From contig CP011209.1 in NCBI GenBank assembly GCA_001029635.1, positions 414,866 through 478,865 on the forward strand: 64,000 nucleotides of DNA. The letters run 5' to 3'. Below are positions 1-64,000 of the stretch, piece by piece. The position numbers and the translations under genes were made by a program. The notes beneath the pieces are model-generated. The model was given only the letters and a program-made list of their open reading frames with translations. It searched no databases and was not told the DNA's origin. How positions within the stretch are numbered: the first letter of the stretch is position 1; each line of letters opens with the position of its first letter. This DNA is from Candidatus Wolfebacteria bacterium GW2011_GWB1_47_1 (GTDB lineage: Bacteria > Patescibacteriota > Minisyncoccia > UBA6257 > UBA9933).

Positions 1-152
1 AGGGCACTTGTACGGTTGTGATCGCTAAGGCAAGTCCACGGTGGACCATTACCGTTTCCGCGACGGCAACCGATTATGTAAGGACTATCCAAGTCGTAGT
101 CGATCGATATCCGAATGTGATTAGCATTATACAATGGAAAGAGTTATAAGAG

Positions 153-1349
153 TTGCGCACACTGCTTGCTGTATCCGCTGTTTTGTTTGCCATAGTTTGC
201 TATACTAATCGTATCTATCTATCTATGTTTTTTACTCAAAAACACATCATCTCTATTTCACCGAATGCCATTGTTGTTGCGGCCGTTGATGCTGGAGCTA
301 AGAGAACGGTGACGATTAAAAAACGAATACCATTGAACAAGAGCATGTTACGAGAAACGCTCTTGGATATTAAGAAGAGCTTCAATGGGTCATTCGATGT
401 CATCTTGGGTGATGTGTTTGCGTTTGTATTTGCGGTTGCTATCCCTACCGGTACGAAGGATGAGCGGGAATTTGTACGTATCAAGGCCGCCGAGGAAGTT
501 CCTCAGGAGATCACCCCTATGACAGGGTGGGATTTTAAGGAATTTTTAAAGCATGTCGACCAGAATGAAAAGGTTGTCCAGTGTGTCGTAGTCGAAAATG
601 ATTTCTATTCCCTGTTTTCTGATGCTGTTCGAATGTCGGGAATTTCGATCGATGCCATGGAACCGATGTTATGCTCTCTTGCCCGAGCATTCGAAGAAAA
701 GCCGGAGCCACGATTGGTGCTCTACCAGGAAGAGCGAGTTATTGCATTTGTGACGTATCGGGGTTTGGTTCTCTCGAATGTGAGTTTCGACACAACTCCC
801 GATCCGCATGTCATCGCACAACTGATAGGATTTGTTAAAAAGAAATTTGATATAGTTCCCAAACATGTCTTCCTCGCCGGATCATTCCCCCTGTCGGATG
901 AGATGACCAAGGCGCTCTCAAGTTATATTGTGGAACGGGGAGATCTCGATCCGTTTATGGAAATGGCGAAGAAGAAAGACGGCAAGAATGATAAGGATAC
1001 TGCGAGTCTGAATATTATGCCGGCGGCTATGCGTATATCCGGGGATCCGAAATTGCAGCAGCACATTGTCGGCATCGCCGAACCTTCTCTGGAAACCGGC
1101 GTTATGTCTCATTATGAGCGTATTACCGATGTGCGGAGTGGTTCCTATCCACAAGGGAAGCTATTTACCATACTTATTTTCGCAAGCTCATTTTTGATTA
1201 TTTTAGCAAATGCGATGATCTGGTATCAGCGACTACAGGAGGAGCGGATCAAAGAAATTCATCCTCCGGCAGTATCGACTGGAGTATCTGAGACGACAAC
1301 AATCATACCATCGGGTATTGCCACATCCGTTACGCCAACATCCCTGTAG
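153..1349 (+). CDS. PilM-like actin-fold pilus assembly protein with a C-terminal PilN-like TM/coiled-coil segment
   Basis: A 398-aa ORF with weak similarity to the PilM middle region (..DAVRMSGISIDAMEPMLCSLARAF..). A C-terminal hydrophobic helix is followed by a coiled coil (FTILIFASSFLIILANAMIWYQRLQEERIKE). It is followed by a pilin gene. Confidence 0.4.
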   Translation: MRTLLAVSAVLFAIVCYTNRIYLSMFFTQKHIISISPNAIVVAAVDAGAKRTVTIKKRIPLNKSMLRETLLDIKKSFNGSFDVILGDVFAFVFAVAIPTGTKDEREFVRIKAAEEVPQEITPMTGWDFKEFLKHVDQNEKVVQCVVVENDFYSLFSDAVRMSGISIDAMEPMLCSLARAFEEKPEPRLVLYQEERVIAFVTYRGLVLSNVSFDTTPDPHVIAQLIGFVKKKFDIVPKHVFLAGSFPLSDEMTKALSSYIVERGDLDPFMEMAKKKDGKNDKDTASLNIMPAAMRISGDPKLQQHIVGIAEPSLETGVMSHYERITDVRSGSYPQGKLFTILIFASSFLIILANAMIWYQRLQEERIKEIHPPAVSTGVSETTTIIPSGIATSVTPTSL

Positions 1350-1473
1350 AGAGTTACATAAAAATAAATTGAACAAGCGGTAGTAACACGGTATACTATA
1401 GTATACGGAAGTCAGATCAGTCTTCGGCTGATGCGGTTGATATGGTATTATTAATTAATAAATATATATCCTC

Positions 1474-1950
1474 ATGTACATAAAAGAAAAAATAGCACAA
1501 GCAGGATTTACATTGATCGAATTATTGCTTGTCATTGTGGTCATCGTTGCATTGGCGGTTACGGTGTTTGTTTCGTTGAACCCAGCAAAGCGTTTGGCAG
1601 ATGCTCGGGATGCACGAAGAACGGCAGATGTCGATGCGATATTGACGGCTACCCACCAGTATATCGTCGATAATAAGGGTGCGCTTCCCGCGGGCGTCAG
1701 CATCACTACTGAAATGCAACTCGGCACGGCCGCTTCAGGATGCGCGGTCACGACTGCAACGTGTAATACGGCAACAAACTGTTTGGATCTTTCGACTCCG
1801 CTCGCTGCATATCTAAAAACAATCCCATTTGATCCAAAGTCCGGAACAACCACCGCAACGCTTTACTCCATTGTTGCGGATAGTAATGGAATCGTAACCG
1901 TAAAGGCGTGTGGCGCAGAAAATGTGCCGAGTATTACATCCTCGCGATAA
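1474..1950 (+). CDS. Type IV pilin / pseudopilin (class III signal peptide)
   Basis: The N-terminus KAQAGFTLIELLLVIVVIVALAVTVF is a canonical prepilin cleavage/N-methylation motif (G|FTLIE). 158 aa. Confidence 0.8.
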   Translation: MYIKEKIAQAGFTLIELLLVIVVIVALAVTVFVSLNPAKRLADARDARRTADVDAILTATHQYIVDNKGALPAGVSITTEMQLGTAASGCAVTTATCNTATNCLDLSTPLAAYLKTIPFDPKSGTTTATLYSIVADSNGIVTVKACGAENVPSITSSR

Positions 1951-2945
1951 TACCATAGTATTAGGTCCGTATCGGTATTGATCGGCTGTACCTCGGCTGG
2001 GGTGATCGCAAACGGGTCGTATAGTCGATCGCGCGTCGCAGTCGCCGCGATTTATTCTGATACCATGCGCGTGAGTGCCGCAGTCGCGGAGCATCTGAGT
2101 GCCGGGGCACGGGAGGCGCGGGCATTTCTGCAGCCGAGGCCGATCGTCAGATGATGGTTATGTTGTCTGACGCGTCGCTCACCAAGGCAATTGTAAGCGA
2201 TGTCGTTATGGGTGTTCATGAGGTGTTTGGCGCGTCGGTTAGCATGGTTGGTGGAGGTTCGTCAGATAATTTGAAATTCAAAAAGTCATCGCAGTTTTTG
2301 AATGACACCGTTTATACGGATGCGGCAGTAGGCCTGCTGCTTGTGGCTGATAGTCCTTAGTCTGTGGTATCTCGGCATGGTTGGAGCCCGACCAGTGACC
2401 CGATGGTTGTTACTAAGGCGATTAGGAAAACGGTTTATGAGCTGAATGGCCTTCCCGTTTTAAACGTTTATATGGAACACATTGCGTAGGATATCGAATC
2501 GTTCAATTTTGACCGATTTTATGATGTTGTAATGACGCACCCGTTTGGGTTGCTGTCTGTGGCGGGTAACGAATATGTTATTCGTGATGCACTAGCCGCA
2601 TCCAAAGAGGATAAATCCATATCCTTCGTTGCAGAAGTCCCGCAAGGGGCAATAATACAGTTTATGGTTGGCGGAAGGGATGCATTGCTACAGGCGGGTG
2701 CGGATGCCGCTATACTTGCGAGAGGGGAGATTCGTCATGAGTCGGCGTTGGTTTTTATTGCGGATTGTGTCTCGCGTTTGCTGGTGCTTGGCGTCGAGAC
2801 CGAGAAGGAATTGCGCAATATTGCCAAGCATGTCGGCATGGAAGTGCCAATGATCGGATTCTTCTCGTTCGGTGAAATTAGTAGCGAAACCGATCGGGCG
2901 GCATTTCATAATAAGACATGCTCGTTATATGTTATGCCGGAATAA
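1951..2945 (+). pseudogene. FIST-domain sensor protein remnant (5' truncated, frameshifted, two in-frame TAG)
   Basis: Frame 1 (1951-2151) encodes a FIST_N-like ..LIGCTSAGVIANGSY.. with no start codon, immediately after the pilin stop. Reading shifts to frame 3 at about 2150. In-frame TAG codons fall at 2358 and about 2487. The intact FIST_C-like ORF 2532..2945 is in the same frame. Confidence 0.5.
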
Positions 2946-2953
2946 CTATTATA

Positions 2954-2984
2954 AAAACGCGTAGATATATTGTCTACGCGTTTT
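2954..2984 (+). terminator. Rho-independent terminator hairpin
   Basis: aaaacgcgtagatatattgtctacgcgtttt: perfect 11-bp stem flanked by A/T runs. Confidence 0.6.
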
Positions 2985-3117
2985 CTATTTGTTATTGAAC
3001 ATATACGAGCTACATAATCGATGCCGGCATGCGTGCGTATGTTCTGTTCTGTCTATATTTGCTATACTTATGTATAGCATTAGGCATAGAGTAGTACAAT
3101 GCCGCGATAATTTTATT

Positions 3118-4440
3118 ATGGACCAACTGACTCCTGAACTACGAAATATGTTTGCGGAACAACTATTTGGCGCGTTCGTCGAAAACGGAGAAAACGGCGT
3201 ATTTGTCGTTCGCGCGGATGCTTCCATCGCGTATGTCAATCAGGCTATGGGGAAGCTACTCGCATACGATATTGATGCATTTATCGGAAGGCCATTTTTA
3301 GATTTTTGGGCAACGGAATTCAAGGCACTTGGCGAGGAGCGTTATCAGGCTCGTATTGCAGGAGCGGAGCCGCCCAAGCGATATGACATCGAAATGATTC
3401 GCAAGGATGGTTTGCGGCTTCCGGTTGAGGTGACCGCATATCGAATACTGTTTGAGGGAGTTGCTGCTGATGCAATCGTCGTGCGTGACATTAGCGAGCA
3501 TCGTCGATTGGAGGCGGAATTGCGGAATGCCTTAAAACAATCCCGTGAACTCTCATCCGTCGTTGAAACGAGTTTCGACGCCATTGTCATTACGGATTCC
3601 GAGGGGCTTATTACGTATGTTAATAAGAGCTGGCAGGCACTTAACGGATGGGCATCGGAAGAAGTTGTTGGTAAGGTTACTCCGCGTGTTATTAAATCAG
3701 GAAGACAAAATTCTTCATTCTACCGAGTGTTTTGGCAGACGATTAAAGCCGGCTCCAGTGCTCGGCTGGATGTCACTAATCGGCGTAAAGACGGCTCGGA
3801 ATATTTCGCCGAGCTGATTGTTATGCCACTGAAGGATGACCAAGGGCTTATTACGGGATTTGCCGGATTTCAACACGATGTCACGGCGCGCCATCAGGTT
3901 GAGCAGTCGCTTTTTGAAGCGAAGGAATTTGCCGAGCACATCATCGACAGTGCGAATGCGATGGTCGTGGTACTTGATAACACAGGAGCCATCGAGGTGT
4001 TCAACAAGCGGGCTGAAGCGATAACCGGTTATACTAAGGCAGACCTGCAAGGGAAGAATTGGTTTGAGGTGCTGGCGCCGCGTGAGCGCTATCCCGATGT
4101 TTGGCATGTCTTTGAGGATTATCAGAAGCGGGGCATCGTGTTGCAACAATTTGAAAACCCTATTTTGACGAAAGATGGTCGCGAGTTGATGATTGCATGG
4201 ACAAATAGCGAATTGAATCAAGGAGGGCAGACGGTCGGGACAATTTCGTTCGGCATGGACATTACCGACCGCAAGAAGACAGAAGCTCAGCTTTTAACGA
4301 TAAACCAGGAACTGCAGCGGTTTAAAGACCTAATGGTCGGCCGTGAGCTTAAGATGATTGAATTAAAAAAAGAAGTAGAATTATTGCGCGCTGGACAATC
4401 GGGACATCTTCATGCACAAACAGATATCGCTTCGAAATAA
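3118..4440 (+). CDS. Sensor protein with three PAS/PAC domains and no output domain
   Basis: Repeated PAS blocks (..SIAYVNQAMGKLL.., ..DAIVITDSEGLITYVNKSWQALNGW.., ..VVVLDNTGAIEVFNKRAEAITGY..). It ends in the coiled-coil tail GRELKMIELKKEVELLR. The likely start is ATG 3118 (MDQLTPE); the ORF-track N-terminal extension looks spurious. Confidence 0.7.
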   Translation: MDQLTPELRNMFAEQLFGAFVENGENGVFVVRADASIAYVNQAMGKLLAYDIDAFIGRPFLDFWATEFKALGEERYQARIAGAEPPKRYDIEMIRKDGLRLPVEVTAYRILFEGVAADAIVVRDISEHRRLEAELRNALKQSRELSSVVETSFDAIVITDSEGLITYVNKSWQALNGWASEEVVGKVTPRVIKSGRQNSSFYRVFWQTIKAGSSARLDVTNRRKDGSEYFAELIVMPLKDDQGLITGFAGFQHDVTARHQVEQSLFEAKEFAEHIIDSANAMVVVLDNTGAIEVFNKRAEAITGYTKADLQGKNWFEVLAPRERYPDVWHVFEDYQKRGIVLQQFENPILTKDGRELMIAWTNSELNQGGQTVGTISFGMDITDRKKTEAQLLTINQELQRFKDLMVGRELKMIELKKEVELLRAGQSGHLHAQTDIASK

Positions 4441-6841
4441 AATAACCGCATTTACCGTCGGATCTATTCTTTTATTCGGATCCGTTGCAATTGCGATCGT
4501 GTTTTTTTATGCGCGATCAAATTATTACGCATTGCGACAAGCTGATATTCGGACGGAGGTTCTTGAGCAGGCGAGTGATATAGGGGCTTCACTTGAGCAG
4601 GCGAAGCGCATCGTAAAGCATATTGCAAGCGAGAAAGAATTAATACGGTATTTGGAAGGCGATGCCGAATCTTCAGATCGTGCGCGTATTGTTGATATGT
4701 TAAGTCATTACAACGGGGAGCGGCTGTATGATCCATTATACGTACTTGATCGATCAGGCATCGCTACTGCATCGCTCGATTCTACCTTTGTCGGGAATGA
4801 TTATAGTTTTCGCAGTTATTTTACGAACGCGATGCGTGGTGAGTCAACGGCAGAATTTTTGATTGGCGTAACGTCCGGAAAGGCGGGGTACTATTTTTCA
4901 TCCCCAGTCATTTCCAGTGATGGGGGTATTATCGGTGTCGTTGTAGGGAAGGTTTCCCGGGATATTGGAAATGAATTGATTTCCGGAAGTTTTTTAATAG
5001 AAAACGGGTCAATTATGATTACCGATACCGACGGTATCGTTTTGTACGCAAGTCGGGCGGATCAACTCTACCACTCTATCGGGGTATTGTCTGATGAAGA
5101 TCGGGATAGAATCACAGGAAACAGGCAGTTTGCTAATCTTCCCTTGACCTCGCTTGGATATAACCGCATCTTTCAGGCCATACGAACACATACAGGAACG
5201 CCTGACTTATTTGATTTTTCCAACCCTGTTACCCATGAGAATGAGGTGGTCGCTGTTGTTGCGATCCCGCAGACGGATTTGTTTCTTGTTGTTCAAGAGA
5301 GTGTGGTGTCACTTATTGCGCCGGTGCGCATTATTCTATTCGGTCTTATTATTGCTGTGCTCCTTTCCATGCTCGCCACTTCAATATTTGTGTACGTACT
5401 CGTTCGTCAGTTTTTGGCACCATTATCACGATTAAAATTTGCCGCAGAGCGCATCAGTGCGGGTGCGTTTGATTATCGCGTCGAGATCAAAACCGGTGAT
5501 GAATTAGGTAAAATGGGCGAACAGTTTAATGTAATGGCGGATCGTCTTAAAAATTCGTATGCCGGACTTGAACGAACGGTGGCGGAAAAAACGAGCGAAC
5601 TTTCTGCCAAGTTGGTTAGTATCGAGCAAAAGAATGCGGAGCTACGTGATACGCAACGCGCGGTATTGAATATTTTGGAAGATGCACGCAGTTTGGAAGC
5701 GCAGATTGCAGATGAGCGTAACCATTTGCGCGGGATTCTTGCGGCGATGGGTGAGGGACTCTTTGTGCTCGATGATCGATATCGCATCGTACTGAGCAAT
5801 CCAATTGCCGAGCGGATACTTGATATGCAGGCTGATGAAATTATCGGAAAGAGTATGAGCGATATCATTACGCTCTATAAGGGGAAAGAGGAAGTTCCGG
5901 TTGAAGGACGGCCTATGGTAAAAGTGTTTACTGAGGGCAAGATCATTGCGGCTGATCTGCGGGATGATTTCTATTGGCAGACATCCAAAGGGCGTAAATT
6001 CCCCGTTGGTTTCATCGCTGCTCCACTTACGGTTGGTGGAATACGAAATGAGGTCGTTGTGTTTCGCAACCTGGAAAAGGAGAAAAATCTTGATGAGGCA
6101 CGGACAAGTTTTATTTCCATAACATCACATCAGCTCCGCACGCCGCTTACGTCGATCAAGTGGTTCCTCGAGATGCTCATGGAAGGGAGCTACGCCGATC
6201 CGTTGACCGTAAAACAGCGCGAATTCGCCGACCTTGCGTACCAGGCGAGTGAAAAGATGGTGGGCATCATTAATCTTTTGCTGCAGATCGCTCGCGTCGA
6301 ATCAGGCCGATTGAAGGTGCTTCCGGTCCCTACGGATCTGAAACAGCTTACCGCTTCGATCATTGCATCGTTTGGGAATGCATTCCAGATGCGTAAACAG
6401 GTAATAATAGTCCAGACTGTTCCCGATCCGCTGCCGGTTATTCAGATTGATGTCGACGTCATGGGGCAGGTCATCCAAAACCTGTTGTCCAATGCGAATC
6501 GGTATGCGAACGAAAATAGCACGATTATCATTTCGATTGAAGCGGGTCAAGGAGAACAGGGTAGTGACTTCATTACGTATTCGATCGCCGATCAAGGGAT
6601 TGGTATCGGTAAGAATGCCACCAGTCGCATCTTTGAGAAATTCTATCGCGCAGAGAATGCATTACGATCTGTGCCGGAAGGGTCGGGACTTGGCCTTTCC
6701 TTGGTAAAGTCGCTTGTGGAGGGATGGGGCGGGCGTGTGTGGTTTGAATCTGAAGAAGGGAAGGGTACTACGTTCTTTTTTACGATCCCGATCGGTGGCA
6801 TGCAAGCTCGCGCCGGAGAAGTCGGTATTGCGGTTACTTAA
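4412..6841 (+). CDS. Sensor histidine kinase (TM-Cache-TM-HAMP-PAS-HisKA-HATPase_c)
   Basis: N-terminal TM helix. H-box SITSHQLRTPLTSI. HAMP region (..AERISAGAFDYRVEIKTGDELGKMGEQFNVMADRL..). HATPase G-boxes (GIGIGKNA, GSGLGLSLVKSLVE). Confidence 0.85.
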   Translation: MHKQISLRNKITAFTVGSILLFGSVAIAIVFFYARSNYYALRQADIRTEVLEQASDIGASLEQAKRIVKHIASEKELIRYLEGDAESSDRARIVDMLSHYNGERLYDPLYVLDRSGIATASLDSTFVGNDYSFRSYFTNAMRGESTAEFLIGVTSGKAGYYFSSPVISSDGGIIGVVVGKVSRDIGNELISGSFLIENGSIMITDTDGIVLYASRADQLYHSIGVLSDEDRDRITGNRQFANLPLTSLGYNRIFQAIRTHTGTPDLFDFSNPVTHENEVVAVVAIPQTDLFLVVQESVVSLIAPVRIILFGLIIAVLLSMLATSIFVYVLVRQFLAPLSRLKFAAERISAGAFDYRVEIKTGDELGKMGEQFNVMADRLKNSYAGLERTVAEKTSELSAKLVSIEQKNAELRDTQRAVLNILEDARSLEAQIADERNHLRGILAAMGEGLFVLDDRYRIVLSNPIAERILDMQADEIIGKSMSDIITLYKGKEEVPVEGRPMVKVFTEGKIIAADLRDDFYWQTSKGRKFPVGFIAAPLTVGGIRNEVVVFRNLEKEKNLDEARTSFISITSHQLRTPLTSIKWFLEMLMEGSYADPLTVKQREFADLAYQASEKMVGIINLLLQIARVESGRLKVLPVPTDLKQLTASIIASFGNAFQMRKQVIIVQTVPDPLPVIQIDVDVMGQVIQNLLSNANRYANENSTIIISIEAGQGEQGSDFITYSIADQGIGIGKNATSRIFEKFYRAENALRSVPEGSGLGLSLVKSLVEGWGGRVWFESEEGKGTTFFFTIPIGGMQARAGEVGIAVT

Positions 6842-6915
6842 AACAAAGTGACTGTAATTGAGCGTTGCGTGGATGCGAATACGTACCGCCCGTGCTATAC
6901 TAGTGTAGTAATATC

Positions 6916-7302
6916 ATGAATATAGATACTGCCATCGGCAAAAAGAAAATATTGATCGTAGAGGATGATTCGTTCATTGTAAAGGCGTACCAGATCCGTT
7001 TTGAAAACGATAATTTCGATGTATTCATAGCGACAACCGGCACTGATGCGCTTCACTATCTCGATAAAGAGCCTGTGGATGTTGTGCTCCTCGATCTGAT
7101 GCTTCCTGGGGTGAGCGGATTTGATGTGCTTATGGCGATCAGGAAGAATAATATATGGAAGAACGTTCCCGTAATTATTTTAAGCAATCTTGGACAGACC
7201 GAGGATATTCAGCGGGGGAAGGATCTTGGTGCGACGGATTATATCGTCAAAGCGAACGCGCGTATCAATGAAGTAGCAGATAAGGTTAAACGTTATTTGT
7301 GA
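6916..7302 (+). CDS. Single-domain response regulator (REC only, CheY-like)
   Basis: KKILIVEDD..VVLLDLMLPG..DYIVKA. 128 aa with no output domain. Confidence 0.85.
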   Translation: MNIDTAIGKKKILIVEDDSFIVKAYQIRFENDNFDVFIATTGTDALHYLDKEPVDVVLLDLMLPGVSGFDVLMAIRKNNIWKNVPVIILSNLGQTEDIQRGKDLGATDYIVKANARINEVADKVKRYL

Positions 7303-7315
7303 CAATCGATATTGG

Positions 7316-7358
7316 TTAACATAAACCCCCTCCGTATACGAAGGGGGTTTATGTTAAA
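7316..7358. terminator. Bidirectional terminator hairpin between convergent genes
   Basis: ttaacataaaccccctccgtatacgaagggggtttatgttaa: long perfect stem. Confidence 0.6.
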
Positions 7359-8205
7359 CCACTCTGTCTCGGTGCTCCGCCTTGTGTACTCGCAACTCTT
7401 CTTTTATTTGGATCATCTTGAGTTCGCGATCAATAGTTGCCCTTTGCCATGCTTCAAGTTCCGATACCTTTTGCTCAAGGTCGTTTTTTTGGCCGATTAG
7501 ATCTTGCTGTGATTGTTTAATCGATTGAACCATTGTGTTAAATGAGTCCGCGAGTAATACTGTTTCTTTGCTACCACTAACCGGCATATGCACTTCCATG
7601 TTTCCGTGTGTGAAATTTGCCGCGATTCGTGATAGTTCTGCAATTGGGTCGATTATCGTGCGTGAGAGGCGGAGCATGAGCGCTGAAAGCGTCAGTAACC
7701 CACCCATACTGATCGCGAAGAGAATATAGAAAGCCCGGTCGAATTGAGCCATAGTCTCTGTGAAATCGTATGTTACGCGCATCATCCCGATGAGATATGG
7801 TCCTGAGGTGATGGGCTGATCCAGTGTGAAAATATGACCTCCTTCTTTGTGACTGTCGGTCCCGCCGGCTACTTTTGAGGAAGTAGGCCCTATGGGGGAT
7901 GGTTTTGCTTTTAGGGATGTATATGCGAGTACATTCCCTGCGGGTTCGAATACGGCTAGTGATACAGAGGGTGTCTTAGAATACCGTTCATCAAGTAGTA
8001 TACGAGTCAGAAGAGGAATATCTTTTGAGAGTGTCGCCTCTTTTATGGAATCACTAATGCGTTCCGCGTCGATAAACGCACTTGTTTGAAGATTTTTTTC
8101 AAACCCATCTTTCACATAGATTGAAGCAAATACAAACGAAATACTCCCGATAATCATAAATGGGAGAATGAGAAATAGGAATATTTGTGCTTTGATCGAA
8201 TACAT
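7354..8205 (-). CDS. Membrane sensor with extracytoplasmic domain and HAMP, no recognisable output domain
   Basis: Two TM segments flank a roughly 150-aa domain. HAMP-like ..IAELSRIAANFTHGNMEVHMPVSGSKETVLLADSFNTMVQSIK... It ends in DRELKMIQIKEELRVHK. Confidence 0.55.
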   Translation of the reverse strand: MYSIKAQIFLFLILPFMIIGSISFVFASIYVKDGFEKNLQTSAFIDAERISDSIKEATLSKDIPLLTRILLDERYSKTPSVSLAVFEPAGNVLAYTSLKAKPSPIGPTSSKVAGGTDSHKEGGHIFTLDQPITSGPYLIGMMRVTYDFTETMAQFDRAFYILFAISMGGLLTLSALMLRLSRTIIDPIAELSRIAANFTHGNMEVHMPVSGSKETVLLADSFNTMVQSIKQSQQDLIGQKNDLEQKVSELEAWQRATIDRELKMIQIKEELRVHKAEHRDRVV

Positions 8206-8208
8206 GAT

Positions 8209-9438
8209 TTATAGGCGAATGCAATCCTGCGATTGCTTTTTTCCATCAAGGGGTACAAATTTCCCTCCAATGATGCGCGTTAAGTAGGCATTGCGCAATG
8301 CTTGATGATCGGTCATCGAAAAGGATGCGTGTAATTCTTTTGCGATAGGGTAATCAGTAAGGGATTCCAGGGCGCTGATGAGTGATGTTCTTGTAAGCGA
8401 CGGACCGGCACGTTTGATACCTTCTGCCAGTATTTTTGCATTGATAAATCCTTCAAGTGTTCCGAATGTAGGGTTTTTTTCGGGAAAGTATTTTGCAAGT
8501 AAATATTCGTATCCATCCGGACAATTTGATTCGGGTTGCATATTAGGCAATGGCATTGTTTGAGATATGATAATGTCTTCACTATCGATTCCCAGTTCTT
8601 GCGCGAACGCTTCCGGACCGACAAATGACATCGTTGCGAATATTGGAGTAAACCCTCTTTCGTGCGCCTGTTTTATGAACTGTGTGCTTGGGCCATAGAC
8701 CGATGCAAGAATGACCGCTTCTGGTTTTGCGGCGCTAATCACATCCAGTGCGCGTTCGATATTGATCGTATTTCGTTCATAAGAAGCGGTTGCGACTGGG
8801 CTGAGTTTTGCTTGTTTTAGCGCATTGTCTATTCCTTGCAAGACGTCAAACCCGAAGTCGTCATACTGGTAGAGCACAGCAATCTTCGTTAGCCCGCTTG
8901 TTTTTACGAGGTGATTTACGACAGCAGCGCCTTCTTCATGGTAAGACACCCGGGTGTTAAATATGTACGGTTGTAGTGGTTCTCGAAATATCTTGGCACC
9001 GCTAAACAATCCTACGAGCGGTATCTGCGCTTCGTTGATCATTGGGAGCGCCACTTTTCCGGTCGGTGTACCGACATAATTAAGCAGTGCAAATACACCA
9101 TCATCAACAATGAGTTTTTGTGTATAGTAGGCCGTTTTGGGGGGGTCATATTGGTCATCATACGAAATAAGCCGTATCTTACGGCCGTAAATACCACCCG
9201 CATCGTTGAGGGCATTGATATAGGTTTGCTCACCGATCGCATATTCTGTACCGAGAAATGCGGTTGGCCCGGTCAATGCCTTTACTGTGCCTATTCGGAT
9301 CGTGTCTCGGGTTACGCCGGTCGTATTGGCAACCGTCTCCTCGGTTTGCGGTTTATTGGTGTTACGAAATAAAAAATACGATCCCGTTGCAATAACGGCG
9401 ATTATACTAAGTGCAGATAAGATGGTCCGCTTAGTCAT
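8209..9438 (-). CDS. ABC-type substrate-binding protein, LivK/Peripla_BP_6 family (branched-chain amino acid-type)
   Basis: N-terminal signal/TM anchor. ..ALTGPTAFLGTEYAIGEQTYINALNDAGGIYGRKIRLISYDD.. is typical of the Leu/Ile/Val-binding family. Confidence 0.7.
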   Translation of the reverse strand: MTKRTILSALSIIAVIATGSYFLFRNTNKPQTEETVANTTGVTRDTIRIGTVKALTGPTAFLGTEYAIGEQTYINALNDAGGIYGRKIRLISYDDQYDPPKTAYYTQKLIVDDGVFALLNYVGTPTGKVALPMINEAQIPLVGLFSGAKIFREPLQPYIFNTRVSYHEEGAAVVNHLVKTSGLTKIAVLYQYDDFGFDVLQGIDNALKQAKLSPVATASYERNTINIERALDVISAAKPEAVILASVYGPSTQFIKQAHERGFTPIFATMSFVGPEAFAQELGIDSEDIIISQTMPLPNMQPESNCPDGYEYLLAKYFPEKNPTFGTLEGFINAKILAEGIKRAGPSLTRTSLISALESLTDYPIAKELHASFSMTDHQALRNAYLTRIIGGKFVPLDGKKQSQDCIRL

Positions 9439-9564
9439 TATCTATATAGTATACCATATATTTCTTCGCGTTAGGCAATTAGAGATACGCGGCGACGGAG
9501 TGCCTGACTTCATTATCCGCGATACGATCTCTCAAGTATTTGGGGATCACGCATGGTCAATGGA

Positions 9565-10215
9565 TCATCGTACTACTTTCTTTTGTTGGTGATGGTTTAT
9601 GCCAAGCGCAACGATCACGACCATAAGCACTATTCCGGAAAAACCAAGAAATTGGAGTATATTGCCGAGTAACACTGCCTCGCTGGCATATGCGCTTACG
9701 ATTGCATAGGGGATTTCTGAGAGTACTGTCACGATACAATAGGCTCCGAGCGGGTAATGCACGACACCGAATGCGTAGCCCAATTCAGCCGGAAGTACCA
9801 GTCGTAAGAGAAAGGCTGTTGTGAATGTCGCCCGTTCGTTAATCTGTTTACTCCATACCTCAAATTTCTTTCGGTAGACAAGAAAGGGGACTATTCGTTC
9901 TCCTACTATCCTTCCGATAAGATAGGCAATGATGCCACCGACTAGCCATCCGGTCAGAAGAAGGAGTGTGGTAAGGAGTGGTCCCCAGATCGCTACAGCA
10001 AAAGGGACAAGTGGGATATTGGTCAACGGGCTGATTAATGCTCCGAGAGCCGATGAGATAATGAAAAGCCCTATCGCAAGCAGCTCGTTTTTTGTGACCA
10101 ATAGATTAAAGAAGTCGACGATCCGCCAAAATTCATTTTGCAGCAATGCCGAAGACCAAAATAATAATGCAATGATGATTGCCAGAACTAGTCCGATGAT
10201 CACGCGCTTGTTCAT
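9565..10215 (-). CDS. DedA/VTT (SNARE-associated, TVP38/TMEM64-like) membrane protein
   Basis: Polytopic hydrophobic 216-aa protein with the DedA-like G-rich core (GPLLTTLLLLTGWLVGGIIAYLIGRIVG). Confidence 0.55.
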   Translation of the reverse strand: MNKRVIIGLVLAIIIALLFWSSALLQNEFWRIVDFFNLLVTKNELLAIGLFIISSALGALISPLTNIPLVPFAVAIWGPLLTTLLLLTGWLVGGIIAYLIGRIVGERIVPFLVYRKKFEVWSKQINERATFTTAFLLRLVLPAELGYAFGVVHYPLGAYCIVTVLSEIPYAIVSAYASEAVLLGNILQFLGFSGIVLMVVIVALGINHHQQKKVVR

Positions 10216-10403
10216 ATGGTTAAGTATAGCAAATGTATTGCCTGCGCGCAGGGTTGATCTTCTTCAGAATAACGGTCGCTAGCCGTTTTACACGCCATAT
10301 AATCCCATGCAAAATTGCATAAAAAAGACGCCCGATTGACCTAACGGAAGGAGGCTAAAAAATTTGCAAAATTGATAAATTTCAGGCAATATTAGAAGCA
10401 TAT

Positions 10404-10475
10404 TGCCAGATCGTCTAATGGTAGGACAGCGGACTCTGAATCCGTCAATCTTGGTTCGAATCCAGGTCTGGCAGC
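10404..10475 (+). tRNA. tRNA-Gln (anticodon CTG)
   Basis: Cloverleaf: acceptor tgccaga/tctggca with U1-A72 and discriminator G73 (Gln identity elements). Anticodon stem cgga/tccg with loop cuCUGaa. T-loop TTCGAAT. Confidence 0.8.
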
Positions 10476-10483
10476 CCCGTAAA

Positions 10484-10558
10484 ATAACGCAAAATCAGCC
10501 CCTTCTGGGGCTGATTTTGCGTTATCACGGGGCAAGCCATTCGATGGGTTGCCCCGTG
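10484..10558 (+). terminator. Two tandem GC-rich hairpins immediately 3' of tRNA-Gln (terminator / possible att-region)
   Basis: Hairpin 1: ataacgcaaaatcagcccc-ttct-ggggctgattttgcgttat (10484-10524). Hairpin 2: cacggggcaagcc-attcgat-gggttgccccgtg (10526-10558). Confidence 0.5.
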
Positions 10559-10625
10559 ATATTTTACGAGGGCCACGTGACAAATTTCTTCGCAAATTTG
10601 TTTTACGTGGCGTATACTTATAAAA

Positions 10626-10880
10626 ATGTACTGGACTTATATTTTAGAAAATGAGGTAGATAAAAGTTGGTATATAGGTGCGACTTCTAATCTTGAAAAA
10701 CGTATCGAAGAACATCAGCGCGGACATGGTGGCGCAACTACGGGGATGAAAGTGGGTTGGAAACTTATTTATTGTGAAGGATATATAAATAAGGAAGATG
10801 CTTTTGGTAGGGAGAAATTCCTTAAAAGTGGTTCTGGTAGAAGATTTTTAAAGAAACAGTTAGCGTATTATTTGGCTTAA
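10626..10880 (+). CDS. GIY-YIG nuclease-domain small protein
   Basis: MYWTYILENEVDKSWYIGATSNLEKRIEEH..: GIY..YIG motifs with the conserved R and E. 84 aa. Confidence 0.75.
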   Translation: MYWTYILENEVDKSWYIGATSNLEKRIEEHQRGHGGATTGMKVGWKLIYCEGYINKEDAFGREKFLKSGSGRRFLKKQLAYYLA

Positions 10881-10997
10881 CTCGCGCACCTGATTCCCTT
10901 GCCCAACCCCTCTTTGGGGCGTATTATAAGTGAAATAAGAAGGGAATTAATAAGTGGGATTAAAGGCACTCTCAATCCCTTTAAGTCTTCAAGTGTG

Positions 10998-11834
10998 ATG
11001 CTTGAAATCGATATGGATATACTTAGTTCGACAGTTATTGTTATTGGAAATGGTTTTGATTTAAATCTGGGATTAAAGACGAGCTACCATGACTTTATGA
11101 AGAGTCGGTATTTTTTAGACCTACTTGTTACGGGTAATCGCCTGTGTATTTATTTAAAAAAACGCGAAAATCTTGATAATTGGGTAGATATTGAAAGTGC
11201 GCTAGTCCCTTTTTCATTGATGGAGGATTCTGTAAATTTTAAGAGTGAACTTGCTGTATTAAAGATAGCACTACGCAATTATCTAAATCATATTGATTAT
11301 GGGAATATAAATCGGAGGTCGCACGCTTATGAATTTGTTCGAGACGTGGGCATGAATGCCTCGATGATATTGAATTTTAATTATACGGATACAGTCGAAT
11401 TGATATTGCAGGAGCATGGATTGCATGCTGACTTATCTAAGGGTAAGGTGACCAAGGTTCACGGAACATTATCGAACGGTGCTGGGATAATACTTGGTGT
11501 TGAGGATAAGGCCGAGCATAGAACTGGGCATGCTTTCATTAAAAAATCTTCAGACGATTATTTCCCAGCTGTGAACGTGAGCGAATATCTTTTAGGTGCG
11601 AAATCCATCTATTTTTATGGGCATTCTTTGGGTAAGACAGATCACATGTATTTCGAAAGATTTTTTAATTCAGTAAGCGCTGCAGCTGAACCTAAAAAAG
11701 AACGCATGATTACAATGTCCTACTTAAAATCTGCTGGGAATGCTGACATGATGGAACAATTAAATAAATTAACTTCAAACAATGTGCTCATTCTTAAACA
11801 GGAAAATATTTTTATACCTCTTCCATTAGAATAA
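10998..11834 (+). CDS. AbiH-family abortive-infection protein
   Basis: The N-terminal motif VIVIGNGFDLNLGLKTSYHDF matches the AbiH signature (IGNGFDL..GL.TSY.DF). The start is ATG 10998 or 11013; the upstream part of the ORF-track call is probably untranslated. Confidence 0.7.
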   Translation: MLEIDMDILSSTVIVIGNGFDLNLGLKTSYHDFMKSRYFLDLLVTGNRLCIYLKKRENLDNWVDIESALVPFSLMEDSVNFKSELAVLKIALRNYLNHIDYGNINRRSHAYEFVRDVGMNASMILNFNYTDTVELILQEHGLHADLSKGKVTKVHGTLSNGAGIILGVEDKAEHRTGHAFIKKSSDDYFPAVNVSEYLLGAKSIYFYGHSLGKTDHMYFERFFNSVSAAAEPKKERMITMSYLKSAGNADMMEQLNKLTSNNVLILKQENIFIPLPLE

Positions 11835-11879
11835 CCCGGCATTAAAGAGGTTAGACATCTTTGGTTTTTTGAAACAATT

Positions 11880-12980
11880 ATGGCAAACAATAATCTTGCT
11901 AACGCAAAAAGGGCAAAGAATGACGAGTTTTATACGCAGTATCATGACATTGAGAAAGAAATCACTGCCTACTTTGAATACAACCCCGATGTCTTTCGGG
12001 GTAAAACAGTGCTGTTGCCTTGTGATGATCCAGAATGGAGCAACTTTACCAAGTTTTTTGCGCAAAATTTCCAGAAATTTGGACTCAAAAAACTTATTAG
12101 CACGAGCTATGCTACAGATAGTAAGAACGTTAAAAGTGACTACCAGCCAACTCGATTCGAAACCAGCGATCCGCAATACGACGAAAACAAAACTGCCAGA
12201 AACGGCAAGATTTTTACCTTATCTCACGACAAAACCGGCAACGGAAAGATAGATGTTAATGACTTAGAATGGCATTATCTAGACGGAGACGGCGATTTTA
12301 AAAGCGATGAGATCAAAGCATTACGCGATGAAGCCGACATTGTTATTACGAATCCTCCTTTTTCGCTTTTTCGTGATTTTTTAATGTGGATTATGGAGGC
12401 TAATAAGCGGTTCGTGATCATTGGTAATATGAATGCAATTACCTATAAAGAAGTGTTCGCGTTACTCAAAGAGGATCACATTTGGTTAGGTAATGGTTTT
12501 CATGCCGGCAACGCTTATTTTGCCACGCCTTTTGCCAGAGAATATGCAGGAGGAGTATATGATTCCGAAACCGGTTTAGTGAAATTCAGAAATGTTTGTT
12601 GGTTTACAAATCTTGACCATGGGCGACGCCATCAATTGTTGCCGCTTATGACCATGGAAGATAATTTAAAGTACAGCAAACACAAAGAGATTAAAGGCAA
12701 AGACTCGTATGATCGGTATGATAATTATAACGCTATAGAGGTTCCATTTACCGACGCTATCCCGAGTGATTATGATGGAGTGATGGGGGTGCCGATCAGT
12801 TTTCTCGATAAATATTCCCCTGAGCAGTTTGCGATTTTAGGAAGTGACTACAACATTAAAGAAGGACTATTGCCCGAATTAGTTAACCCGATGTGGAAAG
12901 GTAAGGTAGATAGGGGATATATAAATAATGAAAGGCGTTATAGTCGAATATTTATTAGACATAAGAAAAGTAAAATATAA
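11880..12980 (+). CDS. N6-adenine DNA methyltransferase, M.EcoRI family
   Basis: N-terminus [44 protein letters not shown] matches the characteristic M.EcoRI N-terminal signature. Catalytic motif IV: ITNPPF. Confidence 0.8.
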
Positions 12981-14143
12981 TGAAAACAACCCTAAAAACT
13001 GACATTACCGTTAAAGATATCTGCGAAGGATTTGTCTACAATGAACTCGAAGGCAAGGGGCTATTTGGCTTATCTGGCAAGCTCACTATTCAGCCGGAAT
13101 ATCAGCGTAATTATATCTACGCCGATGGTAAAAGAGATGTTGCTGTTATTGAGTCAATTCTCAAAGGCTATCCGCTCGGATTGATTTATTTCAACAAAAC
13201 CAGCGACGATGTGCTGGAAGTTTTGGACGGGCAACAGCGTATCACCAGTATTGGTCGGTTTGTTACTAACAAGTTTGCTGTAAAAGATGAAAATGGCATG
13301 GAACAATATTTTAGTGGCATCGCAGCTGATAAACAGACCCAAATTATGAACGCAACGCTACTAGTCTACGAGTGCGAGGGCAAAGAGAGCGAGATAAAAG
13401 AGTGGTTTAAGACAATCAATATCGCCGGTGTCCCGCTTAATAATCAGGAATTGCTCAACGCCGTATATTCGGGCCCATTTGTAACGCTTGGTAAAGAAGA
13501 GTTCAGTAATAGTCAAAACTCCAATATTCAAAAATGGAGTGCGTATGTATCGGGTAGTGCTAATCGGCAGGAGTTTTTGGAACGGGCATTGGACTGGGTA
13601 AGTAAAGGCAATATCGGTGATTACATGAGTCGCCACCGCAAAGATAAAAATATTACCGAACTAAAAACTTATTTTAATAGCGTGATCGATTGGGTTTCCG
13701 CTGTATTTACGGACGTAGAGAGTGAAATGCGCGGACTGGAGTGGGGGCGACTGTATGAAGAATATCATAATAAGGCATATAATCCTTCCAGGGTGTCGGC
13801 AGAAGTGCAGAGGCTCTATGGTGACCCATATATCAAAAACCGCAAAGGTATTTTTGAATTTATCTTAGGAGGTTCTGCCGATACAAAATTGCTTGAGGTT
13901 AGAGTTTTTGATGACGCAACCAAAAAATCAGTATACAAAGAACAAGCTACGAAAGCTGAAAAGAAAAAAGAATCGAATTGCCCACTGTGCGCTTTAGGGC
14001 ACGACGTCAACAAGGGTAAAATGTGGAAGTTGGAAGAAATGGACGCCGACCATGTCACAGCGTGGAGTAAAGGTGGGGCGACTTCTGCTAAAAATTGCCA
14101 GATGCTGTGTAAAACACATAACCGAGCAAAAGGAAATCGGTAA
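12980..14143 (+). CDS. DUF262 (ParB/Srx-like, GmrS-type) N-terminal domain fused to a C-terminal HNH endonuclease
   Basis: DGQQR motif ([14 protein letters not shown]). C-terminal HNH: [42 protein letters not shown]. The start overlaps the methyltransferase stop (ATGA), implying translational coupling. Confidence 0.8.
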
Positions 14144-14190
14144 TAGAACCAACGGTTTTAAAGGTATCTGACCTATTTAATTTGCATCGA

Positions 14191-14232
14191 CTAAATCCAA
14201 ACCACCCGCATGTGCGGGTGGTTTGGATTTAG
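14191..14232. terminator. Bidirectional terminator hairpin
   Basis: ctaaatccaaaccacccgca-tg-tgcgggtggtttggatttag: 19-bp perfect stem between convergent genes. Confidence 0.65.
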
Positions 14233-14783
14233 TTGATTTTAATGAGTTCCACATCGAATATTAGGGTCGCCTTTGGTGGGATCGGGCCGTATCCTGCTTC
14301 GCCGTACGCGAGTGTGTAGGGGATGGTTAGTCTACGCTGTTCGCCGACTTTCATGCCGGTAACGCCCATGTCCCATCCTTTGATGACCATGCCGGCCCCA
14401 AGCTTGAATGAGAAGGGGGTTCCTCTATCAAGACTCGAATCGAACTTGGTGCCATCTTCCAAAATTCCCGTATAGTGGACTGCGACGGTGTCGCCGTTTT
14501 TTGCTTCGACTCCTGTGCCTTCCTTAAGCATTTCTTTCTTTATTGTATTTGGTCCAAGTATTGTCATGAGCTGCAATGTTTGCTTTGTGGGATTATTTGT
14601 TGTTGCGGGGGCTTCTTCTTGTTGTAGTGTAGTTGCAGGTAGTTGCTCCTGCGGTGGCGTGGTCGGCTGTTGTTTGGTATTCTTGTTTGTTTTGAAATAT
14701 TCGAACGAGAATAGTAGAGCAATGGTGATTATTAGCGCAGTAATAATCGGTATGACAATTTTTTTATTCATGTATGTAATCAT
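14229..14783 (-). CDS. FKBP-type peptidyl-prolyl cis-trans isomerase, membrane anchored
   Basis: C-terminal FKBP domain (GDTVAVHYTGILEDGTKFDSSLDRGTPFSFKLGAGMVIKGWDMGVTGMKVGEQRRLTIP..LIFDVELI). N-terminal TM helix plus low-complexity linker. Confidence 0.85.
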   Translation of the reverse strand: MITYMNKKIVIPIITALIITIALLFSFEYFKTNKNTKQQPTTPPQEQLPATTLQQEEAPATTNNPTKQTLQLMTILGPNTIKKEMLKEGTGVEAKNGDTVAVHYTGILEDGTKFDSSLDRGTPFSFKLGAGMVIKGWDMGVTGMKVGEQRRLTIPYTLAYGEAGYGPIPPKATLIFDVELIKIN

Positions 14784-14889
14784 ACAAAAGGATTGGGGAA
14801 AATGGAATATTGCCTTTAAAGGGGTAGGTACCTTTAAATTTAAAATAAGGATGTCTTTATGGTATCCTTATTTAATTATTGGCACTGCT

Positions 14890-15552
14890 ATGAATATCGA
14901 AAAACAATATGATGTTGATGGGTTGGTAAGGGGATATGTCGATGGAAGTCTGGAGAATGAGCAGAACGACCTTGGTCGTCAGTTTTTGAGGGAGCGAGTG
15001 GATATATTCGATCGATCCTCTTCTTTATTGGATATTGGCTGCGGAAATGGCATGGATCTTAAGGTATATGCAGGTATGGGTTTTACGCATTTATATGGCG
15101 TTGATCCATCGGAGAATTTTTTGCAGGAAGCGCGCGAGCTGCTTAATGGTAAGATTAAACTTTCCGAAGGGGTCTTTGAGCAACTACCTTTCGAGAACGA
15201 GATGTTTGATGTAGTTGTTTCCCGACATGCGTTGCATTATTCGCATAATCTTACTCGCGCTGCGATAGAGGTTGCACGTGTACTGAAGTCAGGGGGCGCG
15301 TTCATAGTCGTTATAAGCCATCCATTCGCCGACGCACTGTTGCCTAGGGACGAGGAGGGGAATGTGACGGCGACTTTATTTAATGGAGCTGTCTCGATAA
15401 TATTTCCGCAGCATGCACTGAGTGATCTGTTCTCGGCGTCGTTCCTTGATTTGTTTGAGCTCGACCTGCTCTATGAATATGTCGGGAACGAGCGGGATGG
15501 GGCTGTTGCTGAAATTCCCAATACACTTGCCTTTATTGCAATTAAAAAATAA
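14890..15552 (+). CDS. Class I SAM-dependent methyltransferase (Methyltransf_11-like)
   Basis: Motif I LLDIGCGNGMDL. Post-I acidic residue. ..FDVVVSRHALHY... Start chosen at ATG 14890; the upstream ORF-track extension is antisense to the FKBP gene and probably spurious. Confidence 0.7.
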   Translation: MNIEKQYDVDGLVRGYVDGSLENEQNDLGRQFLRERVDIFDRSSSLLDIGCGNGMDLKVYAGMGFTHLYGVDPSENFLQEARELLNGKIKLSEGVFEQLPFENEMFDVVVSRHALHYSHNLTRAAIEVARVLKSGGAFIVVISHPFADALLPRDEEGNVTATLFNGAVSIIFPQHALSDLFSASFLDLFELDLLYEYVGNERDGAVAEIPNTLAFIAIKK

Positions 15553-15556
15553 TATC

Positions 15557-16009
15557 ATGTCTGAAATTACATTCCATAAAGCAACACTCGATGATGTTGA
15601 CGCATATCTTGCGATCGAGCAGAAGGTTATTCATCTTCGGATGTATTCGGGTATTTCGGATAGAGAAGAGGCTCGGGAGGACTTTGCAACCAATGAGGTG
15701 TATTTGATTAAGAAGGATGGGGTTGTTATCGGGAGTACCGAGTACCAGATACAAGAAGGTGGTATCGTGTATATGAGCGGGTTAGTGATCGATCCGGATT
15801 TTCAGGGGCTTGGTATCGCGCGTAAGGCCATTGAATTCAGGCTTTCTCTGGTAGGCGATGCGAAGCGCATGTACGTGGTTACACATCCCCATAACAGCAA
15901 GGTTATTGGCATGTATCTTTCGTATGGCTTTATGATTGAATCTTGGAAGGATGATTACTATGGTGATGGGGAGCCGCGATTGATTCTTGTATTTGATCGA
16001 TCAAAATAA
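15557..16009 (+). CDS. GNAT family N-acetyltransferase
   Basis: GNAT core ..GGIVYMSGLVIDPDFQGLGIARKAIEF... Start at ATG 15557 (MSEITFHKATLDD). Confidence 0.7.
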   Translation: MSEITFHKATLDDVDAYLAIEQKVIHLRMYSGISDREEAREDFATNEVYLIKKDGVVIGSTEYQIQEGGIVYMSGLVIDPDFQGLGIARKAIEFRLSLVGDAKRMYVVTHPHNSKVIGMYLSYGFMIESWKDDYYGDGEPRLILVFDRSK

Positions 16010-16013
16010 AAAA

Positions 16014-16037
16014 AGCCCGGAGAGAAATCTCCGGGCT
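16014..16037. terminator. Bidirectional terminator hairpin
   Basis: agcccggagagaaatctccgggct, preceded by an A-run and followed on the other strand by a T-run. Confidence 0.6.
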
Positions 16038-16073
16038 CGAATGCTCGTTGTCGAGTGCTACCATCGCGGCGCG

Positions 16074-16382
16074 TCAGATGATGATGCTTTTGCCGCTGTC
16101 GGCAGGACTGCTGCGTGCTGCGATCGCAGGGCGGTCTTCGACGAACGTGTAGATCGTGAAGGTTACCGGCGAAGAAGGAATCGTGTATTGGAAGGGGCTG
16201 CTGCGTGCTGCGATGGCGACGGACAGGGAGAGTGGCTGTATATCGATGTTTGCCTGTGCGTCCGCCGTTGGGGCGGTGGCGACGAGCTTGTCGTCGATCG
16301 TTCTCATCGTTGTGCTATCCACTCCGATCCTAATGGCGAGTAGGGCGAACAGAACGACGAGAAAACCCATTAAACGTCTCAC
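16074..16382 (-). CDS. Small secreted/membrane-anchored protein with an internal AIAARSSP repeat (hypothetical)
   Basis: GGAGG RBS 5 nt upstream of GTG 16382. N-terminal hydrophobic signal (MRRLMGFLVVLFALLAIRIG). The AIAARSSP motif occurs twice, mirrored by a DNA direct repeat (gctgctgcgtgctgcgat) at about 16103 and 16199. Confidence 0.35.
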   Translation of the reverse strand: MRRLMGFLVVLFALLAIRIGVDSTTMRTIDDKLVATAPTADAQANIDIQPLSLSVAIAARSSPFQYTIPSSPVTFTIYTFVEDRPAIAARSSPADSGKSIII

Positions 16383-16612
16383 AAGTACCTCCTTTACTAA
16401 AGAGATGTGACACATCGCGCTCAATGCAACCTCCTTTTGTCTCGCATAGCGGTGAGCAACCGTTATACGACGTGATAAGGTGCAGATGATCAAGAAGTGA
16501 TCGTGCATCTAGTATAGTGGTATGACGCCAGGGGAGTCAATGGGGGGCTGTGGAATATTTGGGCTATTCCCTATATGATTAATAGGAACTCATTTATTTA
16601 GTTTTTTATAAT

Positions 16613-16810
16613 ATGGAATATTCATCTATGTATAAGAAAGGAAATACAAAGGGAATGTGCAATGGCGTGTACGGATTCGCCGTGCTTGGCGCAGCAGTTT
16701 ATTTCATTCAACACGCAACGACATTTTGGATGGGAATTTTTGGTATCGGCAAGGCGATCTTTTGGCCTGCTATGGTTATGTATAAGGTTTTGGGCATGCT
16801 TGGTATGTAA
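16613..16810 (+). CDS. Small hydrophobic membrane protein (hypothetical)
   Basis: 65 aa with two predicted TM helices, followed directly by a strong terminator. Confidence 0.35.
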   Translation: MEYSSMYKKGNTKGMCNGVYGFAVLGAAVYFIQHATTFWMGIFGIGKAIFWPAMVMYKVLGMLGM

Positions 16811-16843
16811 GAAAAATCCCCCCCCGCGCGGGGGGATTTTTCT
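16811..16843. terminator. Bidirectional terminator hairpin
   Basis: gaaaaatcccccccc-gcgc-ggggggatttttc. Confidence 0.65.
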
Positions 16844-17298
16844 TACCATATTTCGATGACCTTGAATTCACGCTCTTTTGAGCCGATCATGCCTTTTATT
16901 TGCTGACCAATGCCCTTTCCGAGGAACAGCGCGCCCAGGGGCGATGCGTATGAGATGGTATTTTTAGTGAAGGTGATATGACTCCCAATCTGAAATGTTT
17001 GTATACTATTTGTTTCCAGATCCCGCACCGTTACGGTGTGTCCGATTGCGACAGTTATGACATTTTTAGGCAAGGGGATAATTGTCGCATTTTTGCGAAT
17101 ATGCTCAAGATCTTGGAGTCGTTGCCCTAATAGTCGAGCTTGTTGTTGTGCGTTTTCGAACCCGAAATTATCGTGCCATGTTTCGGACGATTGCGTTACG
17201 GCGGTACGTAGTTCGGTACCTACTTTCCTCAACTTCTCGATCGTTTCTTGAATGCGTGCTTCTAAGACAGCCATATCCTTTTCCAGAAAATAACCCAT
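16843..17298 (-). CDS. greA: Transcription elongation factor GreA
   Basis: Coiled-coil N-terminal domain plus C-terminal FKBP-like domain with ..ISYASPLGALFLGKGIGQ... Confidence 0.9.
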   Translation of the reverse strand: MGYFLEKDMAVLEARIQETIEKLRKVGTELRTAVTQSSETWHDNFGFENAQQQARLLGQRLQDLEHIRKNATIIPLPKNVITVAIGHTVTVRDLETNSIQTFQIGSHITFTKNTISYASPLGALFLGKGIGQQIKGMIGSKEREFKVIEIW

Positions 17299-17463
17299 AT
17301 TATTAGTATAACGGGATTAGGTAGATTTTGTATTGAAGATTTGTATATACGCGACGCTTCGTCGGTGCCGTGGAAGATATGCCGCCACCGACGCTCCGGC
17401 GTGTTGCACGCTCTTCCGCTCTCCGAGTAAACGAATGGAGAGCGTTTCGCTAGCAACGCCTAG

Positions 17464-17490
17464 TTAAAAAAGAGGCAGCCGAAGCTGCCC
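17464..17490 (-). terminator. Terminator for the 3D-domain gene
   Basis: ggcagccgaagctgcc hairpin, followed on the minus strand by TCTTTTTT. Confidence 0.5.
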
Positions 17491-17520
17491 CAATGGGTGT
17501 GGACGAACATGCTGTTTGTC

Positions 17521-18039
17521 CTATACATTCCTACCGACACGGTTGATACGGTACATCTTTACCATGTGCCCTTTTCCTCGTCCCCAAGACTGAGCAATTT
17601 TCCTTCCTGTATCGCCTTCACCTACGAATAGGTCAAAGCGACGTGGGCCTTTGATTGCGCTTCCCTTGTCCTCGACGGTCCAGATGCCACGATCTTTTCC
17701 GTCGATGAATATATGAAACTGTGTTCCTATGGAGTGGTATCGTAGGTCGGCCGCGAGATGGCCGATCCGCACCTTCTTCCCTGAGTAGGTTGTTCCCGTA
17801 CCGTTGAGACGAATATCTCCGCGATATGAGCCCGTCGCATATCTACTTTGCCCGCGGACTGTTTTATAGTAGCAGGTGGTGATCGCAATGAGCGGGCTGG
17901 CCTTGTATGCCTTTTGGATAGGCTTACCGGTTGGCCGAGGATTTAAAACGCTGGGTGGGATTGAAGCATGACTTACCGTGTCGGCGGAGCAAAAAAATGT
18001 CAGCAGTACCAGAATAATGATGGTGTTTAGTGCTCTCAA
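17521..18039 (-). CDS. Secreted 3D-domain (RlpA/MltA-like double-psi beta-barrel) protein
   Basis: Signal peptide. C-terminal ..TYSGKKVRIGHLAADLRYHSIGTQFHIFIDGKDRGIWTVEDKGSAIKGPRRFDLFV.. matches the 3D-domain pattern (TASG..G.iAaD.....G....y.veDtG.aIkG..iDlf). Confidence 0.6.
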   Translation of the reverse strand: MRALNTIIILVLLTFFCSADTVSHASIPPSVLNPRPTGKPIQKAYKASPLIAITTCYYKTVRGQSRYATGSYRGDIRLNGTGTTYSGKKVRIGHLAADLRYHSIGTQFHIFIDGKDRGIWTVEDKGSAIKGPRRFDLFVGEGDTGRKIAQSWGRGKGHMVKMYRINRVGRNV

Positions 18040-18254
18040 ATCTTTGTTCCTCCTTGTGCTGTATATATATTTTTAATGTGCCGTATATAAATGCCGTCAT
18101 GTATTATGGCGGCACCTCATTCGATTCACTTGGCACGCCGAGGATGGCATCCGCTACGTGGTCACGATCGTCGAATGTAAAAAACAAAAACGGCCCTTGG
18201 GGAGCTGTTTTTGTTATTGAATCTACTATAACACACTGTATTTTTTTGTCAATA

Positions 18255-19181
18255 TCACTCACATGCGGTGCGTTTTGTGTGCATTTTTAAAGGCTTTTTG
18301 CCTTCAATCTGGATTTCCTTGATAATTAAGGTGTTTTCCATGGATACATCGGCTTCGAGGAGCTTTATGCGCTTTTCTTTGCCAAAGTGCATATTACACA
18401 GAGATGATGCTATGGTCCAAGTACCCGGCTCGGGGTTTAGGGCGCGGATTTTGCGTTCGATAGTTTTGGCTATTTCTCCACCTTCTATCTGTGCCCGCTC
18501 AATGTCGTGGATGTCTATGAACCCATCGTCCGTCGTAAACTTCTTCGTAAAGGTAGCCTTGGTATGGTCCTGTTCTTGTGGGGTAATTGTGCCCGAGAGA
18601 AAATTGGGAAGAACCGCCGCAATAAGTTCACCACTGATTTCGGAAAGTTTTTTCGCGAGCATCGTGTAATTCATTGTGCCAATCTGTACTGTCTCCTGCG
18701 CGATGATCGGGCCGTGGTCCATCTTTTCGTCGATGAGAAACAATGTCGTTCCGGTGATGTCCGTTCCTTCAAGTAGCGTTGTCTGCATCGGTGATGCTCC
18801 GCGGTAAGTTGGGAGGAGTGATGGATGCACGCCAATCGTGCCGTGCTTTGGTATATCGAGAATGTCTTTTTTGATCAGCTTTGCAAATGCCGCTACCACA
18901 AATACGTCCGGGTTGAATGATTTTAATTGTTCTATAAATTCTGCACCGAGTACTTCCGGTTGCAGGATTGTGATGTTGATAGTCGGGTCTTGTAACTGGT
19001 GCTCCAAGATGAGCAGTTTTACCGCCGGGGGGGTGAGCAGTTTTTTACGCCCGACCGGCCTATCTGGATTACAGACAACTGCTTTAGGGGTTATACCCCT
19101 GTTGAGTAGCTTTTCCAATACGTCCGAGGCAAATTCCGGTGTTCCAAAAAATATAAAGTTTGGCTGAGAGCCGTTTTCCAT
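18255..19181 (-). CDS. fmt: Methionyl-tRNA formyltransferase
   Basis: N-terminal IFFGTPEFA. Formyltransferase core ..HGTIGVHPSLLPTYRGASPMQTTLLEG.. plus C-terminal domain. Confidence 0.9.
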   Translation of the reverse strand: MENGSQPNFIFFGTPEFASDVLEKLLNRGITPKAVVCNPDRPVGRKKLLTPPAVKLLILEHQLQDPTINITILQPEVLGAEFIEQLKSFNPDVFVVAAFAKLIKKDILDIPKHGTIGVHPSLLPTYRGASPMQTTLLEGTDITGTTLFLIDEKMDHGPIIAQETVQIGTMNYTMLAKKLSEISGELIAAVLPNFLSGTITPQEQDHTKATFTKKFTTDDGFIDIHDIERAQIEGGEIAKTIERKIRALNPEPGTWTIASSLCNMHFGKEKRIKLLEADVSMENTLIIKEIQIEGKKPLKMHTKRTACE

Positions 19182-19223
19182 AAAAGCGTTCTTTTTCTGT
19201 TTAGTATGTGCTACGATTATAGC

Positions 19224-19655
19224 ATGAAATTTTTCATAGCGTCACCATGGAAAAATAAAGCTCAAGTTGAACAGCTTACTGAAGAACTTGAGCGCATAGG
19301 ACATTCCGCCTATTCATTCGTCAAAAGCGGAGCAAACTTATTGACGGGTAAGCCTATCGAGGCTGAAATGAAGGAATTCAGCGATGCGCTGATGAACTGG
19401 AAGGCCGATGATCGCATCGCAAAGATTGCCGAATCGGAGGTGCAGGCATTGCGAGATGCCGATGTCGTTGTACTGCTACTCCCCGCGGGGGATTCTTCTC
19501 ATATGGAAGCGGGGATTGGATATGGGTTGGGCAAACGTATGATATTAATCGGGCCGGTCGAAAAACCCGAAATCATTTATTTGCTTTTTAACCACGTATA
19601 TCTCGACGTGAGTTCGTTTTTACGGGAATTTGCATTCCCCAATATGGATGCATAA
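19224..19655 (+). CDS. Nucleoside 2-deoxyribosyltransferase-like protein
   Basis: MKFFIASPW..DADVVVLLLPAGDSSHMEAGIGYGLGKRMILIG matches the Nuc_deoxyrib_tr-like pattern (D..D.GT..E.G.A...K.vi). It is encoded on the opposite strand between def and fmt. Confidence 0.5.
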   Translation: MKFFIASPWKNKAQVEQLTEELERIGHSAYSFVKSGANLLTGKPIEAEMKEFSDALMNWKADDRIAKIAESEVQALRDADVVVLLLPAGDSSHMEAGIGYGLGKRMILIGPVEKPEIIYLLFNHVYLDVSSFLREFAFPNMDA

Positions 19656-19686
19656 AGAAACACCGCCAACGGGCGGTGTTTCTTTA
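19655..19686. terminator. Bidirectional terminator hairpin
   Basis: aaagaaacaccgcc-aac-gggcggtgtttcttt. Confidence 0.65.
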
Positions 19687-19688
19687 TG

Positions 19689-20231
19689 TCATATTTGATC
19701 ATTGTTGGTTTCCTCGGGTTCGCTTTGGTGAAGGTTTTTTGCCTTGTCAATAAACACTACGCCGTTGAGGTGATCCACCTCATGCTGAAATATTCTTGCG
19801 AGCAATCCAATCGCTTTTACTTTGAGCGGTTTTTGATGTTTATCAAATCCAGTCAATGTCACTTCTTGCGGTCGGGTAACGATACCATAAGTTTTGGGAA
19901 CGCTGAGACACCCTTCTTCCATCGTCTGCATCTCCTTTGAAGTGCTTATGATCTTTGGGTTAAATATGGCGTATACTTTTGGCGCCCTGTTGTGTTGTGG
20001 AAGTTCCGCAACGAACAATTGCATATCAAGACCGACCTGGTTTGCGCTCAAGCCGACACCGTTTGCGCTCCGCATAATCGATCGCATATTCGCGATCAGT
20101 TCGCGTAGTTCTTTCGCGGTGTATTTTGAGAAATCAAAATCAGCCGGTCGTTTACGCAGGAATGTTTCTTCTTTCTTATTTGTTACCGTTAGGATGTGTT
20201 GGTTTTTTTCTAACATTGTTTTTTTGGGCAA
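19689..20231 (-). CDS. def: Peptide deformylase
   Basis: Motifs GVGLSANQVG, EGCLSVP and HEVDHLNG. The true start is probably the internal Met at 20216 (MLEKNQHILTV..). Confidence 0.85.
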   Translation of the reverse strand: MPKKTMLEKNQHILTVTNKKEETFLRKRPADFDFSKYTAKELRELIANMRSIMRSANGVGLSANQVGLDMQLFVAELPQHNRAPKVYAIFNPKIISTSKEMQTMEEGCLSVPKTYGIVTRPQEVTLTGFDKHQKPLKVKAIGLLARIFQHEVDHLNGVVFIDKAKNLHQSEPEETNNDQI

Positions 20232-20571
20232 CCACCTTCTTTTTTGCCGGCAACACCTTTTTCGCTCGTTGTTCCTCGGTCTTGATTGGCGCCACTTTTG
20301 GCTGTTTCGGAAGGGGAAACCGCTCGTGCAATACCTTCATGAAGTAGGCTCCCTTATTAGCGACATTACTTCGTTCCGCCGTGTCTTTTGCCAGGGAAAG
20401 AAGAAGCGATTCGTCATACTGCTTCGCCAGTTTTATATAGAGTGCCTTGTGCTTGCTGTCACATAATATTTCGGCAAGCTGAAGGCCAATGTCCTGGAAC
20501 TTTTTATATACGTGGGATACCTTTCCACGTTCCTTGAGTTTGTTGATATAGTCCGCATCGAACATTGACAA
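20176..20571 (-). CDS. Hypothetical protein with a Lys-rich C-terminal tail
   Basis: 131-aa ORF with a basic C-terminus (KKVLPAKKKVVAQKNNVRKK). It overlaps the def start by 40-55 nt. I recognise no family. Confidence 0.35.
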   Translation of the reverse strand: MSMFDADYINKLKERGKVSHVYKKFQDIGLQLAEILCDSKHKALYIKLAKQYDESLLLSLAKDTAERSNVANKGAYFMKVLHERFPLPKQPKVAPIKTEEQRAKKVLPAKKKVVAQKNNVRKKPTHPNGNK

Positions 20572-20657
20572 TAGTATATATTTGTTTTGTAAATTTGTCC
20601 ACCCCGTTGAGTAACTGATGACCTACAACCGACAACGTACAACGGAATGCACTGAAA

Positions 20658-21110
20658 ATGAATAAAAGTTTGTTTTCGGATATACTTACTACCATGTGGA
20701 TCATTTATGCGGTCTTGGCGGCGATTACTGCCGCGGGAGTCGCCATCTTCGCAAAACTTGGACTGAGACAGATCGATGTCGTACTTGCTACGACGATCCG
20801 CGCTTTAATTATGGCCGGATTTTTGGTTGTCGCCAGTTTATTCTTGAAGAAGTTCGATGGGTTTTCTCCATCGTCGTGGAGCGGGCGTGAATGGGGCTTG
20901 ATCGCCTTGGCCGGGTTGAGCGGAGCTATTTCGTGGCTTTTCTATTTTATGGCATTACGCTCGGCCGATGCGTCACGGGTTGCGGCGATTGATCGGACGA
21001 GTCTGGTGTTTGTTGCTTTGCTTGCCGCATTGTTTCTTGGTGAGCAATTAAAGATAAAGGCGATACTCGGAATTGTGTTAATGGTGATCGGAGCGGTTTT
21101 GATGGTGTGA
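20658..21110 (+). CDS. EamA-like small DMT-superfamily membrane protein
   Basis: 150 aa with four or five hydrophobic helices and an EamA-like pattern (..LALAGLSGAISWLFYFMALRSADASRVAAIDRTSLVFVALLAALFLGE..). Confidence 0.5.
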   Translation: MNKSLFSDILTTMWIIYAVLAAITAAGVAIFAKLGLRQIDVVLATTIRALIMAGFLVVASLFLKKFDGFSPSSWSGREWGLIALAGLSGAISWLFYFMALRSADASRVAAIDRTSLVFVALLAALFLGEQLKIKAILGIVLMVIGAVLMV

Positions 21111-21192
21111 ATAAACACATGTAACATTCAATAGCGCTCGTGTAGATGCCAAATAGTGCATATTGCGATGACAATATACGATAATGTTTGTA

Positions 21193-21228
21193 AAAAAAAT
21201 GCGGCCGATGGGCCGCATTGTTGTTTTC
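21193..21228 (-). terminator. Terminator hairpin (aaaaatgcggcc..ggccgcatt family)
   Basis: aaaaaaaatgcggccgatgggccgcattgttgtttt. A near-identical hairpin occurs at 21744-21775. Confidence 0.55.
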
Positions 21229-21256
21229 TAAGAGGAGTTGTTTGTCGGTGTAGCGG

Positions 21257-21670
21257 TCAGTGTCCCTGCAGGACGAGATCCAACCAGCGTGTATCCTCTA
21301 TTCGCTGTGCGTCGAAGGTTTCGGCCCGTTCGTGCCAGACCGGTGTTATAGAAAATGCATGGTTATGTATGCCGTAGAGCTGCGCGAGTCTGTTCGTGTC
21401 CGGGATGATCTCCAGAAGTTTGTGCCTGTATTCTTGGCGGAGCGGGGAGTGCATCACGATCTGCTGTATCAGAATCGCCTGTACTACCGGATCTTTTGTT
21501 CGGTATGCCATGTATATCAGGCTGCCGGTCGCCGTCTTTGTACCGATGATCACGACGCTTTTTACGGTTACCTCGATGCGATCAACTTGCAATTCTCCAA
21601 TGGCTCTTTGAACGGCCTCAAGCCGCTTGGTGGTGGCCTGGTCGAGTGCCTTTTCCAATGCCTTGTTCAT
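21257..21670 (-). CDS. Hypothetical protein
   Basis: 137-aa ORF in coding-dense context, flanked by terminator hairpins on both sides. I recognise no family. Confidence 0.35.
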   Translation of the reverse strand: MNKALEKALDQATTKRLEAVQRAIGELQVDRIEVTVKSVVIIGTKTATGSLIYMAYRTKDPVVQAILIQQIVMHSPLRQEYRHKLLEIIPDTNRLAQLYGIHNHAFSITPVWHERAETFDAQRIEDTRWLDLVLQGH

Positions 21671-21743
21671 CCTTTACTCCTCTCTTGCTTATGATTTGTA
21701 CTAGGTGAATATAACCATAGATATAATTTTATGTAAAGGGTAA

Positions 21744-21775
21744 AAAAATGCGGCCACGGGGGCCGCATTTGTGCG
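21744..21775 (-). terminator. Terminator hairpin (second copy of the aaaaatgcggcc..ggccgcatt family)
   Basis: aaaaaaatgcggccacgggggccgcatttgtg. Confidence 0.55.
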
Positions 21776-21777
21776 GT

Positions 21778-22287
21778 TTATGCGTTTGCACAGGCGCAGT
21801 CTTCGCCGCAGGCGCCGCGAGTCTTTTCGACCGCCTCGACGATCGCCCAGATGAGCGGCTGGATGCTTATGAGGCCGGGGTCTATGGTGCCGAGTTCAGC
21901 GAGCGTTTCTACCTGGGCTTCTGGGTCCAGTCTTTGTTCGAGCAGCTCCTTGTAGTCGTTTCGATACGGTGATATCAGGAGCATAATCGCCAGTGTCTCG
22001 TCGTCGATCTCGACGCAAAGCTCTGCGAGTGTTTCGGCCGCCGCCTTGGTGCCGAGGAACGAGAGCTACTCAGCTGCGAGTGATACACACGGTTCTTCTT
22101 GCGTACGGATGATCGCAGCCAGTATTGCTATGCGCTCGCCAACGATCCGGTCGATGATCTCTTGCAATCGGGGACTTACCACGGGGTACCTCCTTTGGTT
22201 TGGTGAGTTGCTTGTATCGGTATAGCACTGTGGGCTAAAAATGTAAAGACCGCCAACCCTAGGGTTGGCGGTCTTTGTGATGATCAT
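21778..22287 (-). pseudogene. Small Cys-rich protein gene interrupted by one in-frame TAG
   Basis: ORFs 22066..22287 and 21778..21984 share one frame, separated only by a TAG (plus-strand cta at 22066-22068): ..EEPCVSLAAE*LSFLGTKAAAETLAELCVEIDDETLAIMLL..GACGEDCACANA. Confidence 0.4.
22244..22280 (-). terminator. Terminator hairpin downstream of the GT39 gene
   Basis: aaagaccgccaaccctagggttggcggtcttt. Confidence 0.55.
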
Positions 22288-24047
22288 TCGATAATGAAGA
22301 TACGTGCTCCGGGGGGAATGTCGGTTTCCTGTTCCGGGAGAACATAATAAATGTTTTTTTCCTTGCGTTTTTCGGACGTGAATGAGTCGGTGAGATACAT
22401 GACCGTTTGCGCCGGCATTGGAATGCCTCGCACGTCCGTCCCTCCCGTAGTTACAAGAATGTATTTAGGGGTTTCGTTTGGTATTAGCGCAATCTCTCTT
22501 CCTAGGTCGGTATAGTTTTGCGCGAACGCGCCGAATGTGTTTGGATCTTTGCTCCACCGTACGAAGTACATGAAGTACGCTTCGGTTGGTAGGAGGACGA
22601 GGAGGATGACAATGAAGACCTTAAGAATCATTTCCTTTATGTGCGACCAGGTCGACTCCGCATCTGCCCCCCGCGCGAACGCGACCAAGCGCTCATGGAT
22701 CCAGATGCCTCCCGCTCCCGCAAGAATAAATACAGGAGGGATCATAAGGATCGCGCGCAATGCGTGAGGGATGCCTTCCGCGGAGATGACCACCGGAAGC
22801 ATTGCGACCAGGAACCAGAGAAAGGGGACAACGAGCGCGAGTGGCGATGGTTGTTCGATCGATTGGGTATTTTGATTAACATTCTGTCCGATAGGTTGTT
22901 CCCCCAATGCTTTTTTTATAAGTCTGATAGCTAATGAGGCTGTGGCGCGGATCGCCGCAAGAAACCCTATCAGGAACATGATGCCTGCCGGCCAGAAGAG
23001 TTGTGCCCGTCCCGCGACATTGTGTCGCCAATTCATATCACCCTGCACGTAGAACATACCTAGTGTCTTTCCGGTATTAAGTACCAGTTCGTAGATCGGA
23101 TGCTCCGTACTAAATACCGATATCTGACTCGTACGCCCAAAGAAATCTTGTGGGTTTGCGGCAAAATATACCATGAGCGGGAGGAGTGCCAATGCCGCCA
23201 TGGCCGCGAAGATCACAAAGGCGTGGCGCAATTCCCTGCGCGTGTCATGTTTGACGACATACCAATACGCAAACATGACGAGTGGTATGAGTGGCATGAT
23301 GCGGTACGCAATGTAGCTATTGAACCCGAGCCCAAAGATGAAGCCCGCTGCTCCCGCAAAGAGAAGCGTATACAGATTCAACCCCCAATAGGTCTTTTCT
23401 TTCGGTATGGCAAACACGGATGGAGCGCCCAGTTCCAATGTTGTACTTGACGCCGCTTGGCGGTCTTTAAACGCGCTGAGCGTCCGTGTCATAACCAATA
23501 GGAAATATGTTCCCCAGGTCATGAAGAAGGGGGCCATGATTGCACGAAATCCGATACGTGAAAAAATAATATGCCAAAGTGACGTCGCAGCTAAAAATGC
23601 CGCGAGGAGTGCTATTTTTTCGTGCCGCTTAAGTTTCGTGTCGAATATCTCTTCCGCATGCGAACCTTTCTCGGGAAGGAAAAGTTCGCGGGTAAGAAAA
23701 TAAATACCCAAGACCGTTAAAATCCCGAAGATGGCACTGACGCTGCGCAATGCCCATGGCTCATTACCGAACATGCCGACTGAAAGCGCCTGCAGGTTTA
23801 TGAAGAAACCTTCGCGGCCATTGTTCTCCGGATAGAAAACCTTAAATTGTCCGGTTGCGAGTGCTTCGAGTGCGTTGTTGCCATTCATTGCCTCGTCGGG
23901 ATAGAGCCCCGGAGGGGCATCACTGATGTTGTAGAGCCTCATGAAAGAAGCTATAATGACGATAGTAAATAGAAGCAGCGTTGCGAATCGTTTTGGGTTT
24001 TGTACTAATTGTATGAGGGTTGCCATATTGCTTCCATTATACTCCAC
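22284..24047 (-). CDS. GT39/GT83-type (ArnT/PMT-like) membrane glycosyltransferase
   Basis: 587-aa polytopic protein. N-terminal region ..LYNISDAPPGLYPDEAMNGNNALEALATGQFKVFYPENNGREGFFINLQALSV.. is typical of the dolichyl/undecaprenyl-phosphate sugar transferase family. Confidence 0.8.
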   Translation of the reverse strand: MEYNGSNMATLIQLVQNPKRFATLLLFTIVIIASFMRLYNISDAPPGLYPDEAMNGNNALEALATGQFKVFYPENNGREGFFINLQALSVGMFGNEPWALRSVSAIFGILTVLGIYFLTRELFLPEKGSHAEEIFDTKLKRHEKIALLAAFLAATSLWHIIFSRIGFRAIMAPFFMTWGTYFLLVMTRTLSAFKDRQAASSTTLELGAPSVFAIPKEKTYWGLNLYTLLFAGAAGFIFGLGFNSYIAYRIMPLIPLVMFAYWYVVKHDTRRELRHAFVIFAAMAALALLPLMVYFAANPQDFFGRTSQISVFSTEHPIYELVLNTGKTLGMFYVQGDMNWRHNVAGRAQLFWPAGIMFLIGFLAAIRATASLAIRLIKKALGEQPIGQNVNQNTQSIEQPSPLALVVPFLWFLVAMLPVVISAEGIPHALRAILMIPPVFILAGAGGIWIHERLVAFARGADAESTWSHIKEMILKVFIVILLVLLPTEAYFMYFVRWSKDPNTFGAFAQNYTDLGREIALIPNETPKYILVTTGGTDVRGIPMPAQTVMYLTDSFTSEKRKEKNIYYVLPEQETDIPPGARIFIIE

Positions 24048-24090
24048 TTGCGCAACGTAAGTCGATATTCAAATTATTTTTTTTCTCTCC

Positions 24091-24531
24091 ATGGCAGAAG
24101 AAACAACAAATCAAGTTTCTGTTTCCGCGGAACAGGTTGTTGCTACGATGCATGCGCATCCGCTGGCATATCTCGTTTACTATTTGGGTGGAGTATTTAT
24201 TTTTATTGTTTCTTACTGGTACGGGTATCTTTATACGGCCGTCGGTCTCCTTGTTTTGCTCGTGAGCGAAGTGCTTCGTCGGGCGGATACGTTCTCTATT
24301 CTCGAAGACGGTGTGTCGCGTAATTTTTCCCTATTTTCCACAAAACGTGTTTTTACCGGATATGATAAGATCCAGACCGTCACCGTCATACAAAGCGCAC
24401 TGGATAGGATCTTGGGAGTTGGCACTGTCGTTCTTATCACTGCGGGACTCGAAGAGGGGACGATACAGTTTGCAGGAGTGATGAAGCCGTATGAGATAGC
24501 TAAGATGATCCAAGATAGGTTGTCCGCTTGA
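24091..24531 (+). CDS. Membrane-flanked bacterial PH-domain protein (YdbS/DUF304-like)
   Basis: Two TM helices (YLVYYLGGVFIFIVSYWYGYLYTAVGLLVLLV) followed by a bPH_2-like beta-rich domain. Confidence 0.5.
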   Translation: MAEETTNQVSVSAEQVVATMHAHPLAYLVYYLGGVFIFIVSYWYGYLYTAVGLLVLLVSEVLRRADTFSILEDGVSRNFSLFSTKRVFTGYDKIQTVTVIQSALDRILGVGTVVLITAGLEEGTIQFAGVMKPYEIAKMIQDRLSA

Positions 24532-24547
24532 GACGGCTTCTCGTTTG

Positions 24548-24648
24548 ACGAATTGCTTCGTTGCGGGTCCCCGGCGCTGCGGGCGTCGTACCGGTAAGTA
24601 CGCCTTCCTTGCGCCGCTCCCGCGCCTTGCACTTCATTCAAACGAGTG
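24548..24648 (+). repeat. Copy A of a roughly 100-nt structured intergenic element (candidate cis-regulatory RNA)
   Basis: gcttcgTTGCGGGtcc..cgtac-cggtaa-gtacg..ctCCCGCGCCttgca. About 70% identity to copies B, C and D, with compensatory changes in both helices. Confidence 0.6.
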
Positions 24649-24686
24649 CGCCTTAGACAGATCGAATAGTGAAGAAAATATGAACC

Positions 24687-25082
24687 ATGGAAGAACAATT
24701 AGAACAACAGAACAAGATAGAGGCTGACCTGCATCGTGTCGGGCAGGAGGTTCGCGAACAGGTTGGAGGAGTTGTCACACCGGAAGCTACAGAGCGTGCG
24801 TTGGTGCGTCAATCTTTGCAGCCCATGATCACCGCCCCATCAACTCAGACCCCGCAACGGGGGCGTGCGGCAACTGATGACGCAATGCTTCCTACCTATA
24901 TGAAGGATGTTACGGTCGATATTAAAGATCGCGTCGAGCGTCTTGTTGAAGATGCCTTTGCGCATGGCGTAGAGCATGCAGCGGAAGAAGCTCAGAAATC
25001 AGGCCCGTTCGTTGTGGACGCATTGCATGATGCGTTGTCAGATAGGTTCTATGAAGAATTAAAAAAGCGCAATCTCGTTTGA
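24687..25082 (+). CDS. Hypothetical protein
   Basis: 131-aa ORF between repeat copies A and B. Acidic/coiled-coil N-terminus. I recognise no family. Confidence 0.4.
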   Translation: MEEQLEQQNKIEADLHRVGQEVREQVGGVVTPEATERALVRQSLQPMITAPSTQTPQRGRAATDDAMLPTYMKDVTVDIKDRVERLVEDAFAHGVEHAAEEAQKSGPFVVDALHDALSDRFYEELKKRNLV

Positions 25083-25097
25083 TAATGTGCCAGATCG

Positions 25098-25198
25098 ACG
25101 AGTCGCTTTGTTGCGGGCCCCTGCCGGCTCGGTCGCCGTACTGGTAGTACGGCTTTCTCACCGTCTTTCCCGCGCCTCGCATCTCATTCGATCGGACT
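25098..25198 (+). repeat. Copy B of the structured intergenic element
   Basis: gctttgTTGCGGGccc..gccgtac-tggta-gtacggc..ttCCCGCGCCtcgca. It lies 41 nt upstream of the ATPase gene start. Confidence 0.6.
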
Positions 25199-25238
25199 CA
25201 TTATCATTTGGTTCTTAAATTATATTAACGAGTTAATT

Positions 25239-27617
25239 ATGCCTACCACCCTTATCGCTATCGCTGTTGTTTTATTCATCGTGGCCGCTATTTTTTTGTT
25301 TTTTGTGCGTCGTCGCGCAAACCGGATTCGTATGCGACAGGCGTTTGACTTGCATCTTCTATTGATCCGATTCCCGCGTCTTGCGCGGGCAGATGAAGCG
25401 CGAAAGGATTTTAAGGATGAAATCAATCTTTCGGCACAGCTATACAGCATCTTACTTGGATTGAAGACACCCTTTGCGCTAGAGTCTGCCGTCCACAACA
25501 TCGGAGAAGAGATCCATTTTTATATTGGTGTCCCGAAGGATATGACTGCTGCCGTCAGCAGGCAGGTCGAGGGAGTTTTTAAGGATGTGCAGGTTGAACC
25601 GATCGATGATTACAATATCTTTAATGCGACAGGAGTGAGTGTCGGTGCGTACGTGAAGCAACATTATCCGTATGCGCTTCCTATTAGAACATATCAAGAG
25701 GCAAACGTTGATACGTTTTCCCCCATTTTGAGCGGGTTTTCAAAGGTGAGCGAGATCGGTGAGGGCGTTGCATTGCAGGTATTGGTCCGCCCCGCTCCCG
25801 AGAGCGCAAAGAAACACGTCTTTTCCATACTTGGACAATTGAAGCAGGGTGCAAAATTCGAAGACGTCATGCGTGGCGCCGGCATCACGCTTAAGGATAT
25901 GCAAAAGGCGTTTATCGGAGACGTTGGTCCGACTGTCAATCCGCAGGTACTCGAGCAACCAAAGCAGGTTAATGATGAGGCGGTAAAGGCGCTTGAGGCA
26001 AAGATCGCAAAGCCTCTTGTTTTTGCGAATGTGCGATTGATCGCTTCTGCTACTAATCAGATGCAGGCTGATGATCTACTGAACGGAATAGCGCATGGAT
26101 TCGCGCAATTTTCCGCTCCATTTCGACAGGAACTCCGCATTAACAAGCCTAGGAATCTGCAACGCTTTTTACGGCAGTATTCGTTCCGTGAATTTGATGA
26201 TGACCAGTCCATTTGTCTGAATACCGAAGAGGCCGCGAGCTTATTTCATATGCCGACAACATCGCTTGAGGTGCCACGGTTAAAGATGCTGGATTCCAGA
26301 GAATCTGCGCCTCCCGATCAGTTGCCGACCGAAGGTACTCTAATCGGCGAAAGTTTGTTCCGTGGCGATCGCAAGAAGATCTATCTGACGCCACAGGATC
26401 GTGTGAGACACACATACGTGATCGGACAGACGGGTACCGGTAAGTCTACGTTGCTTGTGCAAATGGCACTTGAAGATATCAAACAAGGAAAGGGTGTGTG
26501 CATCATCGATCCTCATGGCGAATTAGTGGATAAGATTCTAAGCCTTATACCCGAGCATCGCTATGAAGACGTCATTGTGTTTGATCCGGCTGATCTTACC
26601 GCGCCAATGGGCATGAACATGCTTGAATATGACTTGACGAAGCCGGAAGAAAAGACGTTTATCGTAGGGGAGCTGTATAACATCATGGACAAGCTTTATG
26701 ATATGAAGACCGCGGGCGGTCCGATGTTCGAGCTGTACTTCAAGAATGCAATCTTGCTGCTCATGGAGGATGCGCGCAATGAGCCGGCCACGTTGATGGA
26801 AATCGGACGTATCTTTACCGATGACGCCTTCCGTGAGCGCAAGCTTGCGCGGATTTATAACCCAACTGTCATTGACTTCTGGGAAAAGGAAGCTTCAAAG
26901 TCTACTGGTGAACATTCACTGGCAAACATGACCACATATATCACTTCGAAATTAAACGCATTCACCGCGAATGATTTCATTCGTCCGATCATCGGACAGC
27001 CGCAATCGGCGTTCAACTTCCGACACGTGATGGATGAGCAAAAAATTCTCCTCGTCAGCCTTTCAAAGGGTCGCATCGGAGATCTTAATATGGGGTTGCT
27101 TGGTATGGTCATTGTCGGCAAGATCTTGATGGCAGCACTCTCACGCACCGATATTCCCGAATCTGAGCGCAAGATGTTTAATTTGTATTTGGACGAGTTT
27201 CAAAATTTTTCGACCGATGCCATTAATACCATCTTTTCTGAGGCACGCAAATACGGCTTGAGTCTGACGGTTGCGCATCAATTTGTTGCTCAATTACCTG
27301 ATAAGATCAAAAGCTCGGTATTCGGCAATGTCGGATCGAAGGTTATCATGCGTGTCGGTATTGAAGATGCTGAAGTATTTGAAAAGGATCTTGCGCCGAC
27401 TTTCACCAAGAATGATCTTGTGAATCTGAAGGCAGGGCAGGCTTATGCAAAGTTGCTTCTTAACGGCCAGGTTGCGCGACCCTTTAATATGCAGACGTAC
27501 AACGTCGCATGGGGCGAACGAACGTTAGTCGAGAAGCTGCGTGAACTGTCTCGTTTGAAGTTTGGGCGTGATCGGCAGGAGGTGGAGGAAGATATATTGC
27601 GGAGATTAAGAAATTAA
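25239..27617 (+). CDS. TraD/VirD4-type (TrwB-like) coupling-protein ATPase with an N-terminal TM anchor
   Basis: N-terminal TM helix. Walker A HTYVIGQTGTGKSTLLV ..GKGVCIIDPHGE. Walker B NLYLDEFQNF. The overall H.L..G.TG.GKS...DP.GE pattern matches type IV secretion DNA-transfer ATPases. Confidence 0.55.
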   Translation: MPTTLIAIAVVLFIVAAIFLFFVRRRANRIRMRQAFDLHLLLIRFPRLARADEARKDFKDEINLSAQLYSILLGLKTPFALESAVHNIGEEIHFYIGVPKDMTAAVSRQVEGVFKDVQVEPIDDYNIFNATGVSVGAYVKQHYPYALPIRTYQEANVDTFSPILSGFSKVSEIGEGVALQVLVRPAPESAKKHVFSILGQLKQGAKFEDVMRGAGITLKDMQKAFIGDVGPTVNPQVLEQPKQVNDEAVKALEAKIAKPLVFANVRLIASATNQMQADDLLNGIAHGFAQFSAPFRQELRINKPRNLQRFLRQYSFREFDDDQSICLNTEEAASLFHMPTTSLEVPRLKMLDSRESAPPDQLPTEGTLIGESLFRGDRKKIYLTPQDRVRHTYVIGQTGTGKSTLLVQMALEDIKQGKGVCIIDPHGELVDKILSLIPEHRYEDVIVFDPADLTAPMGMNMLEYDLTKPEEKTFIVGELYNIMDKLYDMKTAGGPMFELYFKNAILLLMEDARNEPATLMEIGRIFTDDAFRERKLARIYNPTVIDFWEKEASKSTGEHSLANMTTYITSKLNAFTANDFIRPIIGQPQSAFNFRHVMDEQKILLVSLSKGRIGDLNMGLLGMVIVGKILMAALSRTDIPESERKMFNLYLDEFQNFSTDAINTIFSEARKYGLSLTVAHQFVAQLPDKIKSSVFGNVGSKVIMRVGIEDAEVFEKDLAPTFTKNDLVNLKAGQAYAKLLLNGQVARPFNMQTYNVAWGERTLVEKLRELSRLKFGRDRQEVEEDILRRLRN

Positions 27618-27636
27618 ACAATTGGCTTATTGCGCA

Positions 27637-27705
27637 TTGCGAATTACGGATTTTGAACGCTGGATAATTTAAGGGGGTAATTTGTAATGCGTAATTCGCA
27701 ATGGA
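27637..27705 (+). promoter_or_regulatory. 14-bp perfect inverted repeat (cattgcgaattacg / cgtaattcgcaatg) with a 41-nt spacer, in a 5' leader
   Basis: It sits between the ATPase stop and the start of the next small gene. Confidence 0.4.
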
Positions 27706-27719
27706 ATAATTCAAATTAA

Positions 27720-28064
27720 ATGGTTTTACCAAACATCATCAAAGATAATTATTTGCGTGTGGTCCTTGCAGTCACGTTCGCGTTGCATACAATCATCACG
27801 ATCATCGTATTGGTACATTTTTTGCCGCGGAGAGAGTCTATCGTCCTGCACTTTGATGCCTATCGAGGTATTGATTTTGTGGGCGGTCGCATTGATCTTG
27901 TTGGCATTCTTTTGTCCGCATATATCATGCTTGCGCTCAACCTTCTGCTTGCCGATTTTTTGTACGCACGGGATAGGTTTTTTTCTTACGTGCTTGCGTT
28001 CGCCAGCTTGCTGCTTGCAATGCTGTTTGCCGTTGCGATGATGATCGTTTATTCGATTAACTAA
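27720..28064 (+). CDS. Small integral membrane protein (hypothetical)
   Basis: 114 aa with three or four hydrophobic helices. Confidence 0.4.
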   Translation: MVLPNIIKDNYLRVVLAVTFALHTIITIIVLVHFLPRRESIVLHFDAYRGIDFVGGRIDLVGILLSAYIMLALNLLLADFLYARDRFFSYVLAFASLLLAMLFAVAMMIVYSIN

Positions 28065-28092
28065 TCCATATAATCGTTTGAGTCCTGTCGCG

Positions 28093-28839
28093 TCATGCGC
28101 GGGCGATCACCAGTGCGAGGATTTGCTTTGCGCCGGCCGCTTTGAGTGTTTGTGCGGCTTCGGAGAGAGTCGCTCCGGACGTTGAAACATCATCTATTAA
28201 AATGATGTTTTTGTTCCATACGCACTCCGGGCGTGAGATAATGAACGCATCCATCATATGCGCGAAGCGCTCATGGTGCGTTTTTGTTTGCGCTTGCGCG
28301 TCATTGTGCACTATTTTTATAAGTAGTTCGTCATACGGTAATTTGAGCGCTGACGCGAACGATTTTGCGATGAGCGCCGATTGGTTAAATCCGCGCTTTC
28401 GTTTCTTTTTCACATGCAGTGGGATGGGGATAACGATTGGTGCCGTATCGAATAGAGATGGATGAGGGTTAAGATTTTGTGCGTATTCAATAAGTAAGCG
28501 AGCGAGCGGTTCAGATAGCGCATGTATTCCCTGGTATTTGTATGCATAGATGCAGTTTTTGATGACCGGATCCATATACAATGTCGCTGATCCGAGTAGA
28601 TATGGAAATCGGCGAGCGTCGGGTACGCTATGGTTGCAAATGCGTCTGTTGTGCGCGAGTCGGGTTTTGCAGATCGGGCACGTCAGGGTTGTGCATTTTT
28701 CTATAGAGGTGTAACAGTTATCGCAAAGCGATCCTGAAGAATCGCGCATATACATTTCGCAATTGACACAGAGCGGAGGAAAGAGAATGTTAAAAAAGAA
28801 GTGAATAACGGTTCGAATCATACGCAGTATCTGCTTCAT
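28093..28839 (-). CDS. comF: ComF-family competence protein (phosphoribosyltransferase domain)
   Basis: N-terminal Cys pairs (LFPPLCVNCE.., CPICKTRL). C-terminal PRTase motif IILIDDVSTSGATLSEAAQTL. Confidence 0.75.
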   Translation of the reverse strand: MKQILRMIRTVIHFFFNILFPPLCVNCEMYMRDSSGSLCDNCYTSIEKCTTLTCPICKTRLAHNRRICNHSVPDARRFPYLLGSATLYMDPVIKNCIYAYKYQGIHALSEPLARLLIEYAQNLNPHPSLFDTAPIVIPIPLHVKKKRKRGFNQSALIAKSFASALKLPYDELLIKIVHNDAQAQTKTHHERFAHMMDAFIISRPECVWNKNIILIDDVSTSGATLSEAAQTLKAAGAKQILALVIARA

Positions 28840-28848
28840 TATTAATCA

Positions 28849-28875
28849 AAAATATAGTATAGTATACGGTATAGT
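28849..28875. promoter_or_regulatory. Divergent comF/pilM promoter region with reiterated TATAGTAT -10-like boxes
   Basis: tatagtatagtatacggtatagtat. The TATACT/TATAGT motif recurs upstream of many genes in this window. Confidence 0.4.
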
Positions 28876-28905
28876 ATTCTGCTGCGCATCTATTTTATCG
28901 ACACC

Positions 28906-29985
28906 ATGTTTGGAATGAAATTGTTTGGATCAACCTCATATCTTGGCGTAGACATCGGTACTACGTCTATTAAAATTGCCGAGATCGGCAAGGGGAGTTC
29001 CGGTCCTGAATTGCAAAACTACGGTATTTTGGAAAGTTACGGCCATTTGGAGCGGGTTAATAATGCCATCCAGACGAGCACACTCAAAATCATGGAGGCC
29101 GATACAATCCAACTATTAAAGACACTGGTTAAGCGGTCTAATTTTAAGTCGCGGGAGGCTATCGTTTCCATTCCGTCATTTGCCGCGTTTATTACGCTTT
29201 TTGAGATGCCTCAGATGAAGGATTCCGATATTTCAAAGGCTATGCAGTTTCAAATCGGACAATATATACCGCTTCCGATTACTGAAGTTTCGATCGATTG
29301 GCTTAAGGTAGGCGAGCGGCAGGATGAACAGGGGTTTATCAAGGAACAGATCTTGCTCGTTTCGATCCCTAATGAGGTTATCGAAAAATATAGACGCATC
29401 TTCTCCGCGTCAGGGCTAACGTTGCGAGCGCTCGAGATCGAAAGTCTTGCATTGCAACGTTCCGTGACTGACGTTTCTATGTCGCCGACACTCGTCGTTG
29501 ATATCGGATCGCGTTCTACCAATATTGCCGTCATCGATAAGGGTAATTTGCGCTACAATTATCAGACAGACATGTCGGGCGCGAGTATTACGCAAGCGCT
29601 TGCGGGAGGATTGGGAGTGAAGATCCGTCGTGCTGAAAAATTAAAACGTGAGCGGGGTATTTTAGGGGGTTCCGAATCGGAGCTATCCACATTGATGATG
29701 CCTTTCGTTGATGCTATACTAAATGAAGCAAAGCGTGCGAAAGGTAAGTATGAGCAAAATTTTGGCAACGCCGTTACACAAGTCATTCTTGCGGGAGGCG
29801 GCTCGAAAATGCCAGGCATTGCTCCTTACGCGCAAGAACAGTTTGGACTCCCTGTTACCATTGGCGATCCATTTTCAAAAATTCATTATCCACCCGCACT
29901 TGAACCTATCATTCGGGATCTTGGACCATCGTTTGCGATTGCCATTGGTCTTGGTGTTAAAGAATTCTCCGACGGTTCGCTCTAA
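28906..29985 (+). CDS. pilM: Type IV pilus assembly protein PilM
   Basis: N-terminus ..YLGVDIGTTSIKIAEI.. and an actin-like ATPase fold throughout. Confidence 0.85.
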   Translation: MFGMKLFGSTSYLGVDIGTTSIKIAEIGKGSSGPELQNYGILESYGHLERVNNAIQTSTLKIMEADTIQLLKTLVKRSNFKSREAIVSIPSFAAFITLFEMPQMKDSDISKAMQFQIGQYIPLPITEVSIDWLKVGERQDEQGFIKEQILLVSIPNEVIEKYRRIFSASGLTLRALEIESLALQRSVTDVSMSPTLVVDIGSRSTNIAVIDKGNLRYNYQTDMSGASITQALAGGLGVKIRRAEKLKRERGILGGSESELSTLMMPFVDAILNEAKRAKGKYEQNFGNAVTQVILAGGGSKMPGIAPYAQEQFGLPVTIGDPFSKIHYPPALEPIIRDLGPSFAIAIGLGVKEFSDGSL

Positions 29986-30086
29986 TTTAAAAGAGGCCGT
30001 ATGGAAGTTTGAGACGGGATGGTAGGGTACATCATCCTACCGCTTAAACCTCTTACCTCAAATCTCTAACCGCATACTGCATATCT

Positions 30087-30638
30087 ATGCCATACACACA
30101 ATCAGCGTTACAGAGTGAATTATCAAAGCAACATACATCGGCTGCCGGCTGGCCGTGGCGATTAATGACCCTTTCATTGATCGTGCTTTTGACCGTGGCT
30201 GCGGTCTATGCGGGTATGAAGTTTGGGTTTCAAGATGCGTATCTCAAGTCACAGCTAAAAAGTGCCAATGCCGAATCTGCCGACGTATTCAAATCGGTCA
30301 CCGCTGAAGAACAAAAGCAAATCTTTAATTTTTATTCGCAACTGAGCAATATTCATTCCCTGCTGGATACTAGGGGGAAGGGCATTCTTTATCTGGATCT
30401 ACTTGAAAAGAACACATTGAAGACTGTTACGTATAGCAATATCGGAGTTATTGTTGCCGACAAGGAAGTTAACGTGGATCTCGACGGAAGAGCTTCTTCT
30501 TACGGTGCTATTGTTCAACAGATGGACCTCTATAAAAAAATGCCGGGTGTGAAGGATGTGAAATTGTCAGGTGCCCGTGTCGGAGGGCAGGCTGCTGATG
30601 GGGTGCTGTTTTCCATGAAAATAATTGTAAATCGATAA
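30087..30638 (+). CDS. PilN-like pilus assembly protein
   Basis: Short cytoplasmic N-terminus, a single TM helix (LMTLSLIVLLTVAAVYAG), then a coiled coil. It sits in pilN position after pilM. Confidence 0.55.
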   Translation: MPYTQSALQSELSKQHTSAAGWPWRLMTLSLIVLLTVAAVYAGMKFGFQDAYLKSQLKSANAESADVFKSVTAEEQKQIFNFYSQLSNIHSLLDTRGKGILYLDLLEKNTLKTVTYSNIGVIVADKEVNVDLDGRASSYGAIVQQMDLYKKMPGVKDVKLSGARVGGQAADGVLFSMKIIVNR

Positions 30639-30648
30639 TAACCATCGT

Positions 30649-31233
30649 ATGAAATATCTTTCCAAACGATTCATTAGCGTACTCCTCTCATTTACATTCA
30701 TCGCCATCGCGATGGTCATATATGTCAACCTTATCAAGCCCGTGTATGCAAACATCAAGGAGGATCAGGCGGAACTCTCTGCACTGAGGCAAAAGAACCA
30801 CGAATATACCGAAGTGTTTGGAAAATTGAAGGCAATTTTGGATGAACTCAAAAAATCTTCCAATCTTCAGGATAGAATATCGATGACACTTCCCTTGGAT
30901 CCCAACGCATCTGATTCCATGAATCAGATCACTGCGGTGGCGATCGCCAATGGTCTTTCAGTTGCTTCTATTGATATTGCTAGCGCCCCCATCATTCCCA
31001 CTGCAGGTGTGAAGGCGGGAACTGTTTCTTTGATTAAGAGTACTGGCGTTTTAAAAAATACCGTCAAAGCTTCGGGGAGCTATGCGCAGATACGGGCATT
31101 TTTGCAGGGCATTGAATCGGGAGTGCGTCTATCAAGTATTAAATCTCTCAAGATTTCCAAGGTTGGTGTTTCTAATACTCTCGATCAGTTTTCTGTAGCC
31201 GCGGAAATAGAAACCTATTATCAAGTAAATTAA
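30649..31233 (+). CDS. PilO-like pilus assembly protein
   Basis: A single TM helix followed by a long coiled coil (..EDQAELSALRQKNHEYTEVFGKLKAILDEL..). Positional pilO. Confidence 0.5.
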   Translation: MKYLSKRFISVLLSFTFIAIAMVIYVNLIKPVYANIKEDQAELSALRQKNHEYTEVFGKLKAILDELKKSSNLQDRISMTLPLDPNASDSMNQITAVAIANGLSVASIDIASAPIIPTAGVKAGTVSLIKSTGVLKNTVKASGSYAQIRAFLQGIESGVRLSSIKSLKISKVGVSNTLDQFSVAAEIETYYQVN

Positions 31234-31239
31234 TCACGT

Positions 31240-31539
31240 ATGGCAATTGTTATCGAAGGAGAAAAGAAAAGTGTCGATTGGGGATTTATATTAGGTATTT
31301 TGTCAATCGTCGGCATTATTGGAGTCGCGATTGTCTACCTGTTTTTTGTAAATCCTGAAACGGTACAGCAACTCACAACTACGCCCGATCAACAGCGCCT
31401 CAGCGAATTTTCAAAGACGAAGCTAAGACCGGAGGAGATTTTGAACAGCGCCGAGTTTCAGTCACTCCGCACTACGGCAACGATACCCGTTCCGAGTGAA
31501 GGGGAGATTGGCAAGGTTAATCCCTTACTCCCACAATAA
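31240..31539 (+). CDS. Small single-pass membrane protein in the pilus operon (hypothetical)
   Basis: 99 aa, one TM helix (WGFILGILSIVGIIGVAIVYLFFV). Confidence 0.35.
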   Translation: MAIVIEGEKKSVDWGFILGILSIVGIIGVAIVYLFFVNPETVQQLTTTPDQQRLSEFSKTKLRPEEILNSAEFQSLRTTATIPVPSEGEIGKVNPLLPQ

Positions 31540-31695
31540 CCCGTATGGTCGGCGATCTACCGTGTTGCCTTCCTCGTTTGCTCCCGCGAAGGAGTCCATC
31601 TCCATCTTGGGCGCAAGCCTCGTCGGCGCCTCGCAGCTCACTCAACCATACATGTTATTGGCATCGCTATCATTATTGAATGCCGAACGAACCTC

Positions 31696-33435
31696 ATGGA
31701 AAACAAGACATTAGTTGATGCTTTAATTCAAGATAATCTACTCGGAGAGATCGAGGGACGAAAGGTATTGCAGGAGGCCGCGCTTGCGCGTCGTCCCGTT
31801 GATGAATTGATCTACGAACAGCGATTGATTGATGAAGAAAAACTTGCCATGGAAAAGGGCAAGCTTTTGAATGTACCGTATCGAAAGATCGACCCACAAG
31901 AGATTAGCGATGAAACACTTAAACTGTTTCCCGAGGAAACAGTGCGTAATTATAAAGTTATACCAGTCAGCATTAAGGATGATCTTTTGATCGCGGGTAT
32001 GGTCAATCCTGATAATGCTCAGGCTCAGGAAGCACTCAAATTTATCGCAAAACAGCGTCGCTTGAATGTAGGGGCATATATTATTACCCCTTCGCTTTGG
32101 GAGATGATTTTGCGAAGATATTCGCCCTATCGCAGTCTTATCGATGAAGCGGTTAGGGCGAGTTCGAGTATTTCGACGAAAGGTGCCGGGCCTACCCAGA
32201 TCGTCCAATTGGAAGAAACAAGAGCGGGGAACTCGGACGAAACGCCTATTATTCGGATCGTATCAACGACGCTAAAGGAAGCCGTTTGGGAGCGCGCATC
32301 TGATATTCATATCGAGCCACAACGCAATCGTAGTCGCATCCGATTCCGTATCGATGGCGAATTGCAGGAGGTTTCTACGCTACCATTGGCGCTGCATTCC
32401 CTAATCGTATCGCGCGTCAAGATTTTGGCGAATTTAAAGATCGACGAAACACGTATTCCTCAAGACGGACGATTCCGTACTGTTTTGTTTGGTCGGGATA
32501 TAGATTATCGCGTCGCAACGTTTCCGACTCCCGTTGGGGAGAAGGTCGTTATTCGTGTACTTGATCCTTCGACCGGATTGCGTGGTCTCGAAGATCTTGG
32601 CTTACGTGGTCGCAACCTAGATACTGTCAAAAAAGGAATAGAAAAACCTTATGGCGTTATTTTGATCACCGGGCCGACCGGTTCGGGAAAGAGTACGACG
32701 CTGTATGCATTGATGCAGCTTTTAAACAAACCGGATATTAATATTGTCAGCCTCGAAGATCCCGTCGAATACTACATGGATGGATTGAATCAGTCTCAGG
32801 TGAAGCCGGAGATTGGATACGATTTTGCTTCGGGACTCCGCCAGATCCTCCGGCAAGATCCTGATGTTATCATGGTTGGAGAAGTCCGCGACGAAGAGAC
32901 TGCAGGGTTGACCATTCAAGCCGCACTGACCGGGCATATCGTGCTTTCGACGCTCCACACAAACAATTCTGTCGGAGTTATCCCGCGACTTATTGATATG
33001 AAGGTACAGCCATTTTTACTTCCCGCTGCCTTGAATATCATGCTTGCTCAGCGGTTGGTTTCTCGTTTGTGCCAGCAGTGTAAAGTTGCGCAACCCGCTT
33101 CCCAGGAGATTGCCAATGTTATCAGTCATGAGCTCGGTAAACTTACTCCGGAGGCGCGCGGGCAGTATGCTCCGACTGGCCCATACAATATTTATCATGC
33201 GCCTGGATGCGAGGTGTGCAAAGGGAAAGGTGTATCGGGACGACTTGCTGTTTTCGAGGTGATGACCATGACTCCTGAATTGGAGCATATTATCAATATC
33301 GGTGCTACCGAGAGTTCTATATTGGATGAAGCCCGTCGTCAAGGCATGGTGACTATGCACCAGGATGGCATCTTGAAGGCGCTTGAGGGGTTGGTGTCTA
33401 TGGAGGAGGTTTTACGAGAAACCGTCGAAATGTAA
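31696..33435 (+). CDS. pilB: Type IV pilus assembly ATPase PilB (GspE family)
   Basis: N-terminal T2SSE_N domain. Walker A ILITGPTGSGKSTTLYA. Asp and His boxes. C-terminal tetracysteine (CQQC..CEVCKGKG). Confidence 0.9.
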   Translation: MENKTLVDALIQDNLLGEIEGRKVLQEAALARRPVDELIYEQRLIDEEKLAMEKGKLLNVPYRKIDPQEISDETLKLFPEETVRNYKVIPVSIKDDLLIAGMVNPDNAQAQEALKFIAKQRRLNVGAYIITPSLWEMILRRYSPYRSLIDEAVRASSSISTKGAGPTQIVQLEETRAGNSDETPIIRIVSTTLKEAVWERASDIHIEPQRNRSRIRFRIDGELQEVSTLPLALHSLIVSRVKILANLKIDETRIPQDGRFRTVLFGRDIDYRVATFPTPVGEKVVIRVLDPSTGLRGLEDLGLRGRNLDTVKKGIEKPYGVILITGPTGSGKSTTLYALMQLLNKPDINIVSLEDPVEYYMDGLNQSQVKPEIGYDFASGLRQILRQDPDVIMVGEVRDEETAGLTIQAALTGHIVLSTLHTNNSVGVIPRLIDMKVQPFLLPAALNIMLAQRLVSRLCQQCKVAQPASQEIANVISHELGKLTPEARGQYAPTGPYNIYHAPGCEVCKGKGVSGRLAVFEVMTMTPELEHIINIGATESSILDEARRQGMVTMHQDGILKALEGLVSMEEVLRETVEM

Positions 33436-33591
33436 ACCGTCTTATCCTCCTGACGTGTAAAACTTTTACATTTTGGTGAGGAATATGAAATATGGTATAC
33501 TAATTAAAATATTATTCTACGTGCTTAGAGGGCAGAGTGGCAGTGATTGCGGATAATTTACTTCGCCTGCGGCTCGGAAATTTCTACGATC

Positions 33592-34668
33592 ATGACCGAT
33601 TACAAACAACAACTTAACGACCTATTACTTTCCACAGCAAAGCAGAACGCTTCCGATCTTCATATTGGTGTCGGAAAATATCCGATGCTTCGTATTGATG
33701 GACTACTTATTCCTCTACAAAAAGAGGGGATTGTTACTCCAGAAGTTGCTACTGGCTTGATTGGTGAGTTGTTGACTCCGGCGCAGCGGGAAACGGTTGA
33801 TCGCGATCGCGAGATCGATTTTTCTTATACATTTGAGGATAAGGCACGCTTTCGCGTCAACGTGTTCTACCAGAAGGGTTTTCTTGCTGCGGCAATGCGC
33901 TTGATCCCGCCTGAGGCTAGGACTGTGGAAGATCTCAATCTCCCTCCAATCCTCCATGATTTCACAAAGCTTTCTCAAGGATTTATCTTGGTTGTGGGTC
34001 CGGCGGGGCATGGTAAATCTACTACGCTTGCGGCACTTGTAGATGAGATTAACCACACTCGCACCGAACACATCATCACTATTGAAGATCCGATCGAATA
34101 CATGTTCGTACAGGATAAGGCTATCGTTTCTCAACGCGAGGTCATGAGCGATACGCCAGATTTTCACGTGGCATTGAAGTCATTGTTGCGCCAGGATCCT
34201 GATATCGTCATGATCGGAGAAATGCGTGATAAGGAGTCTATTGCGACCGCTATGACCGCGGCAGAAACGGGTCATTTGGTATTCTCCACATTGCATACTA
34301 ACTCGGCTGCGCAGACGATCGACCGCATCATCGACAGTTTTCCGCCCGATCAGCAGGGTCAAGTCGCTTCTCAATTGGCCGCAACGCTTGTGGGTATTGT
34401 TTCCCAACGTCTTATTCCGCGCGTTGATGGAGGGCGCACTCCGGCGTGCGAGATCATGATCGTTAATTCCGCTATTCGTAACCTTATCCGTGAGCGCAAG
34501 GCATATCAGATCGATCTTGTTATCGAAACATCCATGCAGGAGGGTATGATCACCTTAAACCGATCACTTGCCGCATTAGTGCGCAGTCGCCAGATCGCAT
34601 TGGAAGAAGCTGAGCTGTATTCGTTGAATGCATCTGAATTGCGCATTCTTATCGAGCGCGTCTCATAA
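33592..34668 (+). CDS. pilT: Twitching-motility retraction ATPase PilT
   Basis: ..ASDLHI..GFILVVGPAGHGKSTTLAALVD... PilT-type length (358 aa). Start at ATG 33592. Confidence 0.9.
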   Translation: MTDYKQQLNDLLLSTAKQNASDLHIGVGKYPMLRIDGLLIPLQKEGIVTPEVATGLIGELLTPAQRETVDRDREIDFSYTFEDKARFRVNVFYQKGFLAAAMRLIPPEARTVEDLNLPPILHDFTKLSQGFILVVGPAGHGKSTTLAALVDEINHTRTEHIITIEDPIEYMFVQDKAIVSQREVMSDTPDFHVALKSLLRQDPDIVMIGEMRDKESIATAMTAAETGHLVFSTLHTNSAAQTIDRIIDSFPPDQQGQVASQLAATLVGIVSQRLIPRVDGGRTPACEIMIVNSAIRNLIRERKAYQIDLVIETSMQEGMITLNRSLAALVRSRQIALEEAELYSLNASELRILIERVS

Positions 34669-34680
34669 AATATATGCATT

Positions 34681-34778
34681 TTGCGAACTGCTTTGTTGCG
34701 GGTCCTAATTGGTTCGGTCACCGTACTGATGGTACGACTTCCTCTCTAATTCTCCCGCGCCTTACATCTCATCAAAAT
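34681..34778 (+). repeat. Copy C of the structured intergenic element
   Basis: gctttgTTGCGGGtcc..ccgtac-tgatg-gtacg..ctCCCGCGCCttaca. It lies 45 nt upstream of pilC. Confidence 0.6.
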
Positions 34779-34822
34779 GGCAAATATTTTATCTAAAAAT
34801 AAACAGGGTAAAAAGCACGACG

Positions 34823-36037
34823 ATGAAATTCAAATACCAAGCACGAAATAAAGAAGGGGAGTTGCAGGTAGGATTTGTCGAGTCGTATTCCCAAGGGGGT
34901 GCGGCCGATATTTTGGTATCCCATGGATTGTATGTCTTAAGCCTTGAAAACGCAGAGCAGGAGAATTTCTTTGATAAATTCATGCTTGTTTTTAAGCGCG
35001 TTACATTAACCGATAAGATGGTTTTTAGTCGACAGTTTGCGACTTTGCTGGAAGCAAAGGTTTCTTTGAGTGATTCGTTGAAGAATCTACAAAAGCAGAC
35101 GTCCAGTGCGACTATGAAGGAAGTAATCCATGAGATCACGGCTGACATCGACAGCGGGCTTTCGCTTTCTCAATCGCTTGAACGACAGAAGGAAGTCTTT
35201 TCCGAATTTTATGTCAGTATGATCCGCTCCGCAGAGATTACCGGCCGATTAGAAGAGGCAGTCATTTATCTTGCAAATTATTTGGAAAAACAAAAGTTGT
35301 GGCGATCTCGTGTGATTAACGCACTTATTTATCCCGCCGTACTTATCGTCATGTTTATCGGCATTGTTCTTCTGATGGTTACCTTGGTGCTCCCTAATAT
35401 CAGACCTATTTTAGAGGAAGCGGGGGCTGAATTGCCATGGTATACGAGTGCTGTTTTGAATAGTGGGGATATTATTATCAACTGGTGGTGGATCATCATC
35501 ATCGCCGTTGTTCCACTTGTTATGTTCGTCTTGGAATACCTTCGTAGTGATGAGGGTAAAATCGTCCTGGATGAGATTCTCTTGCGAACGCCCGTCTTTG
35601 GGAAGATGTTTTCAAAGATGTATATTGCCCGCTTTGCAGAATCACTTGCTATCTTAATTCAAGGGGGCATCCCCATCGCGCAAGCATTAGAGATCACGTC
35701 CCGGTCGATTGGCAGCTCGGTCTTCGAGGATGTTCTGCATGAGGTAAGCGAACAGGTGCGCGGAGGAGAACTTCTTTCGACCGCACTTGGCCGGTATGAT
35801 TTCTATTTTCCGCCTCTTGTGAGCCAGATGATTTCCATCGGAGAAACGACTGGTCGACTCGATGAACTGCTTTCTCGCATATCCACGTTCTATACCCGTG
35901 AGGTCGATGATATCATGGGCCGGCTTGGTGAATTGATTCAGCCGCTTGTCATTGCAATCATCGGTGTATTTGTCGGCTTCTTGTTTGCATCCATCCTCGT
36001 TCCGATATATAATATGGTAAAGTCATTCGGCGCATAA
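34823..36037 (+). CDS. pilC: Type IV pilus platform protein PilC (GspF family)
   Basis: Two T2SSF repeats and three TM helices, with typical ..LSTALGRYDFYFPPLVSQMISIGETTGRLDE... Confidence 0.9.
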   Translation: MKFKYQARNKEGELQVGFVESYSQGGAADILVSHGLYVLSLENAEQENFFDKFMLVFKRVTLTDKMVFSRQFATLLEAKVSLSDSLKNLQKQTSSATMKEVIHEITADIDSGLSLSQSLERQKEVFSEFYVSMIRSAEITGRLEEAVIYLANYLEKQKLWRSRVINALIYPAVLIVMFIGIVLLMVTLVLPNIRPILEEAGAELPWYTSAVLNSGDIIINWWWIIIIAVVPLVMFVLEYLRSDEGKIVLDEILLRTPVFGKMFSKMYIARFAESLAILIQGGIPIAQALEITSRSIGSSVFEDVLHEVSEQVRGGELLSTALGRYDFYFPPLVSQMISIGETTGRLDELLSRISTFYTREVDDIMGRLGELIQPLVIAIIGVFVGFLFASILVPIYNMVKSFGA

Positions 36038-36102
36038 TAGTAACCGAAAACTAACAACCTACGACCAATAATGAAAGCCGTAGGAATATAATAATTATTT
36101 TT

Positions 36103-36543
36103 ATGAAAACATTGCATTACAAAAAAGGTTTCACGTTGGTTGAAATGCTTATCGTCATCGCCATCATCGCAATCCTCGCTTCCGTTGCGTTGGTAAGCGT
36201 TGGAGGAGTTCGACAGTCCGCTCGTGACACGAAGCGCGTTTCTGATATCAGCAAGCTACAGCAGCAACTCGAAGTATATTATTCCCAGAATGGCGCCTAT
36301 CCGGCCGATCTTGCAACCTTCTCAGCCTTTGCCGGTTCTGAAGCAAACTTCACTGACCCGCTCAATGACCCGTATGCGTATGCCGCATATGACAACGACC
36401 AGAAATATCTTCTTGGTATTAATATGGAAGGAGGGACTTCTGCAGAAAATGAACCGAACGAAGTCGACGCGCTTCCTACTGGGCTTGCAGCATTCAGCAT
36501 CTCATGTACCGAAGCTAATCTTGGTTACTGTGTCGGCAACTAA
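36103..36543 (+). CDS. Type IV major pilin
   Basis: KKGFTLVEMLIVIAIIAILASVALVSV: prepilin leader with the G|FTLVE site. Confidence 0.85.
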   Translation: MKTLHYKKGFTLVEMLIVIAIIAILASVALVSVGGVRQSARDTKRVSDISKLQQQLEVYYSQNGAYPADLATFSAFAGSEANFTDPLNDPYAYAAYDNDQKYLLGINMEGGTSAENEPNEVDALPTGLAAFSISCTEANLGYCVGN

Positions 36544-36561
36544 TAGCTTAGCTGAACAAAC

Positions 36562-37461
36562 GTGGATTACCTATTGTATCTGAGTCTTGCCATATTTGGC
36601 CTGATCTTCGGAAGTTTTCTTAACGTTGTGACTATTCGATATAACCCCGACAAGGGGTTTTCGAATATTAAGTCCATCGGGGGGCGTTCGCATTGTCCGA
36701 ACTGCCGCAATCAATTGGCATGGTACGAGCTCGTACCCGTGCTTAGTTTTTTGTCTCTTCGCGGAAGGTGTCGCCATTGCGGACATGCCATATCCTTGCA
36801 ATATCCGTTCGTTGAATTACTGACCGCACTTATCTTCGTCGTTGTTCCAATGCAGGTTATCCTGTCTTCTCGCATACTTGTTCTTGTGGACGTTAACGCT
36901 CATATTGGTGGTATTATTGCGCTTGCGGCTCTTTGGACCGTCGCATTTGTGCTGTTTCTTGTCCTGGCGATCATTGACTTCAAGCACATGATCATTCCCG
37001 ATTCTATCAATGTTTCTTTAGCAGTTCTCGGGATTGCGATCGCGGGTGTTACACAGTGGGTGCATGGATTCGGCGCGTTCCAGGGCTCGTTTTTGCGCCA
37101 CTATGCCGTTATTTTTGGATTCCGCGATACTATTTGGATGAATCATCTTTTTGCTGCGATCATCGGGCTGCTCTTTTTTGGCGGAATCATCGCGGTGAGC
37201 CGCGGTCGTGCCATGGGGTGGGGCGATTTAAAGCTTGCGGGCGCCCTTGGATTGTTGTTCGGCTGGCCTGATGTTGTATTGGTCTTTGCTTTTTCTTTTA
37301 TTATTGGTTCGATCATCTCGATCGGCTTGATGATGCGCGGCCGCAAGCATATGAAGGATGCCGTTCCCTTTGGTCCGTTTTTGGTTATTGGCGCAGTGAT
37401 GGTATTTTTCTTCGGATTTCAATTGGTGTCGCTGTATTTCGGCATGTTCGATGTGATATAA
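36562..37461 (+). CDS. pilD: Prepilin peptidase PilD (A24 family)
   Basis: N-terminus FGLIFGSFLNVV. Zinc-finger CPNC..CRHC. Polytopic peptidase A24 core. Confidence 0.85.
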   Translation: MDYLLYLSLAIFGLIFGSFLNVVTIRYNPDKGFSNIKSIGGRSHCPNCRNQLAWYELVPVLSFLSLRGRCRHCGHAISLQYPFVELLTALIFVVVPMQVILSSRILVLVDVNAHIGGIIALAALWTVAFVLFLVLAIIDFKHMIIPDSINVSLAVLGIAIAGVTQWVHGFGAFQGSFLRHYAVIFGFRDTIWMNHLFAAIIGLLFFGGIIAVSRGRAMGWGDLKLAGALGLLFGWPDVVLVFAFSFIIGSIISIGLMMRGRKHMKDAVPFGPFLVIGAVMVFFFGFQLVSLYFGMFDVI

Positions 37462-37468
37462 TTAATGC

Positions 37469-38041
37469 ATGCGACAAACAAGGCGTAGCATTTACCGTGT
37501 AGTGGGACGACGGGGGACGACCCTCGTAGAGATCATGATCGTTTTTGGACTCGTTTCCCTATTGATCTCTGCGACGGCTGTTTATAACCGGGCTATTCAG
37601 CGACAGATTGTTCTCACGCGTGAACATGCTACTGCGCTTGGTCTTTTTATTCGTGCACGTTCGGCGGGACTTACCGCCCCAAGAGGCACTTCTGGGGAGC
37701 TTGTTTGCGGATACGGCATCCATATCGATGCCGCATCGAGAACATTCACCTTCTTTAAGGATCTCGGAATATCTCCAGCCGATTGTTCGTCTGCGGACTT
37801 TTCTTATACCGATGCTACCGAGAAGATCGACCAAAAAATTTTAGGAGATTCGGTTAGCGTCACTGACAGTGGCGTTTCTGATATCGTATACACGCCACCC
37901 TATGGGAAGGTCTATACGGACGGAATTGAAGCATCTGATTCTGTTTCGGTCATTATTACTAGCCTTGATACGGGTTCGGCAAAAGGGATCAGGGCAAATG
38001 CCTTTGGGCAGATAACAGAATATCTATTACCAACGCCATGA
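37469..38041 (+). CDS. Minor pilin / pseudopilin
   Basis: N-terminus GRRGTTLVEIMIVFGLVSLLISATAV (prepilin-type). Confidence 0.55.
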   Translation: MRQTRRSIYRVVGRRGTTLVEIMIVFGLVSLLISATAVYNRAIQRQIVLTREHATALGLFIRARSAGLTAPRGTSGELVCGYGIHIDAASRTFTFFKDLGISPADCSSADFSYTDATEKIDQKILGDSVSVTDSGVSDIVYTPPYGKVYTDGIEASDSVSVIITSLDTGSAKGIRANAFGQITEYLLPTP

Positions 38042-38553
38042 AGCAGAAAGCCCACATACATTCACGTGGATATTTATTAATCGAAGCCATGGTCGCTATG
38101 ACCGTTTTAACGACCGGAGTGCTTGGTATCTTTGCGTTGATGTCCCAATCGATCAAACTTACCCGCGTGATTAACGATCAATATATAGCAACCTATCTTG
38201 CCGCAGAAGGTATCGAAGTGACAAAAAATTTGTTGGATGCAAATACTCCCGATATTAACGCGGGGCGACCCTGGAATGATGGTGGATTCGACAGTAGTGG
38301 ATGCTATGAGATCGATATTAATACCTCAGCTTTGAGCAGTGCCTCTCCTGTTGCGTGTGCCGCTGGAAGTGTTACTCCGTTGCAGTTTGATGGATCGGTC
38401 TATCAGTATGGATCGGGTTCGGCAACTCGTTATACGCGGACGGTTGATGTTCAGCCAATCGGCACGATCGGCGTGCGGATTGTTTCGACGGTTGCCTGGG
38501 CAGCGGGTGCCTCGTCTATTACATTGGAGGATAAATTTTATGATTGGCACTGA
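38038..38553 (+). CDS. Minor pilin / pseudopilin (PilV-like)
   Basis: N-terminus SRGYLLIEAMVAMTVLTTGVLGIFAL. Its start overlaps the previous stop (ATGA). Confidence 0.55.
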   Translation: MKQKAHIHSRGYLLIEAMVAMTVLTTGVLGIFALMSQSIKLTRVINDQYIATYLAAEGIEVTKNLLDANTPDINAGRPWNDGGFDSSGCYEIDINTSALSSASPVACAAGSVTPLQFDGSVYQYGSGSATRYTRTVDVQPIGTIGVRIVSTVAWAAGASSITLEDKFYDWH

Positions 38554-38556
38554 TCT

Positions 38557-39243
38557 ATGGATATAACACCACTGCATCGTAAGCGCACAGCGCGCACGGG
38601 CGTTACTTTAATCGAATTCGTTGTTGCGTTCGGTATTTTTACCATGCTGATCACAATTGCGAGCGGCAGCTTTATTCGTTCCATGCGAGTACAGCGCACT
38701 TCGCTGCAGCTTATGTCGGTTAACGACAATATGGGAATTACGCTAGAACAGATGATGCGTGAGATGAGAACCGGATACCATTTCTGCACTGCCACCGACG
38801 GGATGACATACGCGGGCATTCCTGCGGAGGTTATCACCCAGTGTCAAAATCTTGCGTCCGGTCTAAACTTGAGCGAGATTCAGTTCTTTAATGCGAGTAA
38901 CGAAATCGTCCGCTATCGCTGGATAAACGAAATGCTCGAAAAGGGAATCTCGCGTGCGGAATTTTTTGATCCGGTCGCCGGGGCTTCGCTCTGCGGCGAC
39001 GGCACTTTGGATATTGTGAACGGCATCTGCTACCACATCATCACGGGGGATAATATTAAAATCACAAACGCATACTTCAGACCGAGTTATAACGATGACG
39101 GTGATGGCTATTCGCCGCGCATTACATTGAGTTTTTCATTGACGACTAATGATCCAGTCGCCGAATCGATTGCCACTCCTATAACCATTCAGACGACGGT
39201 CAGCGCACGCTGTGGAGAATCTACCTGCCCTGGGGATAGTTGA
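38557..39243 (+). CDS. Minor pilin / pseudopilin (PilW-like)
   Basis: N-terminus TGVTLIEFVVAFGIFTMLITIASG. Confidence 0.55.
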   Translation: MDITPLHRKRTARTGVTLIEFVVAFGIFTMLITIASGSFIRSMRVQRTSLQLMSVNDNMGITLEQMMREMRTGYHFCTATDGMTYAGIPAEVITQCQNLASGLNLSEIQFFNASNEIVRYRWINEMLEKGISRAEFFDPVAGASLCGDGTLDIVNGICYHIITGDNIKITNAYFRPSYNDDGDGYSPRITLSFSLTTNDPVAESIATPITIQTTVSARCGESTCPGDS

Positions 39244-39264
39244 TGCAATAATAGATATTCACTT

Positions 39265-39651
39265 ATGAAAAAAACCATCTTTCCTCATAACCCATATCGG
39301 ACCGGACAGTCGATGATTCTTACCGTATTGGTACTTTCGAGTGCCGTTCTTGCCTTATCGGCTATCGGCGGTTATATGATGCTGATTCGCCTGCGTATCA
39401 ATTCTGACATCGTCAATACGACCAAGGCTATTTATATCGCCGATGCGGGTCTTGAATGTGAGGCGTACAATCAATTCCAATTGGCGGACATTGATTGTAA
39501 TGACATCCCGTATAATGCATTTCCTCATACGAGCGGGGTAGTGGATCCTAGGGCCTCTTATGTTAGTGAATATACCGCCGGCCCTCCCTCGTATATGCTA
39601 TCAAAGGGGTCGTATCGATCTGCGAGTCGCTCCTTTAGACTTGGTTTTTAA
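39265..39651 (+). CDS. PilX-like minor pilin (hypothetical)
   Basis: N-terminal hydrophobic helix GQSMILTVLVLSSAVLALSAIGGYMM. Last gene of the pilin block. Confidence 0.4.
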   Translation: MKKTIFPHNPYRTGQSMILTVLVLSSAVLALSAIGGYMMLIRLRINSDIVNTTKAIYIADAGLECEAYNQFQLADIDCNDIPYNAFPHTSGVVDPRASYVSEYTAGPPSYMLSKGSYRSASRSFRLGF

Positions 39652-39745
39652 ACCCCTATTGCAATACACCCTTCCTTTGGGGCGTGTTTATTTTGCTCTC
39701 AAAATGGGCTATAGTTGATATACATATTATATAACGATCTACCGT

Positions 39746-42568
39746 ATGCAATTCAAAAAAGTTGAGAAAAAGTGGCGGGAAGCATGGAAAAAGGAGGGTG
39801 TCTACCGGGTAAAGGATGCTGTTAAGGGAAAGAAGAATTTTTATCACATGGTTATGTTCCCGTATCCGTCGGGGGATTTGCATATCGGGCATTGGTATAA
39901 TTTTGCGCCGGCAGACGTGTTTGCGCGGTTCAAGCGTATGCGCGGGTTTAACGTTCTTTCTCCAATCGGGTTTGATGCATTCGGTCTTCCGGCTGAGAAT
40001 GCGGCGATCAAGCGCGGAATCCATCCGAAGACGTGGACGTATAAGAATATCAAGACGATGACGGCCCAGTTAGAAAATATGGGTACGATGTATGACTGGG
40101 AGCGAAGCGTGATCACTGCCGATCCCGAGTATTATAAGTGGACGCAATGGATGTTCTTGCAATTGTTCCATGCCGGGCTGGCATATCGCACGAAGGCAAA
40201 GGCAAACTGGTGTCCGAAGGATCGGACTGTTCTTGCGAATGAGCAGGTTATTGATGGTAAGTGTGACCGGTGTGGAACCGAGGTCGTGCAGCGTGATATT
40301 GACCAATGGCTTCTGAAGATCACCAGCTACGCCGATCGGCTATTGGCTGACTTGGAAGGACTTGATTGGCCGGAGAAGACCAAGGCTATGCAGCGTAACT
40401 GGATCGGAAAATCCGAGGGTTCGTTGGTTGCGTTTGCTATTGAGGGTATTGACCAAGCTGTTTCAAAAGAGACGCTTAAATTCAGGCCGTATTTGATCGC
40501 ACCGGTTCTTTCGGGTGAAAAATATATTACTCATCGTCTTGAGTCAAAAGCTGTGAAGGTGGGAGATCTCGTGCCACTCATCAATTGGGCGAGTAAGGAG
40601 CAATTTGGGTTGGCGCGTATTACTAAGGTAGTTAAGGACGTGATGAAAAATGTTTCCGAAACTCAGGATGGCCATGAGAAATTCAAGAACCGAAAGGAAT
40701 TTTATGCAACGTATGCAAAATATTACAACAAGGTCGTCGATGATGATACCGCTATTTGGATGTATCACTTTGAGTTGGTTTCGCCATCGATTGATGTATT
40801 CACAACTCGTGTAGATACCATCTTTGGGTGTACCTATGTCGTGGTAGCTCCCGAGCATAAACTCATCGAGGCGCTGAAAGGGCAGATCGAAAATTATAAG
40901 GAGGTTTCCGTCTATACCGCCAAGGCACGCAAGAAGCTTGAGCTCGATCGCATGATGGAGGAAAAGACAAAGACGGGAGTCGAGCTTAAGGGTATTCGTG
41001 CCATCAATCCTTTTACGGGAGACGCTGTCCCTGTCTATGTCGCGGATTACGTATTAGGCGGTTATGGAACTGGGGCGGTTATGGCCGTGCCGGCACATGA
41101 TGAGCGTGACCTTGCGTTTGCGAAGCAATTTAAATTGCCGATTAAAGTTTCTGTCGCCGGAACGTCTACCGAGCTAGGGGAATGTATGATTGATGATGGA
41201 ACGCTGGTCGATTCCGGATCATTTACCGGGATGAATTCTGTAGCTGCGCGGACTGAGATGACTAAGTGGCTCAAGCAGCAAGACTCCGGTTCTGGAACGA
41301 TCAACTACAAGTTGCGCGACTGGCTTATTTCTCGTCAGCGGTATTGGGGATCTCCTATCCCGCTCGTATTTTGTGAACACTGCAAGACGCGCATCGAATC
41401 GGGCGATTACAAGAAAGGAGAATTCACCAAAGGGGAATTGGCTAATCCGGGATGGATCGGCGTGAAGGAGAAAGCACTGCCGGTACTGCTTCCGCCGGTG
41501 AAGAATTATCTGCCGACCGAAGAAGGCAAGTCTCCACTTGCGCATTCGAAATCTTTTGTGAATACTTCGTGCCCGCACTGTGCTTCCAAAGGTGTTCGTG
41601 AGACGGATACTATGGACACCTTCATGTGCTCTTCTTGGTATTATCTGCGATATCCCGATCCGAAGAATGCAAAGCAATTTGCCGATCCGAAGAAATTGGC
41701 GGCGTGGTTGCCAACCGATATGTATATCGGAGGAGCGGAACATTCCGTCATGCATTTATTGTATGCGCGATTTTTCACCAAGGTCCTTTATGATCTGAAG
41801 CAGGTCAAATTCAAAGAACCGTTTATGGCATTGCGGCATCAGGGAACGATCCTTGGTCCCGATGGACAAAAGATGTCCAAATCAAAAGGGAATGTTATTG
41901 ATCCTGACGATCTGGTCGATCGGTTTGGTGCCGATGCTGTGCGGATGTATCTGTGTTTTATGGGCCCGTATGACCAAGGAGGTCCGTGGCAACCGGGAGG
42001 TATGGTTGGGATCGCCCGATTCCTTCAGCGCACTGAACAATTATATGATGCATATAGCAAAGGTGCGCATACTGCGAAGCGATCGGCAAAGGGTAATCCA
42101 TTGAAGAAGATTTTGCATCAGACTATCAAGAAGGTTACGGAAGATATCGCAGAGTTCCGTTTTAATACGGCTGTGAGTTCGTTAATGATATTACTTAATG
42201 CAATGGATGATCAGCGTGAATATATCGATGCTGAGGTTCTTGAGCAGTTCCTCCTCCTACTTGCCCCATTCGCCCCTTATTTTGCTGAAGAATTGTATCG
42301 TGGCTTGTTGGGCAATAAGACATCTATTCATATCGTGCCATGGCCGAAGTATGCTGCCCGCCTTGCCGTCGAGAATGAGTTTGAACTCGTGATCCAGGTC
42401 AATGGCAAGACGCGTGACACCATGCGGGTGCCCAAGGGTACTACGCAAGAGCGCGCACGTGAGATTGCACTTGCTTCCCCAAAGGTGCACGCCGTCGCCC
42501 TTGGTATGCAGGTCAAAAAGGTCATCTTCGTTCCCGACCGACTTATCAATCTGGTTATAGGAATATGA
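39746..42568 (+). CDS. leuS: Leucyl-tRNA synthetase with a roughly 115-aa insertion upstream of the editing domain
   Basis: HIGH (PSGDLHIGH) and KMSKS (KMSKSKGN) motifs. Zinc knuckle CPKDR..CDRCG. Editing-domain motifs TTRVDT and AHDERD. C-terminal anticodon-binding domain. Confidence 0.95.
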   Translation: MQFKKVEKKWREAWKKEGVYRVKDAVKGKKNFYHMVMFPYPSGDLHIGHWYNFAPADVFARFKRMRGFNVLSPIGFDAFGLPAENAAIKRGIHPKTWTYKNIKTMTAQLENMGTMYDWERSVITADPEYYKWTQWMFLQLFHAGLAYRTKAKANWCPKDRTVLANEQVIDGKCDRCGTEVVQRDIDQWLLKITSYADRLLADLEGLDWPEKTKAMQRNWIGKSEGSLVAFAIEGIDQAVSKETLKFRPYLIAPVLSGEKYITHRLESKAVKVGDLVPLINWASKEQFGLARITKVVKDVMKNVSETQDGHEKFKNRKEFYATYAKYYNKVVDDDTAIWMYHFELVSPSIDVFTTRVDTIFGCTYVVVAPEHKLIEALKGQIENYKEVSVYTAKARKKLELDRMMEEKTKTGVELKGIRAINPFTGDAVPVYVADYVLGGYGTGAVMAVPAHDERDLAFAKQFKLPIKVSVAGTSTELGECMIDDGTLVDSGSFTGMNSVAARTEMTKWLKQQDSGSGTINYKLRDWLISRQRYWGSPIPLVFCEHCKTRIESGDYKKGEFTKGELANPGWIGVKEKALPVLLPPVKNYLPTEEGKSPLAHSKSFVNTSCPHCASKGVRETDTMDTFMCSSWYYLRYPDPKNAKQFADPKKLAAWLPTDMYIGGAEHSVMHLLYARFFTKVLYDLKQVKFKEPFMALRHQGTILGPDGQKMSKSKGNVIDPDDLVDRFGADAVRMYLCFMGPYDQGGPWQPGGMVGIARFLQRTEQLYDAYSKGAHTAKRSAKGNPLKKILHQTIKKVTEDIAEFRFNTAVSSLMILLNAMDDQREYIDAEVLEQFLLLLAPFAPYFAEELYRGLLGNKTSIHIVPWPKYAARLAVENEFELVIQVNGKTRDTMRVPKGTTQERAREIALASPKVHAVALGMQVKKVIFVPDRLINLVIGI

Positions 42569-42726
42569 CGAAGCATATCGGGTCGATCATCGCGTGGATT
42601 ATTATTGCGGGCGTCATTCTCTATGCCGCCCGTCATTTCTCCGATATCGTGGGCGGTGTTACATATGTGAAGCAGTCGATCGACGAGCAGGAGGTTCCTG
42701 ATGCCGTTGAATTGCTATTCAAGTAG
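42565..42726 (+). CDS. 53-aa small membrane protein translationally coupled to leuS (hypothetical)
   Basis: Its ATG overlaps the leuS TGA (ATGA). MTKHIGSIIAWIIIAGVILYAARHF.. forms one TM helix. A terminator follows. It is not in the supplied ORF track because it is under 60 aa. Confidence 0.3.
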   Translation: MTKHIGSIIAWIIIAGVILYAARHFSDIVGGVTYVKQSIDEQEVPDAVELLFK

Positions 42727-42732
42727 AATCAT

Positions 42733-42762
42733 AAAAATGCACAGCTAACGCTGTGCATTTTT
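42733..42762. terminator. Bidirectional terminator hairpin
   Basis: aaaaatgcacagc-taacg-ctgtgcattttt. Confidence 0.6.
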
Positions 42763-42766
42763 TGGT

Positions 42767-43819
42767 TCATTTCTTTTCCGCTAGTTTTGGGGATACGATA
42801 AACATCCTATTTTTGCGCAGGACCTTCAGTCGAATAATATCGCCAATGGTGTGCGACTCGAGCATATCGCCTAATGTCTTTTCTCCACTAATCCGTTTCT
42901 CGTTGCATTCCAGGATAATGTCATGATCTTTGATCCCGGCGAGTGCCGCTGGGCTCTTAGTGATAACACTCTCAGAATATGGTTTTGGACTGACGACCAA
43001 CGCTCCGTAATCCGTTGGCAATTTGAGTTTTTGTTGCAGGGTTTCATTAATCGTAACATAATGTACCCCGAGAAATGGCTGACGGATTCTTCCAAATTGG
43101 CGTAGATCGATCAGATCTTTTTTAAGTGTATTAATCGGAAGTGCGAACCCGATATTTTGTGCGCCCTGGATGATCGCAACGTTAATGCCGATTACCTTGC
43201 CATTGATGCCGACGAGTGGCCCACCCGAATTTCCAGGGTTAATGGCCGCATCGGTCTGGATGAGTCCGTGAATCTCCTGTATGGGTGAGCTCGCATCTAT
43301 CTGTGCCGTGATTGCGCGTGAAAGGCCGGAAATGATGCCACTTGATACTGTATTTTGGAACATGCCGAGTGCATTCCCGACGGCGATGACCGGATCGCCT
43401 AATTCACAATGGGAAGAATCTCCCAGTGAAAGAAAGGGGAATGCGTTTTCTCCTGTTATTTTGAGTATCGCGATGTCGCTGAGCGGGTCCCGGGCTAATA
43501 TCGTTGCCGGATATTTCTTGCCGTCATTGGTGATAATCGTGTATGCGTTTCTTGTTTCGCTGACGATGTGTCTATTGCTGATCACGATGCCCGAAGGATC
43601 GACGATGAATCCTGATCCATTTCCCACTTTGAGCATTCCATTTTTATCGGTTTGTTGTTTGAGAAATCCAAGTTCCTTGCGTTTGAGCCATAGCGGGATA
43701 TCGGGAAAGTGTTCCACTGCTTCACGTTCGATTTCGCCGAACTTTTTTGATACGACGATCGTTACGGTTGCCGGGATGACCTTCTTGATCACCGATACAA
43801 AATTATTTGCGTGTTCCAT
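42767..43819 (-). CDS. htrA: HtrA/DegP-family serine protease (trypsin domain + PDZ)
   Basis: GNSGGPLV active-site Ser. His/Asp context (..SNRHIV.., ..DIAILKI..). C-terminal PDZ. Confidence 0.9.
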   Translation of the reverse strand: MEHANNFVSVIKKVIPATVTIVVSKKFGEIEREAVEHFPDIPLWLKRKELGFLKQQTDKNGMLKVGNGSGFIVDPSGIVISNRHIVSETRNAYTIITNDGKKYPATILARDPLSDIAILKITGENAFPFLSLGDSSHCELGDPVIAVGNALGMFQNTVSSGIISGLSRAITAQIDASSPIQEIHGLIQTDAAINPGNSGGPLVGINGKVIGINVAIIQGAQNIGFALPINTLKKDLIDLRQFGRIRQPFLGVHYVTINETLQQKLKLPTDYGALVVSPKPYSESVITKSPAALAGIKDHDIILECNEKRISGEKTLGDMLESHTIGDIIRLKVLRKNRMFIVSPKLAEKK

Positions 43820-43899
43820 ATGTTTTTATTGTAGCATGAAAGGAGACATTGATGGAATTATTTTGAAATACGACACTATTTTAGTGTATACTGCATCAT

Positions 43900-44781
43900 A
43901 TGAACATTCGCCGGCCAAGCGATATTAGAAAAAAACAGAATAAACGGGATTCTAAGAAGAAATACATCATCGCCGGAGGGAGCGCTGTTTTTTTACTACT
44001 GGTCGTCGGATCGGTATTCGGTATTCGTCAGACATCGTTGTTCCGTATCGATTCCGTTTTCGTAGAGGGGATACCGGAGGCGTATGGCGTTCAGGTGCGA
44101 CGCGATCTCGAATCCTTTTCGAGGGATCATTCGCTTGTGTTTCGATTTTTAGGTAGCGGCAATATGATCGCATGGGATGGCACACCTTCGGCGTTTTTGG
44201 ACGCAAATCCCCAATTTCGCGATGTTCGCATATTAAAGGATTATATGCGCAAGTCCGTAACCATCATTGTCGATGGCCGTGAAAAATTTGGCGTGTGGTG
44301 TCATGATCCGGCACGCTCCACCTTGATGCCGATCGAAGAAGGAGCTGCGAGCACTACGACTAATAATGAAGAATACGAAGAGGAAGAGCCGGATGATACA
44401 TGCTATTGGTTTGATCGCGATGGTGTGCTATTCGCGCGTGCTCCTCAGGTTAAGAGCGAGCTGTTTAATCGAGTCTATGATTCCACGGGGCGCTCGATTG
44501 GGTTGCGTGAAAAGATCCTTCCTGATCGGCTTTTCGTGAATTTGGCAAAGATATTCAAATTGATGGAGATGGCGCAGATCAATACCAAAACCGTATTTGT
44601 GCGCGACCTGGCATTGGAAGAAGTCGATACGGATTCAGTATCCGATCCGAGGATTATATTCAGTCTACGAAACGATCCTTTGTTCGCATTGAGCGCGATT
44701 GACGCATTAAAACAATCGGGAGAGTGGAGCGGATTGCACTATGCGAATTTTACCGTAGAGAATCGTGCTTCGTATAAATAA
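43900..44781 (+). CDS. FtsQ/DivIB-like cell-division protein (POTRA domain)
   Basis: Basic N-terminus, a single TM helix, then ..FRIDSVFVEGIPEAYG.. (POTRA-like). An acidic low-complexity insert (EEYEEEEPDD). Confidence 0.45.
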   Translation: MNIRRPSDIRKKQNKRDSKKKYIIAGGSAVFLLLVVGSVFGIRQTSLFRIDSVFVEGIPEAYGVQVRRDLESFSRDHSLVFRFLGSGNMIAWDGTPSAFLDANPQFRDVRILKDYMRKSVTIIVDGREKFGVWCHDPARSTLMPIEEGAASTTTNNEEYEEEEPDDTCYWFDRDGVLFARAPQVKSELFNRVYDSTGRSIGLREKILPDRLFVNLAKIFKLMEMAQINTKTVFVRDLALEEVDTDSVSDPRIIFSLRNDPLFALSAIDALKQSGEWSGLHYANFTVENRASYK

Positions 44782-44835
44782 TGACCAGACAAATAAAAAA
44801 TCATCCGGGAGAAGGATGATTTTTTATTTGTCTGG

Positions 44836-46533
44836 TCATTCCACATGCGAAGACAGTTTTTTTATCAGCTTCAGATCCCACTCCTTTAGATCGTCTAGCA
44901 GTTTCATGTGAGGATCGATTGCGATCGACCGCCCCAGGTATTGGCCGCTCGTAAAGTGGGGGAATATGACGTAGTCCGCGCCGTGCTGATATAACCGCTC
45001 CACCTCCTTTTCATCATCCGATCGAACGATAATTTTTATGTTGCACCCTTGCTTTTTAAGAGTAGTAACCTCCTTGATCAACATGTCGTTGTTTTTGAAA
45101 TCGGATGTGGTTGATATAACAAGCCGTGCATTGTGTAGATTTGCCTTTTCCAATATCTCCTCATCATCGATATCGCCAAATAAATATGTGTACCCATATT
45201 TTTTCAAAAAGTGGATTATTTCGGGATCGAAGTCGATCACGAGCACATCTTCTTTTTTGAGATTGAATGCAATACTTTGGCCGATACGATGCGCTCCGAT
45301 AAGTATGATGGGTTTCGCGAACTCTTCATCTTCGGATATTTTTTCCGAGAGGTTTTTCCGTTGGAACAATGATAGGAGCGGGATTAGTCGCTGATAGATT
45401 GGCTCCGCGTGCGTTACAAGATACGTCGAGACTGCAATACTAAGAATCGTCGCTCCCGTTATAATGGCGACAATCTCGGTCGAGAGATGTCCGAGCTTCA
45501 TGCCGATACTCGCAAGCACAAGGCTGAATTCGGATACCTGTGCAATGGTCATTCCCGTGAAAAAGGATGTCTTTTTGCGATAGCCCATAGCTCCCATGAT
45601 CGCGAGTATGACGAGCGGCTTGATAATTAATACGAACAGCGTGAACGCCATAAGTGGCAGGATGATGTTTGTATAACTGGAAAACACGAGTGATGAGCCA
45701 AGAATGACAAAGAAGATGAGGATGAAGAAATCCCGTAGATATTTTATCTTTGAAACAATCTGAAACTGATGGGATGAACTCGAGAGGGATATACCCGCAA
45801 GTAATCCGCCTACCTCGATCGGGAAGCCGATGGCAGGATGCGATACGGTTGCCGCAACGATGAATGCCCAGCTGAGACTACTGAAGAAGGTTAATTCTTG
45901 AGAGAGCGCTATCTTGTCGAAAATGACTGGGATAACCTTTCTCCCGATAAGGATCGTTGCTCCAAAGAGCAGGGCCGCCTTGCCGATTGTGAGTGCCAGT
46001 TGCATAGGCATAAACCCGGTTCCTGACGCAATGCCCGAAAGAAGTACGAGAATGAGAATGACTACCATGTCCTGAATTAAGAGGAGTCCAACGCTTAACT
46101 TGCCATAGAGGCTACCCGTATCTTTTTTTTCTGAGAGCATCTTTATTACGATGACTGTGCTTGATAGCGTGAGCGCTATCGCAATATAGGCCGATTCGAC
46201 CGGAGAAAAATGGAACAGCGTTGAAAGTAGAAACCCGAGCGCGAACGTGAGTGCGATCTGCGCCCCACCGATAACAAAGGACGGTTTGCCTATTAGTTTT
46301 AATGACTTGAAGTCTATCTCGAGGCCTACCAGGAAGAGTAGGAACATAATCCCCAGGTCGGAGAAGATTCGAAGCGTTTCCGCATTATTTAAATGAAAAA
46401 GGCCCAGATGGCTGATGATAATACCCGTACCGATGAAGGCCAAAATAAGCGGTTGTTTAAAAAGTCGCGCAATGATGCCAAGCATGGTTGCGATCAAAAC
46501 CACGACGGCGAGTTCTAATATTCCTGTACCCAT
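44836..46533 (-). CDS. CPA2-family cation:proton antiporter with a C-terminal RCK/TrkA-N domain (Kef-type)
   Basis: Polytopic N-terminal exchanger domain. C-terminal Rossmann ..ILIGAHRIGQSIAFNL..VLVIDFDPE... Confidence 0.8.
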   Translation of the reverse strand: MGTGILELAVVVLIATMLGIIARLFKQPLILAFIGTGIIISHLGLFHLNNAETLRIFSDLGIMFLLFLVGLEIDFKSLKLIGKPSFVIGGAQIALTFALGFLLSTLFHFSPVESAYIAIALTLSSTVIVIKMLSEKKDTGSLYGKLSVGLLLIQDMVVILILVLLSGIASGTGFMPMQLALTIGKAALLFGATILIGRKVIPVIFDKIALSQELTFFSSLSWAFIVAATVSHPAIGFPIEVGGLLAGISLSSSSHQFQIVSKIKYLRDFFILIFFVILGSSLVFSSYTNIILPLMAFTLFVLIIKPLVILAIMGAMGYRKKTSFFTGMTIAQVSEFSLVLASIGMKLGHLSTEIVAIITGATILSIAVSTYLVTHAEPIYQRLIPLLSLFQRKNLSEKISEDEEFAKPIILIGAHRIGQSIAFNLKKEDVLVIDFDPEIIHFLKKYGYTYLFGDIDDEEILEKANLHNARLVISTTSDFKNNDMLIKEVTTLKKQGCNIKIIVRSDDEKEVERLYQHGADYVIFPHFTSGQYLGRSIAIDPHMKLLDDLKEWDLKLIKKLSSHVE

Positions 46534-46640
46534 ATTACTTCAGTATAAAGGTAAACCGGGAAAATAAAAAATATACCCAAGGAACAAAAACACCCTTCGA
46601 CATACTGCCAAAGGGTGTGTGTGATAGCGATGATGAGTCG

Positions 46641-47039
46641 CTATTTTTCAACGATGAAGAATTCCGCCAACCTGCGCACTACTTCGAGTCCCAGTGCGGA
46701 ATCTTCTCCCGGGATGTTTCGTTCGTGGATGCTGCGGATCTCGTCCAGAGTCGTTGCACGGCCGAGATCCGCCATGGATAGATTGAGCATTTTCTGGACC
46801 GCCTGATTGAACAGGCGCATTTTGGTCGGATCCTGCTTGCACAATCGCCGCACGAACTGGTCAACTTGTTCATACGTGACTGCCCGATCGAGCTGTTCCT
46901 CGAGTGAAATCTTCCGCATAGGGGCGCTCTTGCTGAGCTTTAACAGAAACGTCTTTGCCATGCTGAGCGGAATATTCCCCGCCTCTGCAAGAGCCTCCAC
47001 GTTAACAATCGCTCCGTTGGGCAACTGCAGTTCTTCCAT
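46641..47039 (-). CDS. Hypothetical protein
   Basis: 132-aa ORF. I recognise no family. Confidence 0.35.
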   Translation of the reverse strand: MEELQLPNGAIVNVEALAEAGNIPLSMAKTFLLKLSKSAPMRKISLEEQLDRAVTYEQVDQFVRRLCKQDPTKMRLFNQAVQKMLNLSMADLGRATTLDEIRSIHERNIPGEDSALGLEVVRRLAEFFIVEK

Positions 47040-47105
47040 TTATGCCTCCTGTGTCTGCGTTGGGGGATAGGTATGTTCTGGGTGCTTTATATAATATTTT
47101 ATTTA

Positions 47106-47720
47106 TTATGTCAAACTCTTATTTTGGCTGATTATAATACTGAAGTTGTATTCCAGGTCACTCCACTCTTCTGCGTGCTCCGCGCCGATGCGTTTTCTTT
47201 TGATGATGTGCTCGGCAGGAATGCTGACATCGCGATCTTCGAACCATAGGCCACTTTCTTTTGTTGCATGTGTGCCATCAAACTCCTTCCCTATCTTAAG
47301 GAATCTCGTGAGCTCTGCCGGGCCTTGAATGTGTTCGATCTCGCCCGTCGGCAGCATGACAAGTGCGCTGCGAATCAGTATTGCTGCGGGATAATCCTTT
47401 GGGCCAGTTACGATATGCAGTATAGGTCGAGCGCTGTCGATTGCTTCGGTTGCCGTAAAATAATTAGTCAGTGTCTCTTTGTTTACCCGTTGGGATATAT
47501 GAACACTGCCTGCTTTCGCAAATAGCGTCTCATTGTGATCCTTGCGCCCTCCGTAGGCGGGGGATAGCCTGTCTTCCGGTCCGTCATACGTCTCCACTTC
47601 GGTGACCATCAGCGACCAGGCGTGATCGTTGTACTCGCGGACTAAAAATTTTCCAAGAAGATCCTGGGCAACGATTAGTGCTTCGCGATCAAAAAATTCA
47701 TGAGGAATCGGTCTGTGCAT
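47106..47720 (-). CDS. DNA-3-methyladenine glycosylase (MPG/AAG family)
   Basis: ..FFDREALIVAQDLLGKFLV..TEVETYDGPEDRLSPAYGGRK.. plus C-terminal ..KRKRIGAEHA.., typical of Pfam Pur_DNA_glyco. Confidence 0.7.
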   Translation of the reverse strand: MHRPIPHEFFDREALIVAQDLLGKFLVREYNDHAWSLMVTEVETYDGPEDRLSPAYGGRKDHNETLFAKAGSVHISQRVNKETLTNYFTATEAIDSARPILHIVTGPKDYPAAILIRSALVMLPTGEIEHIQGPAELTRFLKIGKEFDGTHATKESGLWFEDRDVSIPAEHIIKRKRIGAEHAEEWSDLEYNFSIIISQNKSLT

Positions 47721-47773
47721 ATGTGATTATCCTACAATAAAAATTCCGCCAGACAAAGTGTCTGGCGGAGTTT

Positions 47774-48232
47774 TTATGCACGCTTGGATATTTTTTTGGG
47801 CGTCGCTTTTGTCACCTTTACTGCGACCTTCTTTCCTATTTTCGCAGTATCTTTGGGTATCGTGATCACGAGAATGCCGTTTTCGCATGATGCTTTAATC
47901 TTCTTTTCGTTGACCGGTACCGGCAAACGAATTAGGCGTTCAAATGATCCCCTCCGTATCTCCTTCCTCCAGTAGCCTTTTTCTTGCTCCTTTTCCTTCT
48001 GCTCTGAGGTGCCCGCTATATGGAGAATACCGTCCTTGATCGAGATCTCGATCTTGTCGGCATCAATACCAGGGACGTTCATTTCCGCTATGACATTCGG
48101 ACCTTTCTCATAGATATCCATCGACGGTCGCAGTGGCGCATAGTCCGATAGTGATGGAAAATCGGCGTCGAAAAAACGGTCCATGTCAAAGAGTGATCGA
48201 TAGGGTAATAATGGCATATGGTGATAATACAA
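47774..48232 (-). CDS. Hsp20/alpha-crystallin small heat-shock protein
   Basis: ACD core ..MDIYEKGPNVIAEMNVPGIDADKIEISIKDGILHIAG..GSFERLIRLP..ASCENGILVITIPK. Confidence 0.85.
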   Translation of the reverse strand: MYYHHMPLLPYRSLFDMDRFFDADFPSLSDYAPLRPSMDIYEKGPNVIAEMNVPGIDADKIEISIKDGILHIAGTSEQKEKEQEKGYWRKEIRRGSFERLIRLPVPVNEKKIKASCENGILVITIPKDTAKIGKKVAVKVTKATPKKISKRA

Positions 48233-48298
48233 TTATATAGCCGACCTTTATTATATACCACAAGTATACTATACTAGTGGCATATATTTCATCTTGCT

Positions 48299-48838
48299 AT
48301 GAACACTGGACCCGATCATGATCATCAACTTGTTGCCGCTCTTGAGGCGCTTTTATTTGTACATGGAGATCCGTTGGATGTAAAAAAGATTGCTTCGGTT
48401 TTAAAAACCGAAGCATCCAATGTCGAAGGGGCGATTGCTACACTGGCCGGACACCTGGAACAGGAGGGGCGCGGGTTGATGCTTGTGCGTCAGGAGTCGC
48501 GTGTGCAGCTTGCGACCAAGCCCGCCTTCTCTTCATTGGTTGAGTATTTGGTCAAAGATGCCTTTGAAGAAAATCTTACTCCCGCAGCACTCGAAACGCT
48601 TTCATTAATAGCATACCTTGGTCCTATCTCCCGTGCACGTGTCGATTATCTGCGTGGCGTGAATTCGTCTTATTCCATCCGCAATCTATTAATGCGCGGA
48701 CTCGTTGAAAAGACAGTTGATCCGCAGAGTGCACACGTCACTGCTTATCGGGTGAGTTTTGATCTTCTTAAACATCTTGGTGTCTCGTCTATCGAAGACC
48801 TTCCGGATTACGGCAAATATAAGGAGCAAGAAATCTGA
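48299..48838 (+). CDS. scpB: Segregation and condensation protein B
   Basis: ..LVAALEALLFVHGDPLDVKKIASVL.. and tandem winged-helix domains. Confidence 0.8.
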   Translation: MNTGPDHDHQLVAALEALLFVHGDPLDVKKIASVLKTEASNVEGAIATLAGHLEQEGRGLMLVRQESRVQLATKPAFSSLVEYLVKDAFEENLTPAALETLSLIAYLGPISRARVDYLRGVNSSYSIRNLLMRGLVEKTVDPQSAHVTAYRVSFDLLKHLGVSSIEDLPDYGKYKEQEI

Positions 48839-48959
48839 CCTAAAGCAACCCGATCTCGCGGTTGCTTTTTTAAAAGGCATGTGGCATAACAATTTCAGCG
48901 CCATTTATAATTTATCAAGTCTACGGGTTGTTATCGACCCGCATTAAGGAGTATGCCTT

Positions 48960-49895
48960 GTGAGCCACATCTTCCGAATGATCGTAGATATCCTTTTATT
49001 GTCGAGCTGTTCCCATAATCCGCAATATCTGCCTGGTTCAGTAACCCCTTTCGACGTGTATGGTATCGTCGGCGGCGGCGATGCTGATTCGTTCGCCGCA
49101 TCGAGTTCCTACGTTGCGTCTGTGTTGACGTCTACTGCGGAGGTGCAGGAAGACATTAAGGCAAAGCGATTTCTGGTTACCGTCTTGGGTGATACGGGTC
49201 CGCTGCTCGCGCGCGCGGCTGATCAATCTTGGCCAACAGCATCTATCGCAAAGCTGATGTCGGCCGTTATCGTTGCGGAGCATCTGGATTGTTCCCATTT
49301 AGTCGCTATGACTACCAAGGCTATCGCGACCGAAGGGGAATCGGGGCAGTTTGTTCCGCAGGAACAATTTTTGGTTTACGATTTGTTACGGGCAATGCTG
49401 ATTGCTTCAAGTAATGATGCTGCCGAAGCACTGGCGTTGTATGCCAATCGAGAAACATTTGTGCGCCGTATGAACGAAAAGGCTCGGGAGTTGGGGATGG
49501 ATCATACGACGTTTGTCGATCCTTCCGGTCTTTCCGACAAGAACCGTTCGACACCTGAAGATCTTCTTACATTAATCGCATTCATCTATGCGAAGCATGC
49601 GGACCTGCTTGCTATCACTCGGCTTTCCTCGGTTCGTATTTGTGATGTCCAGTTTGGACATAGGAAGCAGTTGTTATCGACTAACGAGTTTACTCGTACG
49701 GCCAGTACTGCTAGCGATGTTCGACGTGTCGAATTCATCGGCGGGAAAACCGGCTATACGGCGTCGGCGATCGGCAACCTTGTTTCGCTTTTTTCCGTGC
49801 ATGGATATACAATTGCCATTGTCGTCATGGGAAGCACTGACCGATTCGGAGATACTCGACGTTTGCTCGCGCGCGCAGCTCCACGTTTCCGTTAA
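48960..49895 (+). CDS. D-alanyl-D-alanine carboxypeptidase (peptidase S11, PBP5-like)
   Basis: SxxK (ASIAKLM), SxN (SSND) and KTG (GGKTGYT) motifs. Confidence 0.75.
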   Translation: MSHIFRMIVDILLLSSCSHNPQYLPGSVTPFDVYGIVGGGDADSFAASSSYVASVLTSTAEVQEDIKAKRFLVTVLGDTGPLLARAADQSWPTASIAKLMSAVIVAEHLDCSHLVAMTTKAIATEGESGQFVPQEQFLVYDLLRAMLIASSNDAAEALALYANRETFVRRMNEKARELGMDHTTFVDPSGLSDKNRSTPEDLLTLIAFIYAKHADLLAITRLSSVRICDVQFGHRKQLLSTNEFTRTASTASDVRRVEFIGGKTGYTASAIGNLVSLFSVHGYTIAIVVMGSTDRFGDTRRLLARAAPRFR

Positions 49896-49900
49896 TACCA

Positions 49901-49927
49901 AAAGCCCCTTACGTGAGGGGCTTTTTT
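49901..49927 (+). terminator. Rho-independent terminator
   Basis: aaagcccctt-acgtga-ggggcttttttt. Confidence 0.65.
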
Positions 49928-49995
49928 TGCAAGGCGCCAATCCTTCTGATAGAATGGGCTTAATGCGTAGCAGATCCGCTTCGCGTATAGTCCAC

Positions 49996-50096
49996 CCTGT
50001 TACAAATTTTAAAATATCTTATTTGTATTGTTACAGCGTTGTTATTCATACCGCTTGGCAATATGTCGGTATAGTATAAAATTTGTAACGGGGTCC
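49996..50096. repeat. 17-nt inverted repeat pair flanking a putative promoter upstream of the second carboxypeptidase gene
   Basis: ccctgttacaaatttta (49996-50012) and taaaatttgtaacgggg (50080-50096). TTGGCA..TATAGTATAAAAT lies between them. Confidence 0.4.
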
Positions 50097-50114
50097 AGTT
50101 CGACCTGTCTATCT

Positions 50115-51068
50115 ATGAGAAAGAGTAGAATCATTTTATTGGTATTGTTTATCTCGCTTTCCTTTGCGATCGTTAAGGCGATGGAGGACGAAGGAAATCA
50201 TTATGCTGTCGATCAAACGGCTGTGGTAAAAAATACTATTGAAGCCGTCCTTCAACCGGCCCTTATAACCGAAGGCAGTGCTCCCGAGATCGTTTCCTAT
50301 CCGGTACTCGCCGATCTGGAACCGGTCTCTTCGAGTACGACACCGGAGACCTGCACTTCCCGAGTAGAAACTCGCTTTGGCTTAGTCCGGCAGCTTAATG
50401 GCGATACGACAGTATTCGAACGTGGCATTGAAAATCGTTGGCCTATTGCGTCTATCACCAAGCTCATGACCGCAATTGTTGCCACGGAGCACAATGCGCT
50501 TGCAAGTAACATCACCTTTACCGAGTCTATACTGAAAGCAGAGGGGACTGCGGGAGGATTTGCAACGGGAGAAGTTGTGAATGGGGCCGACGTGCTCAAG
50601 GGAATGCTTCTTGTTTCGAGTAATGATGCCGCCGAAGCAATCGCCCAAACATATGGTCGAGACGCATTCATTCGAATTATGAATGAAAAGGCAAAAGAGC
50701 TTCGCATGCTTGATACGAAGTATGTTGACCCATCCGGACTCTCTCCGCAGAACCAGTCGACTGCAAGCGATCTGTATAAGCTCATGGGGTACCTATATGA
50801 TGAGCATCCCGAACTATTACAGATCACCCGGCAACGCAGCGCAAGTATTTCCATCGCTGGCGTGAAGGCGAAGCGTAAATTGAGCAATATCAATATCTTT
50901 GCCGGCCAGGCAAATTTCATCGGAGGAAAGACGGGATACATTACCGAAGCTGAAGGAAACGGAAATCTGCTTACCTTATTCACGTATAATAATCAGCCGT
51001 TCGTTATTGTGGTACTTGGAAGCCCTGATCGATTCGGCGAAACAAAGTCGCTACTCACATGTATCTAA
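50115..51068 (+). CDS. D-alanyl-D-alanine carboxypeptidase paralog (peptidase S11)
   Basis: Signal peptide MRKSRIILLVLFISLSFAIVKA. SITKLM / SSND / GGKTGY motifs. Start at ATG 50115. Confidence 0.75.
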   Translation: MRKSRIILLVLFISLSFAIVKAMEDEGNHYAVDQTAVVKNTIEAVLQPALITEGSAPEIVSYPVLADLEPVSSSTTPETCTSRVETRFGLVRQLNGDTTVFERGIENRWPIASITKLMTAIVATEHNALASNITFTESILKAEGTAGGFATGEVVNGADVLKGMLLVSSNDAAEAIAQTYGRDAFIRIMNEKAKELRMLDTKYVDPSGLSPQNQSTASDLYKLMGYLYDEHPELLQITRQRSASISIAGVKAKRKLSNINIFAGQANFIGGKTGYITEAEGNGNLLTLFTYNNQPFVIVVLGSPDRFGETKSLLTCI

Positions 51069-52138
51069 CCCACGCAGTCCTTATTGTGAAGATCCTTAGC
51101 TTCTTCATGGCATCATTTTTGGTTGCCATTTTATTGGCGCCGATCTTGATTCATTTTCTTTATAAGTATAAGGCGTGGAAAAAGAAGCCGAAAGAAAAAT
51201 CGATCGGTGGATACGATACTCCCATCTTTCAGAAATTTCACGCGAAGAAGGAAGTGTCCACTCCTCGCATGGGTGGTATCTTGATCTGGGGGACCGTACT
51301 TGTTATTGCGATCCTTGATTTTATTTTGGCGCGTGTATTACCGGAGCCGCTTGCCACTCAGGTTGATTTTTTGAGTCGATCGCAAACGTGGCTTCCGTTG
51401 TTCACGCTTGTCGCAGCTTCGTTGCTTGGATTAGTCGATGACATTATGACCGTTCGCAATAGCGGCAACTATATCAGTGGCGGACTGCGCTTTAAATGGC
51501 GGTTGGCAATGGTGTGTCTTATCGCAGTCGTCGGTGCGTGGTGGTTCCATTTCAAGCTTGGTTGGAGTAGTATCTACATTCCGTTCCATGGCAATATCGA
51601 GATTGATGGATTATATATGGTGCTGTTCGTATTGACCATGCTCGCCACGTTTTCAAGCGGTGTCGTCGACGGGCTCGATGGGTTGTCTGCCGGTGTACTT
51701 ACCCCGATCTTTATATCGTTTGGTATCATTGCTTATTCGCGCGGATTGTATGATCTTGTCACTTTGATCGTTGTCATTGTTGGTGCTCTGCTTACGTATC
51801 TTTGGTATAACGTTCCCCCCGCGAAATTTTATATGGGGGAGACGGGCATTCTCGGACTGACAGCTGTGCTGTCGGTGATTGCATTCTTGACCAATTCGGT
51901 CATATTCCTTCCGATTATCGGGATCGTGTTGGTTATCGAATCGATGTCCGTCATCATTCAGCTGACTTCTAAAAAGTTGCGCAATGGAAAGAAGGTATTC
52001 CTTGCCGCCCCGATCCACCATCATTTCGAGGCACTGGGATGGAGCGAAAGCCAGATCACGATGCGTTTTTGGCTCCTGTCGGCGATCTTTTCCGGATTAG
52101 GATTGATATTGTACTTTTTGAGCAAATATCTCTATTAA
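51059..52138 (+). CDS. mraY: Phospho-N-acetylmuramoyl-pentapeptide transferase MraY
   Basis: ..TPRMGGILIW.., DD motif (LVDDIMTV) and polytopic topology. An alternative start is Met 51107 (MASFLVAILL). Confidence 0.85.
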   Translation: MYLTHAVLIVKILSFFMASFLVAILLAPILIHFLYKYKAWKKKPKEKSIGGYDTPIFQKFHAKKEVSTPRMGGILIWGTVLVIAILDFILARVLPEPLATQVDFLSRSQTWLPLFTLVAASLLGLVDDIMTVRNSGNYISGGLRFKWRLAMVCLIAVVGAWWFHFKLGWSSIYIPFHGNIEIDGLYMVLFVLTMLATFSSGVVDGLDGLSAGVLTPIFISFGIIAYSRGLYDLVTLIVVIVGALLTYLWYNVPPAKFYMGETGILGLTAVLSVIAFLTNSVIFLPIIGIVLVIESMSVIIQLTSKKLRNGKKVFLAAPIHHHFEALGWSESQITMRFWLLSAIFSGLGLILYFLSKYLY

Positions 52139-52402
52139 TACATTAATCAAGAGCTGCCCTACGGGGCGGTTTTTGGTTGCGCAATCTCGTATACTACTCT
52201 ATACTAAGAAGGTATTTTATTGCATGTATGGGTTCACAATCATATATAGGAATTTCTCATTCTTCTTGCGTGGAATCCGATATTCGATCGAGCGCCGTTT
52301 CTAGGGTTATTTTTCTTATTTTGCAACGACCGCATGGGTCGCTTTTTTATTTTTAAAGACTTCACTTTTTTTTAGTTGTCTTCTATAATGCCTGTACGTA
52401 TT

Positions 52403-52473
52403 AGCGGGTATTGCATAGTGGTAGTGCGCAACCTTCCCAAGGTTGAAGCGAGGGTTCGATTCCCTTTACCCGC
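52403..52473 (+). tRNA. tRNA-Gly (anticodon CCC)
   Basis: Acceptor gcgggta/tacccgc. Anticodon stem caacc/ggttg with loop ttCCCaa. T-loop TTCGATT. Discriminator U. A TATAAT box 14 nt upstream. Confidence 0.8.
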
Positions 52474-52474
52474 T

Positions 52475-52520
52475 CACAACTTAAAAACCCCCGGGAAACC
52501 CCCGGGGGTTTTTAAGTTGT
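52475..52520 (+). terminator. Strong terminator hairpin 3' of tRNA-Gly
   Basis: cacaacttaaaaacccccgg-gaaa-cccccgggggtttttaagttgtg. Confidence 0.7.
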
Positions 52521-52651
52521 GGATGAGTAGATACGGGAATCGAAGGGTATCTGAAAAATATAAACTGCTTTATATTTTTCAGAACCCCGGCTTTGAAGGA
52601 GGAGTGGAACCTGTGCGAATTTATGAGCACGATGGAGCGACGGGTGAAAAG

Positions 52652-52668
52652 GATTCCCTTTACCCGCT
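52652..52668 (+). repeat. 17-nt exact direct repeat of the tRNA-Gly 3' end (att-like scar)
   Basis: gattccctttacccgct is identical to tRNA positions 52457-52473. A second hairpin follows at 52669-52710 (aacaacataaaagcc-tttg-aggcttttatgttgtt). Confidence 0.5.
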
Positions 52669-52709
52669 TAAAAAAAACAACATAAAAGCCTTTGAGGCTT
52701 TTATGTTGT

Positions 52710-53513
52710 TCAGTATGAAAAGGGAACGGGGGTATTAGCTCTTGTCGGCTTGTTGATCCGGAATTTTTCGTGTAGTACTCGCGCTTTAAGGAGGAAGTCG
52801 ATCGCGTCATTCGCATCTACCGATATGATCGATGCCAATGTGCTCAGTTTTGTATTGAATACCGCACGGTCGGATCGTGGAATTCTTACTCCTTCGTTTG
52901 TCCTAATGTATAATTCTTCGTTGAGATGGTTAGTATCCGCGACACAGATGAGGTGATCTACCGTCCCAGTTTTTTGATCCAAGAAGCGTATCGATAGCGT
53001 GGTCTGTTCTTCGTGTAATGCCCGAAATATATAATCATTAAAATCGAGATCGTCTGATATGCCACGCGTCAGGTTGAATGTGAACCGGTCGACACGTTCC
53101 TGACCTGGCCAGTCTTTTGCAATTGTAATGATGTCTCCTTCGCGCATGACCCGTATTGTACTGGGGACTCCTTGTACGATGGGGTATGCGGGAATCGTTC
53201 GAGTGTCTTTGATACCATCTACATCGATCAGTTCACGGTGCATGAAGTATGGGCAAAAAATAAATCGTCGCTTATTTGTGTAACAGAGGATCGATCGGTG
53301 GCGGCCAACGATCATATCCTCGATGTAATAGGTCTGATCGAACCCTGCCTTGGTTAATTCATTCCTGATGTTTCTCGACTGTTCATAGCAGTTCGACCCG
53401 AACTGTTTAGACGGCCTTTGTCCGTTTAGGACATACATGGACGCGGCGGAACTATATTGAAATGAGAGCGAATTATCTAGAATTCGCTTTAGTTTTTTTA
53501 GCCCCGTATTCAT
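52710..53513 (-). CDS. Hypothetical protein (possible Cys-nucleophile fold; weak NAT/transglutaminase-like G.NCYE motif)
   Basis: 267-aa ORF. ..KQFGSNCYEQSRNIRNELTKAGF.. loosely resembles the arylamine N-acetyltransferase/transglutaminase catalytic-Cys region. This is speculative. Confidence 0.35.
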   Translation of the reverse strand: MNTGLKKLKRILDNSLSFQYSSAASMYVLNGQRPSKQFGSNCYEQSRNIRNELTKAGFDQTYYIEDMIVGRHRSILCYTNKRRFIFCPYFMHRELIDVDGIKDTRTIPAYPIVQGVPSTIRVMREGDIITIAKDWPGQERVDRFTFNLTRGISDDLDFNDYIFRALHEEQTTLSIRFLDQKTGTVDHLICVADTNHLNEELYIRTNEGVRIPRSDRAVFNTKLSTLASIISVDANDAIDFLLKARVLHEKFRINKPTRANTPVPFSY

Positions 53514-53633
53514 ACGTACACGTATACCATATAATCGCAGATTGTACAGGGGGATACTGGCTTTTTCGACCTGTTTTTGCTATACTGAGGTATATCAATA
53601 AGCGCCAGAAGATGGCCTTTTATTTTCTAAATT

Positions 53634-55658
53634 ATGGCGAAAAAAGCAGAAAACATCGATGAGCTAATCGAGCAGGCTCAGGAAAAGGAGTCGAAGAAGG
53701 TAGCCGCCAAAAAATTGGAGGACCCGATCGATAACAGGGGCAATGCCTCGTATAGTGCAAAGGATATTCAGGTTCTCGAAGGATTGGAACCGGTGCGCAA
53801 GCGTCCGGGTATGTATATCGGCTCTACTGGAGCGCAGGGATTGCACCACTTGATTTGGGAAGTTTTCGACAACTCGCTCGATGAAGCGATGGCGGGCTAC
53901 GCCAAGAATATCAAAGTAGAGTTGTTAAAGGATGGTACGGTCACTGTGCAGGATGACGGACGTGGCATTCCCGTAGACATTCATCCGAAGACAAAAAAGT
54001 CGGCGCTCGAAACTGCGGCGACTACATTGCATGCCGGCGGAAAATTCGATGGTGATTCATATAAGGTCTCCGGAGGCTTGCATGGCGTGGGACTTTCTGT
54101 TGTGAACGCACTTTCTACCTGGATGAAGATAGAAGTGTGCAAGGAGGGAACGATGTACGTGCAAGAGTATAAGATCGGCAAACCACAATATGATGTAAAG
54201 AAGGCTGGCAAGTGCACGGCAAATGGAACCAAGGTTTCATTCAGGCCTGACGGGACAATCTTTTCAACACTCGAATTCGATCGCAAGGAGATTGTCGGAC
54301 ATTTGCGCCAACAGGCATTTCTTACGAAGGGCATCCGTATCGAGATCATCGACGATCGTGAGGATGTTCCGTTTTACTACTCGTTTTATTTTGAAGGTGG
54401 ACTCGTTTCGTTCGTTCGGTACGTGAATCGTAATCACACTCCCGTACATAAGGAGATCTTCTATGTGCATAAAAGTTCGGAGAGTATCGACGTTGAAACC
54501 GCATTTATTTATAACGATGACCCGGATGCTCGTGAGCTTAGCTTTGCGAACAATATCTATACGCCTGACGGAGGTATGCATGTGACCGGATTCCGTACTG
54601 CATTGACGCGTGCGTTGAATGACTTTGCGCGAAGTATTAATGCGCTGAAGGGATCCGAAGATAATTTGACTGGCGATGACGTACGCGAAGGCATTACGGC
54701 AATCATTTCCGTCAAGCTGCGCGACCCACAATTCGAAGGGCAGACCAAAGCTCGTCTCGGAACACCTGGGGCGCGGGGTGCAGTGGAGTCCGTGCTTTCG
54801 GAGGCGCTAAAGGAATACTTTGAAAAATATTCCGGGGATGCGAAGGCAATTATCGAAAAATGTATCTTGGCGCAAAAGGCCCGCAAGGCCGCCAAGGCCG
54901 CCAAGGACACCGTACTACGTAAGGGCATGCTCGAGGGGATGACCCTGCCGGGTAAGCTCGCGGATTGTTCGAGTCGCAAGGCGCAGGATTCCGAGATTTA
55001 CATCGTTGAGGGAGACTCCGCAGGCGGTAGCGCCAAGCAGGGGCGTGATCGTCGATTCCAGGCGATTCTTCCGCTTAAAGGAAAGATCTTAAACGTTGAG
55101 AAGGCGCGTTTGGATAAAATGTTATTGAACAATGAAATCAAGTCCTTGGTCATCGCGTTGGGTACTGCTATCTCGGATAGTTTTGATATCGAAAAATTAC
55201 GTTATCATAAGGTGATTATTATGACCGATGCTGATACTGATGGAGCGCACATCCGCACGTTGTTGTTGACGTTGTTCTATCGGTATTTCCGTCCTGTTAT
55301 TGAAGGAGGATTTTTGTATATCGCGCAGCCACCGTTGTTCCGACTTCAGTTGGGTAAGGATGTTCGCTATGTCTATACGCCCGATGAAAAGGACAAGGCC
55401 GTTACCGATATGACTGCCGGTAAAAAGGCTGAGGCTAACGTGAATGTGCAGCGCTATAAGGGACTCGGAGAAATGAACCCTGATCAGTTGTGGGATACGA
55501 CCATGAATCCTGAATTCCGTACATTGCTTCAGGTTATGATCGATGATGCTGAGGAAGCTGATCGCTTGTTCGAGATCCTTATGGGTGATGAGGTTGCTCC
55601 GCGTAAGCAGTTTATTCAATCGAATGCTACGCTTGTTAGTAATCTCGACATCACTTAG
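53634..55658 (+). CDS. gyrB: DNA gyrase subunit B
   Basis: ..LEGLEPVRKRPGMYIGSTG.. HATPase N-terminal domain. TOPRIM (EIYIVEGDSAGGSAKQGRDRRFQAILPLKGKILNVEKA). C-terminal ..QRYKGLGEMNPDQLW... It ends in a TAG stop. Confidence 0.95.
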   Translation: MAKKAENIDELIEQAQEKESKKVAAKKLEDPIDNRGNASYSAKDIQVLEGLEPVRKRPGMYIGSTGAQGLHHLIWEVFDNSLDEAMAGYAKNIKVELLKDGTVTVQDDGRGIPVDIHPKTKKSALETAATTLHAGGKFDGDSYKVSGGLHGVGLSVVNALSTWMKIEVCKEGTMYVQEYKIGKPQYDVKKAGKCTANGTKVSFRPDGTIFSTLEFDRKEIVGHLRQQAFLTKGIRIEIIDDREDVPFYYSFYFEGGLVSFVRYVNRNHTPVHKEIFYVHKSSESIDVETAFIYNDDPDARELSFANNIYTPDGGMHVTGFRTALTRALNDFARSINALKGSEDNLTGDDVREGITAIISVKLRDPQFEGQTKARLGTPGARGAVESVLSEALKEYFEKYSGDAKAIIEKCILAQKARKAAKAAKDTVLRKGMLEGMTLPGKLADCSSRKAQDSEIYIVEGDSAGGSAKQGRDRRFQAILPLKGKILNVEKARLDKMLLNNEIKSLVIALGTAISDSFDIEKLRYHKVIIMTDADTDGAHIRTLLLTLFYRYFRPVIEGGFLYIAQPPLFRLQLGKDVRYVYTPDEKDKAVTDMTAGKKAEANVNVQRYKGLGEMNPDQLWDTTMNPEFRTLLQVMIDDAEEADRLFEILMGDEVAPRKQFIQSNATLVSNLDIT

Positions 55659-55670
55659 GGAGTGCATGGG

Positions 55671-55775
55671 GTTCGCGAACCGTTGCGTTGTGGGCCCCTG
55701 TTGCTTCGGTCGCTGTATCGGTAAATACAGCTTCCTCAGTAACTTTCCCACGCCTTACGTTTCATCGAACCGCAT
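55671..55775 (+). repeat. Copy D of the structured intergenic element
   Basis: ccgttgcgTTGTGGGccc..gctgtat-cggtaa-atacagc..ttCCCACGCCttacg. Both helices carry compensatory substitutions (GCGGG/CCCGC becomes GTGGG/CCCAC; CGTAC/GTACG becomes CTGTAT/ATACAG). Confidence 0.6.
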
Positions 55776-55868
55776 GCACTCCAGTATCCCTAGGCTAAAC
55801 CTTGCATTTTACTGGGGTTTAGTGTATGGTAATAACTGACTAATTTAAGCAAATCCCGAAAAACTCTT

Positions 55869-56054
55869 ATGTTTTCACGTCTTACTTCGTATATTCAGGA
55901 ATCGCGGCAGGAATTTAAGCGCGTCAATTGGCCAACTCGCCAAGAGACGATTCGATTGACCGGCATGGTTATTGGACTTTCGCTCATCTTCGCCGTATTT
56001 TTAGGGGTATTGGATATGGTATTTAATTATATTCTTGTTACGTATCTCATATAA
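55869..56054 (+). CDS. secE: Preprotein translocase subunit SecE
   Basis: 61 aa. ..EFKRVNWPTRQETIRLTGMVIGLSLIFAVFLGVLD.. It lies directly upstream of nusG, the conserved secE-nusG-rplK order. Confidence 0.8.
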   Translation: MFSRLTSYIQESRQEFKRVNWPTRQETIRLTGMVIGLSLIFAVFLGVLDMVFNYILVTYLI

Positions 56055-56057
56055 TCC

Positions 56058-56663
56058 ATGACTGAAACAACACCACAGCAGGAACATGCAAAGCCTTCGG
56101 AAAAAAAATCCGAAAAGAAGGAGCTTTCCCAGAAGGGAGAGCGACATTGGTATGCAGTGCACACCTATTCCGGGTACGAAGACGCTGTTGCTCGGTATTT
56201 GAAACAGCGAGTTGACTCTTTGGAAATGGACAACAAAATCTTCAATGTTGTTGTTCCTAAGGAAAAGAGTATTAAGATCAAAAACGGAAAGCGTAAAGAG
56301 GTCGAGGAAAAAATCTATCCGGGGTATGTGCTCGTCGATATGATCATGAGCGAAGATTCATGGTATGTCGTTCGCAATACGCCTCGCGTGACCGGTTTCG
56401 TCGGATCTGATTCTACTGAGCCGACACCGCTTTCAAAGGAAGAAGTTGATTTCTTGCTCGCCCGTATGGATGGCGTCGAAAAGAAGGTTAAGCTTGATTA
56501 TATTCTTGGTGAAACCGTGAAGATCACGGATGGACCGTTCAAGGACTATGAAGGAAAGATCAGTGACATCGATCACGAACATATGAAGATTAAGGTCTTG
56601 GTACCGATCTTCGGCCGAGAGACCGCAGTCGAGCTAGACTCGCTACAGTTGCAAAAAATCTAA
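56058..56663 (+). CDS. nusG: Transcription termination/antitermination factor NusG
   Basis: NGN domain (HWYAVHTYSGYEDAV..) plus C-terminal KOW (..GETVKITDGPFKDYEGKI..). Confidence 0.9.
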   Translation: MTETTPQQEHAKPSEKKSEKKELSQKGERHWYAVHTYSGYEDAVARYLKQRVDSLEMDNKIFNVVVPKEKSIKIKNGKRKEVEEKIYPGYVLVDMIMSEDSWYVVRNTPRVTGFVGSDSTEPTPLSKEEVDFLLARMDGVEKKVKLDYILGETVKITDGPFKDYEGKISDIDHEHMKIKVLVPIFGRETAVELDSLQLQKI

Positions 56664-56684
56664 ACATCAGTACAATACACGAGT

Positions 56685-57107
56685 ATGGCAAAAGCAATCA
56701 AAACAATCGTAAAGCTTCAGATCCCAGGCGGGGCGGCAAATCCTGCTCCTCCGATCGGACCGGCTCTTGGCCAGCACGGCGTAAACATCGCCCAGTTCTG
56801 TCAGCAGTTCAACGAAGCGACCAAGGACATGGTGGGAACCATCATTCCTGCAGAGATCAGTATCTATGAAGATCGAACCTTCGACTTCAAGCTAAAGACC
56901 CCTCCGGCGTCTGACTTGCTCCGCAAGGCGGCAGGTGTTACCAAAGGATCGGCAAACCCGCTGAAGATCAAGGTGGGAACCGTTTCTGAGGCACAGGTAC
57001 GTGAGATCGCAACCCGAAAGATGGAAGATCTCAATACCGAGGATGTCGAACAGGCAGCTAAGATCATCAAGGGCGCAGCCCGATCGATGGGAATCGAAGT
57101 TAAATAA
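56685..57107 (+). CDS. rplK: 50S ribosomal protein L11
   Basis: ..[36 protein letters not shown]... Highly conserved throughout. Confidence 0.95.
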
Positions 57108-57115
57108 GTTTGATA

Positions 57116-57150
57116 TGGAAAAGAGGCGGAAACGCCTCTTTTTGTTTTTT
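57116..57150 (+). terminator. Rho-independent terminator after rplK (no rplA follows)
   Basis: gaaaagaggcg-gaaa-cgcctctttttgtttttttt. Confidence 0.7.
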
Positions 57151-57250
57151 TTGTCTGTCATTCCAGCGGAGGCATGTCCTCGTGCCAACTTGTGAAGCAT
57201 TTTGGTGGTGAGGGCGGGAATCCACTTCTATTTTTTAAACAATATTTCTT

Positions 57251-57272
57251 GTACTTTTTCTAGAAAAAGTAC
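57251..57272. promoter_or_regulatory. 22-nt perfect palindrome (candidate operator)
   Basis: gtactttttctagaaaaagtac, in the 270-nt gap between the rplK terminator and the SDR gene. Confidence 0.35.
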
Positions 57273-57427
57273 CAAAAAGTCCGCGAGCAAAATAAAAAAG
57301 CGGAACGAACACTTTTTACAGCTCGCACGGGAAATAAAGCATGCACCTTCCTGTTCATGAACTTGTCAGCTTCACATGCTCTCAGATAAAATGCAAGCGG
57401 AGAAAGATGTGATATACTAATACCATT

Positions 57428-58159
57428 ATGGATATCAAAGGAAAGACAGTATTTATCACGGGCGGGGCGTCGGGCATCGGACTTGAGACTGCAAAAAAAT
57501 TTATTAATGAAGGTGCAAATGTGATCGTGTATTCGCGCGGAACCGCGGGGTCGGAGGCGCTTGCGCTTCCTTCTGAGCGGACACTGGTCATTGAGGGAGA
57601 TGTATGTGACCGCGATGCGGTTGGGCGTGCCGTTAACGCGACCATGCAACGCTTTGGCTCTCTCGATGTGTTGGTTAACAATGCAGGTATTGCGCAGCGC
57701 AAACGATTTGAAGATATGCTTGAAGAAGAGTGGAATCGTATGCTCAACGTAAATCTCTGTGGTATGTTCGTTGTGACCCAGGAGGCGCTTAAGGCAATGG
57801 ATACTGGGTCTGTCGAAACCGACCACGATGGATGCATTACCAAGCGCAAGTGCATCATCAATATTTCTTCGGGTGCCGGGTTGTTCGGCATTCCTGAGCT
57901 CTCTATCTATTCTGCGACCAAGGCTGCCGTGATCGCATTTACGCAGGCATTGTCTGCAGAGTTGGTGCAGTCGGGCATCGATGTTATTACTATTACGCCT
58001 GGCTCTGTAGGTACGGATATGTTCAAGGAACTATTCAAGGGTGTTGAGGCGCATCACACGCCCGCAGACGTCGCTGAGGTCATCTACAAGACGGTTATTG
58101 GCGATATGAAGCCCGACAACCGCCTGATCGTGGATACGTTCTATCATCAGAGGGTATAA
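57428..58159 (+). CDS. SDR-family short-chain dehydrogenase/reductase
   Basis: TGGASGIG cofactor motif. NNAG. Catalytic S..Y..K (SGAGLFG..YSATKAA). Confidence 0.85.
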   Translation: MDIKGKTVFITGGASGIGLETAKKFINEGANVIVYSRGTAGSEALALPSERTLVIEGDVCDRDAVGRAVNATMQRFGSLDVLVNNAGIAQRKRFEDMLEEEWNRMLNVNLCGMFVVTQEALKAMDTGSVETDHDGCITKRKCIINISSGAGLFGIPELSIYSATKAAVIAFTQALSAELVQSGIDVITITPGSVGTDMFKELFKGVEAHHTPADVAEVIYKTVIGDMKPDNRLIVDTFYHQRV

Positions 58160-58184
58160 GGGGTAGTAAAATGGAAAAAGAAAT

Positions 58185-58664
58185 ATGGAAAACGAAATCG
58201 AGCGAAAATTTTTTGTCAAAGAAATGCCCGACCTGTCGGGCATACACCCGCTTCACTATGAGCGATATTTTTTAGAACGAGGAGCTGGGAAAGAAGTGCG
58301 TATTTCTAAGGTCAACGATTCCTATGTATTCGAGGAGAAGTCGGAGGTTTCCGATCTGGAGCGAACGCGCACAAAAAAAGAAATCTCGCGTGAAGAATTT
58401 GAGCGTTTGAAAGAAAATGCATCCGAGGGAATCGTTCGCGATCGGTATGCAATATCTTCCAATCCGGATATTGCCATACAGATATATCATGGGCGATTTG
58501 ATGGGCTGGTTCGGGTGGAGGTTGAGTTCGATTCGGAAGGGGATGCTAAGCTATTTGTCCCATTGCCGTGGATGGGGAGGGAAATGACGGGATTGCCTAT
58601 TGCGCGTGACGCGCGTCTCATCGAATTAACTAATGAAGAATTCCATAATTATCTGGGCATATGA
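58185..58664 (+). CDS. CYTH-domain protein (triphosphate tunnel metalloenzyme / class IV adenylate-cyclase-like)
   Basis: N-terminal EIERKF (ExExK signature). Acidic beta-strand pattern ..RVEVEFD... Confidence 0.65.
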   Translation: MENEIERKFFVKEMPDLSGIHPLHYERYFLERGAGKEVRISKVNDSYVFEEKSEVSDLERTRTKKEISREEFERLKENASEGIVRDRYAISSNPDIAIQIYHGRFDGLVRVEVEFDSEGDAKLFVPLPWMGREMTGLPIARDARLIELTNEEFHNYLGI

Positions 58665-59023
58665 ATCTTACCGAAAAACAAAAAGAATTATTAAACAGAA
58701 GAAAGGTTGTTGCGCTGGCGACTGCGAGTAAGGATGCGGACCCGCAGGTCACTTTTGTTGAAATTAATCTTGTAGAAGATGATGATCTTGTCTTTACGGA
58801 TAATCAAATGACGACGGCCCGCAATAATATTCTCGAAAACGGGAAGGTTGTCCTGATGGCGTTCGAGCAGGATTATGGATATTGTCTCAAGCTGTTCGGA
58901 ACCGCACAATATCATACGGGAGGAGAGCGATTCGAGTACGTGAAGCATCTTGCGGATAATGAAGGGTTTTCGCCCAGAGCTGCGGTGGTCATAACGATCG
59001 AACATGTTATCGAGTTTAGTTGA
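58661..59023 (+). CDS. Pyridoxamine 5'-phosphate oxidase-like FMN-binding split-barrel protein
   Basis: ..LLNRRKVVALATASKDADPQVTFVE.. is typical of the PNPOx-like/general-stress-protein-26 fold. It overlaps the previous stop (ATGA). Confidence 0.5.
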   Translation: MNLTEKQKELLNRRKVVALATASKDADPQVTFVEINLVEDDDLVFTDNQMTTARNNILENGKVVLMAFEQDYGYCLKLFGTAQYHTGGERFEYVKHLADNEGFSPRAAVVITIEHVIEFS

Positions 59024-59026
59024 AAT

Positions 59027-59088
59027 GTACGTCATTCGATGACGTACATATAGCCATTATTAAAAATCCTCTCAATGAGAGGATTTTT
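59027..59088. terminator. Two tandem hairpins between convergent genes
   Basis: atgtacgtcat-tcg-atgacgtacat and aaaaatcctctc-aat-gagaggattttt. The latter arms recur at 61020-61052. Confidence 0.55.
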
Positions 59089-59099
59089 AACTGCACATA

Positions 59100-59786
59100 T
59101 TAATCTACGATTAGCTTGTGATAGTGAAGGCGCAGATAGAGCGATTCAATGATGCTTTGGGCAAATAGTGCCGCATCCGCATTGTCGATGCGATAAAAGT
59201 AGTTGTGCTTCCTGGAAAAATAGACGATCGAATCTCTGAATGAAACAAGCATGCAAGAGCCGGGTATCGCATCGATTGTGAAGCGCGCAGACCCGCTTCT
59301 CCGCTTGATCTCTCCTTGAAGTCGCTTGTCTATGCTTGATCGAAAAAGGGTTAGCGCCTTGGAGCTCCCAATGCCCTTTAATACAATACCCTTGTCGGCA
59401 AGAGTTTTTTGCCATTCGAGTAGACCGCCTTCGGTTTCAAGAAGCTCTTTGATCTCAGCATCGGATTCGATGGAGTACAAAATTTCCCCTCGTTTCAATT
59501 GGAGCATTTCGCGTAGTAGTGACGCTATTTGTTTCCGCGCATCTGCCCCCTGCGCTTCGGATGGCTTCAATTGCTCGGATGCCAGCGTGTAGTCAAATCC
59601 TTTTCTGATTACGATCCTTTTGTCGATAAGCGAATCAAGCGCATTATATATGCTTGTCCGGGCAAGATGTATGGCATGCGATATTTGCGAAATTGACGCC
59701 CCCAGTTTTTGGGATGTCAGATGTGTTACAACCCTTTCTTCGGTTGGGGTTAAAACCAGATAGGAGCGGGAGGAAGGGGGAGGCAT
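59100..59786 (-). CDS. HTH-type transcriptional regulator (TrmB/MarR-like winged helix), putative
   Basis: N-terminus ..LTPTEERVVTHLTSQKLGASISQISHAIHLARTSIYNALDSLIDKRIV.. is wHTH-like. The rest is uncharacterised. Confidence 0.45.
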   Translation of the reverse strand: MPPPSSRSYLVLTPTEERVVTHLTSQKLGASISQISHAIHLARTSIYNALDSLIDKRIVIRKGFDYTLASEQLKPSEAQGADARKQIASLLREMLQLKRGEILYSIESDAEIKELLETEGGLLEWQKTLADKGIVLKGIGSSKALTLFRSSIDKRLQGEIKRRSGSARFTIDAIPGSCMLVSFRDSIVYFSRKHNYFYRIDNADAALFAQSIIESLYLRLHYHKLIVD

Positions 59787-59905
59787 AACGATAAATAAAT
59801 GTACATATATTGTACATATTTTTACAGCGCCGTCAACTCATGGTTTACTGGAAGAAAGTATTCATTTAATGGTGTTTTTACAATCAAGGTAAGCAAAAAT
59901 ATAGT

Positions 59906-60976
59906 ATGAATCGATCTAAAAAATGGGCCCTCGGTATCGTTTCAATTATTGCGATAGTTGCAACGGGGTATCTTATTACCAAAGGACCAGACGGAATTGA
60001 ATCACCTAGGCCAATAAAAATAGGATTTATCGGCCCACTTACGGGGGAAAATGCCGCCATAGGAGAGGGTATAAAAAATGCCATCGCGTTATCGGCGAAG
60101 GACAAGAATATTCAAGTTATTTATGAAGACGACCGGTTTGATGGCAAACTGGGCGTTGCGGCCTATCATAAATTGCGCACCGTGGATAAGGTCGATGCGA
60201 TCATCAATACAACCCCTGCTGTAATCGATGCGATTACTCCGTTGGTAAAAAATGATCCCATTGTAATCATACAGATCGCAGAGCCTGAACTGAGCGCTAA
60301 TGATACCATATTCCAGATCATGCCAAGCGGTGCAATGTTATACAAAAAACTGGGAGGAATAGCAAAGGATAGCTACACCTCATTTGCCTTTGTGTATCAG
60401 GAAGGGGCTGCGTTCGAAAAAGCAAAAGATGCCTTTAAAAAAGAGTATACAGATTCGGATCATTTGTTTAGAGAATATCGTGTTGGTACAAGCAAGGACT
60501 ATCGAGCAATCATTACAAAAATAAATAATGAAGGAGTTGCGGCCTATACAGTTATCGGTACGCCAAGCGTCGGCTCACAATTCATTAAGCAGGCGATGGA
60601 GCAGAGGATACAATCGCGCTTACTGTGCAATGCCGATATGGAAGTTACCATAGGCGAATATCTTAAGGTCTTACCGAGCAGTGCATTCAATGATTGTCTG
60701 TCGGTCATGTTCGCCGATAGAATGTCCACTAGTTTTAAAAGTGATTACAAGAATCAATTCGGGACAGATCCTGGTTTTGCGACTGATTATGGGTTCGATG
60801 CCGTAGCAATTCTTATCGGCACGTATTATAAAGATATTTTAAAATGGGCTGACGCACTTAACCATTTAAATTTTGATGGAGCGTCCGGCAAAGTGCAATT
60901 TAATGATTTTGGGGTGCGTATCCCGGAAATCGAAACGCATATATTTAAGGACGGGAAATTTACGAATATTCGATGA
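59906..60976 (+). CDS. Periplasmic-binding-protein-type substrate-binding protein (LivK/Peripla_BP_6-like)
   Basis: TM/signal anchor, then ..IKIGFIGPLTGENAAIGEGIKNAIALSA..YHKLRTVDKVDAIINTTPAVIDAI... Confidence 0.6.
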   Translation: MNRSKKWALGIVSIIAIVATGYLITKGPDGIESPRPIKIGFIGPLTGENAAIGEGIKNAIALSAKDKNIQVIYEDDRFDGKLGVAAYHKLRTVDKVDAIINTTPAVIDAITPLVKNDPIVIIQIAEPELSANDTIFQIMPSGAMLYKKLGGIAKDSYTSFAFVYQEGAAFEKAKDAFKKEYTDSDHLFREYRVGTSKDYRAIITKINNEGVAAYTVIGTPSVGSQFIKQAMEQRIQSRLLCNADMEVTIGEYLKVLPSSAFNDCLSVMFADRMSTSFKSDYKNQFGTDPGFATDYGFDAVAILIGTYYKDILKWADALNHLNFDGASGKVQFNDFGVRIPEIETHIFKDGKFTNIR

Positions 60977-61019
60977 TGTGATTATATTGAAATGGATTCC
61001 CGCCTGCGCGGGAATGACA

Positions 61020-61052
61020 GAAAAATCCTCTCATTCGCGAGAGGATTTTTTT
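61020..61052. repeat. Second copy of the aaaaatcctctc/gagaggattttt hairpin, overlapping the scpA 3' end
   Basis: gaaaaatcctctc-attcgc-gagaggatttttttatc. The last roughly 7 codons of scpA (..KKSSRE*) lie inside it. Confidence 0.45.
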
Positions 61053-61753
61053 ATCGAGATATCGCCAAAGCGATCGGACTGATCGACGTGAATGTGTTGG
61101 TCGCGCAGGAGGTGTAATAGTGCAAGGAAAAGCACCACTACTTCTTTCTTGGATTTTTCATTTATCAGCGCTCCGAAGCTTCGTATGCCCGAAGTTACTT
61201 TTGAGAGGATTTCCTCAATCTTTTCCTCCAGACGCACTACGGTATGTTCAACTTTTTTGAGATCGAGCGATGCAGCCCTGATCGTCTCAAAGAGATTGCG
61301 CATTGCTTCGTGTAGTGAACGCGATGTTATTTCCGGAGCGGGATAAAAGATAGTCGGTCGTCCAAGGAGCAACGGGCGTGATACCGCAACTGCTTCCCGT
61401 TCGTATAGCTCCTTAATGTGCACCATGGCTGGTTTAAACTGCTGATAGAATTTCAAGCGTTGTTCCAGATCCTTGATGTCTTCTTGATCCTCGTTTGATA
61501 GTTCGAGCGAGGGGAGGAGTGCTTTTGATTTGATTAGGAGTAGGCGAGATGCAATCGCGACAAAATCGGATAAGAATCGAATTTCCTCCTCGTTACGTTC
61601 CTTACCAGTCGCATTCATCTCCTGTACGAATTTCAAGAAATCATCGGTCACCAATGCAAGACTCACCTGTGTGATCTCCAATTTGCGCCCCTCGATCATC
61701 TCGAGCAGTGTTTCGATCGGTCCGGTGAATTGTGACGTCTTAATCTGGTACAT
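61031..61753 (-). CDS. scpA: Segregation and condensation protein A
   Basis: N-terminus ..FTGPIETLLEMIEGRKLEITQVSLALVTDDFLKFV.. matches the ScpA signature. Confidence 0.8.
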   Translation of the reverse strand: MYQIKTSQFTGPIETLLEMIEGRKLEITQVSLALVTDDFLKFVQEMNATGKERNEEEIRFLSDFVAIASRLLLIKSKALLPSLELSNEDQEDIKDLEQRLKFYQQFKPAMVHIKELYEREAVAVSRPLLLGRPTIFYPAPEITSRSLHEAMRNLFETIRAASLDLKKVEHTVVRLEEKIEEILSKVTSGIRSFGALINEKSKKEVVVLFLALLHLLRDQHIHVDQSDRFGDISIKKSSRE

Positions 61754-61849
61754 AATAATAACCTATAACTTACAACCTACGGCCAATGACGGAATGCAAT
61801 ATTTAATACTGGCAGCTTTTGTTGTAAGTCGTAGGTTGGTGGTCGTTGT

Positions 61850-63085
61850 TTAAGGTTTATCGAACAGAGTGGTGAGTGGATCGACGTAGCCGTAGTCGCG
61901 CGGGTGTCCCGGCGTGTAGCCGTAGCAGACGTGCGGCTCCCCGGTCGTTTTTAGCTTGCATGCCGTACCCCCCTCCGGATTCTCCAGTACCGGCTTCGTT
62001 TTGAGCTCGAAGTGCAGATGAGTGTCATTCGGATTGGCACTTTCGCATCCGTCGGTGCCTACTTTCCAATAGGATTGGCATCCGTATGCGCTATTGCCGA
62101 CCGTTCCGAGGACCGTCCCTGATGGGATCGGTGATCCTTCCGTGAGTGTATTCGTGATGGATGCGAGATGCGCGTATACGCCATAGAGTGTCCTATCACC
62201 GATCGCATGTTTTACGACGATCGTTGCTCCCATGCCATGGTCCTGTCCGTCGTTCTGCTGGATCTGTATGACTGTTCCGTCTGCGATCGCATATACGTTT
62301 AGGTCCTTTGCATCCTGATTGGGGGAGAGGTCTATCCCCGTGTGTTCGTCATAGTCGAGCATTAACTTTTCGAGATTACCCGAATAGTTCCAAGCACTTC
62401 TTATTGGACTATTGAAACGTTGTCGGACCCAGAATTGGTCAAGTGTTACCGGGGAGCGCAAGCCTTCCTTTGCTGTGAGTCCCGCAGTGGTCTTGTAGAT
62501 GATCAATTGGTCCCCGCGGTTAAGAAATTCGAATAGCCGTTTTGCGACTTCCGTCTCAAAGCGGATACATCCGCCGCTGAATTTTGAAGTTACCTTTGTA
62601 CCATCATCGTAGAAAGGAATCTCATGCATAAAGAAATCTTCAGTGATCTGAATTGCGTAGGGCATATTAACCGGGAAGAGCGAAGATCGATGCTTTGCGT
62701 TCATTGCGCCTACGCGAAAATATCCAGTTGGCGTCTGAAACCACACGCCTTCGGGCGATTGGTAGGCGACGGGTACTATTTCGATCAACTTCCCATTTTC
62801 GAAGAGTAGCGCTTTTTGCGTCGTCAGATCGATCTGTACGCCTTTTGATTCCGTTAATTTTGGCGCTTCAAAACAATAGTGTCGATCCGTTTCGTCTAAT
62901 AGCTTGAGCGTTTCCGCGCATACGTCACTTTTTGTGACTTCAGGAATTTCTGATCGTATATGTGTTGGCGGGGTAATTGGCATGGTCATTGACTCCGGAT
63001 AGACGGCCTTGCCGATGTTCCAGCCTCCCCAAAAAAGAAGCGGGGTTGCGACAATGATCCCTGTTGTTGTCCTAATATTGTTCAT
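61850..63085 (-). CDS. Bifunctional cell-wall enzyme: L,D-transpeptidase (YkuD) domain fused to a C-terminal M23 (LytM) peptidase domain
   Basis: YkuD core ..HEIPFYDDGTKVTSKFSGGCIRFE.. (catalytic H..SGGC). M23 motifs HTGIDLS ..DGTV.. HLHFEL. N-terminal signal/TM. Confidence 0.7.
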   Translation of the reverse strand: MNNIRTTTGIIVATPLLFWGGWNIGKAVYPESMTMPITPPTHIRSEIPEVTKSDVCAETLKLLDETDRHYCFEAPKLTESKGVQIDLTTQKALLFENGKLIEIVPVAYQSPEGVWFQTPTGYFRVGAMNAKHRSSLFPVNMPYAIQITEDFFMHEIPFYDDGTKVTSKFSGGCIRFETEVAKRLFEFLNRGDQLIIYKTTAGLTAKEGLRSPVTLDQFWVRQRFNSPIRSAWNYSGNLEKLMLDYDEHTGIDLSPNQDAKDLNVYAIADGTVIQIQQNDGQDHGMGATIVVKHAIGDRTLYGVYAHLASITNTLTEGSPIPSGTVLGTVGNSAYGCQSYWKVGTDGCESANPNDTHLHFELKTKPVLENPEGGTACKLKTTGEPHVCYGYTPGHPRDYGYVDPLTTLFDKP

Positions 63086-63094
63086 GAGCCTGTT

Positions 63095-63946
63095 TTAGCG
63101 TTCGATGCGGATGGATAATAATTCTTTGGCATGCGTGTAGTAGACAGTCTTTTCTTTTGCGCTGTACCGGTAATCGATGAAATTGCTCGCGAGCGGGAAG
63201 ATGTTTAGCGGGGTGCGATCGTCCAGTTCCGTTATGACTAACTTGGATGGGTGTTCTACGAGCAGGTGATAGGAATCCCCATACCATTCAATGGTTTTCA
63301 CCGTATCTGTTTGTGGCAGTGCTATCGTGATCATATCACCCTCCTTTTTGCGAATATCTCCGTCAAAATCTTCAATAAAGAGGACGGATGGATTCCCACT
63401 ATTGGGTTTGATCAATAATTTTTTATTGTCCGGTGAAAATGTGAAGGAATGGATATTCTCCGCTATGTGCTTGAGTTTTTTTTCCTTGGGCGTGAATAGG
63501 AACAACCCATTCTCCACATCAGAGAAAGCGATCGTGGCGAGATTGCTTGTTGCGTCTATTTGCGTGAGATAGGTTGTTTTTGGAATCTCCGTGTTTAGGT
63601 CATTTAAAGACGTCTTTGTCTTGAAGATAAGGCTAAAGGTAAATATCTCCTGTGCGCGTGTCTTCGTGTTTGTTTCTACGACAATCATTGTAGAATCCCG
63701 CATGGTCCAGGCAACAATCGATCCCTTGTAGAGCGTTTCAATTGTCTTCTTTTCCGAGTCGAACAGCTTAAAACCCGTTGCGTCTTCTATGACGAATTGT
63801 GTCGGCTTGAAGGGGATGAATGCGATGCGTTTTATCTTTTGTCCGCGCTTTGCATTGGAGACCGCCATGGTTAAATTGACCGTGCTGGATGCGTTTGTCT
63901 TTGTGTGTAAATAGTGGATGCCGGTCGATGTATCCTTGAGAATCAT
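63095..63946 (-). CDS. Hypothetical beta-propeller-like (TolB-repeat-like) protein; N-terminus may extend
   Basis: Repetitive beta-rich sequence with ..FSPDNKKLLIKPNSGNPSVLFIEDFDG.. resembling TolB/WD-like blades. The frame may continue upstream of the first Met toward the window edge. Confidence 0.3.
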   Translation of the reverse strand: MILKDTSTGIHYLHTKTNASSTVNLTMAVSNAKRGQKIKRIAFIPFKPTQFVIEDATGFKLFDSEKKTIETLYKGSIVAWTMRDSTMIVVETNTKTRAQEIFTFSLIFKTKTSLNDLNTEIPKTTYLTQIDATSNLATIAFSDVENGLFLFTPKEKKLKHIAENIHSFTFSPDNKKLLIKPNSGNPSVLFIEDFDGDIRKKEGDMITIALPQTDTVKTIEWYGDSYHLLVEHPSKLVITELDDRTPLNIFPLASNFIDYRYSAKEKTVYYTHAKELLSIRIER

Positions 63947-64000
63947 CCTATCGGCGCTTTCCGTTGCATCAATAAACGTTGTTCCTTTTGTCGGTGCGAT

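What the first reader, a model, noticed from the sequence alone, without database searches (positions are those of the whole stretch)
24548..24648. Four-copy, roughly 100-nt structured intergenic element with compensatory base changes (candidate novel cis-regulatory RNA or structured repeat)
Four same-strand copies lie at 24548-24648, 25098-25198, 34681-34778 and 55671-55775, each downstream of a stop codon and upstream of the next start codon. The downstream genes are unrelated: a hypothetical protein, a VirD4-like ATPase, pilC and secE. All four copies share 5' GYTTYGTTGYGGGYCC..TCGGTC and 3' TTYCCCRCGCCT. The outer helix GCGGG/CCCGC becomes GTGGG/CCCAC in copy D. The inner hairpin CGTAC-loop-GTACG becomes CTGTAT-loop-ATACAG in copy D and extends to GCCGTAC/GTACGGC in copy B, with variable loops (TGGTA, CGGTAA, TGATG). 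Pairing is preserved while sequence drifts, which indicates selection on RNA structure and not coding. The functional diversity of the downstream genes argues against a metabolite riboswitch and for a general leader element (processing, stability or translation control) or a structured MITE/REP-like repeat. I do not recognise it as any known Rfam family, though I cannot be sure it is absent from Rfam.
Basis: seen in the sequence. Interest (0 to 1): 0.85.

Follow-up and report, generated by a model that had tools for sequence, protein, structure and literature searches.

The report
Conserved long hairpin repeat after stop codons
The four look-alike intergenic sequences are real and belong to an undescribed family of about 125-base hairpin elements, found in many ultra-small "candidate phyla radiation" bacteria, that start right at the stop codon of the preceding gene and are kept in shape by natural selection, probably to set the end or stability of that gene's messenger RNA.

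Summary
The window comes from a Candidatus Wolfebacteria genome. It holds five same-strand copies, the four reported plus a divergent one at 31534-31660. Each copy is a single hairpin of 114-140 nt.

Related copies occur in Wolfe-, Kaiser-, Lloydbacteria, other Paceibacterota and a Saccharibacteria MAG. Covariation is very strong: 30 of 33 pairs show double changes, and no shuffle out of 500 did as well. Rfam and the searchable literature give no match.

- The copy-specific basal arms begin at or next to the stop codon of the upstream gene.
- The distance to the downstream gene varies, and that gene is sometimes convergent. The element is therefore a 3'-of-gene element and not a leader.
- Copies sit at orthologous sites in diverged genomes, change by compensatory substitution in place, and are often lost by deletion.
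- Strand signals conflict. G·U pairs are about as rare as A·C pairs, the loops are 80% pyrimidine, the complement folds better, and two sites carry the element antisense.

My best reading is a host-maintained 3'-UTR or intercistronic hairpin, similar in lifestyle to REP and ERIC elements, that acts as an exonuclease barrier or RNase III site and has a protein-recognised core. A DNA-level role is a serious rival.

The parts
24535..24652 (+). Copy A, the copy in the finding. The full hairpin is 118 nt and lies between the bPH-domain gene (stop TGA at 24529-24531) and the 131-aa hypothetical gene (start 24687). P1 is 24540-24548 with 24638-24646, and a weak basal GGC/GCC pairs 24535-24537 with 24650-24652.
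   Evidence: orthologous copies in L029 and L036
24560..24567 (+). Conserved 5' core of copy A, GUUGCGGG. This is the 5' strand of P2 and holds the invariant U of the U·G wobble and the bulged U. The same motif is at 25110-25117 (B), 34695-34702 (C), 55687-55694 (D, GTTGTGGG) and 31564-31569 (E, GTTGCC variant).
   Evidence: (U·G in 28 of 28 copies)
24619..24627 (+). Conserved 3' core of copy A, CCCGCGCCU. This is the 3' strand of P2 plus the conserved CU of the internal loop. The same motif is at 25169-25177 (B), 34754-34762 (C), 55747-55755 (D, CCCACGCCT) and 31623-31631 (E, TCGGCGCCT).
25080..25206 (+). Copy B, a 127-nt hairpin. Its basal arm TGATAATG...CATTATCA starts with the TGA stop codon of the 131-aa gene (25080-25082). 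The VirD4-like gene starts at 25239.
   Evidence: (I18); orthologues in L025, L030, L034 and L035 with covarying basal arms
31534..31660 (+). P2 is GCC/GGC and P4 is GGAG/CUCC. The basal arm CAATAAC...GTTATTG contains the TAA stop (31537-31539) of the 99-aa ORF. pilB starts at 31696.
   Evidence: 81% identical orthologue in L031
34665..34792 (+). Copy C, a 128-nt hairpin. The basal arm ATAAAATAT...ATATTTTAT contains the TAA stop of the PilT-like gene (34666-34668). pilC starts at 34823.
   Evidence: (I21); orthologue in L032 with a compensated basal arm, AACGC/GCGTT
55659..55782 (+). Copy D, a 124-nt hairpin. The basal arm GGAGTGCATG...CATGCACTCC starts immediately after the TAG stop of gyrB (55656-55658). 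secE (55869-56054) follows after an 86-nt spacer that contains a promoter-like TTGCAT-N17-TATGGT.
   Evidence: (I20)

Best explanation
SHOWN. The sequences belong to an undescribed family of about 125-nt structured elements. The family is widespread in CPR/Patescibacteria.

Each copy is one long hairpin with these parts:
- Copy-specific basal arms (P0/P1, about 17-20 bp) that begin at, or within a few nucleotides of, the stop codon of the preceding gene.
- A conserved asymmetric core: CGA...GC..GUUGYGGG and CCCRCGCCU..GC...UCAY, with an invariant U·G wobble, a bulged U and pyrimidine-rich internal loops.
- Two freely covarying inner helices, P3 and P4.

Copies are old residents at orthologous sites. 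They evolve in place by compensatory substitution and are frequently lost by deletion. They are not leaders of the downstream gene, and they lack the U-run of a canonical intrinsic terminator.

INFERRED, as the most likely mechanism. The element is co-transcribed as the 3' UTR or intercistronic spacer of the upstream cistron. There the long, nearly perfect basal helix would block 3'-to-5' exonucleases, or serve as a double-strand-specific (RNase III-type) processing site, or both. Either action would define the 3' end and stability of the upstream message and uncouple it from its downstream neighbour. The conserved core would serve as a recognition site for an unidentified protein. Because the helix starts at the stop codon, terminating ribosomes must open its base, so translation of the upstream gene could modulate the effect. 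In lifestyle it is the CPR counterpart of REP/BIME and ERIC elements.
For: Structure and selection:
- On 28 copies, 93.8% of cells are paired against 73% in shuffles and about 40% when the partners are slid.
- 30 of 33 pairs show changes on both sides, and 0 of 500 shuffles did as well. A MAFFT alignment that was not fitted to the model gives the same result.

Anchoring to the upstream gene:
- In 19 of 20 cases the stop codon lies within -7 to +5 nt of the first paired base.
- In at least 11 copies the stop codon itself is paired, with TAA/UUA, UGA/UCA and UAG/CUA partners.

Orientation: 17 independent sites are sense to the upstream gene and 2 are antisense (binomial p about 0.0007).

Not a leader: the downstream distance is 12-280 nt, and the downstream neighbour is a convergent tRNA in L007.

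Not a canonical terminator:
- No T-run follows the hairpin.
- The scan calls no terminator at the elements.
- The same window has many classical A-tract/GC-stem/T-tract terminators, which also overlap stop codons. The element therefore occupies the 3'-end position at junctions that lack a terminator.

Host-level maintenance:
- Each of the sites A, B, V, E, C and 'def' is shared by at least two genomes of different clades.
- Orthologous copies share site-specific quirks and carry compensated changes in P0, P1, P3 and P4.
- Internally deleted remnants show how copies are lost.

Other points:
- The basal helices are 17-20 bp and nearly perfect, which is about two helical turns and matches the substrate geometry of RNase III (established knowledge).
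- Comparable repeats at gene 3' ends are co-transcribed and alter mRNA stability (review PMC3184786).
Against: - There is no expression or end-mapping data, so transcription of the element is inferred only from its position.
- Strand-specific RNA signatures are missing. Apart from the invariant U·G, there are 20 G·U and 17 A·C pairs among about 880 cells.
- Unpaired positions are 80% pyrimidine, which is unusual for structured RNAs.
- The complementary strand folds better in 24 of 27 copies, by 5.9 kcal/mol on average.
- Two sites carry the element antisense to both neighbours: 117aa to def in L025 and L030, and S5 to L15 in L002. These copies keep the core and the stop-codon anchoring. A purely sense-RNA, core-dependent function does not explain this.
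- One copy (L014) lies in a divergent promoter region with no upstream stop codon.
- A simple barrier would not need a conserved core. The proposed protein partner is hypothetical.
Confidence: 0.42

Rival explanations
1. The element works at the DNA level. The quasi-palindrome would function as folded single-stranded DNA or as an extruded cruciform. Possible roles are a recognition site for a structure- and sequence-specific protein (a recombinase, a transposase-like HUH or tyrosine enzyme, or a topology or nucleoid protein, as proposed for gyrase/IHF binding to BIMEs) or a supercoil sink at the ends of transcribed genes. The invariant T·G mismatch and the bulged T would mark the strand, as extrahelical bases do in integron attC sites.
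For: - The helices are almost purely Watson-Crick. G·U is no better tolerated than A·C (20 against 17), as expected if both strands, or DNA, must pair.
- Both strands fold, and the complement folds better.
- The core and the stop-codon anchoring are conserved in both orientations relative to transcription.
- The loops are pyrimidine-rich, which is atypical for RNA.
- The position after the stop codon is shared with attC sites and REPs.
Against: - The 17:2 orientation bias follows the transcription direction. Two copies 8 kb apart on one contig (L010 and L011, seen together in L026) point in opposite directions, each sense to its own gene.
- Anchoring to ORF ends is a transcript or translation landmark.
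- There is no attC R''/R' consensus at the hairpin base, no GTAG/CGTC REP tag and no conserved termini.
- No associated recombinase or transposase gene was seen next to any copy.
Confidence: 0.25
2. The element is a selfish, non-autonomous mobile element (MITE- or REPIN-like) with no host function. The hairpin and core would be conserved only because a trans-acting transposase needs them.
For: - There are multiple copies per genome: 5 in 64 kb, and 5 in 17 kb in L030.
- Presence and absence at orthologous junctions is patchy.
- Relationships are mosaic. L030_V shares a rare P2 variant and an identical P4 with L030_E, and shares P3 and P4 with L001, while the outer arms differ. This suggests copying or conversion of interiors.
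- At the def site the insertion reshaped a gene overlap and the C-terminus of the 117-aa protein.
Against: - The outer arms are copy-specific, whereas MITE termini are the conserved part. I saw no direct-repeat or TA duplication (criteria from PMC3184786).
- Every site examined is shared by genomes of different clades, so the copies are old.
- Orthologous copies stay at 67-81% identity and keep the consensus core and pairing in genomes whose proteins are 70-90% identical. Neutral spacer sequence would have been randomised at that divergence.
- Variation is concentrated in compensated helix positions and is not spread at random.
- There is no match in viral contigs.
Confidence: 0.1
3. The element is a hairpin-only or factor-dependent transcription terminator or attenuator. 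It would end or throttle transcription after the upstream gene without a U-tract, and the core would bind a regulatory factor.
For: - It has the same position relative to the stop codon as the classical terminators of this genome.
- It occurs at the ends of transcription units before convergent genes (L007, and probably L005) and before a promoter-like site upstream of secE.
- It does not co-occur with classical terminators in the same spacer.
Against: - There is no U-run.
- The genome plainly uses classical terminators.
- Many copies lie inside apparent operons, such as pilT-pilC, rpsF-ssb and ftsA-downstream, where full termination would be harmful.
- A stem of about 125 nt far exceeds what termination needs.
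Confidence: 0.1
4. The element is a catalytic or trans-acting RNA. The core would be a new self-cleaving ribozyme that splits polycistronic mRNAs, or the hairpin would be excised to give a roughly 100-nt small RNA with its own function.
For: - The core has invariant nucleotides concentrated in internal loops flanked by covarying helices, including an invariant G·U next to a bulge.
- There are many copies in unrelated gene contexts, as with bacterial hammerhead and twister ribozymes (established knowledge).
- The long basal helix could be cut on both strands to release the core.
Against: - There is no resemblance to any ribozyme or RNA family in Rfam at E up to 5-10.
- The pyrimidine-rich loops and the lack of G·U enrichment are atypical.
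- The antisense copies are equally conserved.
- The architecture is an unbranched rod with no pseudoknot signal.
Confidence: 0.06
5. The element is a 5' cis-regulatory leader that controls processing, stability or translation of the downstream gene.
For: - In the window four copies end 30-40 nt before the next start codon.
- L014 lies 73 nt upstream of murA in a divergent region.
Against: - Across loci the distance to the next start is 12-280 nt, whereas the distance to the upstream stop is constant.
- The downstream neighbour is a convergent tRNA in L007.
- Downstream genes share no function.
- At orthologous junctions the downstream gene does well without the element.
Confidence: 0.04

Closest known systems
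ERIC (enterobacterial repetitive intergenic consensus, also called IRU) elements
   Same: ERIC elements are imperfect palindromes of about 127 bp that form one long hairpin. They are interspersed in intergenic regions at gene 3' ends, are co-transcribed, and are reported to affect the stability of the upstream mRNA (PMC3184786). Their presence among related genomes is patchy.
   Different: ERICs have conserved terminal inverted repeats and a flanking TA duplication. In the present family the termini are copy-specific, the conserved part is internal and asymmetric, and I saw no duplication. There is no sequence similarity, and the host phylum is different.
REP/BIME elements of E. coli and REPINs of Pseudomonas
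   Same: These are extragenic palindromes lying just after stop codons. They are proposed to act as 3' exonuclease barriers in mRNA and as DNA-level protein binding sites. From my own knowledge, REPs within about 15 nt of a stop codon can stall terminating ribosomes (Liang, Rudd and Deutscher 2015, not retrieved here). Also from my own knowledge, REPIN arms show compensatory change (Bertels and Rainey 2011).
   Different: REPs are 20-40 nt long and carry a GTAG or CGTC tag (PMC3733652 abstract). REPINs are two conserved REPs around a variable spacer and depend on a RAYT transposase. In the present family the conserved and variable parts are the other way round, the length is about 125 nt, and no RAYT is known.
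Neisseria Correia (CREE/NEMIS) elements
   Same: They are hairpin-forming repeats of 100-155 bp, often co-transcribed with neighbouring genes. Their transcripts are processed, by RNase III according to my own knowledge of De Gregorio et al., and this changes mRNA levels (PMC3184786, cites this work for mRNA stability).
   Different: Correia elements have conserved TIRs, a TA duplication, an IHF site and outward promoters, and they show recent mobility between strains. None of these features was seen here.
Phage T7 intercistronic RNase III processing signals
   Same: These are stem-loops with internal loops placed between cistrons of a polycistronic RNA. Cleavage leaves a protective 3' hairpin on the upstream message (established knowledge). 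This is the working model proposed here.
   Different: The T7 signals are about 50-60 nt, have no conserved family-wide core of this kind, and are not host-genome repeats. Cleavage of the CPR element is untested.
Integron attC recombination sites
   Same: attC sites are 57-141 nt long and lie directly after, often overlapping, the stop codon of the preceding ORF. Their structure is conserved while their sequence varies. Their unpaired or extrahelical bases define the active strand, and their orientation relative to the ORF is fixed (established knowledge).
   Different: attC conservation lies at the hairpin base (R'' RYYYAAC paired with R' GTTRRRY). Here the base is the variable part, and GTTGCGG pairs with CCGCGCC, not with an AAC box. 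The flanking genes are core genes (gyrB, rpsF, mreB, ftsA, pil), not cassettes. No integrase was seen.

Membership tests
Any Rfam 15 family | A covariance-model match at or near the family's gathering score | tested here: not met
   The whole window at gathering threshold gave only two tRNAs. Permissive scans (E up to 5-10) over copies A and B and over four loci holding five further copies gave no hit on any element.
MITE (ERIC/Correia type) | Terminal inverted repeats whose sequence is conserved among copies | tested here: not met
   The outer 17-20 bp arms differ completely between copies of one genome, for example TGATAATGTGCCAGATCGA against ATAAAATATATGCATTTT against GGAGTGCATGGGGTTCG. The conservation is internal.
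MITE (ERIC/Correia type) | Target-site duplication (TA or another direct repeat) flanking the element | tested here: inconclusive
   By inspection there is no consistent direct repeat or TA at the hairpin boundaries of the five window copies or of the filled sites compared with the empty ones. The boundaries are fuzzy and the insertions are old, so a decayed duplication cannot be excluded.
MITE / mobile repeat | Evidence of recent mobility: near-identical copies or strain-level insertion polymorphism | tested here: not met
   Mean pairwise identity is 61%, and nearest neighbours are 67-84% identical. Every site examined is shared by genomes of different clades. Only mosaic similarity of the interiors hints at past copying.
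REP / REPIN | A 20-40 nt palindromic unit with a GTAG or CGTC tag. For REPINs, two conserved inverted REPs plus a RAYT gene in the genome. | tested here: not met
   The unit is a single hairpin of about 125 nt with variable ends and no GTAG or CGTC tag at either end. The presence of a RAYT gene could not be tested without the whole genome.
Intrinsic (Rho-independent) terminator | A G+C-rich stem immediately followed by a U-run | tested here: not met
   The ten bases after the hairpin contain no T-run in 23 of 24 copies. The terminator scan calls none of the elements. Classical terminators do exist elsewhere in the window.
Integron attC site | R''(RYYYAAC)/R'(GTTRRRY) boxes paired at the base of the hairpin, within a cassette array next to an integrase | tested here: not met
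   The hairpin base is variable. The only GTT is internal and is paired as G-C, U·G and a bulged U with GCC. The neighbours are core genes.
Riboswitch / gene-specific 5' leader | Constant association with, and spacing to, a functionally coherent set of downstream genes | tested here: not met
   Downstream genes are unrelated: VirD4-like, PilB, PilC, SecE, SSB, a permease, an aaRS and a tRNA on the other strand. The spacing is 12-280 nt.
RNase III-type intercistronic processing signal (function-defined class) | A double-stranded region of about two helical turns or more within a co-transcribed spacer | tested here: met
   P0 plus P1 give 17-20 nearly perfect base pairs, continued by P1b, P1c and P2. 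The location is between co-directional genes without terminators.
RNase III-type intercistronic processing signal (function-defined class) | Actual cleavage by RNase III, and processed transcript ends | not testable with these tools
   No transcript data or enzyme assay is available.

The most novel reading that the evidence does not exclude
The element would be a CPR-wide, host-selected functional module of a new kind. One form is an RNA whose conserved core recruits a dedicated protein, or is itself catalytic, and couples translation termination at the paired stop codon to mRNA cleavage or decay in these minimal genomes. The other form is a strand-marked folded-DNA site for an unknown recombination or topology system that is preferentially associated with type IV pilus and secretion loci.
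Probability: 0.2. Interest if true: 0.8.

Novelty: new member of a known kind. Interest (0 to 1): 0.62.

Why it matters
- CPR/Patescibacteria make up a large part of bacterial diversity, yet almost nothing is known about their non-coding or post-transcriptional biology.
- This element is long and conserved across several candidate phyla. It is present several times per 10-60 kb in genomes of about 1 Mb that are otherwise under strong deletion pressure, so it is very likely to do something.
- It gives a concrete, easily synthesised target for studying mRNA 3'-end formation and operon processing in organisms that cannot yet be grown alone.
- It provides a covariance model that would improve annotation of CPR genomes.
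- It is an unusual test case in which covariation is overwhelming but the usual signatures do not reveal whether RNA or DNA is the selected molecule.
- Its enrichment in type IV pilus and T4SS-like loci may bear on how these episymbionts regulate their attachment and DNA-uptake machinery.

Tried and rejected
1. Known RNA family. Rfam scans at gathering and permissive thresholds gave nothing.
2. tRNA or tmRNA-like. ARAGORN finds only two ordinary tRNAs.
3. Canonical terminator. There is no U-run, and the scan calls none of the elements.
4. Promoter inside the 3' half (TTGCAC as a -35 box). I inspected the spacing to a -10-like hexamer in five copies and it is not consistent. The promoter scan is not enriched over shuffles.
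5. attC site, REP and MITE. The defining features are not met (see the membership tests).
6. Core inserted into the loops of pre-existing terminator hairpins. Empty orthologous sites show no hairpin made of the arms, and the arms lack a GC stem adjacent to a T-tract.
7. Orientation set by the replication strand. This was attractive because all five L030 copies are on the + strand, including the one between minus-strand genes. It is contradicted by the convergent L010/L011 pair 8 kb apart and by the antisense copy in a ribosomal-protein operon.
8. Phage origin. One pattern match in viral contigs did not match the covariance model.
9. The Acidimicrobiales match (L003) and the matches L015 and L017 were chance pattern matches with no model hit.
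10. Similarity of the complement to 16S rRNA (GGGGCCCGCA) and to 4.5S RNA (CCCGCAACG). I noticed these by eye and judged them to be chance 9-10-mers. Rfam's SRP and rRNA models do not hit.
11. Literature. Eight searches found no description of this element.
12. A check of Liang et al. 2015 through PMC5009743 failed. That paper is cited from my own knowledge only.
Full report
**1. Checking the observation**

The four sequences are present on the + strand at about the stated positions. They align at 71-76% mean column identity. A core pattern, GTTGNGGGNCC-N35-65-TCCCNCGCCTNNCNNNTCAT, hits exactly these four places in the window and none in 100 dinucleotide shuffles.

RNAalifold on the four copies predicts one unbranched hairpin. 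In 18 of its 37 pairs at least one copy has changed both sides and kept the pair.

A covariance model built from the four copies, run without filters, finds a fifth, divergent copy at 31543-31651 (+) between a 99-aa ORF and pilB. A broader model scores it at 65 bits and finds nothing else in the window.

Pfam confirms the gene context: bPH-domain protein | A | 131-aa hypothetical | B | VirD4-like; PilO, 99-aa ORF | E | PilB; PilT-like | C | PilC; GyrB | D | SecE (61 aa), NusG.

The 131-aa protein is 100% identical to a protein of Candidatus Wolfebacteria bacterium GW2011_GWC2_46_27x on a 984-kb contig. This identifies the source organism.

**2. Anatomy**

The hairpin is larger than reported. 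Outside the conserved part, every copy has a further basal stem of copy-specific sequence. The whole structure is 114-140 nt with a median near 125.

From the base upward the parts are:
- P0/P1: 17-20 nearly perfect pairs. The outer part is free in sequence and the inner 4 bp are semi-conserved (UUGG/CCAA, AUCG/CGAU, UUGA/UCAA).
- A C / AU internal loop.
- P1b (GAA/UUC).
- P1c (UGC/GCA).
- A 3x3 pyrimidine loop (UKY/CUU).
- P2 (G-U-[U]-GYGGG with CCCRC-G-C), containing a U·G wobble found in 28 of 28 copies and a bulged U.
- A YCCCU/UUU loop.
- P3: 4-7 bp of any sequence.
- A small UCGGUC/CUUCCUC region, which is a true helix in some lineages.
- P4: 4-8 bp, usually GUAC/GUAC, with a variable loop.

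The full window coordinates are A 24535-24652, B 25080-25206, E 31534-31660, C 34665-34792 and D 55659-55782.

**3. Distribution**

One exact-pattern scan of 185,579 species genomes returned 12 loci. Eleven are confirmed by the model. They come from Candidatus Wolfebacteria (two genomes), Kaiserbacteria, Lloydbacteria, an unclassified Paceibacterota MAG, a Saccharibacteria MAG and an unnamed MAG. The Acidimicrobiales match is a chance hit.

The metagenome scan added copies from three long Wolfebacteria-like contigs and two short contigs identical to window copies C and D. The viral scan gave one chance hit.

The pattern demands the consensus core, so the true range is probably wider. Divergent subtypes (window E, L031_E, L004:1004-1113) were found only with the model.

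Rfam 15 has no matching family. Eight full-text searches found no description of the element.

**4. Covariation**

On 28 model-aligned copies:
- 93.8% of cells are standard pairs, against 73.1% after shuffling the partners and 33-52% when the partners are slid by 1-3 columns.
- 30 of 33 pairs show changes on both sides.
- The covariation score is 0.558 against 0.181.
- No shuffle out of 500 reaches the observed value on any measure.

A MAFFT alignment of 20 copies that was not fitted to the structure gives the same picture. The pairing is therefore selected or otherwise actively maintained. This is not a chance palindrome.

**5. What the element is tied to**

The constant landmark is the end of the preceding gene. 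In 19 of 20 cases with a clear co-oriented upstream ORF, the first base of its stop codon lies between -7 and +5 of the first paired nucleotide. The remaining case is L029_A. There the stop codon lies +14 nt into the hairpin, inside P1 (the TGA of UUGACG).

In at least 11 copies the stop codon itself is base-paired, with a matching partner: TAA/TTA, TGA/TCA or TAG/CTA.

The PilT stop codon sits at the same place in relatives with and without the element. The stop is therefore ancestral, and the 3' arm has been fitted to it.

The distance to the next start codon ranges from about 12 to 280 nt. In L007 the next gene is a convergent tRNA-Phe. In the window, copy D is followed by an 86-nt spacer with a promoter-like TTGCAT-N17-TATGGT before secE.

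Upstream genes are diverse and often highly expressed or structural: GyrB, ribonucleotide reductase, Hsp20, S6, MreB, FtsA, KhpA, a LOG-like protein, PilC, PilT and pilin-like proteins. Downstream genes are equally unrelated.

This rules out a gene-specific leader or riboswitch and makes it a 3'-of-gene element.

It is not a classical terminator. No T-run follows it, and the terminator scan does not call it. The same window has many textbook bidirectional terminators with an A-tract, a GC stem and a T-tract. These also overlap stop codons, for example 19651-19688, 16807-16846, 47737-47777 and 7316-7357. The element thus occupies the 3'-end slot at junctions that have no terminator.

Four of the five window copies lie within 10 kb of the T4SS-like and type IV pilus cluster. 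Two of the eleven unrelated genome hits also follow pilus genes. This suggests enrichment there. My rough estimate for the window is p about 0.003.

**6. Evolutionary behaviour**

Using homologues of the 131-aa protein, I fetched nine syntenic loci from related Wolfebacteria. Their VirD4 proteins are 78-92% identical, and a 580-aa membrane protein is 58-87% identical. I scanned these loci with the model.

Presence at orthologous junctions is patchy:

| Site | Junction | Present | Remnant or variant | Absent |
|---|---|---|---|---|
| A | bPH to 131aa | window, L029, L036 | internally deleted remnant in L030 | six genomes, with spacers of 6-68 nt |
| B | 131aa to VirD4 | window, L025, L030, L034, L035 | - | four genomes, with spacers of 3-69 nt or overlapping genes |
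| V | VirD4 to 114aa | L030, L036 | - | the rest |
| E | 99aa to PilB | canonical type in L030, L034, L036 | variant subtype in the window and L031; deleted remnants in L029 and L032 | L035 |
| C | PilT to PilC | window, L032 | - | - |

Every site is shared by genomes from different clades of the protein trees. Orthologous copies also share site-specific quirks:
- Site A: P1 is CTCGYTTGA, and the P4 loop is shared.
- Site B: the basal arm runs through AGAATGT/ACATTCT, AGAATAG/CTATTCT and GATAATG/CATTATC.
- Site V: CGAAACG/CGTTTCG and CGAAATG/CATTTC.
- Site E: P1c is UAC/GUA.
- Site C: the same P1, with the basal arm changing from AATAT/ATATT to AACGC/GCGTT.

The copies are therefore old residents that change by compensatory substitution where they sit, and they are repeatedly lost by deletion. 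Orthologous copies remain 67-81% identical, although neutral spacer sequence should be randomised at this divergence. The differences are concentrated in compensated helix positions.

This is purifying selection, or an equivalent maintenance process, acting on resident copies. It is not the signature of a recently spread MITE. The MITE hallmarks are also missing, because the termini are the variable part and I saw no flanking duplication (criteria from PMC3184786).

Some mosaicism points to occasional copying or gene conversion between copies. L030_V and L030_E share a rare A-U variant in P2 and an identical P4. L030_V and L001 share P3 and P4, while all three have different arms.

**7. Which molecule and which strand**

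This question is unresolved.

Evidence for a sense RNA:
- 17 independent sites are sense to the upstream gene and 2 are antisense (p about 0.0007).
- The element is anchored to ORF ends.
- The closing helix is variable, as in typical RNA families.
- There is an invariant U·G wobble.
- Two copies 8 kb apart in one contig point towards each other, each sense to its own gene (L010/L011 in L026). This argues against orientation being set by the replication strand.

Evidence against a purely sense-RNA function:
- The helices are almost exclusively Watson-Crick. Apart from the invariant wobble there are 20 G·U and 17 A·C pairs in about 880 cells, with 0-2 and 0-3 per copy. In established RNA families G·U greatly outnumbers A·C (my own knowledge).
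- Unpaired positions on the gene-sense strand are 80% pyrimidine: C 0.38, U 0.42, A 0.09, G 0.11. This is the opposite of the usual A-rich loops.
- The complementary strand folds more stably in 24 of 27 copies, by 5.9 kcal/mol on average (Wilcoxon p = 1.4e-5).
- At two sites the element lies antisense to both neighbours. One is between a 117-aa gene and def in both L025 and L030, which are orthologous. The other is between rpsE and rplO in L002. These copies keep the consensus core, and their basal arm still contains the stop codon of the gene that reads into them.
- One copy (L014) sits in a divergent promoter region upstream of murA.

One reconciling inference is that the hairpin as such works in either orientation. 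The sense orientation would be preferred because it keeps the mRNA free of purine-rich, Shine-Dalgarno-like and AUG-containing loops. The complement reads GAGGAAG and GGAUGA. Under this reading, what conserves the core in antisense copies remains unexplained.

**8. Mechanism**

I commit, at about 0.4, to the following model. The element is co-transcribed as the 3' UTR or intercistronic spacer. Its long basal helix acts as a 3'-exonuclease barrier, or as a double-strand-specific (RNase III-type) processing site, or both. This fixes the 3' end and stability of the upstream cistron and uncouples neighbouring cistrons, as in phage T7 intercistronic signals and as reported for ERIC, Correia and REP elements (PMC3184786). 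The conserved core would be a protein recognition site. Because the helix begins at the stop codon, terminating ribosomes must melt its base, which could link the effect to translation.

What is shown:
- The structure and the selection on it.
- The position and the orientation bias.
- The absence of terminator features.
- The age and turnover of the copies.

What is inferred:
- Transcription of the element.
- Nuclease involvement.
- A protein partner.
- Coupling to ribosomes.

The main rival, at about 0.25, is a DNA-level role for the folded or extruded palindrome. It would explain the strand symmetry and the antisense copies better, and the orientation bias worse. The lesser rivals are a selfish MITE, a hairpin-only terminator, a ribozyme or excised small RNA, and a 5' leader.

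**9. Novelty and verdict**

No Rfam family or paper in the searchable library describes this element. In kind it belongs with interspersed structured intergenic repeats such as REP, BIME, ERIC and Correia. I therefore rate it a new member of a known kind. It differs from the other members in these ways:
- The layout is inverted, with variable ends and a conserved asymmetric core.
- It is conserved across candidate phyla.
- Its hairpin base is anchored at the stop codon.
- Resident copies show clear long-term maintenance.

It is a well-supported and experimentally tractable lead in a group of organisms where non-coding biology is almost unexplored. Interest: 0.62.

Noticed in passing
window 19651-19688, 16807-16846, 47737-47777, 7316-7357, 52475-52521, 10484-10525, 22245-22276, 59060-59090, 61016-61055: There are many textbook bidirectional intrinsic terminators (A-tract, GC-rich stem, T-tract). 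Several have arms that contain the stop codon of the flanking gene. Gene ends in this compact genome are generally fused to their 3' hairpins.
   Followed up: partly
window 27635-27703: A different long hairpin follows the VirD4-like gene: an 18-nt arm CATTGCGAATTACGGATT, 94% complementary to its partner, around a 33-nt interior. It is unrelated to the family. At the same junction L030 and L036 carry a family element, and L031 carries yet another hairpin (CGGCATTGTCAT...ATGACAGTGCCG). This junction seems to collect hairpins of several kinds.
   Followed up: partly
window 44768-44852 and 49994-50094: Two further long inverted repeats. The first has 39-nt arms (87% complementary, 7 nt apart) between convergent genes. 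The second has 24-nt arms 53 nt apart, upstream of or overlapping the start of the ORF at 50028. I did not check whether they belong to repeat families.
   Followed up: no
L031 15617-15878 (between PilM and the next gene): Arrays of short tandem repeats (GAGGTATGA-type units on one side and CTCCCAT units on the other) flank an assembly gap of Ns. This may be a long inverted tandem-repeat structure that broke the assembly.
   Followed up: no
L002 742-1925 (Candidatus Wolfebacteria GW2011_GWE2_44_13): rpsE (S5) is followed directly by rplO (L15) with no rpmD (L30) between them. The spacer where L30 would lie holds a family element in antisense orientation. From my own knowledge, absence of L30 is a reported CPR trait.
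   Followed up: partly
window 31534-31660 and L031 17327-17434: A distinct subtype of the element (P2 GCC/GGC, P3 GUUUGC/GCAAGC, P4 GGAG/CUCC) is shared by two genomes from different clades. Their sister genomes carry the canonical type at the same junction. This implies replacement, conversion or recombination between lineages at this site.
   Followed up: partly
window 24091-27617 and the syntenic loci L025, L029-L037: There is a conserved gene cassette of unknown function: a 580-aa membrane protein (minus strand), a bPH-domain protein, a 131-aa hypothetical protein (40 homologues, all without Pfam domains) and a VirD4-like ATPase with a DUF8128 N-terminal region. It lies next to the type IV pilus genes.
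   Followed up: no
L030 1858-2211, compared with L031 6105-6458 and L032 6227-6559: Where the element lies between the 117-aa gene and def, the 117-aa ORF reads into the element and stops at the TGA of GGATGA, which is the complement of the conserved TCATCC. This gives it a different C-terminus. In genomes without the element the two genes overlap.
   Followed up: yes

What the first reader, a model, noticed from the sequence alone, without database searches (positions are those of the whole stretch)
40440..40790. Roughly 115-residue ASCH/PUA-like insertion in leucyl-tRNA synthetase just upstream of the editing domain
In canonical bacterial LeuS, for example the Thermus enzyme, the NWIGRSEG..F segment runs into the TTRPDT start of the CP1 editing domain within about 12 residues. 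Here about 115 residues intervene (..AIEGIDQAVSKETLKFRPYLIAPVLSGEKYITHRLESKAVKVGDLVPLINWASKEQFGLARITKVVKDVMKNV..YHFELV). The segment has a GxKxxxxR motif and a beta-rich pattern reminiscent of ASCH/PUA RNA-binding barrels. The TTRVDT to AHDERD span is shorter than in model enzymes (about 110 aa against about 165), so the insert may compensate for a trimmed editing domain or add an RNA-binding module. I do not recognise this as a described LeuS architecture.
Basis: partly seen in the sequence, partly recalled or inferred. Interest (0 to 1): 0.6.

Follow-up and report, generated by a model that had tools for sequence, protein, structure and literature searches.

The report
ASCH enzyme domain inserted in LeuRS
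The leucyl-tRNA synthetase of this Candidatus Wolfebacteria genome carries a complete small ASCH domain, of the type that removes acetyl groups from cytidine, spliced into a surface loop of its proofreading domain; no searchable paper describes this layout, and it gives a testable link between tRNA charging and tRNA de-modification.

Summary
The insertion is real. It spans aa 237-348 of a 940-aa bacterial-type LeuRS (window 39746-42568, +), about 110 residues more than Thermus LeuRS and most CPR relatives have at that point.

It is a complete YqfB-type ASCH domain:
- Pfam ASCH scores 33.4 bits against a cut-off of 21.2.
- The AlphaFold model has pLDDT 87, and its best Foldseek match is E. coli YqfB (TM 0.72/0.79).
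- The GxKxxTxR octapeptide, the acid Glu and a ribose-binding Tyr are all kept.

It sits in the loop of the first beta-hairpin of the CP1 editing domain, nine residues before the editing threonines.

The TTRxDT-to-AHDxRD span is 97 residues here and in most of the relatives where both motifs could be located, and about the same in Thermus.

The source is a large family of ~110-aa stand-alone ASCH proteins in Patescibacteria. The insert occurs in Wolfebacteria, Howlettbacteria and a few unnamed lineages. It is under purifying selection. In most carriers it has turned basic. It was lost at least twice among close relatives, so it is accessory.

Best reading (inferred): an N4-acylcytidine amidohydrolase or reader tethered to tRNA-Leu by LeuRS. 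This is a new variant of known kinds. Other CPR LeuRS carry NUDIX or nucleotidyltransferase-like domains at a second CP1 site.

The parts
39746..42568 (+). leuS gene: 940-aa bacterial-type leucyl-tRNA synthetase, identical to a Candidatus Wolfebacteria protein (DEB29_04465)
   Evidence: ORF. Pfam tRNA-synt_1, the LeuRS editing domain and Anticodon_1. Thermus LeuRS 1h3n at E 7.5e-225. 100% identical to P0001. Full-length AF2 model has pLDDT 90.1; TM normalised to the target is 0.85 against E. coli LeuRS 4aq7.
39878..39895 (+). HIGH signature (LHIGHW, aa 45-50)
   Evidence: H46, G48 and H49 are invariant in the 94-sequence alignment.
40409..40441 (+). First beta-strand of the CP1 editing domain (KSEGSLVAFAI, aa 222-232), the N-terminal arm of the hairpin that hosts the insert
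   Evidence: DSSP strand E222-232 in the full-length model. Aligns with Thermus RSEGAEILFPV.
40454..40789 (+). Inserted segment as defined by comparison with Thermus LeuRS and insert-less relatives (aa 237-348)
   Evidence: Relatives P0011-P0014 (78-82% identical over aligned columns) go from WIGKSEG..F to ..VFTTRVDT in 23-27 residues.
40463..40783 (+). ASCH domain proper (aa 240-346), YqfB-type
   Evidence: Pfam PF04266 at 33.4 bits against a cut-off of 21.2. Stand-alone ~110-aa homologues down to E 3.6e-19 in 1.8 billion proteins. AF2 pLDDT 87.3. Foldseek best match 9kyf YqfB, TM 0.72/0.79.
40514..40537 (+). ASCH octapeptide GEKYITHR (G257, K259, T262, R264), the 'GKTR' type
   Evidence: K, T and R are invariant in 28 and in 121 aligned family members. 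They align with YqfB K21/T24/R26. Their Ala mutants are inactive in YqfB (PMC6972931).
40670..40678 (+). GHE motif (G309, H310, E311). E311 aligns with the YqfB acid residue Glu74
   Evidence: Profile alignment. E is invariant in all 16 LeuRS inserts. G is invariant and H and E nearly so in the stand-alone family.
40721..40726 (+). YY (Y326-Y327). Y327 aligns with YqfB Tyr89, the ribose/base contact
   Evidence: PMC6972931.
40787..40804 (+). Second beta-strand of the hairpin (SIDVFT, aa 348-353). Only three residues separate it from the last ASCH strand
   Evidence: DSSP strands E336-344 and E348-353.
40802..40819 (+). Thr-rich editing motif TTRVDT (aa 353-358)
   Evidence: T353, T354, R355, D357 and T358 are invariant. 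Aligns with Thermus TTRPDT.
41093..41110 (+). Editing-site AHDERD (aa 450-455), 97 residues after TTRVDT, the usual spacing
41843..41884 (+). GTILGPDGQ-KMSKS: the KMSKS loop preceded by a short linker where the leucine-specific domain would be
   Evidence: Thermus residues 580-634 have no counterpart (query 704 to 707).. Compare the M. mobile GKDG linker (PMC3643597).

Best explanation
Shown:
- A complete ~105-aa ASCH domain of the threonine-type (GxKxxTxR, YqfB-like) subgroup has been inserted into the loop of the first beta-hairpin of the LeuRS CP1 editing domain.
- It comes from a very abundant family of ~110-aa stand-alone ASCH proteins in Patescibacteria.
- The host enzyme keeps all its own synthetic-site and editing-site signatures.
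- The insert keeps the residues that are essential for amide hydrolysis in YqfB (Lys, Thr, Arg, Glu, Tyr).
- The insert is under purifying selection.
- In the Wolfebacteria and Howlettbacteria lineages it has changed from acidic to basic.

Inferred:
- The domain is a working N4-acylcytidine (ac4C-type) amidohydrolase, or at least a pocket that binds a modified cytidine.
- LeuRS acts as its tRNA-binding platform. Minimal ASCH domains bind tRNA poorly on their own. Being welded within about 10 residues of the editing-site threonines places the pocket next to the acceptor side of bound tRNA-Leu.
- There it could remove or sense an N-acyl mark during the charging and proofreading cycle.
- The function is accessory, not part of leucylation, because close relatives have lost the insert cleanly.
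For: Domain identity:
- Pfam ASCH above cut-off.
- An exhaustive search gives 214 hits, mostly ~110-aa proteins matched end to end at 35-45% identity.
- At least 2253 family clusters, named ASCH domain-containing protein in Patescibacteria.
- AF2 pLDDT is 87.3 alone, and 85-96 per 10-residue block in the full-length model.
- Foldseek best hits are YqfB 9kyf/9kyh, followed by other ASCH structures.

Catalytic residues:
- A family profile hits YqfB at E 3e-6, with K21/T24/R26/E74/Y89 aligned to K259/T262/R264/E311/Y327.
- Across the 16 LeuRS inserts, K and E are invariant, Thr or Ser is present in all 16, and Arg in 15.
- In YqfB, K21A, T24A and R26A are inactive, E74A is 100-1000 times slower, and T24S is about wild type (PMC6972931).

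Activity of the superfamily on tRNA:
- All 19 ASCH proteins tested removed ac4C from tRNA. An isolated archaeal ASCH domain showed no detectable tRNA binding, and an appended HTH domain supplied the binding (preprint 10.64898/2026.02.27.708502).

Selection:
- pN is 0.19-0.34 in the insert, while synonymous sites are saturated (pS at least 0.76).
- Between Wolfebacteria and Howlettbacteria the insert is as conserved as the rest of LeuRS, about 50%.

Charge shift:
- Insert pI is 8.9-9.5 (net +3 to +6), against a stand-alone median pI of 5.3 (net -3).

Tight tethering:
- The last ASCH strand ends at residue 344, the hairpin strand is 348-353, and the editing Thr residues are 353/354.

Host specificity:
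- The only large host proteins among the listed hits (best 150 of 214) are LeuRS.
Against: - No activity, substrate or tRNA contact was or could be tested here.
- Model coordinates are not returned, so it is unknown whether the ASCH pocket faces the tRNA.
- It is unknown whether Wolfebacteria tRNAs carry ac4C or whether these genomes encode an ac4C writer. In bacteria ac4C is known only at the wobble position of elongator tRNA-Met, far from CP1 (my own knowledge).
- The insert is dispensable. Insert-less P0013 is sister to ASCH-bearing P0008 (bootstrap 99). P0011 lies inside a 100%-supported clade of carriers.
- One carrier has Cys in place of the octapeptide Arg (P0006), and one has TCE in place of GHE (P0046).
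- P0192 and P0207 inserts stay acidic.
- Two of the seven residues invariant in the YqfB branch are not matched by alignment: Asp27 is Leu here, and His70 is offset.
- The protein is far below the YqfB equivalog cut-off (14.2 bits against 93).
- Fusions of the same subfamily with HAD phosphatase and NUDIX, and a neighbouring nucleotide-kinase-like gene, also fit a nucleoside or nucleotide-level role.
Confidence: 0.4

Rival explanations
1. The domain is a non-catalytic RNA-binding or anchoring module. It has become basic and simply adds affinity or selectivity for tRNA-Leu, for example for the acceptor or D-arm side or the CCA cytidines. It might partly stand in for the missing leucine-specific domain.
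For: - Inserts shifted to pI ~9 from an acidic stand-alone family.
- This LeuRS lacks the leucine-specific domain. In E. coli that domain contributes to tRNA binding and discrimination (PMC3643597).
- ASCH and PUA-like folds are nucleic-acid binders in several proteins (one search hit list).
Against: - The catalytic Lys, Thr/Ser and Glu are kept in all 16 inserts. A pure binder would not need them.
- The related CPR LeuRS in the set generally show the same short spacing where the leucine-specific domain would be, whether or not they carry ASCH. The insert is therefore not a specific compensation.
- P0192 and P0207 inserts are acidic.
- The insert is lost in close relatives without any other visible change.
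Confidence: 0.25
2. The domain is a nucleoside-level salvage enzyme that merely rides in LeuRS. It hydrolyses free N4-acetylcytidine or N4-acylcytosines to cytidine for pyrimidine salvage, as proposed for E. coli YqfB. The fusion gives co-expression only, with no functional coupling to tRNA-Leu.
For: - YqfB's best substrate is the free nucleoside (PMC6972931).
- The stand-alone family is very common in Patescibacteria, organisms that depend on salvage (my own knowledge).
- The same subfamily is fused to a HAD phosphatase and to NUDIX, and one copy sits next to an AAA_18 kinase-like gene.
- Repeated loss fits a non-integrated passenger.
Against: - Insertion into an internal hairpin with a three-residue linker is a demanding way to achieve co-expression, compared with an end-to-end fusion.
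- The only large hosts among the listed hits are LeuRS, and always at the same loop.
- Most carriers show the acid-to-base charge shift.
- Other partners of the subfamily are RNA enzymes: NYN RNase and a marginal DUF1045 match, 21.9 bits against a 24.3-bit cut-off.
Confidence: 0.2
3. The insert is a neutral or decaying passenger, or an intein, a mobile element or an assembly artefact, with no function of its own.
For: - It is lost in several close relatives.
- Its GC content is lower than the rest of the gene, 0.417 against 0.492.
- It evolves 2-3 times faster than the rest of LeuRS within Wolfebacteria.
Against: - It is in frame and intact in at least 16 clusters from independent samples.
- pN is far below the saturated pS.
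- Catalytic motifs are conserved.
- The fold is predicted with confidence.
- Pfam gives no intein or Hint hit.
- The low GC is at least partly explained by its Lys-rich composition.
Confidence: 0.05

Closest known systems
E. coli YqfB (N4-acetylcytidine amidohydrolase; PDB 1te7, 9kyf-9kyh)
   Same: - Same ASCH beta-barrel, and the best structural match (TM 0.72/0.79).
- Same size, about 105 aa.
- Same threonine-type octapeptide GxKxxTxR.
- Aligned Glu74 and Tyr89 equivalents.
   Different: - Only about 19% identical, and far below the YqfB equivalog cut-off.
- Asp27 and His70 are not matched by alignment.
- It is not a free protein. It is embedded in a loop of an aminoacyl-tRNA synthetase.
- It is basic rather than a small soluble nucleoside enzyme.
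Stand-alone ~110-aa ASCH proteins of Patescibacteria (e.g. P0122, P0271-P0390)
   Same: - 35-50% identical over the whole length.
- Same motifs: LKF, GEKxxTxR, GHE, YY.
- This is clearly the source family.
   Different: - The stand-alone proteins are acidic (median pI 5.3).
- They have RLFDDK and VKIIxF where the LeuRS inserts have RLEPK and IWMYHFE.
- In a neighbour-joining tree all LeuRS inserts group together with only two stand-alone proteins.
Archaeal ASCH-HTH proteins (Afu3ASCH, Pku4ASCH) described as tRNA ac4C erasers
   Same: Same logic as proposed here. A small catalytic ASCH domain lacks tRNA affinity of its own and is joined to a tRNA-binding partner (preprint 10.64898/2026.02.27.708502).
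   Different: - There the partner is a C-terminal HTH appended end to end, and it binds tRNA generally.
- Here the partner would be a whole tRNA-Leu-specific synthetase, and the ASCH is an internal insertion.
- No activity has been measured for the LeuRS form.
Canonical bacterial LeuRS (Thermus thermophilus 1h3n/2bte, E. coli 4aq7/4arc)
   Same: - Same domain order, HIGH and KMSKS motifs, zinc-binding segment, CP1 editing domain with Thr-rich and Asp motifs, anticodon-binding and C-terminal domains.
- E 7.5e-225 by sequence.
- TM normalised to the target up to 0.85.
   Different: - It has the ASCH domain in the first CP1 hairpin.
- It lacks the leucine-specific domain (Thermus 580-634).
- It has an extra ~22-residue segment at aa 547-570.
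CPR LeuRS with NUDIX or nucleotidyltransferase-like inserts (seen here: P0018, P0057, P0028)
   Same: A nucleotide-processing enzyme domain is inserted into the CP1 editing domain of a Patescibacteria LeuRS.
   Different: - The domain is different.
- The site is different: after about position 147 of the 185-position editing-domain model, between AHDxRD and RDWxxSRQR.
- I found no description of these either.

Membership tests
ASCH domain (Pfam PF04266) | Score above the Pfam gathering threshold | tested here: met
   33.4 bits on the insert alone and 28.7 in the full protein, against a cut-off of 21.2. Matches model positions 2-102 of 103.
ASCH domain (Pfam PF04266) | Small beta-barrel ASCH fold | tested here: met
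   AF2 pLDDT 87.3. The 23 best Foldseek PDB hits are all ASCH-type structures (YqfB, EF3133, ZmASCH, PH0355, TTHA0113, EOLA1), with TMq 0.72 for the best (YqfB) and 0.46-0.71 for the others.
YqfB-type ('GKTR') ASCH amidohydrolases | Octapeptide GxKxxTxR with Thr rather than Glu | tested here: met
   G257-E-K259-Y-I-T262-H-R264. Aligned to YqfB K21/T24/R26. Subgroup definition taken from preprint 10.64898/2026.02.27.708502.
YqfB-type ('GKTR') ASCH amidohydrolases | The seven residues invariant in the YqfB branch (K21, T24, R26, D27, H70, E74, Y89; PMC6972931) | tested here: inconclusive
   Five align (K259, T262, R264, E311, Y327). D27 corresponds to L265. H70 aligns with D308, with a His two residues later at H310. 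This rests on a sequence-profile alignment only; no structural superposition of side chains was available.
YqfB orthologue (NCBIfam NF003443 equivalog) | Score at or above the curated equivalog cut-off (93 bits) | tested here: not met
   14.2 bits for the insert and 18-27 bits for stand-alone relatives. This is a distinct subfamily, not YqfB itself.
YqfB-type ('GKTR') ASCH amidohydrolases | Hydrolysis of N4-acetylcytidine (free or in tRNA) | not testable with these tools
   Needs enzyme assays.
Bacterial-type leucyl-tRNA synthetase | HIGH and KMSKS motifs, CP1 editing domain with Thr-rich motif and conserved Asp, anticodon-binding domain | tested here: met
Bacterial-type leucyl-tRNA synthetase | Leucine-specific domain before KMSKS (present in most but not all LeuRS) | tested here: not met
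   Thermus 580-634 has no counterpart. A GPDGQ linker takes its place. M. mobile LeuRS also lacks this domain (PMC3643597), so this does not exclude membership.
PUA domain proper | Match to a PUA family model or to PUA structures as best neighbours | tested here: not met
   No PUA family among Pfam hits at E up to 1. PUA-like domains (ATP sulfurylase N-terminal domain, YTH) appear only as weak Foldseek hits from rank 24 onward.
Intein / mobile insertion | Hint/intein blocks and splice-junction residues | tested here: not met
   No intein or Hint Pfam hit. The junctions read ..EGID|QAV.. and ..VSPS|IDVF.., without the His-Asn + Cys/Ser/Thr pattern at the C-terminal junction.

The most novel reading that the evidence does not exclude
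LeuRS in these bacteria is a synthetase with a built-in tRNA-modification eraser. The embedded ASCH domain would actively remove an N-acyl mark from tRNA-Leu while the tRNA is held for charging and proofreading. The mark could be ac4C, or conceivably an acetyl group placed on Leu-tRNA-Leu by a GNAT-type toxin. Charging would then be coupled to the modification or damage state of the tRNA. More broadly, the CP1 domain of Patescibacteria LeuRS would be a docking platform for nucleotide-processing enzymes: ASCH at one loop, NUDIX or a nucleotidyltransferase-like domain at another.
Probability: 0.2. Interest if true: 0.85.

Novelty: new variant of a known kind. Interest (0 to 1): 0.6.

Why it matters
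Aminoacyl-tRNA synthetases are known to acquire appended domains. An enzyme domain of an RNA de-modification family inserted inside the proofreading domain has not been described in any paper I could search.

A 2026 preprint reports that ASCH proteins from all three domains of life remove ac4C from tRNA, and that the minimal domain needs a partner to bind tRNA. This LeuRS would be a natural case in which the partner is a tRNA-specific synthetase.

That makes several questions directly testable with one recombinant protein and a clean natural deletion control (the insert-less relatives):
- Do ASCH erasers have defined tRNA targets?
- Do CPR bacteria use ac4C at all?
- Can editing domains host second activities?

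The parallel NUDIX and nucleotidyltransferase-like inserts suggest a wider, unexplored pattern in reduced-genome bacteria.

Tried and rejected
- A word-index protein search with the insert alone found nothing, not even the identical protein. This is a limit of the tool. The exhaustive search and a profile search succeeded.
- The 16-sequence insert alignment was too divergent for a genome scan. A 10-sequence version worked, but only with two narrow peptide patterns. Four carriers among GTDB species representatives is therefore a lower bound.
- dN/dS could not be estimated because synonymous sites are saturated in every pair. Only pN against pS is reported.
- The DNA alignment of the junction with the insert-less locus L001 was uninformative. 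The protein-level flanks show that the deletion end points coincide with the domain borders.
- The "trimmed editing domain" idea is rejected.
- Intein, mobile element and assembly artefact readings are rejected.
- I tested whether stand-alone ASCH genes are regularly paired with a GNAT acetyltransferase, as a writer-eraser or toxin-antitoxin cassette. This was seen once and not in three other contexts, so I do not rely on it.
- There is no other ASCH gene in the 64-kb window. There is none in the 20 kb of the syntenic insert-less contig that was read.
- Model coordinates are not returned, so the position of the ASCH pocket relative to the editing site and the tRNA could not be measured.
- The organism behind the widely sampled P0207 cluster (246 members) could not be named.
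Full report
**What is there**

The finding lies in a 940-aa ORF at 39746-42568 on the + strand. It is a bacterial-type leucyl-tRNA synthetase.
- Pfam finds the class I catalytic domain, the LeuRS editing domain and the anticodon-binding domain.
- Thermus thermophilus LeuRS (1h3n) matches at E 7.5e-225.
- The protein is identical to a database entry from Candidatus Wolfebacteria, a member of the Patescibacteria/CPR.
- HIGH (aa 46-49), KMSKS (709-713), the Thr-rich editing motif TTRVDT (353-358) and AHDERD (450-455) are all present. They are invariant in an alignment of 94 relatives.

**The observation**

In the alignment with Thermus LeuRS, query residue 236 pairs with Thermus 240 and query 349 with Thermus 243. 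Residues 237-348 (window 40454-40789) are therefore extra.
- In 120 related LeuRS, the distance from WIGKS to TTRxDT is most often 24 residues. Here it is 134.
- Relatives that are 78-82% identical over aligned columns (P0011-P0014) bridge the same two strands with a loop of a few residues.
- One of these relatives lies in a syntenic locus, with type IV pilus genes upstream and an HtrA-like protease downstream.

The TTRxDT-to-AHDxRD span is 97 residues in this protein and in most of the relatives where both motifs could be located, and the same within two residues in Thermus. The editing domain is not trimmed. The insert also lies inside the editing domain rather than upstream of it. The Pfam editing-domain model begins about 20 positions before the insertion point.

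**What the insert is**

On its own the segment scores 33.4 bits against Pfam ASCH (cut-off 21.2), covering model positions 2-102 of 103.
- An exhaustive HMMER search of 1.84 billion representative proteins gave 214 hits. Most are proteins of 106-116 aa matched from end to end at 35-45% identity, with a best stand-alone E-value of 3.6e-19.
- A profile search returned at least 2253 such clusters. Where named, they are "ASCH domain-containing protein" from Patescibacteria.
- The insert therefore corresponds to one whole small protein.
- AlphaFold2 folds it with pLDDT 87.3 alone. In the full-length model (mean pLDDT 90.1, pTM 0.80) it scores 85-96 per ten-residue block, and the two host strands (222-232 and 348-353) are kept.
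- Foldseek against the PDB puts E. coli YqfB first (9kyf, TM 0.72/0.79, rmsd 2.6 A). Other ASCH structures follow.
- PUA proper, inteins and mobile elements are not supported.

**Catalytic residues**

A profile of the family hits YqfB at E 3e-6. It aligns YqfB K21, T24, R26, E74 and Y89 with K259, T262, R264, E311 and Y327.
- In YqfB, K21A, T24A and R26A are inactive, E74A is 100-1000 times slower, and T24S is about as active as wild type (PMC6972931).
- K, T, R and the second Tyr are invariant in 28 and in 121 family members.
- In the 16 LeuRS inserts, Lys and Glu are invariant. Thr is present in 14 and Ser in 2. Arg is present in 15; P0006 has Cys.
- The motif is the threonine ("GKTR") form of the ASCH octapeptide, as defined in a 2026 preprint.
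- Two YqfB-branch residues are not matched: Asp27 is Leu here, and His70 is offset.
- The score against the YqfB equivalog model is far below its cut-off. This is a separate subfamily, not YqfB.

**Where it sits**

The insertion point is the loop of the first beta-hairpin of CP1.
- That loop varies naturally in length among relatives (WIGKS-to-TTR distances of 18-66), so it is a permissive site.
- The last ASCH strand ends at residue 344. The returning host strand starts at 348 and runs straight into the editing threonines 353/354.
- The domain is therefore held close to the editing pocket. From chain length alone I estimate about 20-30 A at most.

**Distribution and history**

ASCH-bearing LeuRS were found in these places:
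- ten close Wolfebacteria clusters, 75-84% identical;
- three more distant clusters, P0015, P0017 and P0046;
- a Howlettbacteria genome;
- three further lineages, P0121, P0192 and P0207. The last is a cluster of 246 member sequences.

Among the listed hits of the exhaustive search (the best 150 of 214), the only large host proteins are LeuRS. In a neighbour-joining tree all LeuRS inserts form one group, together with two genuine stand-alone proteins. This fits one or a few insertion events.

A bootstrapped tree of LeuRS with the insert removed gives these results:
- insert-less P0013 is sister to ASCH-bearing P0008 (99%);
- insert-less P0011 lies inside a 100%-supported clade of carriers.

Carriers P0009 and P0010 are more divergent from the window protein than the insert-less forms are. 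The insert was therefore lost cleanly at least twice. It is accessory.

It is nevertheless under constraint.
- Non-synonymous differences are 0.19-0.34 per site, while synonymous sites are saturated.
- Between Wolfebacteria and Howlettbacteria the insert is as conserved as the rest of the enzyme.
- Inserts of most carriers are basic (pI 8.9-9.5), whereas stand-alone relatives are acidic (median 5.3). Two lineages are exceptions.

**How it most likely works**

The preprint reports three things:
- all 19 ASCH proteins tested removed ac4C from tRNA;
- Lys and Thr/Glu of the octapeptide are essential;
- an isolated archaeal ASCH domain showed no detectable tRNA binding, and an appended HTH domain supplied it.

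The Wolfebacteria protein has an intact catalytic set, has turned basic, and is welded next to the site where the 3' end of tRNA-Leu is proofread. From this I infer that LeuRS serves as the tRNA-binding partner of an N4-acylcytidine amidohydrolase or reader acting on bound tRNA-Leu. Only the domain identity, residue conservation, selection, charge shift and tethering are shown. Activity, substrate and geometry are inferred (confidence 0.4).

Rival readings:
- a binding-only module (0.25);
- a nucleoside-salvage enzyme with no coupling to LeuRS (0.2). Fusions of the same subfamily to HAD phosphatase and NUDIX support this, while fusions to NYN RNase argue against it;
- a functionless passenger (0.05).

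**Comparison and novelty**

The parts are known: a bacterial LeuRS and a YqfB-like ASCH domain. Automated pipelines already tag the domain in these database entries. The combination is not described in any paper I could search. I rate it a new variant of a known kind, interest 0.6.

**Related observation**

Other Patescibacteria LeuRS carry a NUDIX domain or a nucleotidyltransferase-like domain at a second site in CP1. The same ASCH subfamily is itself found fused to NUDIX. The editing domain of LeuRS thus seems to be a recurrent host for nucleotide-processing domains in this group.

Noticed in passing
Related proteins P0018 (aa 384-501), P0057 (aa 433-528), P0023, P0030, P0033, P0037, P0039, P0103; P0028 (aa 373-470): Other Patescibacteria LeuRS carry a ~145-residue insert at a second site in the CP1 editing domain, after about position 147 of 185 of the Pfam model and between AHDxRD and RDWxxSRQR. 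The insert is a NUDIX domain in eight clusters and a nucleotidyltransferase-like domain (PF10706/PF14907) in one.
   Followed up: partly
window 41843-41884 (aa 700-713): This LeuRS lacks the leucine-specific domain. Thermus residues 580-634 have no counterpart, and a short GPDGQ linker precedes KMSKS, like the GKDG linker of Mycoplasma mobile LeuRS (PMC3643597). Most related CPR LeuRS in the set show the same short spacing.
   Followed up: partly
window 41384-41455 (aa 547-570): There is a segment of about 22 residues specific to this clade (KTRIESGDYKKGEFTKGELANPGW), after the first Cys pair of the second zinc-binding region. It is absent from Thermus LeuRS and from most CPR relatives: the RDW-to-KMSKS spacing is 185 here against a mode of 163.
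   Followed up: no
L010 108-452 and 449-991: P0154 is one of the two stand-alone proteins that group with the LeuRS inserts. Its gene overlaps by 4 nt a downstream GNAT acetyltransferase gene, followed by histidine phosphatase and inositol monophosphatase genes. This could be an acetyl writer-eraser pair. It was not seen in three other stand-alone ASCH contexts.
   Followed up: partly
Proteins P0149, P0166, P0167, P0144, P0146, P0170: The same ASCH subfamily occurs fused to NUDIX, NYN ribonuclease (twice), a HAD phosphatase, a PepE-like peptidase, and a region with a marginal DUF1045 match (21.9 bits against a 24.3-bit cut-off).
   Followed up: partly
LeuRS inserts compared with stand-alone ASCH proteins (alignments A2, A3): Inserts in Wolfebacteria, Howlettbacteria, P0046 and P0121 are basic (pI 8.9-9.5, net +3 to +6), while 117 stand-alone relatives are acidic (median pI 5.3). 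The P0192 and P0207 inserts remain acidic.
   Followed up: yes
P0207 cluster; locus L009 6001-8751: One ASCH-bearing LeuRS (916 aa, TTRPDT type) stands for 246 member sequences on many contigs of up to 174 kb. It therefore comes from a frequently sampled organism, which I could not name.
   Followed up: partly
window 40463-40783: The insert has lower GC than the rest of leuS: 0.417 against 0.492 overall, and 0.467 against 0.537 at third codon positions. Its Lys-rich composition explains part of this.
   Followed up: partly
window 31696-39651: A type IV pilus or pseudopilin gene cluster lies directly upstream of leuS, and the arrangement is conserved in the insert-less relative's contig. Elsewhere in the window there are a Cache-HAMP-PAS histidine kinase (4412-6841), a TrwB/VirD4-like coupling ATPase (25239-27617) and gyrB (53634-55658). 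The only RNA genes are tRNA-Gln(CTG) and tRNA-Gly(CCC).
   Followed up: no
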